In this document: positions 1-64,000 of the stretch, one piece after another | Numbering within the stretch: the stretch's first letter is position 1 | Layout of the letters: each line of letters opens with the position of its first letter | From: a virus | Taxonomy: Duplodnaviria; Caudoviricetes | Virus record (IMG/VR): IMGVR_UViG_3300033074_001542 | Coordinates: 6,068-70,067 of that record | Length of the DNA: 64,000 bases | Reading direction: 5' to 3' (one strand) | Notes under the pieces: model-generated | Database searches by the model: none | Seen by the model: the letters and a program-made list of their open reading frames with translations, nothing else | What the model was told of the DNA's origin: nothing | Position numbers and translations under genes: made by a program

Positions 1-874
1 AGAACGTCTCGCCATCCCAGGCACCCCAGTAGAACGCCGACCAGGAGCTGAACCCCCAGTCTCCGGCGAGGTACCGCGGCCACCAGGGCTTGATCTCGGG
101 CGGGTCCTGGACGACGTCGTCCTCGCGGAAGACGTCAAAGTAGACGCCCGCAAGGATGTTCCAATCGCCCTGCCGCCAGGCCCGGTAGAGGTTCTCGTCA
201 CCGACGAGGGCCAGGCGGGCGTCGTACATCGGGTCGTTCTTGACGAGGATCTTGTTGTCCTCGAGAACGGCCGGGATGAAAACGCTCGTGATCCAGACGT
301 TCGGCGCGAGCTTTGGCTGAGGCTGCCAGTGCCTGAGGTTCCAGGCCCCATGCCGGATGTACCGGTCATAGATCCACCCGTGGCCGGCGCCCCCCGGGTT
401 CGCCGTCATCCTGCGGTAAACGGGAATGCCGTCCGGCGAGCGGAGCGCGCCAAACAGCTTGTCGAGGGGCTCGGAGACCGGGAAGTTTCCAGCCTCGTCG
501 ATCGCGATGTAGGTCATCGAGTAACCCATGTACCGCTCGGCATCGCGATCGTCCTCGATGTAGGTCATCCGGCACGTCCCGCCAGAGGGGAACGTCCAGG
601 TCTCCTTGCTCTCGGCCCAGGTCGCGCCCAGCTTCGGGTAGATCTCCTGGGCGCGCCGGTGGACCTCGGTCATCTCCGTGAGCGTGCGGCGGAGGAAAAG
701 AGCCCGGAACTTGTCTCCGTACTGGCCCGCCTTGATGGCGATGTCCCCCAGCAGGAAGTCAGACTTTCCACCGCCGCGCGCGCCACCATACAAGAGGTCG
801 AGAGCCGTACAGTTTACCGCGATCGTCTGGGGACCGGGTTGCGGCTCCCAGGCGATCAACCTACTTTTTGTCAC
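1..874 (-). CDS. terL: Terminase large subunit, N-terminal part (truncated by the window edge; not in the ORF track)
   Basis: Manual translation from GTG at 874: VTKSRLIAWEPQPGPQTIAVNCTALDLLYGGARGGGKSDFLL (Walker A) ... YIAIDEAG (Walker B) ... MTANPGGAGHGW (coupling motif) ... YLAGDWG (start of nuclease domain). The frame is open to position 1. Confidence 0.93.
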   Translation of the reverse strand, partial: MTKSRLIAWEPQPGPQTIAVNCTALDLLYGGARGGGKSDFLLGDIAIKAGQYGDKFRALFLRRTLTEMTEVHRRAQEIYPKLGATWAESKETWTFPSGGTCRMTYIEDDRDAERYMGYSMTYIAIDEAGNFPVSEPLDKLFGALRSPDGIPVYRRMTANPGGAGHGWIYDRYIRHGAWNLRHWQPQPKLAPNVWITSVFIPAVLEDNKILVKNDPMYDARLALVGDENLYRAWRQGDWNILAGVYFDVFREDDVVQDPPEIKPWWPRYLAGDWGFSSWSAFYWGAWDGETF

Positions 875-1259
875 GGACCACCCCGTTCTCCGCCAGGAGC
901 TTCTCCCACTGTTCCGTTCCCGTCAGCTTCGGGTCCGCGGTCGGAAGGGGAAGGACCACCACGTACGACTGCTTCCTCTCGTTCGGGTCCGCTTTCCGGA
1001 GCACCGGGCCCTCTGTCCTGTCGATTATTTCCTTGACCGCCGCTGCCCCGCCAGCTCCATCCGACACCGCCCTCCGGACCATCGCCACCGCCAGGCGGTC
1101 GGTCATCGTGTACTGCCGTTTCTCCTTGCGAACCACCTGACGGAAGTGTTCCTCCGCGAACTGCTCCTCCGTCTGCCCCGGCGCCCACGACACCTTCAGT
1201 ACTGACCGTATCGCCTCCGTGATCCCCACTCCCTTGTCTTGGTCCTTGTCCTCCGCCAT
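861..1259 (-). CDS. Probable terminase small subunit
   Basis: 132 aa, directly upstream of terL, GGGAGG RBS before the ATG, helical AVKEIIDRTEG segment typical of TerS. The call is mainly positional. Confidence 0.6.
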   Translation of the reverse strand: MAEDKDQDKGVGITEAIRSVLKVSWAPGQTEEQFAEEHFRQVVRKEKRQYTMTDRLAVAMVRRAVSDGAGGAAAVKEIIDRTEGPVLRKADPNERKQSYVVVLPLPTADPKLTGTEQWEKLLAENGVVRDKK

Positions 1260-3327
1260 TCGGCCTCCCGGTGATAACCGCGAGCTTCCAAATGAGCGCC
1301 CCGCGAGGACCGGGCTCGGCTATCACGTCAAAATTAGAACGCATCTCCTGCAAAGCCTCAATCAACGTGGCCCGCTTGGAAGCAACGAGGTCGTGCAGCT
1401 GGTTCGTCGAGATCTCCGGGTTCGACCGAAGAGCCTTGACGATCCGCTCCTTCACGGCAGCAAGCTGAGCCTTCTGCCTGGGCGTGGCCGCATCGAGCGC
1501 GTTGCCTTCTGGCTGCTGCCCTTCCTCGCTGAATGTTGCGCGTGGCTTGGCGAACTTCACGTAGAACTTCACCCCTGTTCCTCCTAACCTGGACTTGGGG
1601 ATCTGGATGGTCACGAACTCGTCGATCGACCCCGTCAAGAACAACTGAACGTCCGATTGGTATTCGATACCACTCCCGCCAGCCCCGCTCGACAGCGGAT
1701 CGTCGCGATCCTTTTCGTTGCGTGACCGGTAGGAACCACGGGTTGCCTGCGAACAGATGATCGTTATCCATCCACGTCGCCTCGTCTCCTGCTTCAAGAA
1801 CTCCATGAGTTCGTTGATCCGTTCCCACTGCTGCTTCTTGGGGGGCCTGTTTTTTGAGAGGACCGCAACCTGAGCCGAATCGATAACGAGCACCGGCTGC
1901 TTGTCGCCAGCTCGCTCGTCCACGATCTCGAACATCTTCTCGACCGTCACGTCGGGAAGATCCGGATCGAGCATGTGGTAGGAGTAAGAGGCGACCTTGG
2001 TCGCACACGCAGCCTCATCGGTCGGGTCCCTGTCCTCGAGCTTCGCGCGATCAAACCCGAGCATCTGGCCGATACGGATCGCAGACGCTTCCGGGCCCTC
2101 GTCCTTCCAGAGCGCGAACACCTCGCAGCCCTCGTGGACGGCCATGAAAAACGAGATCTGCGTGGCCAGGTTGGTCTTGCCGGCCCCGGGCTTCCCCACG
2201 ATGGAGATCACCTTGCCGGCCGGGATCCCACGCGTAACCCTGTCAACCGTCGGGATCCCCGTCCTGTATCGGGTCGTGACCGAGTCTCTCTTGAGAAGAA
2301 CATCCGATACCGAGAGGACCATCTCCAGAGGACGCTCGGATGGTTTCTGCTTCGCCGGTTCGGGCTGATCCAGTGGCATCTCGACCTGCGACCATGAAGC
2401 GGACTGTGAGACCATCCCGGGGATCGGCTCACGCCTCGGTCTCGAGAAGGCCTGCTCATAAGAAGCCTTCAGCTCGACCAGGGTGTAGGGATGATCGAAC
2501 TTTCCGATAGCATCGAGCTGCCGGTGGTACTGCCGCATGAGCACCCAGGCCGAGTGCCGCGGAATCCCGGCGTCACGAAGCTGGCAGGCCAGGGCAAATC
2601 CCATGTCGTTTCGGCCAGTCCCAGCGACCACCTTCTTCAGCGCCCAGGCGACGAGGGCCGACCCGTCCCGATCAATCTTCTCTGCGTCCATGACGCCCTC
2701 GAAAAGACCCTCCGGGGGCGGGGATGTCGATTCAGTCTTCCCTGGTCGCGCGAGGGCCCTCATCCACGCGGGGGCGGACGCGGGGGTGACGTCATCCGGG
2801 TGGGCATCCACGTTCCAGCAGTACTCGCGCCCGGACTCATGGAGGGAAGGAGGTGCCACGACGTAGGCGCCGTCGCTCCGAACGTCGAGCCCCTGGCCGA
2901 GGATGTTCGACCCGGTCCGCCACTTCTCGTCGTAGCGGTAGTACTGGTGAGAGCCGTTCCCTGTGAACGCTTCCACCGTGAGGGGTAGGCTGCCGCTCGC
3001 CTTCTCGAGGTCCGCAATCGTCTCGTCACCCAGGTGCCTGATGTCGACGTCGACCACGTTGATCCCGGAAACAGCGCCAGTCCGGACTCCAACGTTGGCG
3101 GTTGGCCAGCGTTGCCACCACGCGATGATGACGGACTCGTCCGTCGTCGCGTCCTTCAGCCCGCCCGAGACCCTCGGATGCTTACCAGGTGAAGGGCACG
3201 AAGCCCCGCGCGGGCAGGTGCATTGGCCGGCGCGGGGCTCGTACAGCGGAAAAACGTGCCACCCTCTCCTGGCGTAGGAGAGGGCGGCGGATAGCATGGC
3301 ACCCTGTTCTGCGACGCGGGGCACCAC
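871..3327 (-). CDS. Bifunctional primase-polymerase (Prim-Pol) fused to a DnaB-like SF4 helicase, with a C-terminal winged helix
   Basis: N-term RRGWHVFPL..CTC..C.SPGKHP..WWQRWPTANVGVRTG..VVDVD..TGNGSHQYY (Prim-Pol); GTGRND (PriCT-like); TGIPTVD..GKPGAGKT (Walker A); VLVIDSAQ (Walker B); IEYQSDVQLFL. Confidence 0.9.
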   Translation of the reverse strand: MVPRVAEQGAMLSAALSYARRGWHVFPLYEPRAGQCTCPRGASCPSPGKHPRVSGGLKDATTDESVIIAWWQRWPTANVGVRTGAVSGINVVDVDIRHLGDETIADLEKASGSLPLTVEAFTGNGSHQYYRYDEKWRTGSNILGQGLDVRSDGAYVVAPPSLHESGREYCWNVDAHPDDVTPASAPAWMRALARPGKTESTSPPPEGLFEGVMDAEKIDRDGSALVAWALKKVVAGTGRNDMGFALACQLRDAGIPRHSAWVLMRQYHRQLDAIGKFDHPYTLVELKASYEQAFSRPRREPIPGMVSQSASWSQVEMPLDQPEPAKQKPSERPLEMVLSVSDVLLKRDSVTTRYRTGIPTVDRVTRGIPAGKVISIVGKPGAGKTNLATQISFFMAVHEGCEVFALWKDEGPEASAIRIGQMLGFDRAKLEDRDPTDEAACATKVASYSYHMLDPDLPDVTVEKMFEIVDERAGDKQPVLVIDSAQVAVLSKNRPPKKQQWERINELMEFLKQETRRRGWITIICSQATRGSYRSRNEKDRDDPLSSGAGGSGIEYQSDVQLFLTGSIDEFVTIQIPKSRLGGTGVKFYVKFAKPRATFSEEGQQPEGNALDAATPRQKAQLAAVKERIVKALRSNPEISTNQLHDLVASKRATLIEALQEMRSNFDVIAEPGPRGALIWKLAVITGRPNGGGQGPRQGSGDHGGDTVSTEGVVGAGADGGAVRGGTLPSGGSQGETAVHDDRPPGGGDGPEGGVGWSWRGSGGQGNNRQDRGPGAPESGPEREEAVVRGGPSPSDRGPEADGNGTVGEAPGGERGGP

Positions 3328-3335
3328 TTAGAGCC

Positions 3336-3725
3336 CTAGTCGAACGGTGTCTTGGCGAACAGAGAGGCGAAGACGGAGGCGGAAGAAGCCTTGCGCTCCT
3401 GCCCATTCAGCCACTTCACCTTGATCCTCGACTTCCCCTCGTAGTCATCCGACTCGGTCTCGATCGTGGCCTTCTTGCCAGCGAGGAGGACCGCAGGATC
3501 CTCCCAGAACTCCTCGCTCTCGAGGACGTCCGGCTCGATGCCAAACGCCTTCATCCGCTTCACGAAGTTTTCCTTGGTCTTGTCCGAGATCCACTCCGTG
3601 TGCCAGATCAGGTCCTCGCCCTTGTCGGCCCTCAGCTTGAATCCCAGGCCCGGGGTGCCCTTGCCGCTCTCGGTGCGGTAGGCATCCATCACGATCACAT
3701 CGAACTTTCCAACTCCGAATCCCAT
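3336..3725 (-). CDS. Phage single-stranded DNA-binding protein (DUF669-like OB fold)
   Basis: 129 aa with the pattern ESGKGTPGL.FKL..LLAGKKATIETESDDYEGKSRIKVK and a C-terminal PF; lies next to the primase-helicase. Confidence 0.65.
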   Translation of the reverse strand: MGFGVGKFDVIVMDAYRTESGKGTPGLGFKLRADKGEDLIWHTEWISDKTKENFVKRMKAFGIEPDVLESEEFWEDPAVLLAGKKATIETESDDYEGKSRIKVKWLNGQERKASSASVFASLFAKTPFD

Positions 3726-3735
3726 CTCATCTCCT

Positions 3736-4818
3736 TCAATCTACCGGAACTAGTTTCTTGGTCGGGGTTGATGTCACCATGGACTTGAGCAGATCCTTGG
3801 GGGGCTTGAACTCCTCCTCGATCTGCGGGGGCGTCTTCAGCTTGAGCGTGAAAACCCTGTCGCCGTAACGCTCGCGAAGAACGGTCTCGGCCGCCGCCGG
3901 ATCGACCCATTTTCGCGCGCCGTTGCGGCCCCTGCCGATGCTCCAACCGGGAACGGTACCACCGGTCTCGAGTGTCGCCCAGGCCCTTTTCTCGACCTGA
4001 TCAAGGATGGCCTGGGCCGCCTCGACGCGCTCTTTCCAGCGTGTCAAGAATTCGCCGACACCGGTCGTAGAAAGTGCCGTCGCATACTCCTTGGGGGTGA
4101 GCTGGACCGTGGCCAGGTCAGAGGCTTCGACCATACTCATCTCGAGAACCGGGCAGGTCACAGCCCGCAAGCAGTACTTGCAGGAAGAGTTGGCGGTCCA
4201 GCTTCTCTCCGTCGACTTCTTCACCTTCTCGATGATCTCGACGGCCTCCCTGTAGGTCTCCTCGACCAGGTTGTCCGCCACATGGAACCCGGTCTTCTCC
4301 GTGAACTCCTTGTCGAGCTCGACGCGCCAAAGGTCAACCTCGACGATCTCCGGGAACTCCCTCTTGAGACCACAGAAGTACAAGGCCATCTGGATCATGT
4401 CAAACCCGCGGTCTGTGTAACCCGTCTTCCAGTCCCCCACCACGACCGCGGTGTCGTGGAACACACCACCCTCCGGATCAAACTTGCGCTTCCCGACGAT
4501 CGCCCAATCCAGCGTACCCCAGACGCTCGGAAGGTCTGTGTAAACACGTCGCTGGACAAAGACTGTTGGGTTGGGGAGAAAGAGATCTAAGGCCTCCTGG
4601 AAGACCTTGAGACCGTACTCGACCTGATCCTGTAGCTCGGCCGGAACGTCGGGATACAGCCCGGAGATCAGGGCGGATAGGCAGGAATCTGTGGAGTTGC
4701 CACGGTCGGCATCTGAAGAGAACACACCGGATAGGAAGCCGGTGCATTTCTTCCAGTGGGGGAAGCTTGATGGCGGGAATTTGGAGTGCAGGACCATCAT
4801 CTCCGGGCCGTCCATCAT
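3736..4818 (-). CDS. PD-(D/E)XK exonuclease (DUF2800/Cas4-like)
   Basis: GTLD..VVGDWKTG..QMALY and a C-terminal CKYC....TCP cysteine cluster. Confidence 0.85.
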   Translation of the reverse strand: MMDGPEMMVLHSKFPPSSFPHWKKCTGFLSGVFSSDADRGNSTDSCLSALISGLYPDVPAELQDQVEYGLKVFQEALDLFLPNPTVFVQRRVYTDLPSVWGTLDWAIVGKRKFDPEGGVFHDTAVVVGDWKTGYTDRGFDMIQMALYFCGLKREFPEIVEVDLWRVELDKEFTEKTGFHVADNLVEETYREAVEIIEKVKKSTERSWTANSSCKYCLRAVTCPVLEMSMVEASDLATVQLTPKEYATALSTTGVGEFLTRWKERVEAAQAILDQVEKRAWATLETGGTVPGWSIGRGRNGARKWVDPAAAETVLRERYGDRVFTLKLKTPPQIEEEFKPPKDLLKSMVTSTPTKKLVPVD

Positions 4819-5018
4819 AGCTCCTCGTCGAGCAGTGGCATCTGCCTGCGCTCGAGATCGATCTTGTCTTCAAGAGTCTCGATCTTGCGATCGAGACTCT
4901 CTAGACGTTGCTCCTCGAACACGGACAGCCATCGCTTTCCCTCGGTGATCGCCTTGCGCTGCTTCTTCGCAGTCTTCAGCTTCTCCTCCAGGGCGGCAAT
5001 GATGTCCTGATGACTCAC
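4815..5018 (-). CDS. Small coiled-coil hypothetical protein
   Basis: 67 aa with ATGA coupling to the downstream gene. Confidence 0.55.
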   Translation of the reverse strand: MSHQDIIAALEEKLKTAKKQRKAITEGKRWLSVFEEQRLESLDRKIETLEDKIDLERRQMPLLDEEL

Positions 5019-5308
5019 CGTTTACGCCTCTTGAATTCCTTGGGAGCGGGCAGCGGCTCGACGACCGGCTTCGGCGGCTCAGGGACGGGCGGCGATGTCG
5101 GCTTCGCGGGCATCCGGAGCCGGTTTACCTCGGTCGCCAGCGTCCTGATGATGTTCGTGAGCTGGGCCAGCTCCGGGAACGTCAGGATCACGCTGCTCGG
5201 CGTGAAATTCATGTACATGAGGTTGGCGATCCCCTCGCTCGAGAGGATGTCGACCTTCTTGACTTCGGGAGCCGGCAGCGCCGGCACGGGCTTCTGGTTT
5301 CGCTTCAT
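5015..5308 (-). CDS. Pro-rich basic hypothetical protein
   Basis: Start refined to MKRNQKP at 5308; overlaps the stop of the MazG-like gene. Confidence 0.55.
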   Translation of the reverse strand: MKRNQKPVPALPAPEVKKVDILSSEGIANLMYMNFTPSSVILTFPELAQLTNIIRTLATEVNRLRMPAKPTSPPVPEPPKPVVEPLPAPKEFKRRKR

Positions 5309-5751
5309 TTCTCCACCTTCACGTTGATGTTTCCGGTTGTTGGATTGGCCTGCCAATCCCGGTGCTTGACTTCCATCCATGTGGACCTGAGGGCTTCTGC
5401 TGCATCGATCCCAAGATGCGAGCAGAAGTTGACGAGGAAGATCATCTGGTCGCCCACGGCGTCGATCATGGCTTCGTGATGGGCGAATTTGGGGCCACGA
5501 ATGTTCTGCGTCGCCTTGAGGTAGGCGTGCGCCAGCTCGCCCACCTCCTCGACGACGCCCATGAGGGGCTGCCAGGGGACCTGGCCCGGGAAGTTGAGCT
5601 TCGTCCACTCCCAGGCCTCCCGCTGCACGGCCGACAGCACATCTGCGCTCTGGGGAAGGATCGTGAGCTTGCTGGAGGTGACCGTCCTGAGATTCCCGAG
5701 CGCGATCCCGACCATGATGCCGACCACGGAGCCGGCCAGGAACGTCATCAT
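5305..5751 (-). CDS. mazG: MazG-like nucleotide pyrophosphohydrolase with an N-terminal hydrophobic segment
   Basis: GVVEEVGELAHA..DAVGD acidic motif; start refined to the ATG at 5751 (ATGA overlap). Confidence 0.85.
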   Translation of the reverse strand: MMTFLAGSVVGIMVGIALGNLRTVTSSKLTILPQSADVLSAVQREAWEWTKLNFPGQVPWQPLMGVVEEVGELAHAYLKATQNIRGPKFAHHEAMIDAVGDQMIFLVNFCSHLGIDAAEALRSTWMEVKHRDWQANPTTGNINVKVEK

Positions 5752-6215
5752 TTGATCCGGCACAGCGGCACATTCTCCTGCCAGGGATCGTTGACGTGCA
5801 CCGAATACTCGGGCCACGGAACCTTGGTGATAGGGAGCTTCCCCTTGTGCTTGCGCATCCGGAACTCCTTCCAGGTTTCGATGTGACTGGGAGCGGTGTA
5901 GGGGCGACGCTTCACGGCCGCGGGGTTCTCGATGACGCCAGAAGCCCTGGCCGCAATAACGGCGTAGGTGACCACCTTCTTGGTGAACCCGGTGTCAGCC
6001 ACGATCTCTTCGGGGGTGCGCCCCTGACGGAGGTAGTCGATGATGATCTTCCGGCGCTCCCTGGACGCCCTGCGACGGGCTGACCCCGCAGAGATATCCA
6101 CCATCGACGCGTAAACAGAAGACCGGCACGTCCGGCACTCGGTCTTTCCGTTCTTCCTGACGTAGGCGTTTTCGCCATCGACCAGATGCCCGTGCTTGCA
6201 GATCCGGGGCCTCAC
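5748..6215 (-). CDS. Zinc-finger plus HTH DNA-binding protein
   Basis: CKHGH..ENAY....G..ECRTC motif (usually seen appended to phage HNH proteins), followed by the HTH IIDYLRQGRTPEEIVADTGFTKKVV. Confidence 0.65.
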   Translation of the reverse strand: MRPRICKHGHLVDGENAYVRKNGKTECRTCRSSVYASMVDISAGSARRRASRERRKIIIDYLRQGRTPEEIVADTGFTKKVVTYAVIAARASGVIENPAAVKRRPYTAPSHIETWKEFRMRKHKGKLPITKVPWPEYSVHVNDPWQENVPLCRIK

Positions 6216-7060
6216 GCGCCACCCCTCTTGAGGATGCCCTCCTTGGCAACATAGGCCCTGACGAGGTTGATCGTCTTGAGCCCGGACTCACGGACTTCCT
6301 TCTGGACGACAGAAAGCTCTTCGAGCGTGGCAGCGGCCTGGATGTCGGCCAAGAATTTCTGTTCGAGCGTGTCACCCTCGGAAGGCTTCTTGTCCTTGGC
6401 CGGCGGGAGGACGACCTCCCCGTCGAGAACCGGCGCCTCCGGTTGTGGCTCAGGCTGCGGCTCCTGCACCGGCTCGGCCGGGTCGACGATCGGCGTGATC
6501 TCGACGGTCGGAACCGACGTCGTCTCGCCGAACTCATCACGGATGGTGAGCCCCTTGAGGACGTCAGCGAACACATCACGGAGGGTGAACCCCCTCGCGC
6601 GCATCTTCAACATGCGACCCGGGTATTGCTTGTGGACTGCCTTGGAATCGAGACCGGCCCGCTTCGCGTCCTTCTCGCTGAAGGAGTTCGAAATCGGCTT
6701 CGGGTCCCCGCGGCGATGGACAGTGCAGGTCGCGGTCAGCCCGTTCACCAGATCAACCACCATCGTTTCCTCGATAAAGATCAGAAGCCCGCTCGCGCGA
6801 ACGAGACCGAGAGCAAGGTCCCCGTAAACCTGAGGCTTCCCGTTCACGACAGCGATGCTTTGCATTGCCTGGAACGGGCTGACGCCGAGCTCCATGCCGA
6901 GCTGCAACGCGATGAACACGTTGGCCGGCTTGCCCCGGTACTCGGTCGGGATCAGGTCGCTCTTCGAGACCATCTCGCAGAAGCGAAGGGCCTCATCGAA
7001 CGACCTTGGGATGAGCGCCGAACCGAGTCCGGTCGGCGTGGCTTTGACAATGTCTCCCAT
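6212..7060 (-). CDS. recT: RecT-like ssDNA-annealing recombinase
   Basis: SDLIPTEYRGKPANVFIALQLGMELGVSPFQAMQSIAVVNGKPQVYGD..YPGRMLKMRARGFTLRDVFADVLKGL. Confidence 0.85.
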   Translation of the reverse strand: MGDIVKATPTGLGSALIPRSFDEALRFCEMVSKSDLIPTEYRGKPANVFIALQLGMELGVSPFQAMQSIAVVNGKPQVYGDLALGLVRASGLLIFIEETMVVDLVNGLTATCTVHRRGDPKPISNSFSEKDAKRAGLDSKAVHKQYPGRMLKMRARGFTLRDVFADVLKGLTIRDEFGETTSVPTVEITPIVDPAEPVQEPQPEPQPEAPVLDGEVVLPPAKDKKPSEGDTLEQKFLADIQAAATLEELSVVQKEVRESGLKTINLVRAYVAKEGILKRGGA

Positions 7061-7081
7061 CAGAGTCTCTCCTTGACTTAG

Positions 7082-7110
7082 ATGCTACCGCGAAGATTTC
7101 GCGGAGTCAA
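7082..7110 (-). promoter_or_regulatory. Sigma-70-type promoter with a palindromic spacer, upstream of recT
   Basis: The minus strand reads TTGACT-ccgcgaaatcttcgcgg (17 nt)-TAGCAT, followed by the RBS AAGGAG and the ATG at 7060. Confidence 0.65.
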
Positions 7111-7601
7111 CGCATATTATTCACGACACACGTCATGCAGGCGACATCCCCGTGGCGACTAACCTTCCAGTTGGTGGATCCGCAAGCGGGGCAGAGGTTC
7201 TGCGCGAGCTTCTTTCCCCGGGCCCGCCGGACCGCCCGATCTCGAGACGCCTTGACGGGATCGGCGTGAAGACGCGCCTTCATGCAGGCGGCGCAGATAA
7301 GCTCGTCCTCGTCGACCAGCTTGTGGCAGTCGATGCAGACCCAGCCCATGCAACTCTCCCCGCCGGGAACGTCCGTGACCAGCGTAAGAAGACCGTCAGC
7401 CCGTGGCCGCCACTCCGAGATACCTTTCCGCAGGACGGCCTCAGCCTCATCCTGGTCCATGGCGAACTCGACGGTCACCAGATGGACGTAACACGACTCG
7501 CACCAGGCGATCCCGGCGGCCGCCCCGAGGACCTCCTCGACGCGAATCGCCACGGCCTTGCCGCCACAGCACGGACACCTCGAGACACCGCGCGTCAGCA
7601 C
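7107..7601 (-). CDS. Multi zinc-ribbon protein (Lar-like N-terminus)
   Basis: Four CxxC pairs of motifs: CPCCGG..CESC, CIDC..CAAC, CPACG..CMTC. Confidence 0.55.
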   Translation of the reverse strand: MLTRGVSRCPCCGGKAVAIRVEEVLGAAAGIAWCESCYVHLVTVEFAMDQDEAEAVLRKGISEWRPRADGLLTLVTDVPGGESCMGWVCIDCHKLVDEDELICAACMKARLHADPVKASRDRAVRRARGKKLAQNLCPACGSTNWKVSRHGDVACMTCVVNNMR

Positions 7602-8317
7602 ACGATCCCCACGCCGGACGTCTTTGTCGCGCCGACGAACTCGGCCTCGTAGCGCGCGGAGTTGAAGAGATGAACGGACCGCGGTCCCAGCGGCCTCGGC
7701 CCGCCGGCCTTTCTTTCTTCAGGCGCAAGCCCCTCCACAACCAACGTCCACTCCGGCGGGAGCGAATCCAGTATGGATGCGATACGCGCAGCCATGGCAT
7801 ACCTATCCGACGTTACTTTTCTTCTAGCCTCCGAGAACTTGCTCCAATTTTTATTGAGAAGACCTGTACCGTGCGGGGGCTTGAACGTAGTGAAGTTATG
7901 ACTCGCCAGGGTGCTACCGAAACAAAGTAGAAAAGCACGCGTAGAAACAAACTTCACCGCGTACATGTCATCCTGCAAATACACATGAAACAAATCGGAT
8001 GCAGGAGAAAAAGGACCGAGAACCCACCCCTCGTCCAGCGCACTCCATTCCCAATGCTCCAGCTTATCCCCAACCACACCGGGCCAAAAAGGTCCGTACT
8101 TGACCTTCTTCGGGCGCGCGACCGTCTTTATGGCGTTGACATCACCAAGTCGCCAGAGACGACCAATCCCCTGGACGTCAACGACGCGCAGGACCTTGTT
8201 GTAGGTCTCCGGGAAAGGGAACTCCCAGTAAGCCCACTTGCAAATAGGGTTGTCACCGGGGCCCTTGCGCATGTTTCGCCTACGCGAACGCCAGCCGGAC
8301 ACACTACTTTTTTCCAT
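7595..8317 (-). CDS. Hypothetical protein
   Basis: Open frame between the RuvC-like and Zn-ribbon genes; start uncertain (8317 or 8270). Confidence 0.45.
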   Translation of the reverse strand: MEKSSVSGWRSRRRNMRKGPGDNPICKWAYWEFPFPETYNKVLRVVDVQGIGRLWRLGDVNAIKTVARPKKVKYGPFWPGVVGDKLEHWEWSALDEGWVLGPFSPASDLFHVYLQDDMYAVKFVSTRAFLLCFGSTLASHNFTTFKPPHGTGLLNKNWSKFSEARRKVTSDRYAMAARIASILDSLPPEWTLVVEGLAPEERKAGGPRPLGPRSVHLFNSARYEAEFVGATKTSGVGIVC

Positions 8318-8762
8318 ATTCAGCCGCGGCGACCAGCGCGATGAAACGCGCGTCCACCTCGTCCTCCGGAAGAACCTCACCCCAGAGCTCTTCGCCGGCC
8401 GCGACCATCTTCGCCTTGTCCGCGTTTCCCTTGCCGGTCGCGAACTTCTTGATGGTCCCGACGGGGATGGCGTAGTAAGGAATGCCGCAAGACTCACCCT
8501 GCTTCTGGATGAGGCCGGTCAAGGCTCCGTAAACGTGCGCCGCGTCGGTTCCGGCGTGGCGACGGACCTCCTCGTAGGCGATGAGGTCGACGCCGAACAT
8601 GGCTTCGGCGAGGTGGCGCTCGAAACGCAGAAGCCGCATCCCCCCGCCCTCGTGCCGGCGAGTGGATAAGTCCCAGACGCCCGAGGCCACGAACTTACCG
8701 TCATCCCAAACGGCGTAGCCACAATGAGTACCAGGGTCGATGGCGAGGATTCTTTTACCCAC
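8304..8762 (-). CDS. ruvC: RuvC-like Holliday junction resolvase
   Basis: ILAIDPG..G.A, IAYEEV, IKKFATGKGNADKAKM, DEVDA. Confidence 0.9.
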   Translation of the reverse strand: MGKRILAIDPGTHCGYAVWDDGKFVASGVWDLSTRRHEGGGMRLLRFERHLAEAMFGVDLIAYEEVRRHAGTDAAHVYGALTGLIQKQGESCGIPYYAIPVGTIKKFATGKGNADKAKMVAAGEELWGEVLPEDEVDARFIALVAAAEYGKK

Positions 8763-8958
8763 AGAAATGCACCTGTTCCCTTCCGTCCTTGGCCTTCCGG
8801 CGCTTCATGTACCGGGCGATCCGGTTGACCTCGCGCCGGGTCGGCGGCCGGTTCCAGAGTGCCCTCCCGTTCGGCGTCGTCATCATGTAGGTGCCGAGGT
8901 TGATTCCGGGGCCGGCCTCGACAGGCCCGACCCCGCGATGTGTCGTGATCTCTCTCAT
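8755..8958 (-). CDS. Small basic hypothetical protein
   Basis: MREITTHRG start at 8958 with ATGA overlap and a GGAGG RBS. Confidence 0.5.
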   Translation of the reverse strand: MREITTHRGVGPVEAGPGINLGTYMMTTPNGRALWNRPPTRREVNRIARYMKRRKAKDGREQVHFCG

Positions 8959-9653
8959 CTCGCCTCCAGGGCCTTTCTCAGATACGGGTCCACGTCGTCC
9001 TGGCGCAGAACCCAGTTGATGTAGTCCTTCCGGAGATCCTTGATCAGTTCGCCCTTGTGCTTTCCGAAAGGCATTCTCGTTGGAATCCTGGCGAGCTCGG
9101 AGGCGACCCAGAGGTCCTCCGGGTTCCACGCAATCTTCTTCGCCTTCATTATCTGGAACAGAAGGTCCGCCGTCATGTTGACGTCGACGACGGCGCCGTG
9201 GGCGTTCCTGATTCTGTTTCGCTCCGCCCGGCGGTCGGAAGCCAGCATGTACATCAGCGCGGAAAGCGAGTGCGAATCGGCGTCTGGCCACACCCACCTC
9301 GAGAGCGCGAGCGTGCAGATCCGCTTGATGTCCGGACTTCCGAGGACCTTCCAGTCGTAATCGACGTTGTGGCCAACCACGTAACCGGCCCACTCCGGAA
9401 CCTTGGCCGTCTCCCAGGACTCACAGAACACAAGGTCATCATCGACGATGTGGTGCGTAGCCATTGCCCCGAACTCGATCGGTTTTGTTGGCCGGTACTC
9501 CTGGGTGAAGCAACCATCGGGATACACCTCGAAACCACCCCGCGGATACTTCTCGACATCCAAGAACCTGATCTCCATCCACGCGACCTGAATCGGCTGC
9601 GGCTCAACCTTTCCGGTTGTTTCGGTGTCAAGAATGATGATGCGGTCACCCAC
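8955..9653 (-). CDS. DEDDh 3'-5' exonuclease (exonuclease X-like) with a DUF3820-like C-terminus
   Basis: IILDTETTG, VVGHNVDYD, HGAVVD, RMPFGKHKG; GTG start at 9653. Confidence 0.88.
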   Translation of the reverse strand: MGDRIIILDTETTGKVEPQPIQVAWMEIRFLDVEKYPRGGFEVYPDGCFTQEYRPTKPIEFGAMATHHIVDDDLVFCESWETAKVPEWAGYVVGHNVDYDWKVLGSPDIKRICTLALSRWVWPDADSHSLSALMYMLASDRRAERNRIRNAHGAVVDVNMTADLLFQIMKAKKIAWNPEDLWVASELARIPTRMPFGKHKGELIKDLRKDYINWVLRQDDVDPYLRKALEAR

Positions 9654-10341
9654 GGCGCGCCTCCTCGACGAGCGCACGGATGGCGGCCCACACAACCGCG
9701 AGGTCTCCGCCGTATCCCCCTTTCGCCAGCCTGTCGTACGCACGAACTGCGTCCTGCATCGCCGCGAGGTACTTCTCGGCGCGGGCGCGCTGCTCTGCGG
9801 CCTCAGCCTCTGCCCGCAGTAGCGCCACACCCGCAGCGTCAGCCGATTGCCGGTACGCTTCGGCACGGACGCTCCATGTGTCGATTAGGTCCTCGGCCTT
9901 ATCTCGGCGGTCTTCTTCTGCCTGAAAGAGCAAATACCACCTATCAGCCTCCGCCTCGGCCTTCTCGTATTTCATGTACCTGTCGTCGGACGTGGCTTGG
10001 ATGGCTGCCATCTTTTTGTTAGCGACATTCAACTGGGAAAGCCGCTCGATGATCTCGTTGAAGACCCACGCACGATCCCCGGCGAGCTGGAGTTGCGTTG
10101 CGCTTCTACGTTCAGGCCCCTGTTTGAGTGCCCATTCGAGCCCGCGAAGGAATCGTTCGGCCTCGCCCCGCTCCGCCTCGGCCTTCTCAGCGCGCTCCCA
10201 CTGATCGCCCCGTTCTTTCTGCGCCTTGAGGGCGGCGGCCTGACACTCATCGCGAAGCTTCTCTAACTCAATGCAGCGAGCACCAGCGGCTTCGGCCCGC
10301 TTCGCAGCGCGGTGGTACATTTCCTCGTAATTCAGTCTCAC
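9646..10341 (-). CDS. Coiled-coil hypothetical protein
   Basis: 231 aa rich in AEAE/RAEK heptads. Confidence 0.65.
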   Translation of the reverse strand: MRLNYEEMYHRAAKRAEAAGARCIELEKLRDECQAAALKAQKERGDQWERAEKAEAERGEAERFLRGLEWALKQGPERRSATQLQLAGDRAWVFNEIIERLSQLNVANKKMAAIQATSDDRYMKYEKAEAEADRWYLLFQAEEDRRDKAEDLIDTWSVRAEAYRQSADAAGVALLRAEAEAAEQRARAEKYLAAMQDAVRAYDRLAKGGYGGDLAVVWAAIRALVEEARRG

Positions 10342-10670
10342 CGCTTCGCCCCGTCTTCCTTGAAGCAGTCCTCACAACCAGGGACGAGCGCGACGGTCCC
10401 ATGCTTCTCGCACCACCCCTTGTTCGAGAACGCCTTCGTCGTAAGCGCACGCGCCTCGCGCTGGGCACGGTCGGTCGCGTCGTAACAGGCGGTCTTTACG
10501 GCCTCGAGGATGAGTCCGTTCAGCTTCGCGATCATCTCCGGTTCCCGGATAGCCTTCTTCGCGAAGTCTCGAACAACGATGCTCACCTCGCCCTGCATGA
10601 CGTGTCTGGCGATGATGTTCGTGATCGCCTTCTCGAGACACTCGTCGTCAACGTTCACGGTAATCTTCAC
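10338..10670 (-). CDS. Hypothetical protein
   Basis: Coupled operon gene with a C-terminal CxxH..CxxC. Confidence 0.6.
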   Translation of the reverse strand: MKITVNVDDECLEKAITNIIARHVMQGEVSIVVRDFAKKAIREPEMIAKLNGLILEAVKTACYDATDRAQREARALTTKAFSNKGWCEKHGTVALVPGCEDCFKEDGAKR

Positions 10671-10894
10671 GACTCGCTCTCCTTCTTCTCCGGAAAAAAC
10701 GTGGATTTCTCGAAAATTATGGTCTTGAGTTCGGCCTCGATCACGGGTGGAAAAAACTGCGCCGCCTCATCGTGAAGCGAAAGACAGAGGACGTCGTCGG
10801 CCGGAATGCTGACCCGGATGACGATCGTGTCGCCGCAACACGGACAGTGCGCCGCGGCGTTGGCAAAGCGGGCTTTGATCATTCGTTCCACCAT
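10667..10894 (-). CDS. Small hypothetical protein (CPCC)
   Basis: Overlapping start and stop codons with both neighbours. Confidence 0.5.
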   Translation of the reverse strand: MVERMIKARFANAAAHCPCCGDTIVIRVSIPADDVLCLSLHDEAAQFFPPVIEAELKTIIFEKSTFFPEKKESES

Positions 10895-11217
10895 TTAGTC
10901 GGAATGTACCGGTCTTCAAAAAGATACACACGAACGTAATCGAGCGTGTTCCTGTCAAACACCTTCGAAAAAAGCGGAGGAGTCCCCGCCTCTTCCTCGG
11001 CTTCGAAGCGCGCAGAAAGCGCCTTGACGATGACGTCCTTGCTATCAGCATTCCCGAGGCGCGTCACGGTCCCGTCGTAGTGAACGGCCTCGGCAATCCA
11101 CTGCTCGCTGTCGTCAGTAATCTTGGTCATGCTGAACCGCCCAGGACAGTCATGGCCCACGAGAAACTGCCTGCCATTCCCAGCATCACAAATCGGGCAC
11201 ATCCCACGATCGCTCAT
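10879..11217 (-). CDS. Hypothetical protein
   Basis: ATGA coupling; N-terminal CPIC..HDC. Confidence 0.55.
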   Translation of the reverse strand: MSDRGMCPICDAGNGRQFLVGHDCPGRFSMTKITDDSEQWIAEAVHYDGTVTRLGNADSKDVIVKALSARFEAEEEAGTPPLFSKVFDRNTLDYVRVYLFEDRYIPTKWWNE

Positions 11218-11483
11218 TCGCTCGCCTCAGTACTGGCCGGCGTCTCCTCCGGCAGAAAGCGGAGGGCGCCGATCGCAATGTGCCCCTCCCAGACCAGGAT
11301 CGCGTCGTCGCCGGTGAACTCCGGCTCGCGCGTCAGGCGGTAGTTCACGCCGATCTTCTCGACATCGAATGCCATGGCGGCGGTCGACTCGCCGCCGAGA
11401 ATCTTGGGCCAGATCCACACGCGCCCCTTGCGGTCATGGCCGATCTGGGTGATGACGGTCCCTGGCTTGATCGTCGCCTTCAT
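11214..11483 (-). CDS. Hypothetical protein
   Basis: GGAGAGG RBS before MKATIKPG at 11483. Confidence 0.55.
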   Translation of the reverse strand: MKATIKPGTVITQIGHDRKGRVWIWPKILGGESTAAMAFDVEKIGVNYRLTREPEFTGDDAILVWEGHIAIGALRFLPEETPASTEASE

Positions 11484-11529
11484 CGTGTTATCCTCTCCGT
11501 GCACATCGTCTCTCCATCTACCAAGGATG

Positions 11530-11558
11530 TAGGGCCCCCAGGGAATCTGGGGGCCCTA
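11530..11558. terminator. Perfect 12-bp hairpin (terminator or processing site)
   Basis: TAGGGCCCCCAG-ggaat-CTGGGGGCCCTA; the T-run is on the plus-strand side. Confidence 0.5.
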
Positions 11559-11572
11559 GCATTTTTACCGGA

Positions 11573-11914
11573 CTACCGGAGCTTCAGGGCCTCTGCTTCC
11601 TTGAGGAAGTCATCGCCCGCGGTCACGAGCTTGGCGGCCGTCACGACCAGGAGCTGGCGCGCCACCCAGGCGCGGCTCCGGTCCAGACGCTTCCCGATCG
11701 CGTCGACATGCGACAGCGTCGTCGGGTCGAGCTGGAGCGGGAGAGCCTTGCCCTTCACGGGTGGAAGCGGCTCGGTCGGCCCCGGCTTGCGCGTCTTGCG
11801 CGGGCGCGGGAGCGGCGGCGGGTTCTTGATGACCGGCGGGCCGCCGGCGGACGGATCGGTTCCGTCGATATCGGTGAGGGACATGGGGACTGCTTCTTTC
11901 TTTCTGCGACCCAT
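11573..11914 (-). CDS. Ribbon-helix-helix-like DNA-binding protein
   Basis: Pro/Lys-rich N-terminus, then LPLQLDPTTLSHVDAIGKRLDRSRAWVARQLL (CopG-like pattern). Confidence 0.55.
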   Translation of the reverse strand: MGRRKKEAVPMSLTDIDGTDPSAGGPPVIKNPPPLPRPRKTRKPGPTEPLPPVKGKALPLQLDPTTLSHVDAIGKRLDRSRAWVARQLLVVTAAKLVTAGDDFLKEAEALKLR

Positions 11915-11915
11915 T

Positions 11916-12098
11916 TCAGGCCTCCTTCTCTTGGACCATGTCGAGCTCCGTGGTGAGCTCCTTCACGGCATCCTCGATGTCGGTCAGGTCATCCTTGTAG
12001 GCCTGCCGACGTTTCTTCTCTTCCTTGATCATCTGCTCGCGCTTCTTCAGAAGATTCACGAGACGCTGCGTCTTGTCGTCGGATTCGGGGCAGTTCAT
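11916..12098 (-). CDS. Small coiled-coil protein
   Basis: MNCPESDD start with ATGA overlap. Confidence 0.55.
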   Translation of the reverse strand: MNCPESDDKTQRLVNLLKKREQMIKEEKKRRQAYKDDLTDIEDAVKELTTELDMVQEKEA

Positions 12099-12337
12099 TT
12101 CATCCTTCCCGTCAAATCGTCGAGCGAGTAATACCTGCCCGTCAGCCGCTCGAGCGCGTCCGCCAGGCAGATGGCTTCTCCGAGGCGCCATCGCCGCTTT
12201 CCCTGGATCCAGGTACTGAAGGTACTGGCTGGAACCCCTAGTTCATTGGCGATGGCACCTTTCCTGAGTCCCGTCTTCTTGATGGCCTCGCGGATCATCA
12301 TCGACGAGTGTTCTTGGTTTCCGAGTAGTCCCTTCAT
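12095..12337 (-). CDS. XRE/Cro-like HTH transcriptional regulator
   Basis: IKKTGLRKGAIANELGVPASTFSTWIQGKRR; AGGAGG RBS before 12337. Confidence 0.8.
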   Translation of the reverse strand: MKGLLGNQEHSSMMIREAIKKTGLRKGAIANELGVPASTFSTWIQGKRRWRLGEAICLADALERLTGRYYSLDDLTGRMK

Positions 12338-12353
12338 CTGGAAGGCCTCCTGG

Positions 12354-13838
12354 CTATTTCTTGTCGCGGAAGGCCACGATCCGCATGAGATCGCCACCCG
12401 GCGTGGCGGCCGAGAGCCGGCACTCGGCGTTTGAAGTCGCCTTCAGGAGCTGACGGAACTCGAGGATCTCGATCGCGGCACCCTGCCACGCGAAGAGCTT
12501 CCAGGCTTTCGGGTTCTGGGTGAAGCCGGCCTGATAGATCATCCGGTTCGGGTCGATCTCGCGGACCCGACAGAGCTCCCTGGCCTCGGACTCGATGGAG
12601 AAGATGTCAGACGCCAGCCGCTGGACCGGCGGCATCGCGTTCCGCACGTCCTGGGCCGAGATGACACCGGGCGGCTGGGGGACGGCCGGTGTCTGCTTCT
12701 TGGGTGGATCGTACTTCTTCGCGTTGTAGGGCGGCTCGTACTTGACCGGCTCCTTCTTCAGGAACTCATAGGCATCCTTCTGAGGCGAGGGTGCCGTGTT
12801 CTTCGCCGTGTTGTCATCGAGGATGCTCTTCCCGGCCTTGACCAGGGTGTCGCTGACGATCTTCTCGACCGCGTTCTGGTGGGTCTGCTTGGCGTCCGCC
12901 TCCTTCTTCCTGCTTCGCGCGCCGACGCACGCCACGCAGTTGCAGTCGCCGAACGGAATGAGGTTCGGCAACTTGGAGTGCTCCCTGCGAATCCGGTCAT
13001 AGCAGACCTCGCAGGTGCAGCCGGCCCTGGACTTCAGGACGTAACCGTAGTGGTTGTCGTAGAAGTCCTGGGCGTCGTGGCAGCCGGCGCAGGTGCAGCC
13101 GACGATCGGCGGGATCGGTTCGTTCCGGGCGTTCATCTTCACCGTGAAGATGTGCCTGTCACCGACCTTGGTCACGCCAGGATGTGTGCTCGTGGCCTCC
13201 GCGATAGACGAGAACGTCACCGTCCCCTGCAACGGGTTCACCTGGGTCACCGTCATGCTGACCATCGGGATCGGATTCGTGGCCGGAAGGCTCAAGCCCA
13301 TCACCTGGGTACCGTGCTTGATGGGGTGGTAGTTCGAGTAATAGAAGAAGGTCGGCGGCGTGAATCCGTGGAGAAGATCGATCCGCGGCGGGCCCGAGAG
13401 CTCGCTCGTGAACTTCACGTCGGACAGGTCGAAGATCACGCCCTCGGAGATGTGGTCCCCGATCGCCGTGAGCCGCACGACACCGGTGTAGGTCGTGTAG
13501 GTCGTGGAGTGGTTGAGGGACCCTGGGAGAAGACACGTCTTCTTCCAGACCTCCGGGACCGCCCCAGCGAGCCCCATCGGGAGCTGGCAGCCCGGGGTGA
13601 CCCACATGACGACGTCGCCCACCCGGAACTTGTTCACGGGAGCGATGACGACCGCGTCGGTGAGATGCGGATAACCGGTCCGCATGCTGTTGGGCGGCCG
13701 CGGGGGCGCCTTGATGAAGACTCTCTCGAGCTTTACCGAGGCCTCCCGGCCGCAATGCCGGGTTGCCGGCCGGACCGCGGTCACCGTGGCGAGCCGCGGG
13801 GGGCCGAAGTTCTTGTTGATTTCAGGGTCGATCAACAC
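12354..13838 (-). CDS. Mosaic protein: OB-fold N-terminus resembling the DRB0094-type RNA ligase N-domain, plus a Cys-rich central region
   Basis: RLATVTAVRP..FRVGDVVMWVTPGCQLP..ISEGVIFDL; GCTCAGC, GCTCEVC, DCNCVAC; no ligase KxDG motif visible. Confidence 0.5.
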   Translation of the reverse strand: MLIDPEINKNFGPPRLATVTAVRPATRHCGREASVKLERVFIKAPPRPPNSMRTGYPHLTDAVVIAPVNKFRVGDVVMWVTPGCQLPMGLAGAVPEVWKKTCLLPGSLNHSTTYTTYTGVVRLTAIGDHISEGVIFDLSDVKFTSELSGPPRIDLLHGFTPPTFFYYSNYHPIKHGTQVMGLSLPATNPIPMVSMTVTQVNPLQGTVTFSSIAEATSTHPGVTKVGDRHIFTVKMNARNEPIPPIVGCTCAGCHDAQDFYDNHYGYVLKSRAGCTCEVCYDRIRREHSKLPNLIPFGDCNCVACVGARSRKKEADAKQTHQNAVEKIVSDTLVKAGKSILDDNTAKNTAPSPQKDAYEFLKKEPVKYEPPYNAKKYDPPKKQTPAVPQPPGVISAQDVRNAMPPVQRLASDIFSIESEARELCRVREIDPNRMIYQAGFTQNPKAWKLFAWQGAAIEILEFRQLLKATSNAECRLSAATPGGDLMRIVAFRDKK

Positions 13839-13858
13839 TTTCTATTCCTCCTCTGATG

Positions 13859-14248
13859 CTACTCATCGTTCTGGCAGTGACACTTGTGAATTTCGACGTG
13901 GGTGCCGCAGTGCCGGCAGCGAACCTCGTTGAGGGACTCCAGGAAGTCCATGTACTCCCGGTCGGTGTAGTCGTGAAGGAGGTCGCCGACGAGGTAGCCC
14001 ACCGGCTTCGGGAAGGGCCGGCCGAAACCGTCGGTCTCGACGTCGGGATTGATGGACTTGGGTCTGACGGTCTGACCCTTGCCGCACCAGTCGTCGACAG
14101 TGACGACCGGAAAGCCCATTCCAGGCTCGGGCGGGTTGAACCGGCAGGTGAACCTCGGTCTCTTGTCGACGGTGCCGGCGTGTGGCGTCAGCGGGTGCGA
14201 GAAACAGCAGGCGGCGCACGACCTCCTGGGCGATGGGGTAGAACTCAT
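13859..14248 (-). CDS. Cys-rich hypothetical phage protein
   Basis: CAACCF..CRFNPP..FPVVTVDDWCG..CRHCG..CHC; ATGA overlap at 14248. Confidence 0.6.
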   Translation of the reverse strand: MSSTPSPRRSCAACCFSHPLTPHAGTVDKRPRFTCRFNPPEPGMGFPVVTVDDWCGKGQTVRPKSINPDVETDGFGRPFPKPVGYLVGDLLHDYTDREYMDFLESLNEVRCRHCGTHVEIHKCHCQNDE

Positions 14249-14583
14249 CGCTTCTCCCTCGCAAACAGGTGGTTGATGGCGTTCCGCATGAGCCTGTCGA
14301 GGTCCTTGCGGTTGTAGTCGAGCAGGTCCCCGTCCTCGTCGAGCTTTCCGGTCAGGATTCCATCCTTCACGAGGGCGTGTGCGATGTCGCAATTCCACCC
14401 GCTGTCACCGAGCGGCCTCTTGCCGCTGAATCCCTCTTGTTGCGACCAGAGCTCGAGCAAACATTGATGAAGGAAGTCGCCGACGCTGGAGGCGCCGGTC
14501 GCTTTCTTGTTCATCGGGGCCGCGAGGACCCTTTCTTGGGTGGCGCGCCACGCCTCGGCGAGGGCTTCGTTGTTGTCTGCCAT
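14245..14583 (-). CDS. Hypothetical protein
   Basis: First gene of the minus-strand operon; GGAGAAG RBS. Confidence 0.6.
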   Translation of the reverse strand: MADNNEALAEAWRATQERVLAAPMNKKATGASSVGDFLHQCLLELWSQQEGFSGKRPLGDSGWNCDIAHALVKDGILTGKLDEDGDLLDYNRKDLDRLMRNAINHLFAREKR

Positions 14584-14632
14584 CGTTTTCTTCTCCGAAC
14601 GCGAATTCTAGACGTTTTCGAGCCCGGCGCAA

Positions 14633-14685
14633 CCGAAATTTCGCGCCGGGACCATAAATAGTGGTCTCGGCGCCTAAAATTTCGG
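14633..14685. promoter_or_regulatory. Long imperfect inverted repeat at a divergent junction
   Basis: CCGAAATTT-c-GCGCCGGGACCA-taaatag-TGGTCTCGGCGC-cta-AAATTTCGG between the diverging starts at 14583(-) and 14690(+). Confidence 0.5.
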
Positions 14686-14689
14686 CCTG

Positions 14690-15028
14690 ATGACAAAAAA
14701 ACAGCTCTCCGAGGTCTTCGATCAGTACCCGGACGTCGAATTCGTGGTCCTGGATGGCCTGGACGAGGCGATCGTCGGCGTCGTCGACCGCAAGTTGCAG
14801 CCGCAGCCCGTCCTGCTCTACTCCGTGGCGAAAATCATCGAGATCCTGACCGGCCAGATGGCCCAGGACCTGGACCAGAGGGTCGACCTCGAGGATCCGG
14901 ACGACGATGACCCGGAGGAGCTGGCCTGGGAGTGGTTTTCCTTCAACATCGAGGACGCCTGGATGGGCGACGGGACGCCGGCCTTCCTCTGGGACGTGCC
15001 GGGGGAGCCGAAGGAGCCGCATCCCTGA
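14690..15028 (+). CDS. Conserved acidic phage hypothetical protein
   Basis: LDGLDEAIVGV..LLYSVAKII..AWEWFSFNIEDAWMGDGTPAF, a pattern common in phage proteins. Confidence 0.7.
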   Translation: MTKKQLSEVFDQYPDVEFVVLDGLDEAIVGVVDRKLQPQPVLLYSVAKIIEILTGQMAQDLDQRVDLEDPDDDDPEELAWEWFSFNIEDAWMGDGTPAFLWDVPGEPKEPHP

Positions 15029-15030
15029 CC

Positions 15031-15222
15031 AAAATGGATGATCCGGCCCGCCCTCGGCGCCTTCTCGCCGCGTGCGCGGCTCAACGACACCTGTTTTTGG
15101 CGCACGGGCCGGATCCTCGAAGAAAAATGGATGATCCGGCCGGCCCTCAGGTCCTCATCGCCTCTGCTGGCGAGTTCAACGGCTCTGTTGGCAGGGCTCA
15201 GCCGGATCCGCGGCGATTCTAG
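15031..15222 (+). repeat. Degenerate 93-bp tandem duplication with a 25-bp near-identical head
   Basis: AAAATGGATGATCCGGCCCGCCCTC at 15031 and AAAATGGATGATCCGGCCGGCCCTC at 15124. Confidence 0.7.
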
Positions 15223-16010
15223 TCCCGGTTTCTGGTCGTCTCAACCGGGAACGCGGGCCGGACGAGGGAATACAGGCCTGTTTCCGAGTCCCTCCGCACG
15301 ACACCGCCGTTCTGAAGGTCGGTGAGTGCGTCGAGTGCGGCGTCGGCGCCGATGCCGGAGGCCGCATAGAGCACCCTCGCCTTGGTGGGTCCCTCCTCGA
15401 GACGCCGGATTATCTTCTCCACGGGCGTCGAGAACTGAACTGGCTTTGGTTTCGGGGGTTCTGGGGGCGGGGGCGGCGGAACGTCTACTTTAACTGGCGG
15501 CGGCGTAACCACGGCCGACTCGGTTGTCTCGGGCCTAGCGATGCCAGCGTCCGCCATGCTCCAGAACTTCGAATTCCTGGGCCCGCGGCTCATCACGATC
15601 TCGCCTCGCCCCAGGAGCAGGTCGAGGGCCGCATTCAGGTTGGCCCGTTTCGCCCCCACGAGTTCGTGAAGCTGGTTTGTTATGACTCCTGGGTTTGACT
15701 TCAGCGCCCTCTTGACGCGCGTGATCGTGCTCTCGATCACCAGCATGAAGGCGGCGGCCCGTTCTTCATCCCGGGCGTTCCGGTATTCGATGGAGGCGGC
15801 CCTGGCCTCCGTCAGGAGGCGGGCTTTCTCGGCTATTTTCGCCTCCCTGGCCGCCTTCTTCGCGTTCACGTCATTTCTCCACACCGCCTTGGCGTCGAGC
15901 TCGGTCTTGAGGGCCGGCGCGATGAGCTCCAGGGAGGCCGCAATGCGCTCAAGCACCTCCAGGATGGCCTGGGCGCGGGCCGGTGAAGTCGTAAGATGGT
16001 CGATGTCCAT
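15219..16010 (-). CDS. Double winged-helix DNA-binding protein
   Basis: Coiled coil, wHTH1 (RALKSNPGVITNQLHELVGAKRANLNAALDLL), Pro linker, wHTH2 (IIRRLEEGPTKARVLYAASGI..ALTDLQNGGVV). Confidence 0.65.
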   Translation of the reverse strand: MDIDHLTTSPARAQAILEVLERIAASLELIAPALKTELDAKAVWRNDVNAKKAAREAKIAEKARLLTEARAASIEYRNARDEERAAAFMLVIESTITRVKRALKSNPGVITNQLHELVGAKRANLNAALDLLLGRGEIVMSRGPRNSKFWSMADAGIARPETTESAVVTPPPVKVDVPPPPPPEPPKPKPVQFSTPVEKIIRRLEEGPTKARVLYAASGIGADAALDALTDLQNGGVVRRDSETGLYSLVRPAFPVETTRNRD

Positions 16011-16834
16011 GATGATCTCCCTTTCAGATCGTCTGGCGTGCCTCCGGCGGGCAATTGCGGCCCGCCGGAGGCCTCTCGCCGCCGCGGATTTTACTGCTTC
16101 TCAGGCAAAAACGCGATAAAGGAAACGCCGGGACACGACATGGTGCGTAAAATTCGCAAAGAAATAGTACCTCTGCACTGGTTCCTCGACCCTGCGAAAA
16201 CAGGACGTTACGCGGATTCTGCATGTTTAAGCGTTTCTTTTTCGCGAAAACGACAATTCGTCCAGTGGTCGTTGTGACTCCAAAAAAACAGAAACCCGCT
16301 GGGAATCATCAGTTCCTGAGTTCCCGGCGTTTGCCCCTACGGGGGAGGAGCTTCGCTCCACTCCCGCATCGCTCCGCTCGCTCCGTTCCGCCGCTCCGTC
16401 CCCCGCTTAACGGGGTTCCGGTTCTCGGTTAATAGTGGAGAACCGGACGGGAACCGCTGACACAAGTGGATTGCAAAAAAATTCGCAATTGAGTGTTTTC
16501 AAAGGAGCTTTTACGTGTTCCAAAACGAAAAATTAAAAAATCGGGGGCGTGGGTATGATTCAAGACACCGGTTCACAGGGGGCAGTATGGGGGTGGCACC
16601 CCAGATCCATGACGCGGGGCGTAAATTTGACATAATGGACGTTATCGGACCCTGAGACGGCGTTCTGGATGGCGTTCTGGGCGGCTCCCTGGTGGTGCAT
16701 GGTCTGGTCTCCTATCCAAGTGTGCCCCTAGGGGCGTTACTCCGGCGTACTGGGTGAAATGACCCACTTGCGTCCTACTTGCGCCGCTCACTTGAAACAC
16801 TTCGTTTCACGGCGAAATGAGCTGGAAACAAGAA
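16011..16834. other. Non-coding, AT-enriched control region (candidate origin or genome terminus)
   Basis: No credible ORF; A-tracts, palindromes and short repeats. Confidence 0.5.
16040..16072. promoter_or_regulatory. Perfect 13-bp hairpin in the leader of the wHTH gene
   Basis: GCCTCCGGCGGGC-aattgcg-GCCCGCCGGAGGC. Confidence 0.45.
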
Positions 16835-16862
16835 GAGCCCCTAGGGTTTCCCCTAGGGGCTC
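16835..16862 (-). terminator. Rho-independent terminator
   Basis: 12-bp stem GAGCCCCTAGGG/CCCTAGGGGCTC with a GAAA loop on the minus strand, followed by TTCTTGTTT, downstream of the 16881-17339 gene. Confidence 0.75.
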
Positions 16863-16880
16863 GATGTAGTCACGCTGTTG

Positions 16881-17339
16881 CTACGCTTTGGGGATCCCTA
16901 CGGCAAGCAAATCGATCGACGAGACGGACGCCGTCCTGGTCGTTCCCTTCTCCCGCTCCTTCTGGGCAGAGTAGGCCTTAGCCGCGGTCAGGCACTCCTT
17001 GAGAAAGGTCTGGTTGTTGGCGGTCCTGAGGCTGGTCAGCCAGTCGCCCAGATCCTCGCTGTGGAGGATCAGGTAGGCGAGCATCTCGGGACCGAGATTG
17101 ATCGTCCCCTTGTGCTTGTTGGTCTCGAGATCGTGGACGTAGAGCGTGAGCCACCCGGAGCGGACGCCGTTCCGCTTCTCGTCAGAGCGGGTTAGCCGGA
17201 ACCTCTCCCGGATCACCGGCTTCTCCTGGGTCTTCTCCTGGGCCTCCACGATCTCGATCTCCACACCCTGCTTCTGGTAGGCGCTGATCTGGTCAGCCGT
17301 CAGGGTCGAGAACTTGTCGAAACTCATCTTCACGATCAT
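16881..17339 (-). CDS. Hypothetical protein
   Basis: AAGGAGAAG RBS, coding-like composition and its own terminator. Confidence 0.75.
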   Translation of the reverse strand: MIVKMSFDKFSTLTADQISAYQKQGVEIEIVEAQEKTQEKPVIRERFRLTRSDEKRNGVRSGWLTLYVHDLETNKHKGTINLGPEMLAYLILHSEDLGDWLTSLRTANNQTFLKECLTAAKAYSAQKEREKGTTRTASVSSIDLLAVGIPKA

Positions 17340-17534
17340 GGTCTTCTCCTTGGCGCCCCGGTTTCTCCGGGGATCGCCGCTTTCGGTGCTCCAACTGCCG
17401 CCGGTGCGGTTCGTTTGGCGATTCCGGGCGCCCCACGGCGCCCCCTAGGGAGTCCCTGGGCGTCCTGTCCTTGGGCTGCTGGTCGTATGCAGTCCTCAAA
17501 CACAGGCACCGCCCAGGGACAGGTTAGTCGCGCA

Positions 17535-17636
17535 TCAGCGGCCGAAGAAGACGACCGCCATGGCCCACCAGAAGATCAGTGCGGCCACGGACCGCAGAAC
17601 GTCCCTCCAGGTGAGCTTCTGCCCATACCAGCTCAC
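17535..17636 (-). CDS. Small membrane peptide
   Basis: VSWYGQKLTWRDVLRSVAALIFWWAMAVVFFGR; GTGA overlap with the upstream stop. Confidence 0.4.
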   Translation of the reverse strand: MSWYGQKLTWRDVLRSVAALIFWWAMAVVFFGR

Positions 17637-18094
17637 ACTGCCCTCCAGCCTCGGGGACCGCCGGTCTGGTGCGGTTCCTCGGACATCTCGATCACCTTCT
17701 GGGCGGCCCCCAGGATCTCCTTCTGGTAGGCCCCCTCCAACCGCCTGACGCGGCTGGCGCCCCTGTCATCCGGGTTGACGATGTCGTGATCCCCCCAGGA
17801 GCTCCAGGACGGATGCTCGTCCACCCAGAAGCCGTCCTGCTCATTCCACCCCACGGCATGGTTGCCGCAGGAATAGGCTTCCCATCCATCCGGGTAGATG
17901 GCCACAAAGCTGCCGTACTGGCAGCTTCCGATGAAGTGGGCGCTCGTGCTCTCGTATGGGTAAGGGATGCGGAAGTAGTCTTCATCCACATTCCCGAACG
18001 AGATGAGGTTGTAGGCGCAGTTCAGACTGCCCCATCCAAGGATGCTGTAAGCACTCTTGATGGACGCCTTCATCTTCTCCGAGAACGTGATCAT
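17633..18094 (-). CDS. Hypothetical protein (aromatic-rich)
   Basis: GAGGAG RBS; ATGA overlap at 18094. Confidence 0.65.
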   Translation of the reverse strand: MITFSEKMKASIKSAYSILGWGSLNCAYNLISFGNVDEDYFRIPYPYESTSAHFIGSCQYGSFVAIYPDGWEAYSCGNHAVGWNEQDGFWVDEHPSWSSWGDHDIVNPDDRGASRVRRLEGAYQKEILGAAQKVIEMSEEPHQTGGPRGWRAV

Positions 18095-18321
18095 CTGCTT
18101 CTCCTCATGGGACGAACGGTGTTGATCCAGCCCCCGGGGCCGAACGTTGCGGCCCACTTGCCGCCGGCAGTGAGTTCCACCACGGCGCCCTGCTCCTCGA
18201 GATCCTGGGCGGCATCCATAGCCATCTTCACGGCAAGCTCCGCGATGTTCCCCAGGGGAACGTTTTTGTGGCGGACCTTCCCGCCCTCCTGGTAGGTGAC
18301 CTTGGCAACGTAGTCAGACAT
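18091..18321 (-). CDS. Hypothetical protein
   Basis: GAGGAGG RBS before MSDYVAKV. Confidence 0.65.
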   Translation of the reverse strand: MSDYVAKVTYQEGGKVRHKNVPLGNIAELAVKMAMDAAQDLEEQGAVVELTAGGKWAATFGPGGWINTVRPMRRSR

Positions 18322-18387
18322 CTCTGACCTCCTCTTCGATGACCGGCTTCTCCGGCCCGGCCCATCTGCCGCCGCTGAGCCGCTTCC

Positions 18388-18612
18388 GGCGATTCCGGCC
18401 GGCTCCCCTCTAGGGGCGCCCTGGGCGACATCCACTCTTTTGTAGGTCCAAGTACAGGATCGACCGGGCTCAAGTACAGGATTTCCTGGGCGACATGAAG
18501 CGCGCCATCGTAGCGTCGGCGGCCCGAAATCGCCGTTTCGCCCCGGGCGGCGGCAGTTAGGCTGCGGCGGAAAGCCGTCAGAAGGCGCCACGGAATGCGG
18601 CGTCAAGGAGAG
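18388..18612. promoter_or_regulatory. Divergent early control region with direct repeats
   Basis: CAAGTACAGGAT x2 (18449, 18471) and CCTGGGCGACAT x2 (18420, 18485); a motif shared with 17418-17462. Confidence 0.55.
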
Positions 18613-18616
18613 CACC

Positions 18617-18928
18617 ATGCCGAAGACAGAATGGCAATACGCTGGAACGGTTTCCAGTCACACGCTCATCGAGAGGGACCTTGCCGAAGCGTTCACCGAC
18701 GCGGCGAAGGTCATCGCCCCCGAGAGGGCCGATGAGATCGACGCCCTCTACAACGAGTTCATTGCGGCGGAGGACGCGGAGGACTTCGAGACCGCCGGCT
18801 TCATCCTCAACGAGCAGATCTACGATCTCATGGATAGCCTTGCCCCCGAGGGCTACTACTTCGGTAGCCACCCGGGCGACGGCTCTGACTTCGGATACTG
18901 GGAAAACGAAGAGGAGGATGGCGAGTGA
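18617..18928 (+). CDS. Highly acidic early protein (DNA-mimic candidate)
   Basis: About 27 D/E versus 4 K/R in 103 aa by my count; APEGYYFGSHPGDGSDFGYW. Confidence 0.6.
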   Translation: MPKTEWQYAGTVSSHTLIERDLAEAFTDAAKVIAPERADEIDALYNEFIAAEDAEDFETAGFILNEQIYDLMDSLAPEGYYFGSHPGDGSDFGYWENEEEDGE

Positions 18929-19383
18929 TAACGCTCATCTACGGTCGCGATCCAGACGCCATGGATCGCTACGCTCAGTCCCTCGTCACCTACGGGAAGG
19001 GTGACATGCTCCTCGAATTCCCGGAAGAACACCTGTACCCTCTCGATCATCTCCCGATCGCTGAGCGCATTGCCGCCTACCACGAAAGCGGCTACGGTAA
19101 CGTGGTGTGCGCAACGCAGAGTGAGATCATTTGCCTGCGTATCCAGCGCAGGGTTCGCGAAGGATCCCTTGCCCACAAAGACGTTCGTGTCGTGTGGATA
19201 GAGAATGGAAAGCCCGTTCCTCTCCGCATGGACGAACACGGCCTCTTCATCGACGAGTGGCCATGGGGCTTCTTCGAAGATAACTACCGTGAGCACTTCA
19301 GCCATGAAAAGCTAGGCGCTGTTGACAAGTTCAATGATCAGGCCATCGACGACGCGTTCGTCTACCGCAGGGAGGACTACTGA
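18925..19383 (+). CDS. Truncated ABC-ATPase C-terminal half plus DUF3696-like domain
   Basis: LLEFPEEHLYP..VVCATQSEIICLRIQRRVREG..DEHGLFIDEWPWGFFE. Confidence 0.65.
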   Translation: MITLIYGRDPDAMDRYAQSLVTYGKGDMLLEFPEEHLYPLDHLPIAERIAAYHESGYGNVVCATQSEIICLRIQRRVREGSLAHKDVRVVWIENGKPVPLRMDEHGLFIDEWPWGFFEDNYREHFSHEKLGAVDKFNDQAIDDAFVYRREDY

Positions 19384-19934
19384 TGTACGCAAAGCTGAAG
19401 GCAGATGTCACCACGCCCGAGCCCTGGATCGGAGCGTGCGACAAGGTCAGCTACAGGGCTGGTGAGATCGTGCCAGTCATCTACGCGAGCAACCAGCCGC
19501 AGGACGGCCCGGACCGTATTCGGTACTGGATCGCCACGGTAGACGTAGAAGACCACCCGTACGGGATCGGTCTTCGTGACGGCGATTTCGAGATCGTCGT
19601 GTTCACCCCAAAGACGGCCTTCGACTTCGCCAAGCGCAAGAAAACATGGGACAACGATCTGTTCCCCGAGACGGAGCGGTGGGTGAACCGCTGTTACAGC
19701 GAACCCGACCGGCAGGAGGTAATCCTGCATCGCTGTAACGAGATCCTCGAGGCCTATGGCGTCGAGGGTGATCCAGACCTCGATCTCTCCTACGTCAACA
19801 TGGGTGATCCGTACATCAAAACCGTGTGCCTGCACGACTGCTGCTTCCACATCACATGTCAGGGCGACATGGTGGAGCAGATCGAGAAAGAGCTCATCGA
19901 GACGAACGCCCTGGTCAACGAGAGGGAAATCTGA
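19383..19934 (+). CDS. Hypothetical early protein
   Basis: Coupled operon gene (TGATG overlap). Confidence 0.7.
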   Translation: MYAKLKADVTTPEPWIGACDKVSYRAGEIVPVIYASNQPQDGPDRIRYWIATVDVEDHPYGIGLRDGDFEIVVFTPKTAFDFAKRKKTWDNDLFPETERWVNRCYSEPDRQEVILHRCNEILEAYGVEGDPDLDLSYVNMGDPYIKTVCLHDCCFHITCQGDMVEQIEKELIETNALVNEREI

Positions 19935-20200
19935 TGTGGAACGTCTGTGCTCAGAAGATCGAAGTCAGGAAGACTGGCTGGGCTCATTCCAAGCAGTTGC
20001 CGAGCTTCTGCTTGGATCCCAACGGCACCCAGATCGCCAAGGGTGATTTCGAGCTCGCCTTCAGAATCGCCGCGGAGCTCCTTGGTAGCGAGGACTTCGC
20101 TTACGCGGAGATCGGCTGTACCCGCATCTACACCCGCCCCCAGCCCAAGCGTGGCCCTGCCCGTGAAGTCAGGGTCGCAATCAGCATCGTGGAGGTCTGA
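19934..20200 (+). CDS. Hypothetical protein
   Basis: TGATG overlap at 19934. Confidence 0.55.
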   Translation: MWNVCAQKIEVRKTGWAHSKQLPSFCLDPNGTQIAKGDFELAFRIAAELLGSEDFAYAEIGCTRIYTRPQPKRGPAREVRVAISIVEV

Positions 20201-20650
20201 ATGAAAAGGTACAAAAACACCGACTACGAGCATCTCAGGACGCTCCGGTTCGCCCCCTACAGGTTCGATCCTGGTCACAAGGGGCCCACCTTCCGCCTGG
20301 AGCTCTACGACACCCGGCGCCTCTGCCCTGGTTCCAACCACTGGCAGCTCGCCTACCAGTTCTTCCAGATCACCAAGAAGACGGTGGAATTGATACCGCC
20401 AACCAACGTGTCCACAACGAAGTCTTCCACTGAGCTGATCTTCGAAGGCGAAGATTTCGGCTGCTCGCCATGCGATGCGGTCGATTCCGATACCTGTGCC
20501 CTCTCCCTGATGACGTTCCTGACGCTCCGTCCCGGGGACACCGACGCGGAGTACTTCGACAAGTACACCCCACGTCAGCTCCAGTTCGCCAATGAACACG
20601 CGGAGATCCTCGCACTGGAGTGCGATCTCCGCAGCAGGAGGAACAAATGA
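20201..20650 (+). CDS. Hypothetical early protein
   Basis: GGAGG RBS; FLTLRPGDTDAEYFDKYTPRQL. Confidence 0.7.
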   Translation: MKRYKNTDYEHLRTLRFAPYRFDPGHKGPTFRLELYDTRRLCPGSNHWQLAYQFFQITKKTVELIPPTNVSTTKSSTELIFEGEDFGCSPCDAVDSDTCALSLMTFLTLRPGDTDAEYFDKYTPRQLQFANEHAEILALECDLRSRRNK

Positions 20651-21096
20651 GACGTTGTTACGACATCATGTACTACCTCAAAGATGCTCTGGGTAGTGCA
20701 AGATCGTTCAAGCTCACGAGTAGCGAACTCATGGCCAAGGCGTTGAAGATTCTCGACAACGCCCCCAAGAGGACCACCGGCGCCGAGAAGGCCTACTTCT
20801 GGGGCTACTACGACGCGAACAGGGACCACATCAACTACAACGAAACCTACGCTGCCTATGTGGACAAGGATGGGACGCTTCTCGTTACCGGACGCGTTCT
20901 CCCGCCTATTCCTGCCGGCCTGGAGGGCAAGATCGTCCTCGCCGACACCAGGTACGGCCCCAAGGAACTCTGGGAAGCCAATCTGCCCTGGGGGCGCTTC
21001 TGGGATGGCACCATGCGTCCCTTCTACACGGCGGAACCCCGTAAGGAGGAGAAAATCGAACCCCCTCCGATCTGCGACCCTATCCCAACCGAGTAA
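20647..21096 (+). CDS. Hypothetical protein
   Basis: ATGA overlap; GGAGG RBS. Confidence 0.65.
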   Translation: MRRCYDIMYYLKDALGSARSFKLTSSELMAKALKILDNAPKRTTGAEKAYFWGYYDANRDHINYNETYAAYVDKDGTLLVTGRVLPPIPAGLEGKIVLADTRYGPKELWEANLPWGRFWDGTMRPFYTAEPRKEEKIEPPPICDPIPTE

Positions 21097-21109
21097 CGGT
21101 GACCCACCC

Positions 21110-21170
21110 GAGCGCCCTGGAGTGCGACCAGGGCGTTCCACTGGGTTCCCGGAACGGGAATTCAAGGAGA
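21110..21170 (+). promoter_or_regulatory. Tandem hairpin plus RBS element
   Basis: GAGCGCCCTGG/CCAGGGCGTTC and GGGTTCCCG/CGGGAATTC stems, then AAGGAGAG. Confidence 0.5.
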
Positions 21171-21175
21171 GCGTG

Positions 21176-21529
21176 ATGAAGATTTTGAGGACAAATAATT
21201 ACGGAGCCGGTTGGTCCTCTTGGTGCAGTAACGAGAACCCAGAGGTAGCTATCTTTGCACTCACCTACGAGCCGATCATAAGGGCACTCGAGATCGGAGG
21301 CGGGTACAGGCCTACTGAGGAAAAGGAGGGCGCCGCCTTTCTTGCTGATTTGAAAGCGAAATTTGGTGAGGACGCCGACATGTACATCGGTGGAATTGAC
21401 AACCTTGTCGTCGATGAGGTCGATGGGCCTTTCCGTATCAACGAGTATGACGGATGGGAATCAGTCGAAAGAATCAGTATGGTCAACTGGTACGTCCCGA
21501 CGCCGAGCGGAACGCTCGTTCTGGTGTAG
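21176..21529 (+). CDS. Conserved phage hypothetical protein
   Basis: YGAGWSSW..FRINEYDGWESVE. Confidence 0.7.
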   Translation: MKILRTNNYGAGWSSWCSNENPEVAIFALTYEPIIRALEIGGGYRPTEEKEGAAFLADLKAKFGEDADMYIGGIDNLVVDEVDGPFRINEYDGWESVERISMVNWYVPTPSGTLVLV

Positions 21530-21535
21530 GAGAAA

Positions 21536-21787
21536 ATGATGAGCAGGAAAACGAAACAGGACGTCGAAAGTCTGGTCACTAGCTTGAGGCGCAATACTGG
21601 CCTCAAACTTGGCACTGAAATCTGGGCGCCTGGCGATGGCGCTACCAGGTACAGGCTCCAGGTCGCCGTGGACGACCGTTACTCGGTTCGCGATCTCGGT
21701 GACATCTTCTCGGGGCCGGGCGAGTTCTACTACGCCCTGCGCCTGGCGAACGACATCATCTGCGAGATGAACAGGAGGAAGGCATGA
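21536..21787 (+). CDS. Hypothetical protein
   Basis: AGGAG RBS; operon context. Confidence 0.6.
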   Translation: MMSRKTKQDVESLVTSLRRNTGLKLGTEIWAPGDGATRYRLQVAVDDRYSVRDLGDIFSGPGEFYYALRLANDIICEMNRRKA

Positions 21788-22410
21788 GTGTCAACTTCGA
21801 ATACAAGGGATGGGATGGCGCCAAGTGGGGTACGTCCGACTTCTACGAAGACTTCGAGATAGCCCTCCAGAAGTCCATCGATTCCGGCGAGGACTTCGAC
21901 ACCGGGTGGTGGGGCGTCAAGAAGGAGATCCAGACGTTCCGGATCGCACGGAACGTCGATTCCCTCCTGGACGCCGTCATGGTCCAGGTTTCGGTGTCCG
22001 ATGACTTCGACACTGAGGGCTTTGGAGAGACGACGGTTTACCCGCTAGACCTTCCCAAGGAGACAAAGCTGATCGACGCCATCAAGAAGGCGCTCGACGC
22101 GGCCCTGGACGAAGCGGAAGAGAACCGCAAGATGAACCAGGTCTACGAAGGGTTCACCGTGGGGCGCGATGGGCAGTGGGAGGAGACGTTTATCCTTCAA
22201 CTCGACGGCGAGTACGAGTACCCGCCGGGGGATGAGTACCACTGGTGGGGCTGGCAGGCCTTTGACCCGAACGACAGGCAGGAAGACGAAGAGCACATCG
22301 TTCCCGAGAACATCCGTAAGGCCATGGAGGAATGGATTATCAACGACTACGGAAAGTGGGACAGGCCGTTCACCATCGACGGATGGACGATCACCCGGTG
22401 GAAGGACTGA
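21784..22410 (+). CDS. Acidic, Trp-rich early protein
   Basis: About 48 D/E, 21 K/R and 12 W in 208 aa by my count. Confidence 0.7.
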   Translation: MSVNFEYKGWDGAKWGTSDFYEDFEIALQKSIDSGEDFDTGWWGVKKEIQTFRIARNVDSLLDAVMVQVSVSDDFDTEGFGETTVYPLDLPKETKLIDAIKKALDAALDEAEENRKMNQVYEGFTVGRDGQWEETFILQLDGEYEYPPGDEYHWWGWQAFDPNDRQEDEEHIVPENIRKAMEEWIINDYGKWDRPFTIDGWTITRWKD

Positions 22411-22411
22411 C

Positions 22412-22675
22412 ATGGCCAGGATCGTGCTCCCCAGCACCCTCGTTGACAAGATGACTGAGAAGGTGGTGGCCGTCACGTTCGGAAACTCCACCGTCGTCGT
22501 TGGCAATTTCATGCGGTGTCAGGACGGGTACATCGTCCTCACCGATCACGAACAGCTCGTGGAAACGTGGATCACCGAGACGTTCGTTCTCGCCGTCGCG
22601 ATCCATGAGGACTACCAGAAAGAGCATCCCGACCCGGTGCGCGATGGCTGGGTTGGGGCGGATGGGAGGCCATGA
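22412..22675 (+). CDS. Small beta-rich hypothetical protein
   Basis: AAGGA RBS before MARIVLP. Confidence 0.55.
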   Translation: MARIVLPSTLVDKMTEKVVAVTFGNSTVVVGNFMRCQDGYIVLTDHEQLVETWITETFVLAVAIHEDYQKEHPDPVRDGWVGADGRP

Positions 22676-22700
22676 TGAAGTACAAGTGAGCGCAGAGGAC

Positions 22701-22763
22701 AGCCCCTTCGGGGGCTGGAATGCGGCAGGCCGGTTCCAAGCCCGGCCGAGAAAGAGAAGGAGG
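22701..22763 (+). promoter_or_regulatory. Tandem hairpin element, family B copy 1
   Basis: AGCCCC-TTCG-GGGGCT, GGAATGCG, GGCCGG-N8-CCGGCC, then RBS. Confidence 0.6.
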
Positions 22764-22765
22764 AA

Positions 22766-23575
22766 GTGATGAGTCACTTCAACGTGTTCGTGGTCGGTGA
22801 GGATGTCGAGGAGCAACTCAAGCCCTACGACGAAAACGCGGCCATGGAGCCGAAGGTAGAAGAGATCGGCCAGAGCGAGATCAAGAGCATCTCCGAGGAG
22901 TACAAGCTCGACCCGACCAATCTGGCTGCCATCGCAAGAAAGGCGAAGGAGTGGAACGGCGGCGTTTGCCGGTACGACAAGCGACTCGGGAAGATCTTCC
23001 GCACGTACTACAGCAACCCGAGAGCTAAGTGGGACTGGTGGACGACAGGTGGCCGGTGGCGTGACAGTCTCCGGCTGAAGAGTGGCGAATTTGCGGACGT
23101 TGCCCGCAAGAGCGACATCGACATCGACTTCGCTCGTGGAAAGGCCGAAGCTTTCGCCCGTGTGCAGCACGCCAAGCTCACGGAGGCCATCGCGGGCCTC
23201 CAGCCTCTCGAGTTCAGGTGGGATGAACTCCTCGCCAGAAAGGATGAGTTTGGTGGTATCGACGCCGTCCGCGACAAGTACAACGCTCAGCCCGTTGTTG
23301 AGGCGTTCCGCGGTCTTCACAACTACTTCGGCATCTTCGACAAGGTAGAGGACTTCCTGATCGACGTGGAAGAGCATGTCAAGAAAGCAAGGTTGAACGC
23401 TTTCTTGCCGTTCGCCATCGTCATCGACGGCCAGTGGTACGAACGAGGCGAAATGGGCTGGTTCGCCTTCGTCTCTGACGAGAAGAAGCCGGAGAGCTGG
23501 GCGAGCGAGTTCTGGAATCTCTGGGATGGCATCGACGACGACGAGTTGATCACGGTGGTTGACTGCCACATCTAG
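22766..23575 (+). CDS. Conserved phage hypothetical protein
   Basis: NPRAKWDWWTTGGRW..FAIVIDGQWYERGEMGWF..LITVVDCHI. Confidence 0.8.
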   Translation: MMSHFNVFVVGEDVEEQLKPYDENAAMEPKVEEIGQSEIKSISEEYKLDPTNLAAIARKAKEWNGGVCRYDKRLGKIFRTYYSNPRAKWDWWTTGGRWRDSLRLKSGEFADVARKSDIDIDFARGKAEAFARVQHAKLTEAIAGLQPLEFRWDELLARKDEFGGIDAVRDKYNAQPVVEAFRGLHNYFGIFDKVEDFLIDVEEHVKKARLNAFLPFAIVIDGQWYERGEMGWFAFVSDEKKPESWASEFWNLWDGIDDDELITVVDCHI

Positions 23576-23583
23576 CAGGCGGC

Positions 23584-23645
23584 AGGGCCCCCTTCGGGGG
23601 ACCCTGAAATGCGCAAGGCCGGTCCGTAGCCCGGCCAGAAGGAGG
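23584..23645 (+). promoter_or_regulatory. Tandem hairpin element, family B copy 2
   Basis: AGGGCCCCC-TTCG-GGGGACCCT, GAAATGCG, GGCCGG-N8-CCGGCC, then AGAAGGAGG. Confidence 0.6.
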
Positions 23646-23649
23646 ACCA

Positions 23650-23922
23650 ATGAACTTGGTCATCGACGAGCAGTGGGAAAAGCAGTACAGCACAGGCACC
23701 GCCATGCTCTGTGGTGGTCGTCTGAGCGATGGCACTAACTTCCATGTTGAAGCCATTCGTGTCAAAACCATCAGTGGCATCCAGGTTGGGTACGACAAGT
23801 ATGCCGAGGAGCGGCTCGCAGCCATGGAGCACATCGACAGCGGCGACGGGCAGTTCCATACCGTCAAGCTCGTCGGGTACCCCGGGAAGTGGGTACTCAA
23901 TGTTCTGCCTGGGAGGGACTGA
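23650..23922 (+). CDS. Hypothetical protein
   Basis: Strong RBS. Confidence 0.65.
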   Translation: MNLVIDEQWEKQYSTGTAMLCGGRLSDGTNFHVEAIRVKTISGIQVGYDKYAEERLAAMEHIDSGDGQFHTVKLVGYPGKWVLNVLPGRD

Positions 23923-24239
23923 TGCGGATCGTCATCGAGACAGAGGTGGAGGGCCTCACCGAGAACGAGGCACCCGGTCGCCTGAGCGCAGTCGGAAAGG
24001 TCATCTCGCCCATCGAGATGAACGGGTACAGGGTCTGGATAGACCTTGTTCGCGTTACGTACAGGTACGAGGACGGCGGTGATGTTTACCAAGCTGCCCA
24101 CAACCCGACCCATGACTCGAAGCTGAATGATATTGCTGACCTGAACGGGTCTGGCGCTCTCGCCATGACCAAGATCCCGGGCTTCGGCGGGTACTACGTA
24201 CTCGCCATCACTCCGATGAACGATGACGACCTGTGTTGA
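23922..24239 (+). CDS. Hypothetical protein
   Basis: TGATG overlap. Confidence 0.6.
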   Translation: MRIVIETEVEGLTENEAPGRLSAVGKVISPIEMNGYRVWIDLVRVTYRYEDGGDVYQAAHNPTHDSKLNDIADLNGSGALAMTKIPGFGGYYVLAITPMNDDDLC

Positions 24240-24493
24240 TAATGCTTGATCCCGATGAGCCGTGTCGGGCAGAGACAGAGGTGTTGGTCAATGTCGGTGC
24301 TCCGGGTGAACCGCTCTGGATCTCCATGGTGTGGCGACAGGACGAAACGCCGGTTCAGTTCTATGCGAGAGAACAACGGATCAGAGAGATCTTCCGTTCG
24401 CTCTGGATTCCCGCTGCCCTCAAGCTGTATCACGATGGACTTATGAACTATGACCTCACGCTTACCGAGAAAGGACTCATGTCATGTCGTTGA
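24233..24493 (+). CDS. Hypothetical protein
   Basis: Operon context. Confidence 0.5.
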   Translation: MLIMLDPDEPCRAETEVLVNVGAPGEPLWISMVWRQDETPVQFYAREQRIREIFRSLWIPAALKLYHDGLMNYDLTLTEKGLMSCR

Positions 24494-24906
24494 AGATGCC
24501 TATCCCCTACGCTGGAATCCAGCTCTGCGGCGTCACCCCCGAGGACATCAAGGTCGAAATCCGCAGGGACGGGAACGGCGCCGGCCACCTGACCATCAAG
24601 GTTGCCGGTAACAGCGTGGCGTTCACGTTGAGCTCTTTCAGTGACGCTGAGACCGATATCGTCGATATCGCCAGGGACCTCAGTAGGAAAATCACCGACG
24701 CCATCGTCAATCTGCCTGTCCGGCGGTCCTGCCCCATCTGCTTCGAAACGAAACTTCTGACCGACAGCGGCCTCTGCTCCGAGTGCGTCGGGTACGGATA
24801 CTCGCTTCTGCCTGTCGGGAAGGGAACGTGCGCCATCTGTGGAGACGTGGAAAGGATCGGTAGCGGCGGCGTCTGTCGTTCTTGCCTGCCTGCTGTGCCT
24901 GCCTGA
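24484..24906 (+). CDS. Hypothetical protein with a C-terminal double zinc ribbon
   Basis: CPIC..CSEC..CAIC..CRSC. Confidence 0.6.
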   Translation: MSLKMPIPYAGIQLCGVTPEDIKVEIRRDGNGAGHLTIKVAGNSVAFTLSSFSDAETDIVDIARDLSRKITDAIVNLPVRRSCPICFETKLLTDSGLCSECVGYGYSLLPVGKGTCAICGDVERIGSGGVCRSCLPAVPA

Positions 24907-24917
24907 TAACCAAACGC

Positions 24918-24951
24918 GAGGGCCGGCGCCCGTTCGTTAACGCCGGCCCTC
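24918..24951 (+). promoter_or_regulatory. 11-bp hairpin ahead of an RBS
   Basis: GAGGGCCGGCG-N12-CGCCGGCCCTC, then ttactcaggAGAAGGAGG. Confidence 0.45.
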
Positions 24952-24976
24952 TTACTCAGGAGAAGGAGGTGACCCT

Positions 24977-25627
24977 ATGAAAATCACCGCCACTGGGAAG
25001 GATATGACGCTTCTGTCGTATCCGTCAAAGATGCCCGGGGCCTCCTGTTCGATCTCGACCGACTCCTGCGTGGCGTCGGCCCTTTCGATCAGGCAGGCCC
25101 AGGCCCAGGGCTCCGACCCCATCTGCCTTTCCTGCTATGCAGAGAAGGGCTTCTACCGCTTCCACGAGGCGCTCAACGACGAGCGTTACGAGTGGGCCAA
25201 GCGGGCCGTGAAGGACAAGACTTTCTTCGGGGCGATGACGGCGGCCATCGAGAAGGCTGTCAAGCCCTCTCTTCCGTACTTCCGAATCCATGACGGCGGA
25301 GATTTCTTCTCCGTCGCTCACGTTCGCGAGTGGATGCGGGTCTGCTGGGCGCTCCCTCACATCCATTTCTGGGCGCCAACCAGAACCCATCTGCTCCTGC
25401 GCTTCTTGCCGGCCCTACAAGAGCTGGCATCCCTCCCTAACGTCACGGTGCGGCCCTCGGCCAACGGGTTCGAGGAGCCGCCCCCCGTCGTTCCTGGCCT
25501 TCACGCCGGGTCCTCCGCTGCGAAGCATGGCTATAACTGTCTGGCGCATCTCCACGGAAACAACTGCGGCGATTGCCGCATCTGCTGGGACGAGAAGACC
25601 GTCCCGGTCATCTACAGGAGGCACTAG
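24977..25627 (+). CDS. Gp88-like (radical-SAM-like Fe-S) phage protein
   Basis: SKMPG..SC....ICLSCYAEKGFY..YFRIHDGGDFF..IHFWAPTR..CGDCRICW. Confidence 0.75.
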   Translation: MKITATGKDMTLLSYPSKMPGASCSISTDSCVASALSIRQAQAQGSDPICLSCYAEKGFYRFHEALNDERYEWAKRAVKDKTFFGAMTAAIEKAVKPSLPYFRIHDGGDFFSVAHVREWMRVCWALPHIHFWAPTRTHLLLRFLPALQELASLPNVTVRPSANGFEEPPPVVPGLHAGSSAAKHGYNCLAHLHGNNCGDCRICWDEKTVPVIYRRH

Positions 25628-25628
25628 G

Positions 25629-25889
25629 ATGGAAGAAATCTTTCTGAAGGTCATTAATGGGCTCGGCCCCCAGACGGGCGTGGAGCTCGCGATCTCAATC
25701 TCCGAGACGCGGCGGACGCTCGATAAGACCAAAACCGAGCCCCTCGACATGGCCATCGCGGCCATGGCCGATCAGACGCTTTCGGATGGCGCCTGTGCTT
25801 GCGGGCTCTTCACTCTCGTGGTGATGCTCGCGAAGGAAGTCAAGGACCTTCGCGCCGCGACCACCACTCCCACTGAAACGGTGCAGTAA
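25629..25889 (+). CDS. Hypothetical protein
   Basis: Start refined to MEEIFLK. Confidence 0.55.
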   Translation: MEEIFLKVINGLGPQTGVELAISISETRRTLDKTKTEPLDMAIAAMADQTLSDGACACGLFTLVVMLAKEVKDLRAATTTPTETVQ

Positions 25890-26077
25890 TGGCGGAAGGA
25901 TACATCGACACCGCGACCGTCTACACGCTCCTCGAATACGGGGAGTCCACGTATGTGGTCAGGCTTGACCAGGATGTCTATTTGGCCGTTCGTTTCGCGA
26001 AGAACGGACAGATCGAAAACCTCTCGGACGCAGATGCTGAGAATGCGATCGAGAGGGTTATCACCCTCACGGCATAG
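25889..26077 (+). CDS. Small acidic protein
   Basis: TAATG overlap. Confidence 0.55.
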   Translation: MAEGYIDTATVYTLLEYGESTYVVRLDQDVYLAVRFAKNGQIENLSDADAENAIERVITLTA

Positions 26078-26078
26078 C

Positions 26079-26146
26079 GAGCTAGCGGTAGGCCCCTGGT
26101 TGTACTCAGGGGCTCTCCGCGAGGTCACTCGGCCTCGAGAAGGAGG
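26079..26146 (+). promoter_or_regulatory. Tandem hairpin element, family A copy 1
   Basis: CCCCTG-GTTGTACT-CAGGGG; GAGGTC-actc-GGCCTC; AAGGAGG. Confidence 0.65.
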
Positions 26147-26151
26147 TATCC

Positions 26152-26361
26152 ATGGGCGACACTGAATACATCCTGATTGGTATCAGCGCCTGCCAAGGGA
26201 AAGCGCGTGAGTTGCGCCAGGCACTGGAGGCCATCGATGCCGGCCGGAAGGCCGACAACCCCGGGCTTCCGTGGACGGAGGCCGAAGAGATCCTCACACA
26301 GAGCATCGTGAAACTGGAGGAGACCGAGGAGGAACTTCGGGAGCTCCTCAAGGAGGATTGA
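26152..26361 (+). CDS. Small acidic coiled-coil protein
   Basis: Strong RBS. Confidence 0.65.
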   Translation: MGDTEYILIGISACQGKARELRQALEAIDAGRKADNPGLPWTEAEEILTQSIVKLEETEEELRELLKED

Positions 26362-26362
26362 C

Positions 26363-26605
26363 ATGGTAGATGCAGAGACGAAGCAGCAAGCCCTGGATCT
26401 CTTCCACGAAAGGGCTTCTCGCAACAGCCACCCCGAGGGCCGGTTCGACAAGGCCGGCCGCTGGTACCCAAGCGAAGATGAAGAGCAGGTGTGCTGCTCC
26501 TCGATCCGACGCCCCTCACGGGCATGGCCATACTTCCTCATGGCGCACTGCCGATCTCTTCGACACGTCATCAACCTCGTGGAATCCAGGAAGGAGACGA
26601 AATGA
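26363..26605 (+). CDS. Conserved small phage protein (Cys/His)
   Basis: HPEGRFDKAGRWYP..CCSSIRRPSRAWPY..HCRSLRHV. Confidence 0.7.
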   Translation: MVDAETKQQALDLFHERASRNSHPEGRFDKAGRWYPSEDEEQVCCSSIRRPSRAWPYFLMAHCRSLRHVINLVESRKETK

Positions 26606-27012
26606 GCGTCAAAGTAATGGTCGAGATGGAAGTGACCGACGAGATGATCTACAGCCTGCTCTGCTGCGCCCTTGAGGGTGGTAGTAATTACTGGTACCGA
26701 ATCGCTAAGTACAAGGTGCCGGCCTACCCTATCGCTCGGGAGATGGGTGGTGAGATCTTCAAACACCTTGACTATCCGACGAGTCCCGACGGTGGGATCT
26801 ACCTGTACGACTCTGTCGACGACGATGAGCCAGGCATCTTCACCAAGGACCGGACATTCCTGCTCGACAAGGCCGCCCTGGAGCGCGGCATCGAGCTGAT
26901 GGCAAAGACCTACCCAGAACGAATCAAGGAGGTCCTGGAAGAAAACGAGGACGCCGACACAGGCGACGTCTTCCTTCAACTCTGCATGTTCGGGGAGGTG
27001 ATCTATGGTTAA
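26602..27012 (+). CDS. Acidic conserved phage protein
   Basis: ALEGGSNYW..DADTGDVFLQLCMFGEVIYG; AAGGAG RBS. Confidence 0.7.
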   Translation: MSVKVMVEMEVTDEMIYSLLCCALEGGSNYWYRIAKYKVPAYPIAREMGGEIFKHLDYPTSPDGGIYLYDSVDDDEPGIFTKDRTFLLDKAALERGIELMAKTYPERIKEVLEENEDADTGDVFLQLCMFGEVIYG

Positions 27013-27394
27013 CGGCCTCACCAACAAGGCGGACCGCTCACAGTTCTTCACGAGCTGCCTCAACGACAAGGACTGGCAGACGTGCGCTGTGGTCATTTCC
27101 AAGTTCGCTAAATCTGACATCGAGCGGCGCGAGCTGAGACGCCGCCTCTACCTCGCCAAGGGGGCCACAGCCCTCCTGAAGGAGGGATTCGCCGAGAAGA
27201 TCCTCACCGACATTCACAACTTGTTAGAAGTCTATGGTGGCGAGCTCAAGGCGACAGCCAACACCGACTACAACATGGAGTACTACTCGGTCGAGAACGT
27301 TCTCGACGAGCTGCATCGCCTCGCCAACGCCGCCGAGGATCTCGCTTCGGCGATCAAGGAAGAGTGCTACGAACGAGGAAGAAAGGGAGACTGA
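27005..27394 (+). CDS. Hypothetical protein
   Basis: GGGGAGG RBS. Confidence 0.65.
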   Translation: MVNGLTNKADRSQFFTSCLNDKDWQTCAVVISKFAKSDIERRELRRRLYLAKGATALLKEGFAEKILTDIHNLLEVYGGELKATANTDYNMEYYSVENVLDELHRLANAAEDLASAIKEECYERGRKGD

Positions 27395-27678
27395 TGACGA
27401 AAAACTTCACCACTCATCACATCAAGCGCCAGATGGCATCTCACGCAGAGGAGCTCAGTAAGAGATTTGAGCAGGAGAAGGCCGCCCTAAGCGCCGAGAA
27501 TCACCTGCTCACTCTCAAGCTGGAGGAGATGGCCGGTGCCATTCGCGAATGGGCGCTCGCCACCCAGGCCCTTCAGGATTTCATCGCCACCAATACCTAC
27601 GGCGCCACAAACACATCCGAGAAGATCGATCGTGTCTGGGATGCGGAGAAGAAGCTCCGCTCCTTCGTCACCGACTAG
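27394..27678 (+). CDS. Coiled-coil hypothetical protein
   Basis: TGATG overlap. Confidence 0.6.
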   Translation: MTKNFTTHHIKRQMASHAEELSKRFEQEKAALSAENHLLTLKLEEMAGAIREWALATQALQDFIATNTYGATNTSEKIDRVWDAEKKLRSFVTD

Positions 27679-27680
27679 AT

Positions 27681-27747
27681 GAGCTGACGGTAGCCCTCCG
27701 GTTGTACTCGGAGGGCCTCCGCGAGGTCATCTGATCTCGAGAAGGAG
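27681..27747 (+). promoter_or_regulatory. Tandem hairpin element, family A copy 2
   Basis: GCCCTCCG-GTTGTACT-CGGAGGGC; GAGGTCA-tc-TGATCTC; GAGAAGGAG. Confidence 0.65.
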
Positions 27748-27755
27748 AGCGCAGA

Positions 27756-29735
27756 ATGCGTATGACGATGGTATCGACCGATCCGCCCGCGTGGGCGATC
27801 GAGTCGTCGTATGACGAAAGGAAAATCCCAAGCGAGGCCAAGGCCTGGTGGCACCCGCAGTTCAAGTGTGACCGCTTCCCGAAATGCGCAGCCTGTAATG
27901 CTGGCCTCGGAAAGACGTGGTGGACGCGGGATCTGATCGTTGCCGCAAGGCTCGCCGGATACGCGGACAAGGCGACGCGAGAAGTCATTGAGGCAATGAT
28001 CAGGAAGACCTCTGATTCGATCGAGGCGAGCCGTGCAAGTGACGCCGACATCGACGTCCCTGTACCACCGGGGCTCACCTTGCTTCCTTTTCAGAAGGCC
28101 GGCGTGGCCTATGCGAAGGACGGGACCGGGACCCTCATTGGTGACGAAATGGGACTCGGGAAAACCGTCCAGGCGATCGCCTTGACGAACATCTGGTCTG
28201 ATGTCCACCGCGTCCTGGTGATCTGTCCGGCATTCCTCAGGATCAACTGGCAGCGTGAGTTCACTCGATGGAGCACGCGTGGCCTGAAGACCGGGATCGT
28301 CGACCGCTCAATCTGGCCGAGTGTTCCGGAGTGCGATCTCAAGGTCGTGATCACCAACTACGATGTGCTATCCAGGCACGTCGATGCGCTGAAGGTAGGG
28401 TGGGATCTCGTCATCCTGGACGAGGCCCACTACGTGAAAAACCCGGACGCCCAGCGCACGAAGCTGGCTCTTGGGGTGACGGCAAGGCGCCGCCTGTATC
28501 TGACCGGGACTCCGATGCTCAATCGTCCCAGAGAGCTCTGGACGCTGGTGAACTCGCTCGCCCCCAAGGTCTTCCCGTCAAAGTACGGATTCCTTCACCG
28601 CTACTGCGGGCCCGAACAGGTGTTCGTGCCCGGGAAAGGAATGGTCACCAAGTTCGATGGTGGCTCCAACCTGGACGAGCTTTACCGCAAGCTTCGAGAG
28701 TGGATCCTCCTACGACGCACCAAGGACGATGTGCTCAAGGACCTCCCACCGAAACGCCGCACGGTGATCTGCGTCGAGACCAATGGGTCGGATGCCCTGG
28801 TTCGTGAGGAGTTCGCGGCGCTCGAGAAGGCTTGCGAGAAAGCTGGTACGGCGGTCACTGACCTCGCCTATGAGGATGCGGTCGCTGCCTTACAGCAGGC
28901 CGAGGAGATTGCCTTCCAGGAGATGTCCGAGATTCGGCATGAGGTGGCCTTGGCGAAGGTGCCGAAGGTCATCGAGTACGTGCTTGGGATGCTAGAAGGC
29001 GGGATCGAAAAGGTGGTGGTCTTCTGCCACCACAAGGATGTGGCAGCCCAGCTCTTCGTCGGGCTCGCCGATTACTCTCCGGTCGTTTGCACCGGGGACA
29101 TGACCAAGGAGAACCGGCAGTGGAGCGTCGATACGTTCCAAACAAACAAGAGCGCTCGCGTGTTCGTAGGAACGATCATGGCGGCCGGCGTAGGGCTCAC
29201 CTTAACGGCTGCGTCCAACGTGGTTTTTGCCGAGCTCGACTGGGTCCCTGGGAACATCAGCCAGGCAGAGGACCGATGCCACCGCATCGGCCAACACGAT
29301 TCCGTGAACATCTACCATCTCGTCTTCGATGGGTCCCTGGATTCCAAGATGGCGAAGATGATCATCGAGAAGCAAGAAGTGGCGGACCGAACCCTGGACA
29401 GGGGAGAGGCGCCCGTTATCACACTTCCACCCGTCGTGGAGAGTAGAGATAAAGAAGTTCTATCTCTACCGAAACAAGAGCCCGCGCTTCCAGCGGAGGT
29501 GACCGCCTCCGTCCACGAGGGACTCCGGCTTCTTGCCGGAATGTGTGACGGCGCCCGGACGAGGGATGGAATGGGGTTCAACGGGACCGATACCGTCTTC
29601 GGGAAGGAGCTTGCCAGACTCCCATCCCTTACCCCGAGGCAGGCGCTGGCTGCCAAGAGGATGCTGAAGAAGTACCATGGACAGCTCGGCCCGGCGCTCG
29701 TGATGGCAATCTGGCCGGACTGGGAGGAACGATGA
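27756..29735 (+). CDS. SNF2-family (HARP/SMARCAL1-like) helicase
   Basis: LIGDEMGLGKT, LDEAH, LTGTPMLNRPRELW, VVFCHHK, GVGLTLTAAS, QAEDRCHRIGQ. Confidence 0.93.
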   Translation: MRMTMVSTDPPAWAIESSYDERKIPSEAKAWWHPQFKCDRFPKCAACNAGLGKTWWTRDLIVAARLAGYADKATREVIEAMIRKTSDSIEASRASDADIDVPVPPGLTLLPFQKAGVAYAKDGTGTLIGDEMGLGKTVQAIALTNIWSDVHRVLVICPAFLRINWQREFTRWSTRGLKTGIVDRSIWPSVPECDLKVVITNYDVLSRHVDALKVGWDLVILDEAHYVKNPDAQRTKLALGVTARRRLYLTGTPMLNRPRELWTLVNSLAPKVFPSKYGFLHRYCGPEQVFVPGKGMVTKFDGGSNLDELYRKLREWILLRRTKDDVLKDLPPKRRTVICVETNGSDALVREEFAALEKACEKAGTAVTDLAYEDAVAALQQAEEIAFQEMSEIRHEVALAKVPKVIEYVLGMLEGGIEKVVVFCHHKDVAAQLFVGLADYSPVVCTGDMTKENRQWSVDTFQTNKSARVFVGTIMAAGVGLTLTAASNVVFAELDWVPGNISQAEDRCHRIGQHDSVNIYHLVFDGSLDSKMAKMIIEKQEVADRTLDRGEAPVITLPPVVESRDKEVLSLPKQEPALPAEVTASVHEGLRLLAGMCDGARTRDGMGFNGTDTVFGKELARLPSLTPRQALAAKRMLKKYHGQLGPALVMAIWPDWEER

Positions 29736-29827
29736 GGTGGGAGATCATTGCTTGCCTGGTGATGTTCGCCGCGGGGCTTGCCGTCTACCTGGTGATGGAC
29801 GAGATGAATCGAGGTGACTGGCCATGA
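29732..29827 (+). CDS. Small membrane peptide
   Basis: MRWEIIACLVMFAAGLAVYLVMDEMNRGDWP, with ATGA overlaps at both ends. Confidence 0.45.
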   Translation: MRWEIIACLVMFAAGLAVYLVMDEMNRGDWP

Positions 29828-30135
29828 AGTACGCCACCGAGACCGTGCATCCAGGGCTTATCCATGACGGCCATGTCAGATCTGGGCCGGGTGGATATTC
29901 CACCAGATGGGTTTACATCCGATACCTCGACGAGTACTCGGAGAGATGGGTCATCACGAGACACCCGTCCACCGACAAGGCGGCCGCCAACAGGTGGGCC
30001 TGGTGGGGCGCTATCGAATCCATCCAGGCGATCGGGTGCGACAAGTGGGACGAGGTCCCGTCCTGGCAGAAACCCGACGGCATCTACGGAAGAACACTGG
30101 ACGCCGTCATAGCCCAGATAGAAGGGAGAGAGTGA
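29824..30135 (+). CDS. Hypothetical protein
   Basis: Operon context. Confidence 0.6.
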   Translation: MKYATETVHPGLIHDGHVRSGPGGYSTRWVYIRYLDEYSERWVITRHPSTDKAAANRWAWWGAIESIQAIGCDKWDEVPSWQKPDGIYGRTLDAVIAQIEGRE

Positions 30136-30359
30136 TGGGGCTCGCAGAGGCGTTGCTCGTTCTGATCATGGGGTTCCTGGTCGTGTTCATCATCCTGGGG
30201 GTGGCGAACATCATCCGGATGCTGGTGGATGCGTCCTACGTACCGCCACCCAACCACGACGAGATCGAGAAGGTTGAACAGATGCGTATCACAATGTCCG
30301 GGTGGAACCCGCCAGAACAGAAGTACGCAAGGGATCGAAGATCTGAGTACCGGCGCTAG
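30135..30359 (+). CDS. Small single-pass membrane protein
   Basis: MGLAEALLVLIMGFLVVFIILGVANII. Confidence 0.55.
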   Translation: MGLAEALLVLIMGFLVVFIILGVANIIRMLVDASYVPPPNHDEIEKVEQMRITMSGWNPPEQKYARDRRSEYRR

Positions 30360-30365
30360 AAATAG

Positions 30366-30407
30366 AAAGAGGGGGAGTCGCTTCGGCGGCTCCCCCTCTT
30401 TTTTTTT
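30366..30407 (+). terminator. Rho-independent terminator at the convergence of the early and late operons (possibly bidirectional)
   Basis: AGAGGGGGAGTCGC-TTCG-GCGGCTCCCCCTCT followed by a T-run. Confidence 0.9.
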
Positions 30408-30418
30408 ACGCGCGCGCG

Positions 30419-33400
30419 CTACTGGTACCTATCCATGGGGTCCGTCTTGTAGGCCACCACCGCTTGCCTGCGGAGCTCGTTGACGGCCCTGATGATCTCC
30501 TTGGCGTACTTGATCTTCTCGCTGTTCGACAGGGTGTTGTCCTTCAGGATCTCCATTCGGCGGCGCTGCAAGACGACGATGTCGTCGTTGATAGACTTCA
30601 TCACGTCGCTCCAGATCAGCGCCTTCTTGTTTGCCGGCCTGGCGAGGTATCTGTTGCCGGCATCTGAGTCGCCCTTGGCGACATAGGCATCGATCGTCTG
30701 CTTCGCCGTCCTTGTCTTGCCGTAGATGTCGCGGTACAGGATCGTCTCGTACCCAAAGGAGGAAGGCTCAGGAGGCATGAACCGTCCGAAGAGTTGCGAG
30801 TACTCTGATGGTGGCATCGGCTTTCCGACCTTCGTACTTACGTACTCGTCCGCGGCCGTCCGTGTTGACTTTGCCAGGGATCCCATCTTGTCGATGATGT
30901 ATGCGGTCTGGTCAGAGCTCGGTACGAACCCCTCCAGGTCTATCGCTCCGTTGGTAGCGTCCGACAAATTCTGCGCCGTCCTCCACATCGTGGAGGAGAT
31001 CGCCTTGCTGAGCTCCCCGGTATGTGGGCTCTGTCGATCCGGCGGCTCCAGGTCCTTCTGGCTCTCGAGCTCTATGGGCGTTCCGAAGAACAGGTCCTTC
31101 TTCGCTATGAGGCCGGCAGCCAGGTCCACGAGGGGAGGAGACGAGAAGGAGAGCAACTGCGACCCGATGCTTTTGCCGACCCGTGACGCGATCTCTGTTC
31201 CCGTTTCAAGGCCGGGCCGCTCCGGGTCCAGCTGGCGCTTCGCGCCATACAGGTTCCGCACCGCGTTGATCATGGGCGCCAATGATTTCGGGTTGCGTCG
31301 ATAGGCCTCATCCAGTGCTGCCTCGGCGCCGGTCATAAAGATCTGGCCGTAGACGAACCCCTTGGGGATTGCAACGATCTTTCCCCTGTACTCTTCGGGC
31401 ATCCCATCAACATCAGGGAGCCTGGTCCACATGTACAGGGACCCACCAGGCGTCTTGCGCTTGCGTTCGATCTCCTCGTCGTCCTTCGTCATCACCCAGT
31501 TGATGGCGGCCGGAACCGACAGCATCAAGACTCCGCGGGCCATCGTCGAGATCGGGTGGTTCTTGAGTGTCTGGTAGAACTTGTCCGCCGAGGCTATCCC
31601 GGCGTGCATGAACGGGCTGATGACCCCGAGAGATTTCAGTACCTCCGAGGATCCGTGGCGCGAAAAGTTGACGGTCACCTCGCGGGCCGCACGGCCCGCC
31701 TCGAGGTCGCTCAGGCCGCGGTCCTTCGCCAGGTTGAACTCGGCCCTTCTCGTCGCAGACTCGAACGGTTCCACGATTGCGTCCGCGAGCTGGAGCGGGT
31801 GGAAGATGCGGAGGACGCCCTTCATCAGTTTCGAGGTGCCATCCGTTTCGCGCATCATGTTCTCGTACTCTTGGCGGGCGATGCGCGTCGGCTCCCCGGT
31901 CAGGTTGGCAAACGAGCCGGCGGTCATCTTGTAGGCCAGACTCCTCTTTGCGTTGTCCTCTCCGCGGCGCACCCCCATCGAGGCTGCAACGGTCCTCAGG
32001 AGCTGGTAGTAGGGCGTGAACGGCATCTTCATGGCGCCGGTGACGCCGCCCAGCGCCTCCGATTGGATCGCCCGCGTCTGAACGTCGCGCCCTTGGTTCG
32101 CGATCGGGAAGAGCCAGTGGTGGGTTGTGAGCCACTTCAACGGGCGGGCCAGGGACAGGATCGACGCCCACCTCGCCACCTGTCCGCCGATATGCCGCGA
32201 CCCCACCGCCTCGTCCAGGAACTTGGCGATTCCTTCGTCGATCCTGAACTTGTTGTACTGGCCACCGTCCCAGTAGCCGAAGCTCAGGCTTCGCTTGTGG
32301 AAGTCCCGATCCTTCACGGCTTTCTTGTCTTCGCTTTCGGCCTTGATGATGTCCTTCAGGGTGGCATCCAGCTGTGCGATGGCATCGTCAGAGAGGCCAG
32401 TCTTGTCTTTGGACAGCTCGAATGCCGCCTTGAGCTTCACCCCGGTAGCCGAGAGGGGTGATCCTGATGATCCGCGGGAACGACGGACGGCGTTTCTCCA
32501 GTACACGGGGTTCGTGTCCACCGCCTTCCCGAGGGTGCGGTAGAGCCGGTTCCGTTCCGAGAGCGTGATCATCCGATGGGCGTACTCGATGGCCGCAAGC
32601 GTGTGATCCAGGGTCTCCCGCTCCGACCCCTGGAGTCTCTTTCCGATAGAGGAGACGCTCCTGGTGGATGCGCCGCCGGGCGAATAGATCTGGTCGAACA
32701 CGCGCTGCATGCTCGTGTAGTTCGGATACTTCAAGCGCAGGGTAGTCGCGAGCTCTTGCGGGATGGCCCCCGAGTTGACAACGTAATCAAGGACCGCCCC
32801 GTACCAAGCATCGAACTTCCTGGACAGTTTCAGGATCTTCTCGTTCGGCGGTTTCCCGCCGGTCCCCTCGATCTCATCTACGATCCGGGCCGCCTTCTTG
32901 AGATCCTTCCCCGTCTCGATGTACTCACCCGATGCGTTCTTCTCTTGCGAGACAGCGAGGGCATGCTTGCTCTCCCGGTACAGGGCGACCTTCAGGTAAT
33001 CAGGGCCGGCCTCCTTCATCAGCGCCTGGAACGGCTCAACATCATTCCTGAAGTCGAAGTCCCCGTCCCCTTTGATTCCACGCACAGGACCGTGCCACTT
33101 GCCGTTACTGTCTTGCTCACCGTAGAGGAAGCCAGACATGATCTTTCCAGAGAGACCGGCCATCTCGTCCGCCATCAAAGACGGGGACTCGAGGACGTGA
33201 AGGCGCTTCTGGCCATTGGCGTCCGTGTACTCGACCTTGTCCTCGAAGTGGCCCGAGGCCTCTTCCATAGATCGCACCGAGGCGGTGTAGTCGAGTAGCG
33301 CCGCCCTCATCGTCGCCGGCAGCTTGGCCGCGACGTGCTTCGGGATCCCTACGCCCTGTTGCAGTCGGTCGAGGGCTTCTTTGAGTTCTGGTCCGAGTGG

Positions 33401-36400
33401 GTCTCCGGCCTGCCTGCCTGAGTACTGATTCTTTTTCGTTCCCGGGAGGCCTTGATCTCCTCCAAGAATTTCTTCTCCAGATCCAGGTCCGACTCCCCGC
33501 CCATCTCCAGCTCCCTGTAGATTTGACCCCAGTTTTCCGGCATCTTCGACCCCTTTCTCCGGGATGAAATCAATCCCGGCGTCTGCGAGGGCATCATCAC
33601 CCTCCGGATCCTTTTTGTAAAGTTCTCGCACCCTGTCCATTTCGAGCATATGAAGTGCGAAAGACTCCGGGGTGTAGGCGTTCTTCTTCCGGATGATGTC
33701 GTCCAGGCCTTTCTTGATCTGGTCGAGCGTGAGCTGGGTCCCGCCTCTCGAGTCGCCGATCTGGTATTCGACATGGCCGACAAGCTTCTCCGGGTTTTCG
33801 TTCCACTTCCGGAAGAGCTTCATCGTCATCTGGTCTGGCGTGAAGAGATCGACGTTACGTTTCCCCTCCTCCGAGAAGACCTCATTGGCCGGCGTCCGGC
33901 GAACACCGTGCTCGGCCAGGGCGGCGTGGACACGGCGCTGGATCGAACCGGGCTCTGTCTTTGCCAGCATGGAGGCGACGACCTCGTCCTTGCTTTTGAC
34001 TGGGACAGGAGCTTCGGGGTCGAACTTGGTGTTCCAGGCGCCGAGAAGTTTCCCGTGATCCATGTAATAGATGAGTGACGGTTTCCCGTCCCCGCCGGGC
34101 ACGATCAGGAGTCCGGTGTTCGTCGACTTCGGGTCGGTCTGCTCCCAGAAGTTTCCGACGCTGTCAAGCTTCTCTCTGGGGATGACATCCCCGGCCGCTA
34201 TCCCGAGCTTGGCCGCTTCCTGCTTCGCTCGCTTGATGACGCCTTCGTATCCGATCCCTGCCGGCTGAAACATCAGGGCGCGGTCTTCGTACCCCATGTC
34301 CCGTACCAGGTGCCCGAGGGCCGTCCTGGCGGTATACCTCTGGCGCAAACGGACGATGCTGTCGTACCTGTCCTTCGCCATCTTGGTTGCCACGTCACGG
34401 TCAACATCCGCGATGAGGTTGAACAGCCTCTCGGCTTCCCCTCTCGGGTTCCATTTGTCAGTCTCTGCCTGCGGACGAGGTGTGATCTTCGGCAGGTTGC
34501 CGGGCCCCTCGTCAAACTTCTTGGGTAGAACGTACGGCTCCGCCGGCGTCTTCAGGGTGACGACGGATGGTTTTCCGGTCGTCACGATTCCGCTCTCCGT
34601 GATCGAAACGAGCCCCTTCCTGGTCAGCTCATTGAGTCCTTCACGGAGGATGGGAAGCTCCTTCGGTCCCTCGTAGATCGCATCCCGGAAAGCCTTCGGC
34701 AGCTCGGCCACACCGTTGTCGGTGAGAACGAGCGAGTGGACCTTTCTGCCCTTGTACTCGAACCCGGCGCCATCCCAGTCCTGCCCAGGCGGAACGTAGG
34801 TCGGAGAGAGGAGACCGCGCTCGATGAGGTCGACCACGTTCCCCTTCGGGAGCGAGGCCGCAACCTTCGACGGGATCGTCGCGTCCGTGATGTCGAACCC
34901 CTCGTCGGCAACCCTGCCGGCGCCACCATGAGCTTTGATCACTTCGTTTGCGATCCTCTGTAGGGTCACGTCGGCGGTCCTGGTGATCGGGATCTCGTCA
35001 CTCCCAGGGATACGGACGCTCACAACATCACGCACAAGGAGATCTCGCTTCTGGGCCCGGCGCTCGGCTACCGCACGGGCGATACGGGATGCGGCCCTGT
35101 GACCAGCCTCGGTCAGCCTCGCGTCTGCCAGACTTTTTACCCATACCGGAATCGATGTCTTTGGTGCGTGTTCTTTTACGTCGGAGACTTCTTTCCCGTA
35201 GGCCCTCACGTCAGCGACGGTATCGAGCTTGCGCCAGACCGTCTTCCCCTCGGCGCCCACCTCCACCATGATGCGACCCTTGTCCTTACCCAGGGCCAAA
35301 AGTCCCTCCTCACGCATCCGTCTGATCACCCAGCCGATCCTGTCTGCTTTCAGGCCTGGAATTTCGCTCAGCCATTCAGTCACAGTTTCGAGTGGGACCC
35401 GGTCGGGCATCGAAGGCTTGTCCAGCTCTGCCGCGGCCTTCGGGAACATCCGGACGATCTTGGTTGCGATATCGGAATCCACCTCACCTTCGATGCCCCG
35501 TTTCAACGAAGCTCTTGATCGTTCCGCGTCGGATTTTCCGAGGGACGCCCCGAGCTTGGATACCGCGGAGGAGTACATCCTCCGGATGGCGTGCTCGCTG
35601 CTCCCGAGGTCCCTCACTAGTTCCGCCATCGGCAGGGCGGCGTCGGGGGATTCCAGTAGCTTTTCGCCTACCTTCCTGGCGATGTATCGCTCCTCTTTGG
35701 TGAGCGCCTCGAACGCTTTGTCCTGCGTCTCCTCGAGACTGCGCCGGATGATCTCCTCATCAGCTGGCTTGACCCTGGCGTCGGCGACGAGTTCCCCGTA
35801 CGAGGTATCGTCCTCGCCTTCCCTGCCACGCCGCGCCGTGGCGTCGAGAGAGATCTCGCTGGACTGAAGCTCCTGACGCTTCAGGTGATTCTTGATGACC
35901 GCTTCGGTTATTCCCTCGTTACCTTTTTCTCGGAGAGACTCAACGACCTCCTGCGTCGTTGGTTCGCGATCGAGATCATTACGGAGAGCGTCGTACTCCT
36001 TGTCGATGATCTGCCCGATCCTGACGGCATTCTTTCCGGCGAGTCCACCGCCACGAGACAGGTAGATCGCATCGGTCATGGCTTGCTGGGCGGCAACGTT
36101 GACCGTCCGACCCAGGGATTCGATACCCTTCACGCCGGCCTCACGCTGCTTGATGTACTTGTCGACGACTCTCAGGGCCGCATCGTTACCAGCATCAACC
36201 AGGTCCTCGAACCTGACGCCGGTGCCGCGGCGCATCCTGGTTGCCGTGCCAGCGACGGTGAACAGGGACCGCCCGAGCAGGTCCTCGTAGGTAGCCTTGG
36301 CTTCCTCCGCTGGGCTCAGGTCTTTCGGGACACCGCGCTCCGTCAGCTCTCCTTCGAATGCAGATCTCAGGGTGTTGTAGTAGTCCTTGATCCTGACCCG

Positions 36401-39400
36401 TTCCTCCGCGTCCTCATAAGAGGATTTTGGCTTGCTCTGCCTGGTCTTCTTTTCTGGCAACGGGACGATCTGCTCTGGCGAGAATGGTTCGAAGGGGTGC
36501 TCGTAATCGACTTCACCTTTTTCGCCGAGCGAAACGTTCCCCTTCCTGATTTCACTCTCTCTCTGTAGCGGAGCAATCCGCTGCGCCCTGATACCAGAGA
36601 TGATCTTTGCCCACTTCTGCGGGATCGTCCGGATAGGGACAGGACTCTCCCCACCAAGCGGAGCCTCCCCGAAACGCATACCGCCCAGTTGATTGGCGTA
36701 TCTTGTGCCGGAGAGTCTCTCGAGTTCGTCTGAACTGGGTGACCTGGTCGCTGCGCCAAAACGTGTTGAGCGCCCGCTCGTGAGGTATGTCTGTACCCAC
36801 TTCCTGGCTGTTTCTTCCGGGATCTTCTCCACGTTCGATACAACCCGGACGAGGTCGTCGATAGAGATCTCTGGCTGGATCTCCGCCGGTTTCGAGCGTC
36901 CGGTCTCGTCGACTGTTACTTTTCGCGCGCCCGTCTCGGATATCCCCTCTTCGCGGTACTTCAGGATCTGGGCTGCGTAGTGGTCTACGACCCTGATGAT
37001 TTCGCTCTCCCGCTCTATCTCATCGATATTCCTGGCCTCACGCCCGGAGAACCTGATTCCGGTGCTCGCCTTTCCGAACTTGCCGGATTCGGCCAGCTTA
37101 TTCAGCTTGTCGCGTCTCTCGTCGAGCACTCTGAGGTTGCCGCCGTCGGCTGGCTTACTGACGCTCTCGTCAGCCACGACCACTTTTCTGGCCTTCGCCA
37201 GAAGATCCCTGAGCCTCTCAACATGCCTTGGGTTGATCTTGTCCGGCGAGCCCATACCAGACACATCGAGTATCTTTTCGTAGAGCTCGTCGAATTCCCC
37301 GATGGCTTCCTGGAGCTCTTTCTCGGTTGGCCGGGTGGACTCGGTCTTGGCCTCGACCGGTTCCTGCGGAGCCTCTGTACCCCGTTTCATCTCGGAGATA
37401 GAGAGGTCCGATACGGCTTCCATAGGCGCTTCTTTTGCGGGCTCTTTCGGAGCTGTCTTAGGAGGTTCCTGAATCGGACGTTCGACGCGCGGAACTTCCC
37501 ATCTGTCCGCCATGACGTGGATCTTCTCGATGCGCTGCCTGGCGATCTCGGCAGCAAGCTTCGAGCCCTCGTCAGCGGGGTTGGCAGAGGCCTCTTTTTC
37601 AGCGACGTCAAGAAGCCTGTAGTGGGACCGGTACGCCTCGTTGACCATCTCTCTCTTGACGGCCTTGGCGGGTCCCTTTCCACTCTTGTTCCATGTTTCG
37701 CTCAGCGTCTTCGCCGCCTTGTCGGCGACGGCCTTGGCGGTACCCACGTCGAGGCTTTCCGGCTCCGGAATTGCCGGCGCCTTCGCTTCTACTGTATTGG
37801 GTGCCGGCTCGGCGGGCGGCGCAGCGGTCTTCGCTTCTTTTGGCGGCTTTTGCTTGGGCGGCTTCGGAACCTCGGCCGGCTTCGGCGGTTCTGATTTCGG
37901 GGGTTCGACCGGGGGCTGGGCTTCAACCGGCGGGGCCTGGGCCGGCGGCGGAGCCGGAGCCGATGCGGCTGCTTTTCTCTTCGCCTCAAAAGCCTGGGCC
38001 TGCTTCAGGGCGCTGGCCACTTGTTCCGGGGCCAGGTTGAGCTCGTTGATGAAGCTCTCCTCCATGGCCTTGTAGTCGAGCTCGCCATCCCTGCCCCGGA
38101 AGCTGTCCAGGTCGCTGGCCTCGATCTCGACATCCGCGTCAACCTCGGCCGGCTCAGCCGCAGGTTTTGCGGCCGGCTTAGGGGCTGACTTGGGGGCGGG
38201 TGCCGTTTCTTGCGGCTTGGGCGCCGGCGGTGCCGTCGGCTTCTTGGGATAGAGAAGGTCGGCGAGTGGATCCGCTTTCAAGCGATCGATCTTCTGCTGG
38301 ATGCGGGCGACGGCGACATCCTTTTCGTTCTTCCCCATCGCCGGGTCAGCCTTCGCTTTCGTCAGCTCTTCCTGAAGCTTGGCGACCGCATCCGTCGTGC
38401 TTTTCTTCGACGCCGTGTGCATCAGCTTCGCGGCATCCAGGGCCCGCTGTTCGGCAGCCATCTTTTCATCGAGCGCCTTGGCGAGGTTCGGTTTCTCGGC
38501 TGCCTCGAGAGGCGCTTGATCGAATGCTTCCTTCGCTTTGGCTACCTCTTCTCGCGCCGCCTGGACATTCCGGAGGGCAATCTGCGCGACGCCGGTCCGC
38601 TCGGCTTCGACGTCAGCCTTCTGGGCTACGTCGTACCGGCCGAGTCTGATGTCCCTCATCGTGGCGTCGGCTTTCTGCTTGTCAGTCAGGCTGCTTTCGC
38701 CGGTGAGCACGCGCCGCACCGTTGCCTGCTGCTGGCGACGCCGGGCCTGGTCGTACTTCTCCGGTGTCTCCATCTGGCGCAGGGCGATGTACATCTGGGA
38801 CGCCATCGGATCGCCCTTGAAGGCTGACGTATCACCGGCCTCGTAGGCCGCGAACATCTTGTCGAACTCTGCCGGGTTCTTGTCGTAGAGGCGCTTGTAA
38901 TAACCGTAGTTCGGGTGAAGGCCTTCGCCGCGCTCGATGTTTTCCTGGATACGTTCGGTCGCTCCGAGAGCCTCGTTGAGCTGACGAACCGCTTCCGCAT
39001 GGATGCTCTTCTCGGGGCCGTCCGGCAGTCCTGCCATCTTCGACTCAAGGTCCGCGCGAACAGCCTGGATCGTGTCGGCGTCCGCGAGGGCGCCAGACTT
39101 CAGACCGAGTCCCTTTTCGAGATCACCGAGCTTTCCCTTGAGCCGGCCGGACTCGACTAGCCAGTGCAGTTTTTCGTGCTGAAAGATGCCCGGTGTCGTC
39201 TCGCCACGCAGTGCGTAGATGGTGTTCTCGGCATCGTTGAACCAGGCGATCGGCTCTTTCGCTCCGCCTCCACCGCGGATGGCGTCACCGCCCTCGGTAG
39301 CCTGCTTGTATTCCGGGCTGTCCTTGTCCATGAACTTCACGGAAAGAGACTGAGGCGTATCGCTCGACGTCCACTTACCGTCTTCGCCGCGCTTCCAGTT

Positions 39401-41008
39401 GAGTGCCGAGGTCTCAAGCAGAGCCCTCTGGCCGTCGATGGTTCTCGTGTCAAACTTCCCGCCCGGAACATCAACATCGAACGGGGTTCGGTTATGGAAG
39501 GCCGAGCGAGCCATCCCGCCCATGAACGCCGCAGTTGCGCCGGTCCCGATACCCTCACGGACCGCCTTCTCCCAGTCTCCTGTCTGGGGCGCAGACGCCA
39601 GGGCCTCCACCGCTTCCGGCCCTTGATTCCAGAGCTCGCGCGCCATTCCCTGCGCGAAGTAGGGCGTCACCACGGCCTTATGGAGACCGGCCTCTGTCGC
39701 GCCAGTGAGGACCGAACGCGCACCTTGCGCTAACTCCCGACCGAGGCCCGTGAGTCCGTCCTTGTAGGGGGCCGCCGACTTAAATGCGTTCTTTGCCGCC
39801 TCCAGTGACGGCTGGTATGTAGTCGACTCGCGCCAGAGATCCTTCGCAACGGCAGGAATTTCCCTGGGAATCAAGCTCCGAACTCCGGTCGCCTGCTGAC
39901 TTTCCAGGATGGCTTTTCCGGTTTCCTGAAACACCTTTGCCTCGCGCGCCCCGGTGAATGCCGGGATCAGTTCGCGGGCGGCCTGGATGGCGCCACCGAC
40001 CTTGCCAAGCGAAGTGGCTTCTGGTGGAGCCGCCTTGATCATCCGGCCCAGGGCGTTCAGGCCCTTCGGGGCTACGTTCGCGATCTTGTTGATAGCGGCC
40101 ATCTCGCCGCCAAGGAGCATCTCGCCCAGGCCCCCGGCCACCTCACCCCCGACCTCGGCCAACCGGCCGGCCTTGACGAGTCCGGGTGTTCTGTCGATCG
40201 CCTGCTGCGCCTCGAGCTGTGTTTCGCCGAACCGCGGGTCCGTTTCGCCGACCTGGCGTTTCACGTCGTCGACATCGTCGTTGGGCCCGAGACGGAGTTT
40301 CCGCCTGAGCTCATTCTGCCTCTTGACACTCTCGGCACGCGCCCAGGCAGCGTCCGCCGCATGTGATTCCGCTCCCAGCTGGAGGGCGAGCCCTGGAATT
40401 CGCCCCATCTGTCCGAGCTGCGGAGTCACCGCTTGAAGCGGGGCCATCACGGTAGCCCATGCTTTCGATCCAGCGCCCGCGTTTGGATCGGTATAGGTGT
40501 CGACGAGCGGTTCCACCGCGCGTCCTGAAAACGTTTTCTCGAGAGCTCTTTCTGGAACAGGGAGGCCGCGAACCCTGCCGAGAGATCTGGATGCCGGTTG
40601 CATGTCTTCCGGGGCCGGGATAGCGTTTGCGTCTTCCGGCTGGAACTCTGTTTGGTTGCGCCTAGATGCCTCCATCTTGGATGCGAACGGATCCGCATCC
40701 GACACGAACCGACGCCGGCGCTTGTCGGCTAGCCATGCGATGTCTTCACCCTGGCGCGGCCCGACAAACTCGGGATCTAGGCCACGCTCACGCAGGGTCT
40801 GGACAGCACCCACGGGAGCCCTGTGCGAGAGCGGAGCCATCAGGCCCTCGCCGCTTTTCGACCGCCTGTAGAACTCCTTCACGGAGTCCGAGGTCTTGGC
40901 CATCTCGCGGGGAACGAAGAACTTCTCTGGTCCGCCCTCTTCCGTCATGTCGACGTAGATACCGGGGAGTCTGTCGTCCAGGCCACCTATCCAGTCGTAA
41001 TCAGCCAT
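30419..41008 (-). CDS. Giant (~3,529 aa) polyvalent DNA-ejection/internal virion protein: zincin-like HExxH motif, Pro/Ala linker, embedded sigma-70-like domain, C-terminal LPD38-like domain
   Basis: Start refined to MADYDW at 41008 (AAGGGG RBS). GIFQHEKLH at ~39170; sigma-like segment at ~35540-36325; ESATRRAEF..AAREVTVNFSRHG..PFMHAGI..IPKGF (LPD38-like, ~31050-31780). It is the last gene of the virion operon. Confidence 0.8.
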   Translation of the reverse strand: MADYDWIGGLDDRLPGIYVDMTEEGGPEKFFVPREMAKTSDSVKEFYRRSKSGEGLMAPLSHRAPVGAVQTLRERGLDPEFVGPRQGEDIAWLADKRRRRFVSDADPFASKMEASRRNQTEFQPEDANAIPAPEDMQPASRSLGRVRGLPVPERALEKTFSGRAVEPLVDTYTDPNAGAGSKAWATVMAPLQAVTPQLGQMGRIPGLALQLGAESHAADAAWARAESVKRQNELRRKLRLGPNDDVDDVKRQVGETDPRFGETQLEAQQAIDRTPGLVKAGRLAEVGGEVAGGLGEMLLGGEMAAINKIANVAPKGLNALGRMIKAAPPEATSLGKVGGAIQAARELIPAFTGAREAKVFQETGKAILESQQATGVRSLIPREIPAVAKDLWRESTTYQPSLEAAKNAFKSAAPYKDGLTGLGRELAQGARSVLTGATEAGLHKAVVTPYFAQGMARELWNQGPEAVEALASAPQTGDWEKAVREGIGTGATAAFMGGMARSAFHNRTPFDVDVPGGKFDTRTIDGQRALLETSALNWKRGEDGKWTSSDTPQSLSVKFMDKDSPEYKQATEGGDAIRGGGGAKEPIAWFNDAENTIYALRGETTPGIFQHEKLHWLVESGRLKGKLGDLEKGLGLKSGALADADTIQAVRADLESKMAGLPDGPEKSIHAEAVRQLNEALGATERIQENIERGEGLHPNYGYYKRLYDKNPAEFDKMFAAYEAGDTSAFKGDPMASQMYIALRQMETPEKYDQARRRQQQATVRRVLTGESSLTDKQKADATMRDIRLGRYDVAQKADVEAERTGVAQIALRNVQAAREEVAKAKEAFDQAPLEAAEKPNLAKALDEKMAAEQRALDAAKLMHTASKKSTTDAVAKLQEELTKAKADPAMGKNEKDVAVARIQQKIDRLKADPLADLLYPKKPTAPPAPKPQETAPAPKSAPKPAAKPAAEPAEVDADVEIEASDLDSFRGRDGELDYKAMEESFINELNLAPEQVASALKQAQAFEAKRKAAASAPAPPPAQAPPVEAQPPVEPPKSEPPKPAEVPKPPKQKPPKEAKTAAPPAEPAPNTVEAKAPAIPEPESLDVGTAKAVADKAAKTLSETWNKSGKGPAKAVKREMVNEAYRSHYRLLDVAEKEASANPADEGSKLAAEIARQRIEKIHVMADRWEVPRVERPIQEPPKTAPKEPAKEAPMEAVSDLSISEMKRGTEAPQEPVEAKTESTRPTEKELQEAIGEFDELYEKILDVSGMGSPDKINPRHVERLRDLLAKARKVVVADESVSKPADGGNLRVLDERRDKLNKLAESGKFGKASTGIRFSGREARNIDEIERESEIIRVVDHYAAQILKYREEGISETGARKVTVDETGRSKPAEIQPEISIDDLVRVVSNVEKIPEETARKWVQTYLTSGRSTRFGAATRSPSSDELERLSGTRYANQLGGMRFGEAPLGGESPVPIRTIPQKWAKIISGIRAQRIAPLQRESEIRKGNVSLGEKGEVDYEHPFEPFSPEQIVPLPEKKTRQSKPKSSYEDAEERVRIKDYYNTLRSAFEGELTERGVPKDLSPAEEAKATYEDLLGRSLFTVAGTATRMRRGTGVRFEDLVDAGNDAALRVVDKYIKQREAGVKGIESLGRTVNVAAQQAMTDAIYLSRGGGLAGKNAVRIGQIIDKEYDALRNDLDREPTTQEVVESLREKGNEGITEAVIKNHLKRQELQSSEISLDATARRGREGEDDTSYGELVADARVKPADEEIIRRSLEETQDKAFEALTKEERYIARKVGEKLLESPDAALPMAELVRDLGSSEHAIRRMYSSAVSKLGASLGKSDAERSRASLKRGIEGEVDSDIATKIVRMFPKAAAELDKPSMPDRVPLETVTEWLSEIPGLKADRIGWVIRRMREEGLLALGKDKGRIMVEVGAEGKTVWRKLDTVADVRAYGKEVSDVKEHAPKTSIPVWVKSLADARLTEAGHRAASRIARAVAERRAQKRDLLVRDVVSVRIPGSDEIPITRTADVTLQRIANEVIKAHGGAGRVADEGFDITDATIPSKVAASLPKGNVVDLIERGLLSPTYVPPGQDWDGAGFEYKGRKVHSLVLTDNGVAELPKAFRDAIYEGPKELPILREGLNELTRKGLVSITESGIVTTGKPSVVTLKTPAEPYVLPKKFDEGPGNLPKITPRPQAETDKWNPRGEAERLFNLIADVDRDVATKMAKDRYDSIVRLRQRYTARTALGHLVRDMGYEDRALMFQPAGIGYEGVIKRAKQEAAKLGIAAGDVIPREKLDSVGNFWEQTDPKSTNTGLLIVPGGDGKPSLIYYMDHGKLLGAWNTKFDPEAPVPVKSKDEVVASMLAKTEPGSIQRRVHAALAEHGVRRTPANEVFSEEGKRNVDLFTPDQMTMKLFRKWNENPEKLVGHVEYQIGDSRGGTQLTLDQIKKGLDDIIRKKNAYTPESFALHMLEMDRVRELYKKDPEGDDALADAGIDFIPEKGVEDAGKLGSNLQGAGDGRGVGPGSGEEILGGDQGLPGTKKNQYSGRQAGDPLGPELKEALDRLQQGVGIPKHVAAKLPATMRAALLDYTASVRSMEEASGHFEDKVEYTDANGQKRLHVLESPSLMADEMAGLSGKIMSGFLYGEQDSNGKWHGPVRGIKGDGDFDFRNDVEPFQALMKEAGPDYLKVALYRESKHALAVSQEKNASGEYIETGKDLKKAARIVDEIEGTGGKPPNEKILKLSRKFDAWYGAVLDYVVNSGAIPQELATTLRLKYPNYTSMQRVFDQIYSPGGASTRSVSSIGKRLQGSERETLDHTLAAIEYAHRMITLSERNRLYRTLGKAVDTNPVYWRNAVRRSRGSSGSPLSATGVKLKAAFELSKDKTGLSDDAIAQLDATLKDIIKAESEDKKAVKDRDFHKRSLSFGYWDGGQYNKFRIDEGIAKFLDEAVGSRHIGGQVARWASILSLARPLKWLTTHHWLFPIANQGRDVQTRAIQSEALGGVTGAMKMPFTPYYQLLRTVAASMGVRRGEDNAKRSLAYKMTAGSFANLTGEPTRIARQEYENMMRETDGTSKLMKGVLRIFHPLQLADAIVEPFESATRRAEFNLAKDRGLSDLEAGRAAREVTVNFSRHGSSEVLKSLGVISPFMHAGIASADKFYQTLKNHPISTMARGVLMLSVPAAINWVMTKDDEEIERKRKTPGGSLYMWTRLPDVDGMPEEYRGKIVAIPKGFVYGQIFMTGAEAALDEAYRRNPKSLAPMINAVRNLYGAKRQLDPERPGLETGTEIASRVGKSIGSQLLSFSSPPLVDLAAGLIAKKDLFFGTPIELESQKDLEPPDRQSPHTGELSKAISSTMWRTAQNLSDATNGAIDLEGFVPSSDQTAYIIDKMGSLAKSTRTAADEYVSTKVGKPMPPSEYSQLFGRFMPPEPSSFGYETILYRDIYGKTRTAKQTIDAYVAKGDSDAGNRYLARPANKKALIWSDVMKSINDDIVVLQRRRMEILKDNTLSNSEKIKYAKEIIRAVNELRRQAVVAYKTDPMDRYQ

Positions 41009-41018
41009 CCGGGTCCCC

Positions 41019-42512
41019 TTATTTTCGTTTGCCGTTGAGGCCGTAAACCGGGATACCGCTTCCACCGCCACCGCCGGGGGCAGCTGCCGATGGATGAGAT
41101 GCCGTCGGACCAACATCTACCTGCGGCAGGGTCAGATATTCCTCGCTCAAGCGGCCGCTCCGGAACAACGGTAGAGCCATGTTCCTGATCAACTCGATGG
41201 CGCTGTCTTTCGTCATCTTTCCATCCTCGGTGAGGATCGTGATGGCGTCGGCATACGTCTTCGGGTTACGCGCCTTCAGCTTCTCGGCGGCGAACCTGTC
41301 TATGAGACTGCCACCCGTCGTGCGTGGCACGACTCCGCTCACGAGCGAACCAACAACGCGGTTCTCGATCATGCCGGCCCGTCTAACGTTCCGATCTTCC
41401 AGCGCCGACTCCGCCACTTGCGCCTCGAGCGGCACACCTTCAATGGGAACCGTGCGACCTGACCTCGTGAGCCCGTACCAGACACCGTCTTTTGATGTGT
41501 AAGACTTGATGTCGTCATCGCCCTTATTGATTCCGGCTTTTCTGGCGTTGATGTCCATCTGCTCTTTCCAGACATCGAATTCGATCATCCCGTCGGGTGC
41601 CGAATCACCCGGTCTCACTTTGGTAGTCTGGTACGTTTTTGGGTTGATGTAAGTGATGGCGTTCCGCGGGTTGTTCCTGTCGGCCTCTTGCTGCAACGCA
41701 AACTGCTTGTTCAGCCTTGCGTCTGTAGCCTCTTCCTGCGCCTTGAACCTGCGATTCAGAAGCTCTTCCTGGTAGTCAGCCTTCTCGCGGTCGGTCATCT
41801 CTGGCGAGAAGACGCTCCAGTACGCAGCGTCGTACTTGTTCTGCGCCGCTCGCATCTTTCGTTCTTTCAGATCGTTCCTCATGTTGAGGACCGCCCCAAA
41901 CTGCGGGAACATCGCTGACAGAATCATGGCCCAGGTGCTACCGGACGAGTCTGTCGCTTCCTGCCATTCCTTCTCGGCCTTCTCAAGGTCGGACTGGGAG
42001 CCGCGCACGAGGTCGCCACCCTGTAGCTTCGGGGCTGCTGTCTTCGTGCTGACGTCGATACCCTTCAACAGGTTTTCGTTGAACGATGTCGACCCCATGG
42101 CGTCCGGAGACTTGGTGGATTCCGGGCCGGCGAACTCGGCTGCACGCTTGAACGGCGTGGCGAACGCGCCGGCGTCATTTATCGCGAACGACTTTTCTTC
42201 TGGCTCAAACGGACTGAGCCCAGGGGGTTCAGGGGAGCTCATCCGAGCCGACATGATCTCCGGGGAGATTCCCTGGCGAGCTTGCTGCGCGGCCGCGTTG
42301 AACGGAGTCGCGAAGGCGTTGTTGACGTCGTGTTCCTGCGTCACCTCGGTGCCTGCGGTCGGATCGAACGCGGCGAGCTGATCAGCGGAAAGCCTCGGGG
42401 CTACAGCATTAGGCATACTGGTTCGCGACCTGAGCGCCGAGTACCCAGACGACCGCTGGGGCGCCGCGTTAAAGCTCACCTGGCTGCTGAATGGTTTTGC
42501 TCCGTATGCCAT
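41019..42512 (-). CDS. Internal virion / DNA-ejection protein
   Basis: Position before the giant protein, a hydrophobic helix (WAMILSAMFPQFGAVL) and a coiled coil. Confidence 0.6.
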   Translation of the reverse strand: MAYGAKPFSSQVSFNAAPQRSSGYSALRSRTSMPNAVAPRLSADQLAAFDPTAGTEVTQEHDVNNAFATPFNAAAQQARQGISPEIMSARMSSPEPPGLSPFEPEEKSFAINDAGAFATPFKRAAEFAGPESTKSPDAMGSTSFNENLLKGIDVSTKTAAPKLQGGDLVRGSQSDLEKAEKEWQEATDSSGSTWAMILSAMFPQFGAVLNMRNDLKERKMRAAQNKYDAAYWSVFSPEMTDREKADYQEELLNRRFKAQEEATDARLNKQFALQQEADRNNPRNAITYINPKTYQTTKVRPGDSAPDGMIEFDVWKEQMDINARKAGINKGDDDIKSYTSKDGVWYGLTRSGRTVPIEGVPLEAQVAESALEDRNVRRAGMIENRVVGSLVSGVVPRTTGGSLIDRFAAEKLKARNPKTYADAITILTEDGKMTKDSAIELIRNMALPLFRSGRLSEEYLTLPQVDVGPTASHPSAAAPGGGGGSGIPVYGLNGKRK

Positions 42513-42520
42513 GCGTCACC

Positions 42521-43006
42521 TCAGATCGAGTAGCCAGCGGCACTCAGAAGGGTCGTTGCCGTTGACATGTTCTGGGACCCTTGCTGGGCGTTAGCCGCAC
42601 TCGCCGCCTGACCGGCTGCCGCCTGACCCATGATGTCGTTGTTGGCTTTGTCCATCAGGGAAAAGCCCTGCTTCTGCCCGGACTCCGTATCCTGCGCGCC
42701 TGGGCCGCCCTGGGGTTGCTGCTGGGGCATGAGCGAGGCGCCGGCCATCGGATTGAACTTCCTGGTTGCGTCGAGTTCAGCTGCGTAATCACGCCTGTAC
42801 TCCGCCGGCTCGGGAGCTGGCGTGTTCTCGGGTCCCTTGTTCTTGGGGTTGTTCCCTTCGTCGATGAGGCGCCCACCGAAGTTGGCCGCGGCTCGCAGTC
42901 CCGCGTTTGACTGGGCATATTCCTGGCCCTGCGGAGCAAAGGAGGCAGCCATGCTGAGCCCCTGCTGCCACTCCTTGCCCTTGTCGAAGATGTCGTTCCA
43001 GCCCAT
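42521..43006 (-). CDS. Small internal virion / ejection protein
   Basis: Ala/Gly/Gln-rich; position in the ejection cluster. Confidence 0.55.
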   Translation of the reverse strand: MGWNDIFDKGKEWQQGLSMAASFAPQGQEYAQSNAGLRAAANFGGRLIDEGNNPKNKGPENTPAPEPAEYRRDYAAELDATRKFNPMAGASLMPQQQPQGGPGAQDTESGQKQGFSLMDKANNDIMGQAAAGQAASAANAQQGSQNMSTATTLLSAAGYSI

Positions 43007-43014
43007 TCATCACC

Positions 43015-45099
43015 TCAGATCGAGAAGCTCATGCCGGACTGGCCGCTGCCACCCGTCGTGCTGTTGAAGTTCGGAAGAGACCCGAGGGCCGCAAGGAGCG
43101 ACCCCATCTGGCCGGCGGTCCCGCTCTGCTGACCAAGGAGCTGTTGGAGCCCGTTCATCCGGAACTGGTCTCCCTGGGTTCCGCGGTTCGCCAGGTTCCC
43201 GACCATGTTCGCGCCGGCCATCGTGTTGGTGTTCCGACGATCGATCGCGCGCTCGTTGGCCTGGAGGGCCTGCTGCTGCTGGCCACGCTGGTTCTGCGCC
43301 ATCCCGAGACGCGTGTTGAGCTGGGTCTGCTGCCGCTGGTCGGCGGAGTTCTGGAGGTTCTGGTAGCCCTGCGCCGCCGCCTGCTGGCGCTGGTCCGTCC
43401 GGCCCGCCAGGTTCTGGTAGCCCTGAGCCGCCGCGAGGTTCCGCTGGTCCTGGGCGCCCTGCATCCCGGAGAGGTTCTGGAACCCCTGCTGAGCCTGCTG
43501 ATTCGCGGTCCCGATCATGTTCTGCCGGAGGCCGAGCCCCGCCTGCTGGCGCGCGTCAGCCTCACCCTGCATCTGGTTGTAACCCTGGAGCGCCTGCTGC
43601 GCCCGGCCCCGTGCCGACTCCTGGATGGCGCGCTGCTGGCCGGTTGCCCACTGCGACCGCTGGGCCGCATCACCCGCAAGCCCTGCGTACTGCTGGGCCG
43701 CGGCGTTGAGCCTCGAGTCGGCCTGCCCGCCCATCTGACCGTACATCTGCGCGGCCTGAGCCTCGTTGCCCCGGGTGGCGTTCTCCATCTCTCGCCGGCC
43801 CTGGAGCGCCTGGGCCTGGCGACCGTACTCTTCACCCTGCATCTGGCCGAGCCCTTGGAGACCAAGGTCGCGGTCGGCCCGCTGGGCGCCGGCGATCTGG
43901 AGCTGGGTCTGGTTGTTGGCCTGGGAGAGGGCGTTCCCGGTGTCGAGCTTGTTCGCCATGAGGGCGCCGGCCAGCCCGGCCGAGTTGCCCCGCATCGCGG
44001 CTGCGCGCTGGGCCGCCTGCTCGCCCGCCATCGATTTCTGCTGGATCGGGTTCAGCGCCGACTGCCGGAGCGCGTCCTGCGTCTTCGCGTCGTAGCCACC
44101 CTTCCCAGCGGCGAAGTCCTGGTAGGTCTGCTCCCGCTGGCCTTGGTACTTGCCCGGGTCGAACCCGAGGACGTCCCACTGCCGGGCCGTGTCGGCCTCA
44201 CGCTGAGACCACCCCATGTTCCAGGGGTCCCAGGAGGCGCCCCGGTAGGCGTTCCCGGACATGCGGTTGACCATCCCGAGCTGTTCGTTCTCGAACTTCC
44301 CGGACTGGCCGTTCCCGAGGTTTCCCGCGAGCGAGGCACGCTGGTCTTCGTAGGCGCCCGGCCCGGTCCGGTAGTTCTCGATGTTGTTGGCGACCTGTTC
44401 CTCGCCGGCGGTCAGCCCGCCGTTCATCTTGTCGAGGATCGAGCGCCGGGTGTCGTCGGTCCATCCTTGGCCGTTTGCGTACTGGTCGCCCATCTGGGCG
44501 GTCTGCGCCTGGTACTGGTTCCAGCCCATCCCGTAGGGGTCCCAGGATTGGCCGTAGTTCTGGGCGCCAGAGGCCCGGTTGTTTGCGGCCGTCAGGTTCT
44601 TGTCGTACTGGCCACCCTGGCCCATCTGGTCGTACATCCCGGAGAGCCGCTGGTCGTACTGGTCCCGACCAAGCATCCCACCATAGATGTTCCCCATCCC
44701 CTGTTCGTAGCGGCCGTATCCCTGGCCATACTGGTCGGCGAGCCCCAGGTTCTCGTTCTCCATGTCGTTGAAGCCGCCGTACCCGTAGTCCTGCCAGCCC
44801 TGCGCTCCGAGGGTATCCAGGTCGCTCCACCCACCGGTGTTCCTGTAGTAGTCGGCGGTGTCGTAGTAGTCCTGGTCGAACGCGTTGAGCCCGGTGTAAT
44901 CCATGAGGTCGCCGTAGAGCCCGCCGGTGGGCGCCTCGGTGTCCGGGTTCAGGTAGTAGTCGGCGTCGGCGTTCCTGGGGTCCACCCCACCACCACCGGT
45001 GGCGCTACCGCCGCCCTCGACATCATCGAAAAAGCTTCGCCAGTCGCCGTTGTTCCAGACGTCGTCGATTTGCTGAGTAGCTGGGCGCGGATTCGGCAT
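43015..45099 (-). CDS. Gly/Gln/Ala/Tyr-rich internal virion (pilot-like) protein with 18-aa repeats
   Basis: Start refined to MPNPRP at 45099; QRxxAAAQGYQNL repeats. Confidence 0.7.
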   Translation of the reverse strand: MPNPRPATQQIDDVWNNGDWRSFFDDVEGGGSATGGGGVDPRNADADYYLNPDTEAPTGGLYGDLMDYTGLNAFDQDYYDTADYYRNTGGWSDLDTLGAQGWQDYGYGGFNDMENENLGLADQYGQGYGRYEQGMGNIYGGMLGRDQYDQRLSGMYDQMGQGGQYDKNLTAANNRASGAQNYGQSWDPYGMGWNQYQAQTAQMGDQYANGQGWTDDTRRSILDKMNGGLTAGEEQVANNIENYRTGPGAYEDQRASLAGNLGNGQSGKFENEQLGMVNRMSGNAYRGASWDPWNMGWSQREADTARQWDVLGFDPGKYQGQREQTYQDFAAGKGGYDAKTQDALRQSALNPIQQKSMAGEQAAQRAAAMRGNSAGLAGALMANKLDTGNALSQANNQTQLQIAGAQRADRDLGLQGLGQMQGEEYGRQAQALQGRREMENATRGNEAQAAQMYGQMGGQADSRLNAAAQQYAGLAGDAAQRSQWATGQQRAIQESARGRAQQALQGYNQMQGEADARQQAGLGLRQNMIGTANQQAQQGFQNLSGMQGAQDQRNLAAAQGYQNLAGRTDQRQQAAAQGYQNLQNSADQRQQTQLNTRLGMAQNQRGQQQQALQANERAIDRRNTNTMAGANMVGNLANRGTQGDQFRMNGLQQLLGQQSGTAGQMGSLLAALGSLPNFNSTTGGSGQSGMSFSI

Positions 45100-45100
45100 G

Positions 45101-45751
45101 TTACTTCCCCGGCCTGTAGGCGCCACCCCAGGCCTTATTGATCCTGCTGCCGAACGGCTCGTCATCCTGTTCCGGATCCGGCAAAGAATCAGTCAGATTC
45201 TCGGCGCCGTAATATGAGCTGTCGCTCGGACGCATCCTGGCACTAGACGTGATGTCGTACTTGTTGTCGTCTGGAGAGAGGCGGATTCCGGAGAGCTGTT
45301 TCTCGAACGGCTCGTTTGGCATGGTTGAATAGGACTGCTCGCGAGAGCCGCCCTCTCGCCCGCTACCTTCGCCGGTGCCGGGGCCTGGCCCACCGACGCC
45401 AACCCTGCCACCGCCACCGCCGGACGATCCAGATCCACTGGTCCCGCTGGTCCCGCTGGATCCGCCCTGGTTCGGTTTGATCCACGGTGTTGATGAACCC
45501 GAGCCGACCCGGGTACCGCCACCGCCCGTCCCATTGTCCCGAGACGTCATCGAGGCGGGGGTCGGGCCGACCTTCTTTCCGTAGTCCCGAGCCGCACCGT
45601 ACCCAATTCCGCCCGCGATCAGGTCGGCGAACGACCGAGCTCGGCCGTAGTCCCTGGCCGCGGTCGAGACCATCTGGCCACGGTAGGGGTCTCCCGTGTA
45701 GCGGATGCTTGTCGTCCCGCTCGTGTCAGTGTTGTTGTCGAATGCGCCCAC
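45101..45751 (-). CDS. Gly/Ser-rich low-complexity protein
   Basis: GGGG RBS; operon spacing. Confidence 0.55.
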   Translation of the reverse strand: MGAFDNNTDTSGTTSIRYTGDPYRGQMVSTAARDYGRARSFADLIAGGIGYGAARDYGKKVGPTPASMTSRDNGTGGGGTRVGSGSSTPWIKPNQGGSSGTSGTSGSGSSGGGGGRVGVGGPGPGTGEGSGREGGSREQSYSTMPNEPFEKQLSGIRLSPDDNKYDITSSARMRPSDSSYYGAENLTDSLPDPEQDDEPFGSRINKAWGGAYRPGK

Positions 45752-45754
45752 AGG

Positions 45755-47293
45755 TCACCCCCGCAAAGAATTTTCCCATGCTTCGAAGGTCTTAACCCTT
45801 CCAGGAGCATGGAAATAGGCGACCGCCTCGCGGAAAACACGGCTCGCGTGAGCCGCACCACCGCAGATCAAGGCGACCTGCCTGATGTACTGGATGCTCG
45901 CTTCGCGGTGCGCGTAGGCGTAAACGCGGAGCGACTGGTCTTCACTTTTTGCCCATTCGTTCGATCTGTCCCAGCAGTCGATGACGAGCGAGAGGGTCTG
46001 GATCAAGGAATCGGCGTTTCTCCGAAAGAAGGGGTTCGCCGGGACCACAAGCCCGAGAATCCTGAGGATCGAGGCGACCGCATTCGACAGCTTCTCGGGG
46101 GCGACATCGCCGTCAACGATGTCGTCGGCGATCTGGGAGGCGACGTACATGTGCTGGAGAAGGTCGGTCGCGTCCGGGTCGCCGCACGCCCACTCCTTCA
46201 ATTTCAGGAAGATCTGGTCGAGAGGATCGGGCATCCTGGTCGGGATCCTGAGGACTCGCTCCATGAACCCAAACAGTTGGCGGGTATCTGGCGCGGACGG
46301 GTGGACTGTGACCCTGGATTCCGTATAGGTGATCCCGAGAACTTCATCCTTCACCTGGACGTCCTTCACATTGAGCGGAACCTTGTACCCGTCAATCCTC
46401 AGAAGGTTAGAATCGAGCGTCCAATCGACGTCGGTGATCGCCCGGGTGAACCGGTCGATACGGACCCCGTACCTGAAGTCTCCAAGGTCGTAGAGCATCA
46501 AGCCGCAATCCTTGTTCTTCAGACAGAGCCAGGTCCAGCCGCGGTCCGGGTCGATCTCGCCCGCCTCGTGCTCCCACCAGACCTCGATCCCGGTGTACTC
46601 CCGGCCGAAGAGCCGGATCGTCGCGTTCGCGAAGGGGTCGATCTCGTGGATCCGCTGGTCCTTCCGGCGCTTGATCTCGAGCGGCTGGGAACTGGTGATC
46701 TCGACGCCTAGGATCGAGGAGTGGTTCGGGTCCATGCCTGTCTCGGTCGCGGCCAGGTCATCCACAGTGGCGTGGATGCGGTACTTCCCTTCGGGAAGGG
46801 CGAAGGCCGCAAGCGTGAAGGTGTGCCCCCCGACCTTGCCGGCCGCATACCACCATTCCGCCGTATAGACAGGCTTCTTTACGGGCTCCGCCGCTTTGCA
46901 GACCTCGTCTAGATTGACCACGATTCGTCTCCTCTTTTCTTCATAGAAACCGGGTAGTTTGAGCAGGAGGTCGGCATACCCGTTCAGCTCCACCGGGATG
47001 CCGATGTGGGCCTCGCGCATTCCGAGCGCCCTGGCCCTGGGGAGGCCGTCGTCCACCAGTTCCTTGATGACGCGCCACCGCTTCAGCGGTGGGAGTTCGG
47101 GGTCGACGACCAGGAAGGCCTCGATCGTCTCCCTGCCCGTCATCAGCCCGGCGACCTTCCCGTCACGCTCCGCGACGGTTGATTCCAGGCTCGGATGGAC
47201 GTCTGGATCAGAAAAGAAAAAGCCCGTGCCGTGTCGCTCCCTCATCTCGAGAACCGCGTCACGGTCACGGGCCGTTTCGTAGAGTCTAGCCAC
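45755..47293 (-). CDS. Multidomain protein: GNAT-like N-terminus, unknown middle domain, isoprenoid-synthase-like (DDxxD) helical C-terminus
   Basis: N-term VAERDGKVAGL..EAFLVVDP..ARALGMREAH; C-term SQIADDIVDGD. Confidence 0.55.
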   Translation of the reverse strand: MARLYETARDRDAVLEMRERHGTGFFFSDPDVHPSLESTVAERDGKVAGLMTGRETIEAFLVVDPELPPLKRWRVIKELVDDGLPRARALGMREAHIGIPVELNGYADLLLKLPGFYEEKRRRIVVNLDEVCKAAEPVKKPVYTAEWWYAAGKVGGHTFTLAAFALPEGKYRIHATVDDLAATETGMDPNHSSILGVEITSSQPLEIKRRKDQRIHEIDPFANATIRLFGREYTGIEVWWEHEAGEIDPDRGWTWLCLKNKDCGLMLYDLGDFRYGVRIDRFTRAITDVDWTLDSNLLRIDGYKVPLNVKDVQVKDEVLGITYTESRVTVHPSAPDTRQLFGFMERVLRIPTRMPDPLDQIFLKLKEWACGDPDATDLLQHMYVASQIADDIVDGDVAPEKLSNAVASILRILGLVVPANPFFRRNADSLIQTLSLVIDCWDRSNEWAKSEDQSLRVYAYAHREASIQYIRQVALICGGAAHASRVFREAVAYFHAPGRVKTFEAWENSLRG

Positions 47294-47762
47294 CGCCGGT
47301 GATGGTCCCGCCGCCCACCGGGCCTGCTGAAACGGTCATGTCACCGCCCTGGCCGGGCATCGGTGGGCGTTTCTTGCGGAAGGGGTTCATGTCCATTCCG
47401 CCGCCCTCGCTGCCGCCCTGGAAAGTGGGCGGCATCATGCCGGCGCCGCCGTGGCCACCGTTCCATCCCGGAGGACCGCCGAAGCTTCGCTGGCCGCCAC
47501 CGCTGATCGGGATCCCGTCGGCAGGTGGAGCCTGGGCGGGCGGGCCAATGGGGATTGGGGCGGACGGAGCCGGCTTGATTCCGCCGGTCTGGATGGGCGG
47601 CTGCCGTAGAGGCTGCCGGATCGTCTGCGGGCCCTGCTGCTGCATTGGCGGGGAGGGCTGCTGCCCTCCGTAGGGCGTCCCGCCGCCGAAGCGCGGGCGT
47701 GGTTGCGACTGACCTTGGCCGGCGCCGTAAGCTCCGCCCAGTCCACCTTGATTGAATCCCAT
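47286..47762 (-). CDS. Gly/Pro/Gln-rich disordered protein
   Basis: AGGAGGG RBS before MGFNQGG at 47762. Confidence 0.6.
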   Translation of the reverse strand: MGFNQGGLGGAYGAGQGQSQPRPRFGGGTPYGGQQPSPPMQQQGPQTIRQPLRQPPIQTGGIKPAPSAPIPIGPPAQAPPADGIPISGGGQRSFGGPPGWNGGHGGAGMMPPTFQGGSEGGGMDMNPFRKKRPPMPGQGGDMTVSAGPVGGGTITGGG

Positions 47763-47764
47763 GT

Positions 47765-48265
47765 CTATTCCCTCCTGTACGGGTTTTTGCTGACGTACTG
47801 AGCGTACTGGGCCAGGCGCCCCGCCTGCCCTTCCCATTGTGGCGTCTGGGGGCCTCCGCCGTTCCATCCGCCACCCGAAAAGGTGGAGGATTTCATCGGC
47901 ATCGTCGGCTTCGACGGGTTTCCGATCCGGGTTGGGCCGCCCTCGGACCCGGGGAACTGCTGCTTCGAAATGTTGTCAAGGAGCTTCGACGCGTCCCCGG
48001 ATTCCTTCGCGCCGTCGTACTGAAGCTTGGGCCCGGGGACCTGGTCGACCTTCCCGGGCTGGTAGACCGGAGGTTGGTAGGTCGGCCCCACCGCGGGCGC
48101 CTGCTCCGGAGGGCTGGGCGGCTGGAAAGCGCCGGGATCCGGAGCGGAGTCCATTCCATAGGGCTCCGGCCGCACCGCCTGTGCGCCCGCCGGCCTCGGA
48201 GGGGCGCTCGCCTGGGCCGACCCGTAGACCGACTGACCGAGTTCTTGCGGCTGGTAGCTACCCAT
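47765..48265 (-). CDS. Pro/Gly/Gln-rich disordered protein
   Basis: TGATG overlap with the tailspike stop. Confidence 0.6.
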   Translation of the reverse strand: MGSYQPQELGQSVYGSAQASAPPRPAGAQAVRPEPYGMDSAPDPGAFQPPSPPEQAPAVGPTYQPPVYQPGKVDQVPGPKLQYDGAKESGDASKLLDNISKQQFPGSEGGPTRIGNPSKPTMPMKSSTFSGGGWNGGGPQTPQWEGQAGRLAQYAQYVSKNPYRRE

Positions 48266-50436
48266 CAGAACTCCCTGTTCACCTGGAAGGTGTTGTAGTG
48301 CGGATTTGTAAATCCGTAGGTTCCGACGACCTGCGTTTTCGCCGCTCCAGGGTTATAGATGCTCACCGATAAGGTGTCACCGACGGCAAGCGTTACGATC
48401 GCGTCGATCGCCATGGATACGTCATATGTTGTTCCGTTCTGGTGGAAGATCGATATGACAGTGGCGTTTTTTGAGATTCGGAGATCTATCGATTCAGCGA
48501 CCGGGAAACCGTCCAGCATCACGGTTGCGCTTACTTTGTATGTCCCTGGGTATTTTGCCGTGTAGAGGGTCGTGCCGTTAAAGCACCCCTCTAGATCGAA
48601 GTCTTCCATGCCGGGGGTAGCGCCCACCGCATCCCAAACAAGAACAGTCGTTGCGGCCGCCAAGATGTTCCCAGCTGCCGGTGCGTTGGCCACAACGAGC
48701 ATCATCGACGCGTCTGTTCCGTAGTAGTACCACTGGAACCCGGCGCCGCGGTCTTCGTAGCTGGCCCCGTCCCGCTCGACCAGTCTGTTCTTTGTCGGGT
48801 CACCGCTGACCGTGACGTTCTGTCCGGCAGAGAACCGCATCTTCGTGCATTCGTTGATACCGATGACGCCCTTGATTTTCGACAGGTCCAACATCGAGCC
48901 GGCGCCCGTGTGGTCGCTCTGAAGGAGGCACCCCTGGAAGTTGAGAACCGGGACGCGGATGTCCGCCGGGACCGACGCGATCCCCTGGACGCTCGCCTCA
49001 AACCAGGTGCCGAAGAAGTTGGTCGGGCGGAGCTCCTCGCCGGTGGCCTGGGAGTCGACGAAGTAAAGGTCGTACTGGTTTACGGTGAACGTGCCACCGT
49101 AGACGTTGTATCCAGCCCGGCTGTCAGAAGACAGGCAATCGAATACCATCCCGACCGCCGCGCTCTCCCGGATGTACGGCTTGATGAATACGTTCCCGGA
49201 GCCATACAGGTTGAACCCGTTACTGCACTTGGAGACCGTGATGTTGTCGAAGAGGGAATCGAAGATTCCGACCCGCGGCTTCGCGTCTGGTCCGACCCCG
49301 TACCCATCCCCGTTTCCGAGGATTCCGGTCTCGCACTGGAAGATGGTTAGGTTCCGGAAGCACGCATTCCCCGAGTTGTAGTTGGTACCGCTCGAGCCGC
49401 CAAGGATCCCGATCGTCGGCCTGGTGGTCGGGTCTGGGTTCGTGATGTAGAGCTCCTGGATGGTCGTCCCGGACCGTAGCTCGTTCGTAGTATCCAGAAT
49501 AGCTTTCGCTGTCCCGGCATGAGCCGCAACCGGGGACCAGTAGATCGCCGTTGTACTGCGATTTTCGCCCCGAAGGCTGACGCCACCCTTCACGACGAGC
49601 GACGTTCCGGCCGCCCCGCCCACGATGTAGGTCCCCGCCGGAAAGTAGACTGTTCCGCCGATCGTTTCCGCGTAATCGATAGCCGTCTGGATGGCCGCGG
49701 TGTCGTCCGTGCCGCCGTTACCGGTTGCACCAAACCACTTCACGTTGATGACCGGAGTTCGCTTCGACCAGTAGTTGTCCGCCAGGATGACGTTGAGCCC
49801 ACCCTCGTTCAGCGCCCTCTTTTTGAAGGGTGCTTGGCTCGTGAGACCGCCGGATCCGTCACCGTAGGCGATCTCGTCGGTGTTCACGAAAACAGATGGC
49901 GGAACAGGGGTGTGGATCGTTACATCGCTGGCATTCTGGGTGGCGGTGGAGGCGCCCGTTGCCTTGATAGTTCGATGCTCGAGAACTGTCCCAACCTTTG
50001 ATTTAAAGATCTCGGCGCCCCCACCGACATTCGATCCGTCTGTCACGTAACCAACAAGAGGGGGCCCGCCACCCCCGATAATGAACCACTCGTCCTTCAC
50101 GGCGTCGTACTGCGCGATGGCGCTGTCGCCGGCGCCAAGAGCCGCATCACTCCGAATGTTTCCGCCCCCGGAGGCGAACGAGAACCCGTCCTGGGCGTAG
50201 AAGTAAATCGGTGTCCCGAAACCCGGCGCCTTGATCGTCTTGATCGTCGCCGTTCCCAGGACACGCACCACCGGGTTGTCGATCTGGACAGTGTTCGCCG
50301 CCTGGATCGTCGTCGCGTTCTTCCGGCCCTGCTGGGCGCTCTGATTGATGGCTCTCTGGAACTGGTAGAGGGCCTCGTAGAGAAGGTTGTTGTCGATCGA
50401 CCCGAACTTCTGGGGGATATTCGGCGGCCGTGCCAT
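48265..50436 (-). CDS. Tailspike/depolymerase with a pectate-lyase-like beta-helix and a C1q-like C-terminus
   Basis: VINVKWFGATGNGGTDDTAAIQTAID...GGTVYFPAGTYIV; FNGTTLYTAKYPGTYKVSATV..IVTLAVGDTLSV. Confidence 0.82.
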   Translation of the reverse strand: MARPPNIPQKFGSIDNNLLYEALYQFQRAINQSAQQGRKNATTIQAANTVQIDNPVVRVLGTATIKTIKAPGFGTPIYFYAQDGFSFASGGGNIRSDAALGAGDSAIAQYDAVKDEWFIIGGGGPPLVGYVTDGSNVGGGAEIFKSKVGTVLEHRTIKATGASTATQNASDVTIHTPVPPSVFVNTDEIAYGDGSGGLTSQAPFKKRALNEGGLNVILADNYWSKRTPVINVKWFGATGNGGTDDTAAIQTAIDYAETIGGTVYFPAGTYIVGGAAGTSLVVKGGVSLRGENRSTTAIYWSPVAAHAGTAKAILDTTNELRSGTTIQELYITNPDPTTRPTIGILGGSSGTNYNSGNACFRNLTIFQCETGILGNGDGYGVGPDAKPRVGIFDSLFDNITVSKCSNGFNLYGSGNVFIKPYIRESAAVGMVFDCLSSDSRAGYNVYGGTFTVNQYDLYFVDSQATGEELRPTNFFGTWFEASVQGIASVPADIRVPVLNFQGCLLQSDHTGAGSMLDLSKIKGVIGINECTKMRFSAGQNVTVSGDPTKNRLVERDGASYEDRGAGFQWYYYGTDASMMLVVANAPAAGNILAAATTVLVWDAVGATPGMEDFDLEGCFNGTTLYTAKYPGTYKVSATVMLDGFPVAESIDLRISKNATVISIFHQNGTTYDVSMAIDAIVTLAVGDTLSVSIYNPGAAKTQVVGTYGFTNPHYNTFQVNREF

Positions 50437-53042
50437 CAGTTGTGCCCTCTCAGGAAGTTGTAGGTCGCGTTCTTGAAGAAGAGGCCGATCCGGCGGAGCG
50501 AGAACCAGTCACCGCGACTGAAGGTTCCAAACCGGATGCCGACCGACGTGTCCTGCTGGTTTCCCCCGAGCTCGATATCGTGCTCCGGAGCCGATGTCAG
50601 GTTCGCCTGAGCGAGGGCCGGGGTGGACCCATCTGGCTTGGTCGCTGAACTCCCGTCGGGCCGAATGAAGTAGGTCGCCAACGTCCCGGAGCCACGAATC
50701 CGGTGGACCACCTTGTCGAAAAGGCCTCTCCCGATGTCGGGTCCGATGGGTGCCGTTTCGTAGTAGGCGTCGATGTTCCCCTCGCCACTCTTGGTGACAT
50801 CTGGGAAGTCGTTGCGGGCCGTGTTCTGATAGGTGATCGCATTTACTACTGTGTCGGCCGGCGTCGTCGGGACCGTCGAGCTCATCGAGTAGACCGGCCT
50901 GGGTGTCCCGTAGATGTCCACGAGCGTGGCGCCCTGGTGGTAGCCGGCGGTCGTACCAACCTTAGTCATCACGGTGTCGATCGACCACTTCCGGCCCTGC
51001 CCGGAGGGGATCGGGTTGTCGAACCCCTCCGTGTAATCGAGCGTCAGGAGCAGGTTGCAGGGGTCTGTCGTCCCGGCCGTCGTCTTGGCACCGACGTGGA
51101 TCTGTTTCGTCGCCGGATCCACAACCACCCAGATGAAGTTCGGGTCGGTCCAGTTGATCGTGTTCCAGGTTGGCGTGATTTCCTGACTGATGATCTGCGG
51201 GGAGGACCCGTCGAAGAGGACGAGGCCGACGCGGGCCGCAATCACTACCCAGCCGTCACCGTAGCCGACGCCGTGAGGCGAGGGCGTTCCGGACATACGG
51301 TCCACGAGGTCGACGGGCCACATGTAAGGCTCGTCCCCGGTGTCTTTCGTGACGTAGAGCGACCGCTCCTTGGCGATGTAGAGGGCGTCGCGGAGTCGGA
51401 AACAGTCCCGGAGGCCCTCGCCGTCGTCTGGTCCAACCGAGATGAGTCCGGTGTTCAAGTCGAACGATTCGGCGTTGCCGGCCCAGGACGCGCGAAGAAC
51501 ATTCTGCTGGGATGTGTCGTTCAGGTCTACAAGCTCGATGAAGTCAATCTCGATGAAGCTCGTTGCGTCCGCGGGCGTAAATGCTGTGGTGTGGACGACG
51601 TAAACCGAGATGTACCCGGTGACCCCGAGAACAGACGCCTGACCCATCGGCGCGATCGTTGTGCCAGCGACCTCGAGTGTCTTGTAATTCGTTGTCAAGG
51701 TACTTGAATTCAGGTATTGCTCAATCGTCTGCTGGAGCACGCCGGCTGCGTTGTAGATATCCACGTAGACTCGGACTGCGCCGGCCCCAACAACCGCACT
51801 TCGCTTCGCCCTGACGCGCAAACCAAGGAGCTGGCCCGTCCTGAGGTAGGATGAATCGAAGGATTTCTGGTTGACGTACCCGTTGTTCCCAACCGTCGAG
51901 AACCCGTTGACCACAAGCGTCTTCTGGTTCGCTCCGGGGGCAAACCCAGTGAACGTAGCACCCACGTAAGTAGATGCGTCGACCTGCCAGTATCCAGGGA
52001 GAGCATATGACGGCGGCCCCGCTGAATAGAATTCGTCTCCAGCCGTCTGGAACCCACCATCGAACGAGATGTTCGGTGCCCCTCTCGTCGCGTAGTTCGG
52101 GTAGGTTACCGTCGAGAGTTCCGACTTCTCTCGACATCCCCATAGTATCAGTCTGTCCGCATAGCTAATGACGCCGGCCGGGGACGCTGGCGTGTGGAGG
52201 GTGAAGTACGGTCGTACCGGCTCACCGTTCAGGATTTCGGCATCCGTGACTACTACAGAGAAATTCCTGGTGGTGTTATCCCAGATAGTAGTCTTTTCGA
52301 GGTAGTAGAAATTCGTGTCGCCAGCGGCTGTGAGGGCCAGAATCCTGGCAACCGTGTCCGTCGGCCCGATAGGTGCGCCGTAGACATCCAAAACAGCAAC
52401 GGCGGCGTTGGTAACGATGTACTCGACACCGGTCCCGGGCCTTGTGATGTACCCGCTCTTCGTGACGAAAAGCCAGGTGAACATGTGTTTCCCGAGGGAC
52501 AGACCAGCGCCAGCCTTCGTTGTTATTTCTTTTCGGTATGCCGGTTTTGCAATTTCAATCGCCCATGCCGGCCCATCCGGTGCGATCTCGGAAATCGTCG
52601 TCCCATCCGTGGCCACGGCCCGCATCCGCCCAGAGGCCCCATCGTTTACGGCCAGGTAGAGCTTGCCGAACAACGAGTCACCCTTCAGGGTAAGAATCGC
52701 GTCGTTCCCGAGGTCCGTCATCAGGCTCGAGGTCCCGGCTCCATGGATCCACGACGTGAGCGTCCCGGAGGTCGCTCCGAACGACGTCAGGTAGAGGATC
52801 ATCTTCGCGCCGAGCTTCGAGATGAAGGGCTTGAACGAGTAGATCGGCGACGATGCCGTGATCGCCGCCGACCTGTATTGCGTGAAGAGCTCGTAACCGT
52901 ACCGAGAGCTGACCGTCCCCGGGAAGAAGCTGACGTTCTTGCAGTTGGGGCTCTGGCCCAACCCCAGGGAGAGCCTATCGATGAATGTGCATAGGCCCCC
53001 GAACACCCGGAGGACCAGGGGCTCGAATGTGTCGAGGGCCAT
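50436..53042 (-). CDS. Tail tubular/nozzle (DNA-stabilisation, P22 gp10/T7 gp12-like) protein with inserted beta-sandwich domains
   Basis: SPNCKNVSFFPGTVSSRYG N-terminus; LYIAKERSLY..GVGYGDGWVVIAARVGLVLFDGSSPQIISQEI beta-propeller-like repeats; position. Confidence 0.7.
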   Translation of the reverse strand: MALDTFEPLVLRVFGGLCTFIDRLSLGLGQSPNCKNVSFFPGTVSSRYGYELFTQYRSAAITASSPIYSFKPFISKLGAKMILYLTSFGATSGTLTSWIHGAGTSSLMTDLGNDAILTLKGDSLFGKLYLAVNDGASGRMRAVATDGTTISEIAPDGPAWAIEIAKPAYRKEITTKAGAGLSLGKHMFTWLFVTKSGYITRPGTGVEYIVTNAAVAVLDVYGAPIGPTDTVARILALTAAGDTNFYYLEKTTIWDNTTRNFSVVVTDAEILNGEPVRPYFTLHTPASPAGVISYADRLILWGCREKSELSTVTYPNYATRGAPNISFDGGFQTAGDEFYSAGPPSYALPGYWQVDASTYVGATFTGFAPGANQKTLVVNGFSTVGNNGYVNQKSFDSSYLRTGQLLGLRVRAKRSAVVGAGAVRVYVDIYNAAGVLQQTIEQYLNSSTLTTNYKTLEVAGTTIAPMGQASVLGVTGYISVYVVHTTAFTPADATSFIEIDFIELVDLNDTSQQNVLRASWAGNAESFDLNTGLISVGPDDGEGLRDCFRLRDALYIAKERSLYVTKDTGDEPYMWPVDLVDRMSGTPSPHGVGYGDGWVVIAARVGLVLFDGSSPQIISQEITPTWNTINWTDPNFIWVVVDPATKQIHVGAKTTAGTTDPCNLLLTLDYTEGFDNPIPSGQGRKWSIDTVMTKVGTTAGYHQGATLVDIYGTPRPVYSMSSTVPTTPADTVVNAITYQNTARNDFPDVTKSGEGNIDAYYETAPIGPDIGRGLFDKVVHRIRGSGTLATYFIRPDGSSATKPDGSTPALAQANLTSAPEHDIELGGNQQDTSVGIRFGTFSRGDWFSLRRIGLFFKNATYNFLRGHN

Positions 53043-53046
53043 CCAC

Positions 53047-53358
53047 TTACACCTTCTTGAAGTAGAAGCGCGCGGCGACCTTCACGTTGCTCAGTGCGCC
53101 GGAGGCCTCGGTGGTGCCGTTCCAGAGCGAGATCTTCTTGTTGGCCGTGTCGAGATACATCGACCAGCCGGCGGGGCCGATGCCGAAGCCCGATTTCGGG
53201 AAGGAACGAGCCTTGACAACGATGTTGTTGAACAGCGTCGACACGTCGTCTCCACCGGAGGTCACGGTCCCGTTGACGTTGATGACGCAATCGAGGACGA
53301 ACTCCTGACCAGAGTCCGTGAACGAGTTGACCGTCGAGATGGTGATGGTTGCAGCCAT
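53047..53358 (-). CDS. Small beta-rich virion protein (possible decoration protein)
   Basis: 103 aa, beta-strand composition, GGAGG RBS. Confidence 0.45.
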   Translation of the reverse strand: MAATITISTVNSFTDSGQEFVLDCVINVNGTVTSGGDDVSTLFNNIVVKARSFPKSGFGIGPAGWSMYLDTANKKISLWNGTTEASGALSNVKVAARFYFKKV

Positions 53359-53367
53359 GCGAGCCTC

Positions 53368-54441
53368 CTAATACTTGAAGAAAGGCGTCTGGTACGCCGG
53401 ATACCTGTGAATCGATGCGTAGGGCGCCCTTCTGAGGGGCTCCGACTGAGCTGTCTTCAGGGTCGTGTTGATGAAGTTGTAGAGCAGCCGTCCGGCCATC
53501 CCGGTCACGCCCGTAGGGTCCACGACGCCATAGAGGCTGGCGAGCTGGGCCTGACCGCGGGACTGGGCCGCAATCCCCGCGGTGAGCGCCGCGAGGAAAT
53601 CGAGGGAATCCGTGATCGGGAGGGCGGTCGTGTCCGTCCCCGAGGTCGGGAAGTCCGAAACCGTCGCCCAGTAGTCCATTTTCACGTCTCGAGGCTCCGT
53701 CGCCCCGATGAACGTGATGGTGTGGCCGTTCCAGTCCCAGTAAACGAGCTGAGATTGCTGCGTGGCGGCCGGGAGAGGGCGCGAGCCCCGCATCGGCATC
53801 CACTGCGACTCGTCCGGGCCGACCGAGGGGCCGGTCAGGCTCGCCAGGACGGTCAGGCTCGCGTCTGCATCGGTGCTGGTCGCCGTCGTGGTCGTGTTGT
53901 CGGCCAGGGTCTGGTCTTCGTAAAGAACGGCCCCTCCCGCCTTCGACCGCAAGAGGATTCGGTGGGTGGTGCCAACGGGGCCGATCGGAATGTTGGTCCA
54001 GAGGAGCGTGTCGCCGAGCGAGGACGTCACCGAGGTGGTCGTCATCGGGACGGAAGTCCCGTAGACGCCCTTGAAGGCCACGGCGCAGAGGTGAATTCCG
54101 CCCGTGATCGAGCCGCCACCGGCCGAATTCGTGACCGTGGGCGGACTCAGCGCCGCACGTCGCTCGAGAAGCCTGTCGGGGGCGATCAGGTTCGAGGGGA
54201 GGGCCGGAAGCCCTGCCGCCGGGGAGAAAACGAGATTAGTCAAACCCGCCGGGATCGCTGTGGAACCGGTGTAGACGATGGTCGACCGGACTTCGCTGGA
54301 GCCGGCGGATTCGAGTTCCGAGGCGAGGACACTCTGCGCCTGATTCACGATCGGGAGCAGGAAAGCGTTCGTGTAGACCGCCGCCGGAAAGTCGTCCAGC
54401 AGAGATCTCACCCTGACACAGACGTCGGCGTAGGTCGGCAT
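53368..54441 (-). CDS. Head-tail adaptor / tail tubular protein A-like, with an inserted domain
   Basis: MPTYADVCVRVRSLLDD..LLPIVNQAQ N-terminal helices; DFLAALTA C-terminal helix; position. Confidence 0.65.
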   Translation of the reverse strand: MPTYADVCVRVRSLLDDFPAAVYTNAFLLPIVNQAQSVLASELESAGSSEVRSTIVYTGSTAIPAGLTNLVFSPAAGLPALPSNLIAPDRLLERRAALSPPTVTNSAGGGSITGGIHLCAVAFKGVYGTSVPMTTTSVTSSLGDTLLWTNIPIGPVGTTHRILLRSKAGGAVLYEDQTLADNTTTTATSTDADASLTVLASLTGPSVGPDESQWMPMRGSRPLPAATQQSQLVYWDWNGHTITFIGATEPRDVKMDYWATVSDFPTSGTDTTALPITDSLDFLAALTAGIAAQSRGQAQLASLYGVVDPTGVTGMAGRLLYNFINTTLKTAQSEPLRRAPYASIHRYPAYQTPFFKY

Positions 54442-54445
54442 GGGC

Positions 54446-55159
54446 TCAGATCACCTTCGAGGAGATCGGGTTGACCGCGGCCCGCGCCGGATCGTTGATC
54501 CAGAAGGCCGTGCCCGTCTTGTCGTACCCCAGGAGCTCGCCGCACTCGGTGCACTTCTTGGCGCCCGGGTGGATGCGGTTCTTGCAGCACGGACAGTCGA
54601 TAAACTGGGACCCCTCGGTCATGTCCTGCGACCACTCGCGCTCGATCCTGAGGATCTGGGCCGCGCGCTTGGCCAGCGTGTCGACCGCAGCAGCCGTCTT
54701 GTACTGAGAGTACTGCGTGTCGCCCTGGAGAACCTTCGATCGCGCCCAGGCCTTGAGCCTGGTGTCGGCCATGGCGAGCTCCTGCTCGGTCGGCTCGGGG
54801 CCGGCCGGCACGAAGACGCCCATTTCCCACCAGTTCGAGGTGTGGCCGGGGTCGGGGACGTTCTGGTCGTTGCATTTCTTGTAGTCGAGTCCCATCAGAT
54901 CGAGCGCCATCGCCCTCGGAGTGATGTTGACGATCGCCACATGGTTGTTGTTCCCCAGGTCACGCTTGCTAACCCCGGGCCCGACCGAGATGAATGCGTA
55001 CTTTCCCTTGCCCTTGCCAGGAAGTTCGCCCTGTATCGACCAGTGCGTGATCGAAAGGCCCCAGGGAAGGACCGAACAGAGCTTGACTGGGACGAGATCT
55101 GCGGGCGCGAGCGCCATCTCATAAACGATGACGGGTTCGGCGCCGTACTGCGACGACAT
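54446..55159 (-). CDS. Hypothetical protein with a C-terminal zinc ribbon
   Basis: CPCC....AKKCTECG. Confidence 0.65.
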   Translation of the reverse strand: MSSQYGAEPVIVYEMALAPADLVPVKLCSVLPWGLSITHWSIQGELPGKGKGKYAFISVGPGVSKRDLGNNNHVAIVNITPRAMALDLMGLDYKKCNDQNVPDPGHTSNWWEMGVFVPAGPEPTEQELAMADTRLKAWARSKVLQGDTQYSQYKTAAAVDTLAKRAAQILRIEREWSQDMTEGSQFIDCPCCKNRIHPGAKKCTECGELLGYDKTGTAFWINDPARAAVNPISSKVI

Positions 55160-55650
55160 CAGGTACCTCCGTACTCGGCTTTTCTACGCGACTCCGGTGT
55201 GGTCGGGCCGCTGACCGGTATCCATGACTTGAACGGGAAGGCCGCAGCCATCTCGCCCATGATTTCTTCCTTCTTCGCGTCCGTCGCCGCCTGCTGCGCC
55301 CACATGTCTTCCTGGATCTTCTTGCGAATCTCGAAAGTAGTGCGAGCTACGGTTTGGCGATGAGCTCCGACAGCCTGTCTGAGCACCTCGAGGGTTGGCT
55401 CCATGTACGTCTTGGAGATTCCTTCCTCGAAAGTAATGATCCTCTCGTGTGAACGAAAGACGGGGGACCACCACTCGAGATGCCAGCGCTCCAGCCATCG
55501 CTCGGGAACGCCATACCGGTCCGGATCCGAGTATCCCCAGACGAGCCGGTAAGCTGGACCAGAGGGAGACCCCCCGCCGTAGTCGGCCAGTAGCCTGACC
55601 CACTCCCGGCGGGGGACCTTGTTGCGTTCTGCTGCAACCGTAGCCCGCAT
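55159..55650 (-). CDS. Hypothetical protein
   Basis: Directly downstream of the MCP; TGATG overlap with the next gene. Confidence 0.6.
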   Translation of the reverse strand: MRATVAAERNKVPRREWVRLLADYGGGSPSGPAYRLVWGYSDPDRYGVPERWLERWHLEWWSPVFRSHERIITFEEGISKTYMEPTLEVLRQAVGAHRQTVARTTFEIRKKIQEDMWAQQAATDAKKEEIMGEMAAAFPFKSWIPVSGPTTPESRRKAEYGGT

Positions 55651-55654
55651 CGGA

Positions 55655-56920
55655 TTAGGACGTGAACTCGTTGTAGCCAGTCGGGATCGCGAGCGAGCTG
55701 ATGTAGGCGTTCAGGCCCGGGTCGTCGCAGCAGAGCTGGGAGATCGAGGCGAGATACGTCACTTCGCTGGTCGCGAGACCACCGGACGCGCCGTAAATTG
55801 GGAAAGTTGAAACATCGTCGACCGTGTAGAGTCCGAATGGGACTGTCTCGACACGAAAGAGGTTCTCCATGTTGACGAGGTCGACGCGCGTGGCGTTCTG
55901 GTTCGGAGCAGCGAAGGTGCGGATGCCGTCAACCTCGAACTGGTCCGGGTTATACAACATCTCTACCCCGGACCGCTGGGCGGGCTGCTTCTGGATCATG
56001 TTGACGAGAAGCGCGAGCTCCTCGTAGGCCTGACGCTGGGTGGGATTCCAGATGTACTGCCAGTTGCCCTTTTTCATCGCGCCATCACGGAAGAGTTCGA
56101 GGCGGTTCCGGAGCAGGCGGAAGTGGGTCGGCGTGAGCGCACCCGAACCCGCGTCGACATTGATCGAGCGGATCTGCGGATACGTCGCGCGGGACATGTT
56201 CATCCACAGTCCGGTATTCGCACTGGACGAGTGGTAGGCCAAGCCCCAGAACCAGGTGGGCGAACTTCCGACAACGCCTTCGGGAAGCAGTTTGTCGTTG
56301 GTCGTGGTCGTTGTGGAGGCCGTGAAATACGCCGTCCGGTTCGGATGGTCGAGGACGTCGACAGTGACCGTCTGGGTGCGGGCCGTCAGTGCCGAGTTGT
56401 AGACCTCGTACTTGTGGCCGGCGCGCAGCCAGCGGGTGCCGATGGGGGTGGTGAGCTCGAACGAGGCCGCGGTCGCACCAGTCTTGATGGTGCCCATGAC
56501 GCCGGTGCCATCACCGAAGTAATAGCGATCGAGCTGAGCCTTGTACTCGCTCGTGCCATCCTTCAGCATGTCCTGAACGGCGTTCTTGATCGCGATGTCA
56601 TTGGAACTGGAATTCCACTGAATCGCGCGGGTCGACTCCAGCGCGACGAGAAGGGGAATCGGAGTGACATACCCCTTGTCGTACTGGGCGCCGGTTCCAC
56701 GTCCCAGGTCGCCGCCGTCGGGGTTGAAGGTTCGCACCTGTCCGCCCGGCTTCAGCTTTTTGGCGATGACCAGGCCGCGGGGCCCGATCTTCTCGACGTC
56801 TCGCTTTTCGATCATGGAGCAGAAGTTCTGCTCCGCTTCGAACAGCGCCGGCACCACGTCACGGTATTTCTCCTTGAATAGTGCCTGGCCGCTGGTGTTA
56901 CTCAGAGGTCCTACTGCCAT
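55655..56920 (-). CDS. Major capsid protein (HK97 fold)
   Basis: 421 aa after portal and scaffold; pattern KYRDVVPALF..QLDRYYFGDGTG..HFRLLRNRL..VDGIRTF..LCCDDPGLNAYI. Confidence 0.82.
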   Translation of the reverse strand: MAVGPLSNTSGQALFKEKYRDVVPALFEAEQNFCSMIEKRDVEKIGPRGLVIAKKLKPGGQVRTFNPDGGDLGRGTGAQYDKGYVTPIPLLVALESTRAIQWNSSSNDIAIKNAVQDMLKDGTSEYKAQLDRYYFGDGTGVMGTIKTGATAASFELTTPIGTRWLRAGHKYEVYNSALTARTQTVTVDVLDHPNRTAYFTASTTTTTNDKLLPEGVVGSSPTWFWGLAYHSSSANTGLWMNMSRATYPQIRSINVDAGSGALTPTHFRLLRNRLELFRDGAMKKGNWQYIWNPTQRQAYEELALLVNMIQKQPAQRSGVEMLYNPDQFEVDGIRTFAAPNQNATRVDLVNMENLFRVETVPFGLYTVDDVSTFPIYGASGGLATSEVTYLASISQLCCDDPGLNAYISSLAIPTGYNEFTS

Positions 56921-56932
56921 AGCAGTCTCCTG

Positions 56933-58297
56933 TTACTTCTGCTTGGCCTCGAACTCCGCGAACACCTGGTCCATTGTCTTTCCCCTTCCGGAGAGAGGCT
57001 GGCTTCGCGGGGCGATAGGCGCGGCGCCGGATGAACCGAGGTCGCGTCTCGAGGCTGAGGTGAGCTTTTCCTGGCGCCTGACCCTGACGCCATTGGCGAT
57101 TTCCGAGAACTCCCGAAGTACAGGTGCCGCAACAACCGGAAGGAGCGACTTGGCCTGGTTGATCAAGTACTGACGCGCCTGCGCACGGTGCTCTGGGCTA
57201 CCGTTTCCGCTGCGTAAGATCTTGTCGTACTGGGCCTGGATGTGCGGGTTCTGGTCGACCCTGCGCACAAGCTCGTCACCGATGGAATCGAAGAGTTTCG
57301 CCTTCGTCGCATCGTTGTAAGAGCCTGCGTACTCGTCGATCCACTCCTGCACGACCTTTGCGCCTTCCTGGAACGATTCGGAGACCACGCTCTGGTGGAA
57401 TGTCCGGATCTTCTGGAAGACCTCGTCCCTGCGGGCCTGCATCTCAAGCTGACGTCTCTCGGCCTCCTGCCTTTTCAGGAGTTCCAGCTCCTCGAGCTTC
57501 TGGCGCGCATGCTCCGGAAGTTCGGCCTGGTCGCTGTTTTCCGATTCCTCAGCCTCTAACCCAACGTAGACAGCCAGGTCATGCGCGGCCTCTTCGAGGA
57601 GGGGATTCCCCTTCTTCGCGTCCTCGCGCATGTTGGCAACCACGTTCCGAATGAGCTTGACTCCGGCGGCGCGCCACGCCGGCGGGTGGAACTCCTCCAG
57701 GTGATCCACGATGTGGCTCACGAACTGGCGGGTTCCGTTCGGGTCCACCTGAACCATCATCCGCATGATGTGGTTCGCGGCTTCGTCCGAACCGTGCGCG
57801 ATGGCGGCCTTCAGATTGTTCATCTGGTCCGCTGTCATCACGATCTCATCAAGCACTTCCGGTGTTGGCGCCACCGCCTTGTAGTGCTCGATGTCCGACA
57901 TCTTGATTCCGGCCCTCTGGTACGGCTGGGCCGTCATGTAGGCGTCGATCAGGAGTCGACGCATCTTGGGGTCCGGGATGGCCTCGACGGCCTTGCGGAT
58001 CTTGGGGAGCCTCGTCTTCCAGTCGTCTGGAGTGAGCTCAACTTCTGGCTTTGCCGGTTCGGTTTCCGCCTCCGCTTCCGGCTTCGCCTCGACCTTCTCC
58101 TCCGGCTCTTTGTCCGAGAGGATCTCGTCGACCATTTCCTGTTTGCTCTGGGGTTTGTCCGCCTCGACTTCTGCGTCGGCCGCGCGGAAGACCTCATCCA
58201 TCCCCTTGCCCTTGAACGCGGACGGATTGTCCGTCGGGGATTGTGTAGGAGTTGCTGTTGTAGGTGTCGGTTTTTCGACTACCTGGACTTCTTCCAC
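56933..58297 (-). CDS. Capsid scaffolding protein
   Basis: Acidic, helical, between portal and MCP, with a basic C-terminal tail; GGAGG RBS and GTG start. Confidence 0.75.
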   Translation of the reverse strand: MEEVQVVEKPTPTTATPTQSPTDNPSAFKGKGMDEVFRAADAEVEADKPQSKQEMVDEILSDKEPEEKVEAKPEAEAETEPAKPEVELTPDDWKTRLPKIRKAVEAIPDPKMRRLLIDAYMTAQPYQRAGIKMSDIEHYKAVAPTPEVLDEIVMTADQMNNLKAAIAHGSDEAANHIMRMMVQVDPNGTRQFVSHIVDHLEEFHPPAWRAAGVKLIRNVVANMREDAKKGNPLLEEAAHDLAVYVGLEAEESENSDQAELPEHARQKLEELELLKRQEAERRQLEMQARRDEVFQKIRTFHQSVVSESFQEGAKVVQEWIDEYAGSYNDATKAKLFDSIGDELVRRVDQNPHIQAQYDKILRSGNGSPEHRAQARQYLINQAKSLLPVVAAPVLREFSEIANGVRVRRQEKLTSASRRDLGSSGAAPIAPRSQPLSGRGKTMDQVFAEFEAKQK

Positions 58298-58305
58298 TGG
58301 GCCTC

Positions 58306-60612
58306 CTACTGAGGTGGTGCCTGCCCTGGAGCAGGCATCGGGGGCGGAATGGCCAGGGGGTTGCCCTGACCAGAAATCAGCTTAGCATGATTGGCTTCTA
58401 CCCATAGCATCAGGTTCTGCCAACCCACTGGGTTCGCCTGCTTTGCAAGCTCGCCATCTTCACTGAACGCGAAATCGACGGCAGCCGTGATGTTGATCGC
58501 GGCGTCGTCGAGAAGATCCGGTTGAATGCTCGGGAGAGGCGGCATCGGCTGCATGATCGGCATCCCGGTCATGTCCAGTATCGGCTGCCCCGTCATCGGG
58601 TCCATCGCCGGCTGTGGTGGCTGCGGAATTGGCTGTTGGGCAAGCAATTGCTGGAAGATCTTGAAGGCTCTGCGGTACTGCGCCTCGCCCGGGACCTGGA
58701 GCTCGTGACCCAGCGTCTTCTTGATCATGTCGGCGTTCGACATCATCGTCATCATCGGCTGGAACAGCGGGTTCCCCATGAGCTGCATCAGCAAGGCCTG
58801 CTTCTGCGGCCAAGTTGTCGGGTAGTCCTCGTCGAGCTCCGGATAGGTCCGCGCGAGTCCGATGTCGAGGTCGTTCGGCCCGAGCGTCTCCGTCCTGTAG
58901 CTACCCGACTGGTCCACCGAGACGACGTCGATCGGCTCCGTGGCGTTCTTCTTGAAGTCCTTGACGACGAGCTCCGCAACCTCGGACCAGTGCTCGCAGA
59001 GGGCCCGGAGGAAGAGGGAAACGCGGCCGAGTGCGGAATTCCGCTCGATCTCCATGCCCTGGGCGGTCGAGTTGCCGGCCCCGTGCGCGCCGTAGGCCGC
59101 AGGGAAGACACCAGTCACGAACTGGGCGATCGAGGTCCGGAGGTCGTTCAGGAAGTTGACCGCATACTCCGGGAGCTGCCCGGGGGCTGTCTGGAAGAAA
59201 CCGTTCGCGAGCGACTGGCCCGGAGGGGCCTTCGCGTTGTAGGCCGCCCCTGCCATGACGCTCGAGCGCGCCCACTTCTTGAGGTCGAGGACCTGGGAAT
59301 CCACGAAGGTAACCGGGAGCGTGTACTCGACGTTGTCCCGGACCATGTTGAAGACGTCGTTCGCGACCTCCTGAATCTGGACGAGCGACCCGCCGATCGG
59401 TTCCCGGATCTGACCGGTTCCCGGGAGGGCGTGGCAGACGCTCCAGTGATCCAGAAGATTCTCGTTCCGAGCTTCGCAGAACACGTCGTCCGCAAACGCC
59501 ACGTAAGCCCCGTCCGGAAAGGCCTGGAGGAGCTCCTCGCGCTTCCGCTCGTCGTCGAGCTGGTAGAAGGCCCTCTTCGCGAACCAGATCTCGGAGACGG
59601 TGATGTACTCCGAACTCCTCACCGGGGTCGGCCGGTTGTCAGCAGTCAGGCCATGTGACATCTGAAGGCGAGCGCGCTTCTCGATCGTGGAGGTGGCGCT
59701 GTCGCCCGCCTGGGTACCGCCCGGAGTGCCGATTTTGTTGGCGACATGCTTGAACGCGTGCCGGACGGTTGCCTTGGTCATCTCCCGGCGCCGGATGAGG
59801 TACTCGAACTCATGGATGTCATTCGCCGTCGGGGGCGTGAGCATCTCGAGCCCGTCGACGATGTCCCGGATCGTCTTCGACCGCGGGATCGTCCGGGACC
59901 CAACCTGGATCGGGACGCTTGCGGTCTGGGCCGGGATGTCGGCCTGCTCGTTGAGAGGTGCACCGCAGTTCTGACAGCCGATGTTCCCCTCGTTGACCGT
60001 CTTGCAGACCGGACAGGTGTACCCGGCCGGCGCCAGGACCCGCTCCTGCATCTCGATCTGTGGCTCTTCGATCCAGCCGAACCGCTCTCCGTCGGCGACG
60101 GTGCGGACATAAGACCCGAAGGTGCCATCCGTCCAGAGGAGGTAGATCGCCTTCACGAGCTGGGAGTGCGTCTTCTCCTGTGTCCGGAACCACCGCACGA
60201 CCGCGTCACATTTCTTGGCTGCCTCGACGTCCTCAGGCTTGCGCGAGTTCTGGGGCCAGAACTTCACGACCATCTTGTTCCCGGAAAGGAGCGCAATCAG
60301 GGAAAGCGCGTAGCCCTGGAAGAAGTTGAGGGCGTAGAGAGACTGCGTGTCCACGCCACCCGAGACCGTGGACATGCCACCACTCATCGAGTTGTAGGCG
60401 CGCCAGGCCCCGGTCTGGTAGTCGAACCAGCGCCACGCGTTACCGCGGAACAGCTCCCGGTTCTTCAGGACCTTCCGGACGTACTCGCGCCGGGCGATGT
60501 CGGAGGTTTCCTCGAACTTGCGAAGAAGCTCCCGGAGGGAGCTTTGCAGGTACTCCGGGAGCGCATCGGCCTGGATGGTCTCGTTCTCGGGTGGAAAATA
60601 AACGTCATTCAC
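58306..60612 (-). CDS. Portal protein
   Basis: 768 aa; NFFQGYALSLIALL..DVEAAKKCDAV..SLVQIQEVAND..QFVTGVFPAAYG; Pro/Gln-rich C-terminal tail as in P22-like portals. Confidence 0.85.
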   Translation of the reverse strand: MNDVYFPPENETIQADALPEYLQSSLRELLRKFEETSDIARREYVRKVLKNRELFRGNAWRWFDYQTGAWRAYNSMSGGMSTVSGGVDTQSLYALNFFQGYALSLIALLSGNKMVVKFWPQNSRKPEDVEAAKKCDAVVRWFRTQEKTHSQLVKAIYLLWTDGTFGSYVRTVADGERFGWIEEPQIEMQERVLAPAGYTCPVCKTVNEGNIGCQNCGAPLNEQADIPAQTASVPIQVGSRTIPRSKTIRDIVDGLEMLTPPTANDIHEFEYLIRRREMTKATVRHAFKHVANKIGTPGGTQAGDSATSTIEKRARLQMSHGLTADNRPTPVRSSEYITVSEIWFAKRAFYQLDDERKREELLQAFPDGAYVAFADDVFCEARNENLLDHWSVCHALPGTGQIREPIGGSLVQIQEVANDVFNMVRDNVEYTLPVTFVDSQVLDLKKWARSSVMAGAAYNAKAPPGQSLANGFFQTAPGQLPEYAVNFLNDLRTSIAQFVTGVFPAAYGAHGAGNSTAQGMEIERNSALGRVSLFLRALCEHWSEVAELVVKDFKKNATEPIDVVSVDQSGSYRTETLGPNDLDIGLARTYPELDEDYPTTWPQKQALLMQLMGNPLFQPMMTMMSNADMIKKTLGHELQVPGEAQYRRAFKIFQQLLAQQPIPQPPQPAMDPMTGQPILDMTGMPIMQPMPPLPSIQPDLLDDAAINITAAVDFAFSEDGELAKQANPVGWQNLMLWVEANHAKLISGQGNPLAIPPPMPAPGQAPPQ

Positions 60613-60991
60613 TCTTCTCGGGCTCCTTCATGCTAGCGATGTAGCTTTCCTGCTCCATCCGCCAGAGAGCCGCCCGAACGCCGCGGATCCTGCGAAGAGC
60701 AATCCCCGGGTCGTTGTCCTCAACGTTCCCGGGGTTCTCGAGGACGACTTCGTGCAGCATCTTCGTGAGCTTCTGCTGGCTCTCGCGCAGAGCCTCAACA
60801 CTCTTCCTGAGGGCAGCGATCTCGACTTCGTTGTTGATCGCCAGGAGCTCTGTCGAGAGGTCGTGCTTGACCGTGGACGTGATAACCACGGTCTGTTTGC
60901 CCATCTGAATCGCCACGTCGTCGATGGCGCGCAGGGCGACCAGCAGAAGAATCGCGAGAACACCACCAACCAGGATGAGAGTGACGATCAT
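60605..60991 (-). CDS. Single-pass membrane protein with a coiled coil
   Basis: MIVTLILVGGVLAILLLVAL. Confidence 0.6.
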   Translation of the reverse strand: MIVTLILVGGVLAILLLVALRAIDDVAIQMGKQTVVITSTVKHDLSTELLAINNEVEIAALRKSVEALRESQQKLTKMLHEVVLENPGNVEDNDPGIALRRIRGVRAALWRMEQESYIASMKEPEKSE

Positions 60992-61749
60992 TCGTTACCG
61001 CTTGGCCTTCCACCACTGCCGATGTTGCCAGCGCCCTCCTGCTCCCAGGTGCCGTTCCCCACGTACTTGCCGCCCTTCCACTTCTGCATCTCCTTGCCTG
61101 GCATCCGCGGAATGGCACCCGGCGTCACCATGGGACCCATGCCGCTGTTCCGGTAGGCGTTGCGGTCCATCGGCATCCCGGCCTGACCAGACTGGGCAAA
61201 GAACTCTCCCCAGGTGGGAAGGTCGCTCCGCCCCCCCTGGTTCTGGACAGGGGCCCTCGTCTCGAGGTCGTCCCACCGGGCCTTGAACTCGTCGTCCGTG
61301 AGCTGCCGGTTGAAGTTGTTGCCACCCGGCGTCTGCGACCATCCGCCCTGGCGCGCAACCCCGGCGGACCCAGGTCCGTTCGGAATGACGCTCGAGGTGG
61401 ATGACCCGCCAACGCCAGATCCGTAGCTCGACCCAGGCGCCACACCAGCGCCCTTCCCGAGGGTTTCGGTGCTGACGTTCCCCTTGGATGACGGATTCGG
61501 ATTCGCGACCGGAGGAGCGCCAGGATTCACCGGCGGCGGTCCACCCGGAGAGCCACCGACCGATCCAGCGGACCCCGAACCAGTCTCCTGGCCCGTGGAA
61601 CCGGAACCGGTTGAACCAGTTGAACCGGTTCCGGCCTTCTGTTGCGTGAACCTGTTCCGGAATGTCTGATTGGTCGGGTTGTAATCGTTCTGCCAGGGGT
61701 ATCTTCCCCCGGAGGACGGGTACCCACCCCCACCGCCGATGTTGCCCAT
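60988..61749 (-). CDS. Gly/Ser/Pro-rich disordered protein
   Basis: AAGGAGG RBS. Confidence 0.6.
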   Translation of the reverse strand: MGNIGGGGGYPSSGGRYPWQNDYNPTNQTFRNRFTQQKAGTGSTGSTGSGSTGQETGSGSAGSVGGSPGGPPPVNPGAPPVANPNPSSKGNVSTETLGKGAGVAPGSSYGSGVGGSSTSSVIPNGPGSAGVARQGGWSQTPGGNNFNRQLTDDEFKARWDDLETRAPVQNQGGRSDLPTWGEFFAQSGQAGMPMDRNAYRNSGMGPMVTPGAIPRMPGKEMQKWKGGKYVGNGTWEQEGAGNIGSGGRPSGNE

Positions 61750-61758
61750 GGTGCCTCC

Positions 61759-62244
61759 TTACGGGAGAGTGACGTACTCGATGTAGACGGTTCCGGTGCA
61801 GGTCGTGACGTCCGCCAGGTCGCCGGCGCCGCCGAGAATCTGAAGAACGATGTCCTGAGCGGTCGTGTAAAAGAGAATTCCGACGCCCGTCCCGAGCTCG
61901 GCAGTCGCATTTCCGTAGATCGTGGCCGCCGAGGCCTTGATGCTTCCGGCCTTGATCCAATCAACATAATCCGTGCCAACAACGCCGACCGAACCCGTGA
62001 GCGTGCCTGCGGCGAAGGTCGCCTGCGTATCGTTGATCAGGTAGGCCGCGATGACTCTCGAGTTCGCCGGAAGCTTTCCGACCGAGAGATTGGCCGTAAC
62101 TCCGCCGCCACCGGCCGCGACGACCTCTGCGTTGGTCCAGGTCCGCTTGATGACCCCGTAATGCGGAGTCGAGGCTGCCGCCACCGTCGTCGTCACCGTG
62201 GTCGGGGTAGCGTTTCCGAGAACCGCTGAAGTGTTGGTTGCCAT
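61759..62244 (-). CDS. Beta-sandwich virion protein (possible capsid cement/decoration)
   Basis: GKLPANSRVIAAY..TVYIEY jelly-roll-like pattern. Confidence 0.5.
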   Translation of the reverse strand: MATNTSAVLGNATPTTVTTTVAAASTPHYGVIKRTWTNAEVVAAGGGGVTANLSVGKLPANSRVIAAYLINDTQATFAAGTLTGSVGVVGTDYVDWIKAGSIKASAATIYGNATAELGTGVGILFYTTAQDIVLQILGGAGDLADVTTCTGTVYIEYVTLP

Positions 62245-62254
62245 CTAGGCCTCC

Positions 62255-62722
62255 TTATCGCCTGACGAACTTCAGCGTCTTGGCGACGCGGTTCATCCAT
62301 CCGGCCAGAAATTGAGCTTGATTCGGTTTCGTGGCGAGCCTCTGCAAGTGGACCCTGTAAATGCTCAGGTAAGCGAAGACCCGACAGTCCTCCGCGGATT
62401 CTGCCCAGGAAGCATCCTCGAGGAAGTCGGCCGCGACCGCAACACCGCAGTGAACGGCCGCAACAAAGTGGCTGACGGCCAGCCGCCCGGGGAGCTTGTT
62501 GCACTCGGCGACGAGCCAGTAGCGCCGATAGTAGATCTCCTCGACCTCGGCCTCTGTGATGTCCCAGACGTCGCGGATGGGGCGCCCGTGCGTGACACTC
62601 CACGTGTCGTAGGTCGCCTGGGTGATCCCGTAGGCGGTTCGTCCACCCTTGTCGCCCTTGATCTCGGACTTGCCGCCCTCCAGTTCGAGGACAAGTTTCA
62701 AGGCGTCCGGGAAGTCCATCAA
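62255..62722 (-). CDS. Endolysin, glycoside hydrolase family 108 with a PG-binding C-terminus
   Basis: LELEGG....DKGGRTAYGITQATY..IYYRRYW..FLAGWMNRV. Confidence 0.92.
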   Translation of the reverse strand: MMDFPDALKLVLELEGGKSEIKGDKGGRTAYGITQATYDTWSVTHGRPIRDVWDITEAEVEEIYYRRYWLVAECNKLPGRLAVSHFVAAVHCGVAVAADFLEDASWAESAEDCRVFAYLSIYRVHLQRLATKPNQAQFLAGWMNRVAKTLKFVRR

Positions 62723-63093
62723 CGGTCTCCCCTCTTATCTTCCAGGTTCTGGTAGAGACAGAGCCCGTTCTTGACCGCGTCGTCGTGAGCCCTACGGAGA
62801 GAAGCGACCTCGTTTCCAACGGACTTCAAATCGCCCTTCATCTCGGCCAACGTTTTCGTTATCTCTAGCTGGAGTGCCTGGATGACGGGTGTCATGTGAT
62901 GGTTCGGATGGGCGTGCGGATTTTCGTCGTGAGTTCTTACTGCGGCGAGTGCAACGGAGTGCATATCACGTACCTCTTTCCTCAGAAGGTCGACCTCATC
63001 CTTGGCCACAGATCGAACCCACAGGCCGACTGCCGCCAGGATGAATGGCGCTGCAATAACCCAGATCCGCAGAGCGATGTCGAACGTTCCCAC
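62719..63093 (-). CDS. Holin-like or membrane-anchored coiled-coil protein
   Basis: One TM helix (IWVIAAPFILAAVGLWV), adjacent to the endolysin. Confidence 0.5.
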   Translation of the reverse strand: MGTFDIALRIWVIAAPFILAAVGLWVRSVAKDEVDLLRKEVRDMHSVALAAVRTHDENPHAHPNHHMTPVIQALQLEITKTLAEMKGDLKSVGNEVASLRRAHDDAVKNGLCLYQNLEDKRGDR

Positions 63094-63321
63094 TCAATTC
63101 CCCGCCGCTCGCCCAGCCGCCTTGGCTTGGGTCAGGAACGTCAAGGTGCAGGCGTCGGCAATGGCCGCCACCGTCTTGACGTTGTTGCTCCGTTGGGATT
63201 CCTCTGGAAACCTGTACCTGATAACGTGGCTCACGAAGGATCCGGCGAACCAGAGGAACGCGGCGATGTTCACCAGGATCGGATGACTCTGAGCGAGCCC
63301 GGCGAGAAAGTCGGACGGCAT
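63094..63321 (-). CDS. Putative holin
   Basis: 75 aa with a hydrophobic helix (ILVNIAAFLWFAGSFVS) in the lysis cassette. Confidence 0.45.
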   Translation of the reverse strand: MPSDFLAGLAQSHPILVNIAAFLWFAGSFVSHVIRYRFPEESQRSNNVKTVAAIADACTLTFLTQAKAAGRAAGN

Positions 63322-63322
63322 C

Positions 63323-63487
63323 TCAGACCTTCACGAAATAGCTTTCCCCGGACTTGTTCACGAGCAAGAAGAGGTCATCCCAGTCGGCGTCGGTGACCGT
63401 CGTCTTCGCCAGGAGAGACTTGGCCTTGGCGGCGATCTCGGGCCCGTATTTCAGGAGAATCTGGAGGATCAGGACGGTAACTTCCAT
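63323..63487 (-). CDS. Small amphipathic lysis-cassette protein
   Basis: MEVTVLILQILLKYGPEIAAKAKSLL..; TGATG overlap; not in the ORF track. Confidence 0.45.
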   Translation of the reverse strand: MEVTVLILQILLKYGPEIAAKAKSLLAKTTVTDADWDDLFLLVNKSGESYFVKV

Positions 63488-63831
63488 CAGCGCAACCTCT
63501 CGATCAAGGATACGAGACCATCGGCTGCGACGCGAACATCTTCCATCACGCGGTCAGGCGGCTGCCCGGCCTTCCCGTCGTTCCAGGCCTTGACCGCCCC
63601 GTAGGCGGTTCGAGCTGCCCTCTGGTAGACGTCGTAAGCGTTCAGGATCTGCTCCTTCTGGACATCCGTGATCTTGCCGGCGCGATAGAGGTCGCCGGCC
63701 ACCTTCATCGACGTATCCACGGTGATCGCGACTCCGTCGAGAGTCTTGTAAGCCTGAACCCATGCCGGCGCCGGAGCGCACGCGGCGATCCAGATCATCA
63801 GGCCGAGCAGGTACGACAGGTAACGTTTCAT
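63487..63831 (-). CDS. Lipoprotein (spanin-like)
   Basis: Signal peptide with lipobox IAAC; GGAGG RBS. Confidence 0.6.
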   Translation of the reverse strand: MKRYLSYLLGLMIWIAACAPAPAWVQAYKTLDGVAITVDTSMKVAGDLYRAGKITDVQKEQILNAYDVYQRAARTAYGAVKAWNDGKAGQPPDRVMEDVRVAADGLVSLIERLR

Positions 63832-63916
63832 TCGGTGCCTCCGTAGGAAAAAGGCGCCCCCGGGCCGGAGAAGACAGCGCCGGGGGTTAAGTCGGCCTGG
63901 GGGACCGATTCGTGCC

Positions 63917-64000
63917 TCACTTGCGTTCCAGCTTCATTGCGCACGGCGAATCCACGCGGAACTCGCACGTCACCCCGCTCGCCGTCCACTGGCTGTGGAA
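63917..64000 (-). CDS. C-terminal end of an ORF entering from the right edge
   Basis: FHSQWTASGVTCEFRVDSPCAMKLERK*, followed by a GC hairpin and T-run (~63848-63890). Confidence 0.35.
   Translation of the reverse strand, partial: FHSQWTASGVTCEFRVDSPCAMKLERK

Follow-up and report, generated by a model that had tools for sequence, protein, structure and literature searches.

We identified, in the genome of a phage, a stand-alone 152-aa protein that is clearly a homolog of the NsnB-type defense ATPases (AAA_15/AAA_21 plus DUF3696) and that appears to be a catalytically dead, minimized version of them. We designate it mini-NsnB, or the mini, and consider it a good candidate for a counter-defense protein of a type not yet described in phages. 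A decoy or inhibitor role seems to be the most economical reading of its sequence. The form of this reading that we favor, with a probability of about 45%, is that the mini would act as an anti-defense decoy capturing a host effector through its retained tail.

The window, i.e., the whole 64,000-nt stretch of DNA that was analyzed, covers most of a 70,067-bp IMG/VR virus record rated complete by CheckV. The phage encodes a primase-helicase, an SNF2 helicase, an SU10-type portal, and a 3,564-aa polyvalent protein. Searches of 50,697 cultured phage records by megablast and tblastn with the window, the mini (P0001), two of its relatives (P0151 and P0006), and the portal protein found no cultured relative of the phage and gave no basis for assigning a host. 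A rightward operon begins at 18617, after a divergent intergenic region, and the mini gene is its second gene. The features of the locus are as follows.

18617..18928, + strand: gene 1, a 103-aa extremely acidic protein; genomic context, upstream of and translationally coupled to the mini gene
18911..18918, + strand: Shine-Dalgarno-like GAGGAGGA, 6 nt ahead of the GTG start (read from the sequence)
18925..19383, + strand: mini-NsnB gene, 152 aa, predicted catalytically dead minimized ABC-ATPase core plus DUF3696-type tail (ORF, homology, AF2 model, fold matches)
18928..18945, + strand: ITLIYG, aa 2–7, retained pre-Walker-A (P-loop) β-strand (family strand identity; BLASTP against P0010; strand E2–7 in the model)
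18943..18966, + strand: GRDPDAMD, aa 7–14, destroyed Walker A site with no GK[ST] (alignments)
19006..19041, + strand: MLLEFPEEHLYP, aa 28–39, degenerate Walker B/D-loop (alignments, column statistics)
19111..19125, + strand: ATQSE, aa 63–67, degenerate H-loop (ETHSE in the family; E63 and H65 lost; column statistics)
19123..19164, + strand: EIICLRIQRRVREG, aa 67–80, conserved basic helix after the H-loop (helix H67–79 in the model; column statistics)
19231..19299, + strand: D..G.F.D.WPxGFF....E.F, aa 103–125, DUF3696-type tail and helix, predicted effector-docking element (the tails of relatives match PF12476; role from the AF3 models in PMC12065111)
19300..19380, + strand: lineage-specific acidic C-terminal extension, aa 126–152, predicted to be disordered (pLDDT 40–64; missing from other minis)

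The ORF is intact. Its GTG start overlaps the stop codon of gene 1 as GTGA, and its TGA overlaps the ATG of gene 3 as TGATG; the strong ribosome-binding site and the overlaps on both sides thus mark a well-formed, translationally coupled gene. A sequence-only reading that preceded this analysis had described a stand-alone 152-aa ORF at these positions as the second gene of a phage early operon. We confirmed the ORF, its second place in the operon, and its stand-alone position in an accessory or early-type array of the phage. Judging from gene position, the operon is probably expressed early. A scan of 17900–19500 detected no sigma-70 promoter, a result that is uninformative if the phage uses its own polymerase or promoters. 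The genes flanking the mini gave no Pfam matches and only a weak PHROG match, that of gene 1 to phrog_29605. The gene 1 protein contains 27 D/E against 4 K/R residues and has a pI of 4.1; it is possibly an Ocr-like acidic protein, namely a DNA mimic resembling Ocr.

The homology of the mini to defense ATPases was established by running phmmer exhaustively against 1.84 billion representatives, which yielded 1,764 matches with E ≤ 1e-3, of which 149 reached E ≤ 1e-10. Residues ~17–126 of the mini align to the last ~110 residues of the matched proteins, which are mostly 450–950 aa long, carry AAA_15, AAA_21, and usually DUF3696, and have NsnB, PDC-M55A, and HEC-03B as their best PADLOC models. 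A word-indexed search for longer homologs had scored none, which the exhaustive search showed to be a limitation of the index. The mini itself matched the PADLOC models PDC-M55A (4.5e-11), NsnB (1.4e-7), and HEC-03B (3.7e-7), in each case over the C-terminal ~100 profile positions only (308–405 of 421, 237–334 of 345, and 342–440 of 458, respectively) and not over the full length. The PADLOC and phmmer matches agree with the earlier proposal that the protein derives from a defense-type ABC ATPase. A phmmer search of the mini against PDB sequences found nothing.

The DUF3696-like tail that had been recognized from the sequence alone requires some qualification. The motifs quoted for the protein are all present (LLEFPEEHLYP at aa 29–39, TQSE at aa 64–67, RIQRRVREG at aa 72–80, and DEHGLFIDEWPWGFFE at aa 103–118), and the tail is homologous to tails that match PF12476, but the Pfam check on the mini itself was negative: no family was found at E ≤ 1, including DUF3696 (PF12476), PF13175, and PF13304. 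NCBIfam gave no match either, and P0006, another mini, reached only E 0.0078 against PF12476, under the cut-off. The link to DUF3696 is made through homology to proteins whose tails match PF12476: aa 103–125 of the mini align column by column with the tails of P0003, P0004, P0005, P0007, P0008, and P0016, all of which match this family. Within the motif WPxGFF(E/D)...E.F, residues W112, P113, G115, and F116 are conserved 100%.

The protein had also been described as a C-terminal half that starts just before Walker B. It is the C-termini of relatives that are matched, but the mini keeps the P-loop strand as well, and it is an internal-deletion mini-core in which the central strand of the fold is retained. 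Across 183 full-length relatives, the heptapeptide whose last residue is the Walker A glycine has the form P[IL]TL[IVL][YF]G, most commonly PITLIYG, and this pattern occurs essentially nowhere else in these proteins. The mini begins V-ITLIYG and continues with RDPDAMD where the relatives carry xNSxGKS. When it was compared by BLASTP with P0010, a 208-aa protein that retains PITLIYGLNGAGKT, the whole protein was aligned, including the ITLIYG strand, which fell opposite PITLIYGLNGAGKT (E 6e-17). Between the P-loop strand and Walker B, the mini has only ~20 residues and one helix. As had been noted, it lacks Walker A, with no GxxxxGK[ST] anywhere in its sequence; the alignments also show no Q-loop, no insert/helical domain, and no signature motif (DVGxGxSQxLP in the family).

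The predicted structure points in the same direction. The AF2 model has an overall pLDDT of 83.3, with values above 90 at residues 1–115, and nearly all its top matches in a structural search (VIA) were ABC-type ATPases, with Z scores of 7–9.6. They include MutS2 (Z 9.6), GajA (8u7i_A; Z 8.9, rmsd 2.2 Å over 92 aa), UvrA, ABC transporters, Rad50, and SMC. These Z values are middling for VIA, and the matches belong almost entirely to one superfamily, in agreement with the sequence homology; Foldseek against the PDB gave weak matches only (E ≥ 0.06). The AF2 model and VIA show that the ABC/RecA-like α/β core fold is present. Residue 1 of the model aligns with about residue 23 of GajA and about residue 28 of Rad50, after which the alignment skips the inserts; residues 1–111 were aligned to 23–421 of the GajA chain, spanning the deleted insert. 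Because ITLIYG is the pre-Walker-A strand of the family and the fold alignment jumps the inserts, the mini is an internally deleted core. Two deletions would have led to it, one removing the N-terminal hairpin and the other removing ~350–400 residues from the first core helix to Walker B, including the Q-loop, the insert, and the signature motif.

The loss of catalytic function that had been proposed from the missing Walker A is reinforced by residue substitutions. The Walker B/D-loop consensus of the family is LLIEQPExHLHP, and the mini has F for Q32 and Y for H38; it thus has EFPE in place of the EQPE of the Walker B/catalytic pair, and ATQSE in place of ETHSE. For six minis and 113 full-length relatives, we examined the alignment columns that reach at least 70% conservation among the full-length proteins. 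Residues Q32, E63, and H65 are 97–100% conserved in the full-length set (100% for both E63 and H65) and are kept in none of the six minis. In a canonical ABC dimer, ATP is held between two protomers, one contributing its P-loop and the other its signature motif. With Walker A, the signature motif, and Q32, E63, and H65 all gone, it is very unlikely, given the established mechanism of ABC ATPases, that the mini binds or hydrolyzes ATP or forms the canonical ATP-sandwich dimer, and the protein is predicted to be catalytically dead. The consensus residues kept by the minis amount to 83% in the tail (aa 103–125) and 72% in the helix (aa 67–80), compared with 35% in the Walker B/D-loop and 27% in the H-loop. 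Conservation of the tail and helix together with loss of the catalytic residues indicates selection rather than decay; the two elements could also have been kept for folding reasons alone.

The mini is a member of a small family. Other dead minis of the same build are P0006 (149 aa), P0057 (124 aa), P0151 (127 aa), P0156 (133 aa), and an ORF on a 132-kb IMG/VR contig (L012); they share an N-terminal I[TH]x[IVL]-type strand (VVWV in the L012 ORF), dead motifs, and the conserved tail. Less reduced forms are P0099, with a degenerate P-loop, and P0010, in which the P-loop is intact. All the minis lie on phage-like contigs, the largest measuring 183 kb, in long runs of small ORFans that share one direction. 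The family is rare, with about 6–8 distinct minis in very large databases. A first scan of IMG/VR found one dead mini (that of L012) and full-length ATPases, and a second scan for the P0057-type subgroup recovered the L012 contig again and no new member. A single metagenome scan recovered P0006 again and no new mini, the remaining short matches being contig-edge fragments or true C-terminal pieces that retain the signature, EQPE, and THSE.

In a quick ML tree, all eight minis fall on one side of a branch with an SH-aLRT of 86; their branches are 4–7 times the median length, so long-branch attraction is possible. The best bacterial relatives of the mini have at most 47% identity over ~96–100 aa and are spread across many phyla. 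Capture from the host, as had been suggested, therefore finds no support as a recent event, given the low identity (≤47% over ~96 aa), the many phyla, and a phylogeny that groups the mini with other phage minis on long branches.

The degenerate catalytic motifs, the long branches, and the occurrence of full-length versions on viral contigs would fit a decaying, functionless remnant of a phage-borne full-length defense ATPase. We nevertheless regard this explanation as highly improbable, since the reading frame is unbroken, has a strong ribosome-binding site, and is translationally coupled to both neighbors, and since the deletions leave a compact, confidently predicted fold that starts exactly at the conserved strand. 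Moreover, this architecture is found again in at least six phage-like contexts that are otherwise unrelated, and the tail and helix are strongly conserved where catalytic residues have been lost.

The gene contents of the mini loci were compared with that of the operon in the window, and the only gene in common was the mini, except between two related phages (L004 and L025). The hypothesis of a conserved partner was accordingly rejected. The absence of shared neighbors indicates that the mini moves on its own as an accessory gene, with no fixed partner.

The full-length relatives, by contrast with the orphan mini, form a two-gene module. In the 80 best bacterial loci of these relatives, drawn from many phyla, a homologous partner gene lies directly downstream of the ATPase gene in 75, often with overlapping stop and start codons. 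The partners are typically roughly 310–370 aa long (300–380 aa in 71 of the 75). Ten partners that were tested gave no Pfam family above threshold, apart from one sub-threshold MIT_C match, and no PADLOC model. Searched as a profile, the partner matches MIT_C of MITD1, a domain of PLD fold (E 9.4e-9), with the HDR..RF core. In the AF2 model (pLDDT 88.5), the N-domain is PIN-like (Z 4–6 to SMG5, Nmd4, and VapC) and the C-domain has a PLD fold (Z about 10 to PLD, SauUSI, MITD1, NucT, and Zucchini). Judged by this model, the partner has the NsnC architecture ('inPIN' plus 'PB-PLD1') of Menshen (PMC12065111), in which one class of NsnC effectors is MIT_C-like with an HDR motif and the PIN-like domains are very diverse (PMC12065111). 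In HEC-03, which consists of an ATPase and a PIN protein, defense has been demonstrated experimentally and both genes are required (bioRxiv 10.1101/2024.01.29.577857). HEC-03 is also reported to be toxic when induced. The nearest full-length relatives of the mini thus constitute a widespread two-gene module whose PIN-PLD effector, in the ten partners tested, is recognized by no PADLOC model and by no Pfam model above threshold.

The neighbors of the ATPase-effector pairs include HsdS (about 8 loci), HsdR, HsdM-type and other methyltransferases, RAMPs, integrases, and transposases. These loci are defense-island or mobile contexts, with linkage to restriction-modification (R-M) in a minority only. 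Long forms of the ATPase (714–943 aa) account for about 21 of the 80 loci, and P0016, an 866-aa long form from the representative search, has an N-terminal N6_Mtase domain. Full-length ATPases are also found on viral contigs, and the ATPase-partner pair of P0007 adjoins a terminase. A phage-borne effector for the mini was also sought, and searches with the effector profile found no PIN-PLD homolog in the complete genome of the phage studied here or in that of L012 (132 kb). A full-length DUF3696-ATPase is likewise absent from the complete 70-kb genome.

That phages themselves can carry full-length ATPase-partner pairs, as in P0007, raises the question of a phage-side role apart from counter-defense. 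The mini might be an adaptor or regulator of a phage or host PIN-like nuclease, serving host RNA/DNA takeover or superinfection exclusion, or might be a small P-loop-like scaffold. The diversity of NsnC PIN-like domains (PMC12065111) leaves room for a phage partner of another family, and Foldseek against BFVD gives uncharacterized 99–146-aa phage proteins that resemble the mini in fold, many of them encoded by jumbo phages (phiRSL1, AR9, PspYZU05, pf16, and fHe-Yen9-04). However, these look-alikes have no detectable sequence similarity to the minis (tblastn, E ≤ 1, 50,697 phage records) and may share only the α/β arrangement. Since the mini loci have no conserved neighbor and the complete phage genome holds neither an effector homolog nor a full-length ATPase, we consider such a role unlikely.

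Effector capture by a decoy, which we favor, would proceed as follows. The only well-conserved surfaces of the mini would be the basic helix after the H-loop and the WPxGFF/DUF3696 tail, displayed on a small, stable α/β core. In AF3 models of 25 Menshen systems, two DUF3696 tails of the NsnB dimer are predicted to surround the PIN-like domain of NsnC (PMC12065111), and the tail of the full-length ATPases is accordingly predicted to dock the PIN-like N-domain of an NsnC-type nuclease effector. The ATPase tails co-vary with the effectors. The phage would produce the mini, probably early, from its accessory operon as a decoy of this docking module. By binding to the effector of the host, the mini would hold it in a sequestered or inactive state when the host ATPase is triggered, and defense would fail. 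We infer both the binding of the effector and the inhibition of defense, which would resemble the action of an antitoxin mimic. Effector capture is the most economical reading because the tail and helix are kept, the parts for ATP chemistry and dimerization are discarded, and the phage has no full-length ATPase or effector homolog of its own. The Ocr-like acidic protein of gene 1, in the same operon, also fits this reading. In the published docking models, the effector is clamped by the two tails of an ATPase dimer; the mini would have to hold it as a monomer or as a homodimer.

The mini could instead target the ATPase; this is the main rival explanation and follows the dominant-negative inhibitor suggested in the earlier reading. 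It would then join host NsnB-type protomers through its core, D-loop, or tail, and the resulting dimer or tetramer would be capped or distorted and unable to sense infection or to control the effector. Such dominant-negative poisoning draws on the homology of the mini to the ATPase core and its retained core fold, and on the precedent of viral Cas homologs that assemble into defective interference complexes. The D-loop region of P0001 is also still fairly family-like (PEEHLYP versus PExHLHP). On the other hand, the mini has neither the P-loop nor the signature motif required for the canonical ABC dimer, the insert regions that plausibly formed a second (tetramer) interface are deleted, and across the minis the Walker B/D-loop consensus is poorly kept, being unrecognizable in P0057, P0151, and P0156. 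We judge that poisoning has a low probability. Effector capture is at least as likely as poisoning of the ATPase, because the minis have lost most residues of the dimer and catalytic sites and have kept the tail that is placed on NsnC (PMC12065111).

A broader scheme, which appears improbable to us, would make genes 1 and 2 a two-layer cassette, in which the acidic gene 1 product blocks type I restriction and the mini disarms a guard by capturing its nuclease. The NsnB-type ATPase plus PIN-PLD modules would be the guards, firing when restriction is disabled; a fraction of these modules lies within or beside type I R-M operons or is fused to an HsdM-type methyltransferase. Parallels for such guards are PARIS, which is triggered by Ocr, and PrrC, which is triggered by Stp. 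Translational coupling would mean that the antidote (gene 2) is made together with its trigger (gene 1).

Systems that combine an ABC ATPase with a nuclease, such as Gabija, Septu, PARIS, Menshen, HEC-01 to HEC-03, and others, are among the commonest bacterial defenses, and the control of the effector by the ATPase has largely been deduced from structure predictions. In the literature searched, we found no mention of an 'anti-Menshen' protein or of a phage-encoded or truncated NsnB. If the mini does act as a decoy, this branch of ABC-ATPase plus nuclease systems would have its first inhibitor, and the route of anti-defense evolution in which a defense subunit is co-opted would extend from CRISPR to ABC-ATPase systems. 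With about 125 folded residues, the mini would also be a natural minimal reagent for mapping the ATPase-effector interface and the role of DUF3696. Furthermore, it would suggest a search rule for more inhibitors, namely orphan, motif-dead fragments of defense proteins in phage accessory regions.

Compared with known systems, the mini is closest in sequence to ATPases of complete defense modules. NsnB (MenB, the ABC-ATPase 'transducer' of Menshen), PDC-M55A, and HEC-03 are homologous to it from Walker B to the C-terminus, including the basic helix and the WPxGFF/DUF3696 tail, and they share with it the ITLIYG pre-Walker-A strand and the ABC core fold. They differ in size (roughly 345–950 aa versus 152 aa), and relative to the NsnB type the mini is missing the N-terminal hairpin, Walker A, the Q-loop, the insert, and the signature, and has substitutions at Q32, E63, and H65. 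Unlike Menshen (NsnABC), HEC-03, and PDC-M55, whose operons include an NsnC/PIN-type effector with or without a DUF262 sensor (NsnA), the mini is phage-encoded and stands alone in a genome with no gene for a PIN-PLD (NsnC-type) effector. The modules of a DUF3696-ATPase and a PIN-like/PLD ('PB-PLD1') protein contain its nearest full-length relatives, whose tail the mini has retained; they comprise complete ATPases encoded in bacterial chromosomes, frequently next to R-M, CRISPR, or mobile genes, whereas the phage has the tail module only.

Among counter-defense proteins, Gad1 (PDB 8u7i) is a phage countermeasure to Gabija, an OLD-type ABC-ATPase complex whose GajA subunit is among the best structural matches of the mini. 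Unlike the mini, Gad1 is about 300 aa long, wraps around the complex, and is not homologous to any Gabija subunit. Phage antitoxin mimics, such as ICP1 Gp145 against DarT (reviewed in PMC13728456), are not truncated ABC-ATPase homologs; they would be functional analogs of the mini if the ATPase restrains its nuclease as an antitoxin restrains its toxin. Viral Cas homologs act as anti-CRISPRs through defective complexes or crRNA sequestration (Katz et al., bioRxiv 10.1101/2023.06.24.545427). Their action on CRISPR Cascade/Cas3 has been shown experimentally, whereas the mini concerns the ABC-ATPase/nuclease class and is known from sequence and model. Like the mini, they are orphan, non-functional homologs of a defense subunit encoded in an anti-defense-type locus of a mobile element. 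As an orphan homolog of a defense component that is predicted to be inactive and is encoded in a phage accessory region, the mini resembles in these respects the anti-defense proteins derived from a defense subunit.

Two phage-borne homologs are less reduced than the 152-aa mini-ATPase of the window and the other minis, the small family of dead, internally deleted NsnB-type ABC ATPases.

L006, 105-731: P0010, on a phage-like contig
L007, 6001-6600: P0099, on a phage-like contig

P0010 has an intact Walker A motif (GLNGAGKT) and THSE while the insert is missing, and P0099 has a degenerate P-loop, a signature-like stretch, EFPE and THSE. The two proteins may mark stages on the way to the dead minis, or they may be minis with nucleotide binding still intact. 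Short ORFs that are C-terminal pieces of ATPases were also found.

L133, 3851-4351: C-terminal piece
L151, 617-1201, and L153, 2161-2745: C-terminal piece
L160, 577-1050: C-terminal piece
L172, 405-917: C-terminal piece

These ORFs (158–195 aa) lie away from contig edges and differ from the dead minis: the signature-type motif is present, as are Walker B (as EQPE, ENPE or a similar form) and the H-loop (as THSE or THSD). Splitting or frameshifting of an ATPase gene may have produced them. When the model of the mini-ATPase was compared with BFVD, Foldseek matched it to small uncharacterised phage proteins of 99–146 aa with a similar predicted fold (E values between 2.5e-7 and about 4e-2). Many of these proteins are encoded by jumbo phages. 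The phages encoding them include phiRSL1, AR9, PspYZU05 (two copies), pf16, fHe-Yen9-04, GAP32 and CBB, and tblastn detected no sequence similarity between the minis and these proteins, which may or may not be distant relatives.

Other genes on the window and on a mini-bearing contig are as follows.

Window 18617-18928, plus strand: operon gene 1, encoding a 103-aa protein
Window 30419-41116, minus strand: 3,564-aa ORF, examined with Pfam
L028, 12066-13265, minus strand: IS605 OrfB/Cas12f-like TnpB gene

Operon gene 1 is translationally coupled to the mini-ATPase gene via GTGA. Its product is acidic (27 D/E vs 4 K/R; pI 4.1), its sole family match is a weak one to phrog_29605 (unknown function), and it could be an anti-restriction protein of the DNA-mimic type. 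Close to its C-terminus the 3,564-aa ORF matches LPD38 (large polyvalent protein-associated domain), its sole Pfam hit; it probably encodes a giant virion or ejection protein. The phage-like contig bearing the mini P0156 has the TnpB gene inserted in its array of small ORFans.

Besides minis, phages carry complete DUF3696-ATPase systems, as indicated by a gene pair close to a terminase gene.

L021, 1457-4459 (also L020 and L022): P0007, a full-length DUF3696 ATPase (578 aa), and a downstream unannotated 410-aa gene, on a phage-like contig

In bacterial genomes, a two-gene module is widespread: among the 80 best loci with full-length relatives (L029–L108), 75 have the DUF3696 ABC ATPase gene directly followed by an effector gene, and these effectors form a single BLAST cluster.

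L038, 6321-7397: example module locus
L048, 6354-7358: example module locus

The effectors share conserved DRY and HDR..RF motifs and have a predicted PIN-like plus MIT_C/PLD-fold build; the 10 that were searched gave no Pfam match above threshold and no match to PADLOC models. The bacterial module looks like the NsnB–NsnC pair of Menshen-type defence; the scanned immediate neighbours included no DUF262 (NsnA) gene.

Follow-up and report, generated by a model that had tools for sequence, protein, structure and literature searches.

Sequence comparison, profile searches and structural modelling revealed that a giant protein of an uncultured, short-tailed phage (genome of 70 kb) contains a genuine but diverged sigma-70-family module, in which regions 1.2, 2, 3, 3.2 and 4 are represented. 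The gene was found in a 64,000-nucleotide stretch of the phage genome (the window, to which all coordinates refer), and its carrier is a phage-type polyvalent protein, encoded among virion genes, with an LPD38 domain near its C-terminus and a cargo that differs between relatives. The best overall explanation, which we favour tentatively and with less than even confidence, is that a sigma-70 cargo was captured by the polyvalent protein, would be injected with it and would act as a handle on the RNA polymerase of the host.

Genomic context and architecture of the giant gene

The sigma-like segment lies on the minus strand at 35540-36325, where translation yields 262 residues without a stop codon, in frame within the open reading frame 30419..41116, which measures 3,565 amino acid residues when counted from its first in-frame ATG. 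The true start is almost certainly the ATG at 41008, which follows the stop codon of the preceding gene after 10 nt, has AAGGGG in front of it and agrees with the start annotated in the public protein set; the gene then spans about 10.6 kb and encodes 3,529 residues. Residue numbers given here follow the 3,565-aa numbering, from the upstream in-frame ATG at 41116, and are converted to the 3,529-aa numbering by subtracting 36; the segment covers residues 1598-1859. The gene closes a minus-strand virion operon, after the genes for the portal, capsid, tail-spike and other virion proteins. Independent assemblies of four runs from a single study gave the identical gene, which rules out an assembly artefact; the module is known from this one phage genome, and no sequence variants occur in the contigs of the four runs. 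The features of the giant protein are listed in Table 1.

Table 1. Features of the giant gene and of the protein encoded by it (window coordinates; residues in the 3,565-aa numbering unless stated).
Feature	Position	Strand	Residues	Remarks
Giant gene	30419..41008, stop included	minus		3,529 aa; last gene of the virion operon; same in independent assemblies
Block conserved with the sister phage	38627..39223	minus	632-830	Invariant HExxH, as HEKLH at 39164-39178
Lineage-specific cargo segment including the sigma module	34340..37579	minus	about 1180-2259	No counterpart in the giant protein of the sister phage (BLASTP, P0001 against P0010)
Region-1.2-like helix	36344..36421	minus	1566-1591	MAFFT column match; D-x-I-x-x-Y-L motif of six sigmas
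Sigma2-like domain	36056..36313	minus	1602-1687	Profile, PDB, MAFFT and VIA; pLDDT 70-83
Sigma3-like domain	35861..36031	minus	1696-1752	Includes LRNDLDREPTTQEVVESL; hhalign and Pfam r3; pLDDT 86-91
Region-3.2-like acidic linker ('finger')	35765..35860	minus	1753-1784	SLDATARRGREGEDDTSYGELVAD; aligned to SLDAP...GD..D in all six sigmas
Sigma4-like domain with helix-turn-helix	35543..35764	minus	1785-1858	hhalign; pLDDT 82-89
Orphan stretch after the sigma module, about 400 residues	34337..35539	minus	1860-2260	Three helix-helix-strand-strand units
Conserved domain of unknown function	33452..34339	minus	2260-2555	45% identical to P0010 residues 1186-1487
Conserved C-terminal module	30455..33397	minus	2574-3554	Common to the sister phage, in part to large polyvalent proteins of cultured podophages
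LPD38	30815..31384	minus	3245-3434	PF18857, 34.6 bits (cut-off 27)

Sequence homology and predicted fold of the module

A preliminary description of this DNA had read a complete sigma-70 module into positions 35540-36325, with its regions in order and at plausible spacing, and every sigma-70 string that it quoted was found in the minus-strand translation of that interval. Profile, PDB and separate sub-domain matches bear this reading out, with regions 1.2 to 4.2 colinear at normal spacing. The module is indeed located there, but the homology begins about 30 residues further upstream, where a region-1.2-like helix is found near 36400-36420.

The NCBIfam profile TIGR02393 (RpoD_Cterm) matched with an E value of 1.7e-9, aligning segment residues 27-258 to positions 16-224 of 238, at a score of 37.7 bits that is far under the equivalog cut-off of 354. 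Thermus SigA was recovered from the PDB by phmmer (E 4.9e-5) as a colinear match between segment residues 5-258 and SigA residues 176-408. Against 1.84 billion representative proteins, phmmer retrieved, besides the protein itself, six stand-alone proteins of 285-424 aa (E 8e-7 to 4.6e-4), all six possessing Pfam Sigma70 r2, r3 and r4, and identity of the module to these nearest sigmas is just 26-31%. When the sub-domains were compared one at a time with a profile of the six sigmas, sigma2 (E 2e-5), sigma3 together with 3.2 (hhalign probability 97%, E 5e-11) and sigma4 (hhalign E 2.7e-5) each matched the correct part of the profile, and the matches followed each other in order. Of the Pfam models that had been named as a check, Sigma70_r2 and Sigma70_r4 gave no match anywhere in the phage genome, even at E 10, while Sigma70_r3 reached an E value of 0.027 with 15 bits, below its gathering score of 25.3.

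The preliminary description had also advised a search for other LPD38 proteins with sigma domains; no homologue of the module was returned in any other giant protein covered by word-based protein searches and by phmmer against the 1.84 billion representatives. Likewise, tblastn of the segment against cultured phages gave no matches, and the 80 best sigma loci of IMG/VR, a limited sample for a census of fused sigmas, were all located in open frames of at most 817 aa.

An AF2 model of the module showed three sigma-like helical domains (sigma2, sigma3 and sigma4, pLDDT 70-91), in agreement with the fold expected, and all 50 top Foldseek matches were sigma factors (probability 1.0, E 1.5e-6), in a model biased to the sigma fold because its input alignment held only sigma factors. 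With VIA, model residues 11-129 aligned to sigma70 residues 96-451, and Z was about 10 for the module and 9.7 for sigma2 alone (rmsd 2.9 Å over 92 residues), values near 10 being not decisive for helical proteins.

Retained and lost sigma residues

Regions 2.1-2.2 of the sigma2-like domain are well kept (GTGVRFEDLVDAGNDAALRVVDKY). The core-binding motif of region 2.2, DLIQEGN.GL in the sigma consensus, here reads FEDLVDAGNDAAL; in its FEDLVDAGN part the equivalents of E. coli sigma70 D403, G408 and N409 are kept, and those of Q406 and E407 are changed to D and A, respectively, at two positions that matter for beta-prime binding in E. coli sigma70. SLDA...YGELVAD of region 3.2 and the helix-turn-helix of region 4 are kept as well, the 3.2-like linker being modelled as a flexible loop (pLDDT <50). 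Region 2.3-2.4, on the other hand, has diverged: it contains an insertion of 2-4 residues and no aromatic residue, against three to six aromatics in the six nearest sigmas. In E. coli, Y425, F427, Y430, W433 and W434 are the region 2.3 aromatics that capture the flipped -10 bases, and the equivalents of W433 and W434 are here R and T. The earlier remark that the -10 recognition residues look divergent can thus be sharpened, since alignment with the six sigmas leaves no aromatic in region 2.3-2.4 and the residues for -10 recognition and melting are lost. Because region 2.3 has no aromatic residue left, classical promoter opening is unlikely, and the loss of these aromatics, while the 3.2 finger, the helix-turn-helix of region 4 and much of the 2.2 motif are retained, favours an injected RNA-polymerase-binding module over a classical promoter-melting sigma.

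The polyvalent carrier and its likely packaging

The assignment of the carrier to LPD38-type polyvalent proteins, already made in the preliminary description, agrees with an LPD38 score over the Pfam cut-off and with the place of the gene as the last of the virion operon. LPD38 has been listed as specific to phage polyvalent proteins, for which peptidase processing and a jump-starting of transcription were proposed (Iyer, Burroughs, Anand, de Souza and Aravind, 2017, PMC5512222). The C-terminal module matched the DarB-like giants of Vibrio phages and a protein of Planktothrix phage Pag-Yong1 that is annotated as 'large polyvalent protein', and LPD38 is also found in the Pag-Yong1 protein and in the giant protein of the sister phage described below; none of the PHROGs families matched the giant protein.

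Burkholderia phage JC1 gp69, with LPD38 at 4195-4401, was detected by mass spectrometry in CsCl-purified virions (PMC9144972), and virions of phi24B contain gp47 (LPD38, 2,811 aa) in abundance (bioRxiv 10.64898/2026.04.10.717836). Because LPD38 giants were found in these purified virions, it is a fair inference, drawn from gene position and from precedents in distant relatives with nothing but the LPD38 region in common, that the giant protein is packed in the virion and ejected with the DNA. Virion proteomics of phage SU10 was discarded as evidence on packaging, as it comprises one peptide of a stand-alone sigma among many non-structural proteins.

Outside the sigma module, the block with the invariant HExxH is 32% identical between the two phages and is a candidate processing metallopeptidase, judged by its motif; it matched no peptidase profile and no PDB entry. 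Residues 1130-1597, in front of the module, had no PDB match. For residues 1860-2260, which follow it, a search for homologues found none, and phmmer against the PDB returned the helix-turn-helices of Vfr and YgaV at non-significant E values of 1.7-1.8. In a single-sequence AF2 model of this stretch (mean pLDDT 48) the three helix-helix-strand-strand units may, with low confidence, resemble winged helices; the best Foldseek rows were TFIIE, ArsR, MarR and ORC winged helices, none of them significant (E 0.12 or worse). A hidden polymerase in the giant protein was considered and set aside as unlikely, as the sister protein does not conserve the DGDFD string (DxDxD) found around residue 2684 and no PHROG matched.

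Comparison with a sister phage

A sister phage (G001) possesses the same structural and replication modules, with identities of 76% for the capsid, 66% for the portal and 70% for the terminase. Its syntenic giant protein (P0010) consists of 3,306 aa and carries an ART-PolyVal domain (ADP-ribosyltransferase), and BLASTP of the giant protein studied here (P0001) against it returned three shared blocks only. The sigma segment found no match anywhere in the G001 genome. Since the sister phage has no sigma-like segment and carries an ART domain instead, the sigma module looks like exchangeable accessory cargo, captured by the polyvalent protein, and not like an obligatory starter of early transcription. 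A related packaged ADP-ribosyltransferase, T4 Alt, has host RNA polymerase as its target (PMC5512222), and by this analogy the ART cargo points to the host polymerase as a target common to both giants. G001 was the only related phage found, besides short G001-like fragments, when IMG/VR was scanned with the capsid protein, the conserved domain at 2260-2555, the neighbouring protein of 497 aa and the C-terminal part of the giant protein; a metagenome scan for relatives again retrieved the source contig of G001. Word-based protein searches, near-length and whole-length, recovered only the giant protein itself, and the portal had no tblastn match among cultured phages.

Proposed role and alternative explanations

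The course of events that we tentatively prefer would begin late in infection, when the giant protein would be made from the last gene of the virion operon. As the analogy with other LPD38 giants suggests, it would then enter the capsid and leave it together with the DNA, possibly once its own HExxH domain has cleaved it. Having reached the next cell, the module would most likely dock on the core RNA polymerase of the host by the surfaces that it retains, namely region 2.2, the finger of 3.2 and sigma4, serving as an RNA-polymerase handle and not as a promoter-melting sigma. It could compete with the host sigma, or tether the polymerase to the entering genome, and any DNA specificity might come from the altered helix-turn-helix of sigma4 and perhaps from the adjacent winged-helix-like units. 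The preliminary description had envisaged either redirection of the polymerase to phage early promoters or a decoy; the decoy, or handle, fits the data better, and redirection is weakened by the aromatic-free region 2.3 and by a sister phage without sigma.

It is accordingly unlikely that the module is a true injected sigma, forming a holoenzyme with the host core and reading early promoters specific to the phage ahead of all phage gene expression, and just as unlikely is the idea that a packaged sigma directs the earliest transcription once the genome enters, or couples the polymerase to the DNA end and so pulls the genome in ahead of expression. The full set of regions, with the 3.2 finger and the sigma4 helix-turn-helix, speaks for such a sigma, as does the fact that Pfam r2/r4 scans found no stand-alone sigma in the phage; PF00940 (T7-like polymerase) did not match either, in a search whose positive control was also silent. 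Promoters of the sigma-70 type show no enrichment in the early region (4 found, 3.9 expected), nor did such sites in a separate scan; an early role of a late-operon gene would need delivery with the virion, and ECF sigmas and T4 gp55 show that unusual reading of the -10 element is possible. Set against this are the insertion and the missing base-holding aromatics of region 2.3, with R and T in place of the two tryptophans, and a sister phage that manages with the same structural and replication modules but without a sigma-like domain; moreover, a k-mer survey of the intergenic regions of both phages yielded no convincing shared motif or candidate promoter. The string GTTGTACT occurs five times against 1.2 expected, mostly within genes.

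Rather improbable is the view that the module is not delivered and acts late in the producing cell, either as part of the giant protein or once the HExxH peptidase has freed it, for example as a late sigma or to shut off the host, any packaging being incidental. The late operon agrees with this view and the conserved HExxH could free the module, while stand-alone phage sigmas such as phiEco32 gp36 normally serve middle or late transcription (PMC4281155); it is nevertheless circular to place a late sigma at the far end of the operon that needs its activation, LPD38 giants do occur in virions, and the sister phage lacks the module. Doubtful, too, is the reading of the module as an exapted sigma fold, with its link to RNA polymerase given up, that has become a DNA-binding or structural part of the ejection protein, for example one that holds the genome end. 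The lost melting residues, the failure of the Pfam r2 and r4 models, the low identity to the nearest sigmas (26-31%) and the flanking orphan sequence with winged-helix-like units are all compatible with exaptation, but the best-kept parts, the 2.2 motif and the SLDA...GD..D of the 3.2 finger, matter only on core polymerase. As for a chance resemblance, or an artefact of assembly or frame, the lack of any sigma match at Pfam gathering level is outweighed by a phmmer E value of 8e-7 among 1.84 billion proteins, by three sub-domains that match independently and in order, and by an identical 10.6-kb open frame in independent assemblies, so that this reading is effectively refuted and keeps next to no probability.

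Relation to known systems and significance

The giant protein shares with the LPD38 polyvalent proteins JC1 gp69, Bcep22 gp75 ('DarB-like'), phi24B gp47 and that of Pag-Yong1 a giant, multi-domain build, a place in the virion module of short-tailed phages, a C-terminal LPD38, an HExxH motif, low-complexity linkers and a cargo that varies between relatives. It differs from them in the cargo, which is a sigma here and methylase/helicase (DarB-like), ADP-ribosyltransferase, RelA/SpoT, RNases, peptidoglycan hydrolases or an N4-type polymerase there. The word 'sigma' is absent from the main text of the 2017 survey of polyvalent proteins (PMC5512222), and no published report of a sigma module in a polyvalent protein was found.

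Like the virion RNA polymerase of N4 (gp50), the protein is some 3,500 residues long, belongs to a podovirus with a genome of about 70 kb and would, by analogy, be delivered with the DNA, so that control over transcription could precede the synthesis of phage proteins. N4, crAss-like and phiKZ-like phages inject a complete RNA polymerase, and N4 gp50 and the crAss-like and phiKZ-type virion polymerases carry the whole catalytic enzyme; no polymerase domain was found here, where only a specificity or core-binding subunit, which would depend on the host core, appears to be present. T4 Alt and ART-PolyVal are similar as effectors that enter with the DNA and are directed against the transcription machinery of the host, as proposed here by analogy, but they are enzymes that act by ADP-ribosylation, and the sigma module would instead rely on stoichiometric binding. 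Stand-alone phage sigmas, which redirect host core polymerase, belong like the module to the phage-encoded sigma-70 family (the ECF-like phiEco32 gp36 and SU10 gp32, SPO1 gp28, T4 gp55 and the RpoD-like proteins of jumbo phages); they are separate genes of about 200-400 aa that are expressed after infection, in contrast to a module embedded in 3,529 aa, expressed late and devoid of region 2.3 aromatics.

If the proposed role is true, the module would represent a third route to the control of transcription at the time of entry, beside injected polymerases and polymerase-modifying enzymes such as T4 Alt, and a cheaper one, as only the subunit that grips the host core would be brought along. The sister phage, with an ADP-ribosyltransferase in the same giant protein, would provide a natural control, and the module itself would be a test case for a sigma fold without DNA-melting residues, which may act as a competitor, as a tether or through a new mode of promoter opening.

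A sigma-family module in the giant protein

The preliminary description had placed a sigma-70-like factor inside the giant minus-strand gene, and all the amino acid strings it quoted are present in the translation of that segment. Profile and fold comparisons make it nearly certain that the segment is, at the level of homology, a sigma-family module. The full-length NCBIfam model RpoD_Cterm matched segment residues 27-258 over profile positions 16-224 of 238 (E 1.7e-9), with weaker matches to the FliA/WhiG and SigB models, and phmmer against PDB chains recovered SigA proteins, that of Thermus among them (E 5e-5), in alignments that stay colinear from region 1.2 through region 4.2. When 1.84 billion representative proteins were searched exhaustively with phmmer, the protein itself was followed by six others of 285-424 aa (26-31% identity, E 8e-7 to 4.6e-4), all of which contain Pfam Sigma70 r2, r3 and r4. 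Split into three pieces and compared with the profile of these six, the segment matched the correct profile part each time and in order (sigma2, E 2e-5; sigma3 with region 3.2, E 5e-11; sigma4, E 2.7e-5); the proposed succession of sigma regions within the ORF is thus borne out by colinear alignments and by sub-domains matched separately.

The AlphaFold2 model of residues 1560-1900, built from an input alignment that itself consisted of sigma factors, comprises helical domains (pLDDT 70-83 for sigma2, 86-91 for sigma3 and 82-89 for sigma4) with a disordered 3.2 linker between them. In Foldseek, its first 50 PDB matches were all sigma factors (probability 1.0, E from 1.5e-6). VIA-align gave a Z of about 10 for the model and 9.7 for sigma2 alone (92 residues, rmsd 2.9 A), and model residues 11-129 fall on residues 96-451 of sigma70; overall TM scores were low because the domain arrangement is free. 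The Pfam r2 and r4 models found no match in the whole phage genome, even at E 10, and by these scans it contains no other sigma; the r3 model reached only E 0.027 on the segment. Of the checks named in the preliminary description, the sigma fold was recovered and the Pfam r2 and r4 matches were not. Its homology assignment stands and its start does not: both the VIA-align mapping and an alignment by MAFFT show a region-1.2-like helix some 30 residues further upstream.

Conservation within the module is uneven. Region 2.2 is kept (FEDLVDAGNDAALRVVDKY versus family F.DLIQEGN.GL..A..KF), as is the 3.2 finger (SLDATARRGREGEDDTSYGELVAD versus SLDAP..G......GDFI.D). A clear helix-turn-helix makes up region 4.2, where the equivalent of R588 is retained and those of R584 and E585 are altered (E. 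coli sigma70 numbering). Between regions 2.2 and 3.0, the sequence EAGVKGIESLGRTVNVAAQQAMTDAI has a small insertion and zero aromatic residues, versus three to six in the six nearest sigmas, among them the equivalents of Y430, W433 and W434, and the hhalign alignment of sigma2 ends after region 2.2. The suspected divergence of the -10 recognition residues thus takes the form of missing aromatics. From these kept and lost residues, the best preserved parts therefore appear to be those that contact core polymerase in sigma factors, while the -10-opening part is not recognisable.

Integrity of the giant gene

The source is a 70,067-bp IMG/VR viral record, complete by CheckV, of which the window covers bases 6068-70067. 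The upstream gene stops at 41019 and an AAGGGG box precedes the ATG at 41008, from which the public protein set calls a protein of 3,529 aa; 41008 is taken here as the start. Residue numbers are counted from 41116 (3,565 aa), and subtracting 36 converts them to the 3,529-aa form. The giant protein is identical letter for letter on contigs that were assembled independently for each of four runs in a single 2025 study, two contigs spanning 69.6 kb at 25-35x depth, so the long frame is no assembly accident; chance or artefact is a most improbable explanation of the module. No terminal repeat was detected in the 70,067-bp record, and the independent assemblies (Logan contigs) are 69,603 bp long, a difference of 464 bp.

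Features of the giant gene and its surroundings (window coordinates unless a locus is given)
Feature	Position	Strand	Remarks
Giant gene, open frame	41116 -> 30419	minus	single uninterrupted frame
HExxH motif, HEKLH	39164-39178, in block 38627-39223	minus	invariant versus sister phage (HEQTH); block 32% identical
Low-complexity linker, ~350 residues	37577-38626	minus	coiled-coil, Pro/Ala/Lys/Glu-rich; between HExxH block and cargo
Sigma segment of the preliminary description	35540-36325	minus	residues 1598-1859
Orphan region after sigma module, 400 residues	34337-35539	minus	three helix-helix-strand-strand units
SNF2-family helicase	27756-29735	+	PHROG 62, E 1e-105
GTTGTACT, loop of the hairpin element in the preliminary description	26099, 27701, 23277, 32252, 49550		n=5 versus 1.2 expected
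Sister-phage (G001) syntenic giant gene, 3,306 aa	L005:7306-17226	minus	ART-PolyVal + LPD38

The carrier protein

The giant gene is the final gene of a minus-strand operon that also encodes an SU10-like portal, a capsid-like protein, a virion structural protein and a pectate-lyase-type tail spike. The suggestion of an LPD38-type carrier proved correct, with Pfam LPD38 above threshold in the C-terminal part. Similar C-terminal regions occur in large polyvalent proteins from cultured podophages (Planktothrix Pag-Yong1, Vibrio 'DarB-like' giants) and in unannotated Bacillus phage proteins; PHROGs gave no match for the giant protein. LPD38 is restricted to phage-type polyvalent proteins, which were proposed to be delivered with the DNA, cut by zincin-like peptidases and to have roles including jump-starting transcription (Iyer et al., 2017, PMC5512222). 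Two LPD38-bearing giants, JC1 gp69 (PMC9144972) and phi24B gp47 (bioRxiv 10.64898/2026.04.10.717836), were detected in purified virions by proteomics, and by analogy the present protein is fairly likely to be packaged and ejected.

The HExxH block matched no profile and no PDB entry but is a candidate for the processing metallopeptidase that polyvalent proteins are expected to contain. The linker reaches 39% P+A per 100 residues, and the sister phage has a similar one. For the orphan region, the best fold matches were winged-helix proteins (TFIIE, ArsR, MarR, ORC2), all non-significant. A DGDFD (DxDxD) motif (window 33055-33069, minus strand, residues about 2684-2688) resembles the catalytic loop of two-barrel RNA polymerases; it is probably meaningless, since the sister protein has TGKFE.

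Possible function of the module

The kept and lost residues tentatively favour an ejected module that acts as a core-polymerase docker rather than a classical melter. It would dock on host core polymerase without classical promoter melting and either compete with host sigma or tether polymerase to the entering genome; DNA contacts would come from the altered sigma4 helix-turn-helix, perhaps, on weak evidence, with the winged-helix-like units downstream. A true early-promoter sigma, with which the retained region 4.2 fold would be compatible, is rather unlikely. The early region shows no excess of sigma-70-type promoters, and no phage-specific promoter motif was definable in the genome. Of the GTTGTACT copies, those at 26.1 and 27.7 kb are intergenic and the other three lie within genes. 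A sigma fold exapted to a function unlinked to polymerase seems equally unlikely; the lost aromatics would suit it, and the preserved core-contacting parts speak for docking instead. Less probable still is that the module acts late, in the cell that produces the phage, a reading to be set beside the virion proteomics of LPD38 giants. No T7-like polymerase profile matched the genome, in a scan whose control was equally silent, and the replication genes are ordinary (primase-helicase, exonuclease, RecT, SNF2 helicase). The SNF2 gene is convergent with the giant gene, its product being 50% identical to the sister-phage counterpart.

Cargo exchange in a sister phage

One related complete genome was found, IMGVR_UViG_3300012956_000003 (69,034 bp), with the same G+C and 76, 66 and 70% identity in capsid protein, portal and terminase, respectively. 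It is classified as having direct terminal repeats, yet the ends of the sequence used here are not identical over 50-600 bp. The two giants share an N-terminal block with the invariant HExxH, a 300-residue domain (45% identity) and a C-terminal module of roughly 1,000 residues with LPD38. The sister giant lacks any equivalent of about 1,080 residues of the present one (about 1180-2259), the sigma module among them, and instead contains ART-PolyVal (PF18760), an ADP-ribosyltransferase, at residues 2054-2256; a sigma-like segment is absent across the whole sister genome. These differences mark the sigma module as exchangeable cargo and, as read from the two sequences, this is a natural swap with ART-PolyVal within one phage lineage.

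Searches of the literature turned up no polyvalent or virion protein described as containing a sigma module, and the word 'sigma' is absent from the main text of Iyer et al. (2017, PMC5512222); the frames that hold the best 80 IMG/VR sigma loci are all 817 aa or shorter. While polyvalent proteins themselves are already known, we class the sigma module as a new cargo type. Because T4 Alt, a related packaged ADP-ribosyltransferase, modifies host RNA polymerase (PMC5512222), the swap is consistent with both cargos being aimed at one target, and it shows that phages of this group do not need the sigma module for their early programme.
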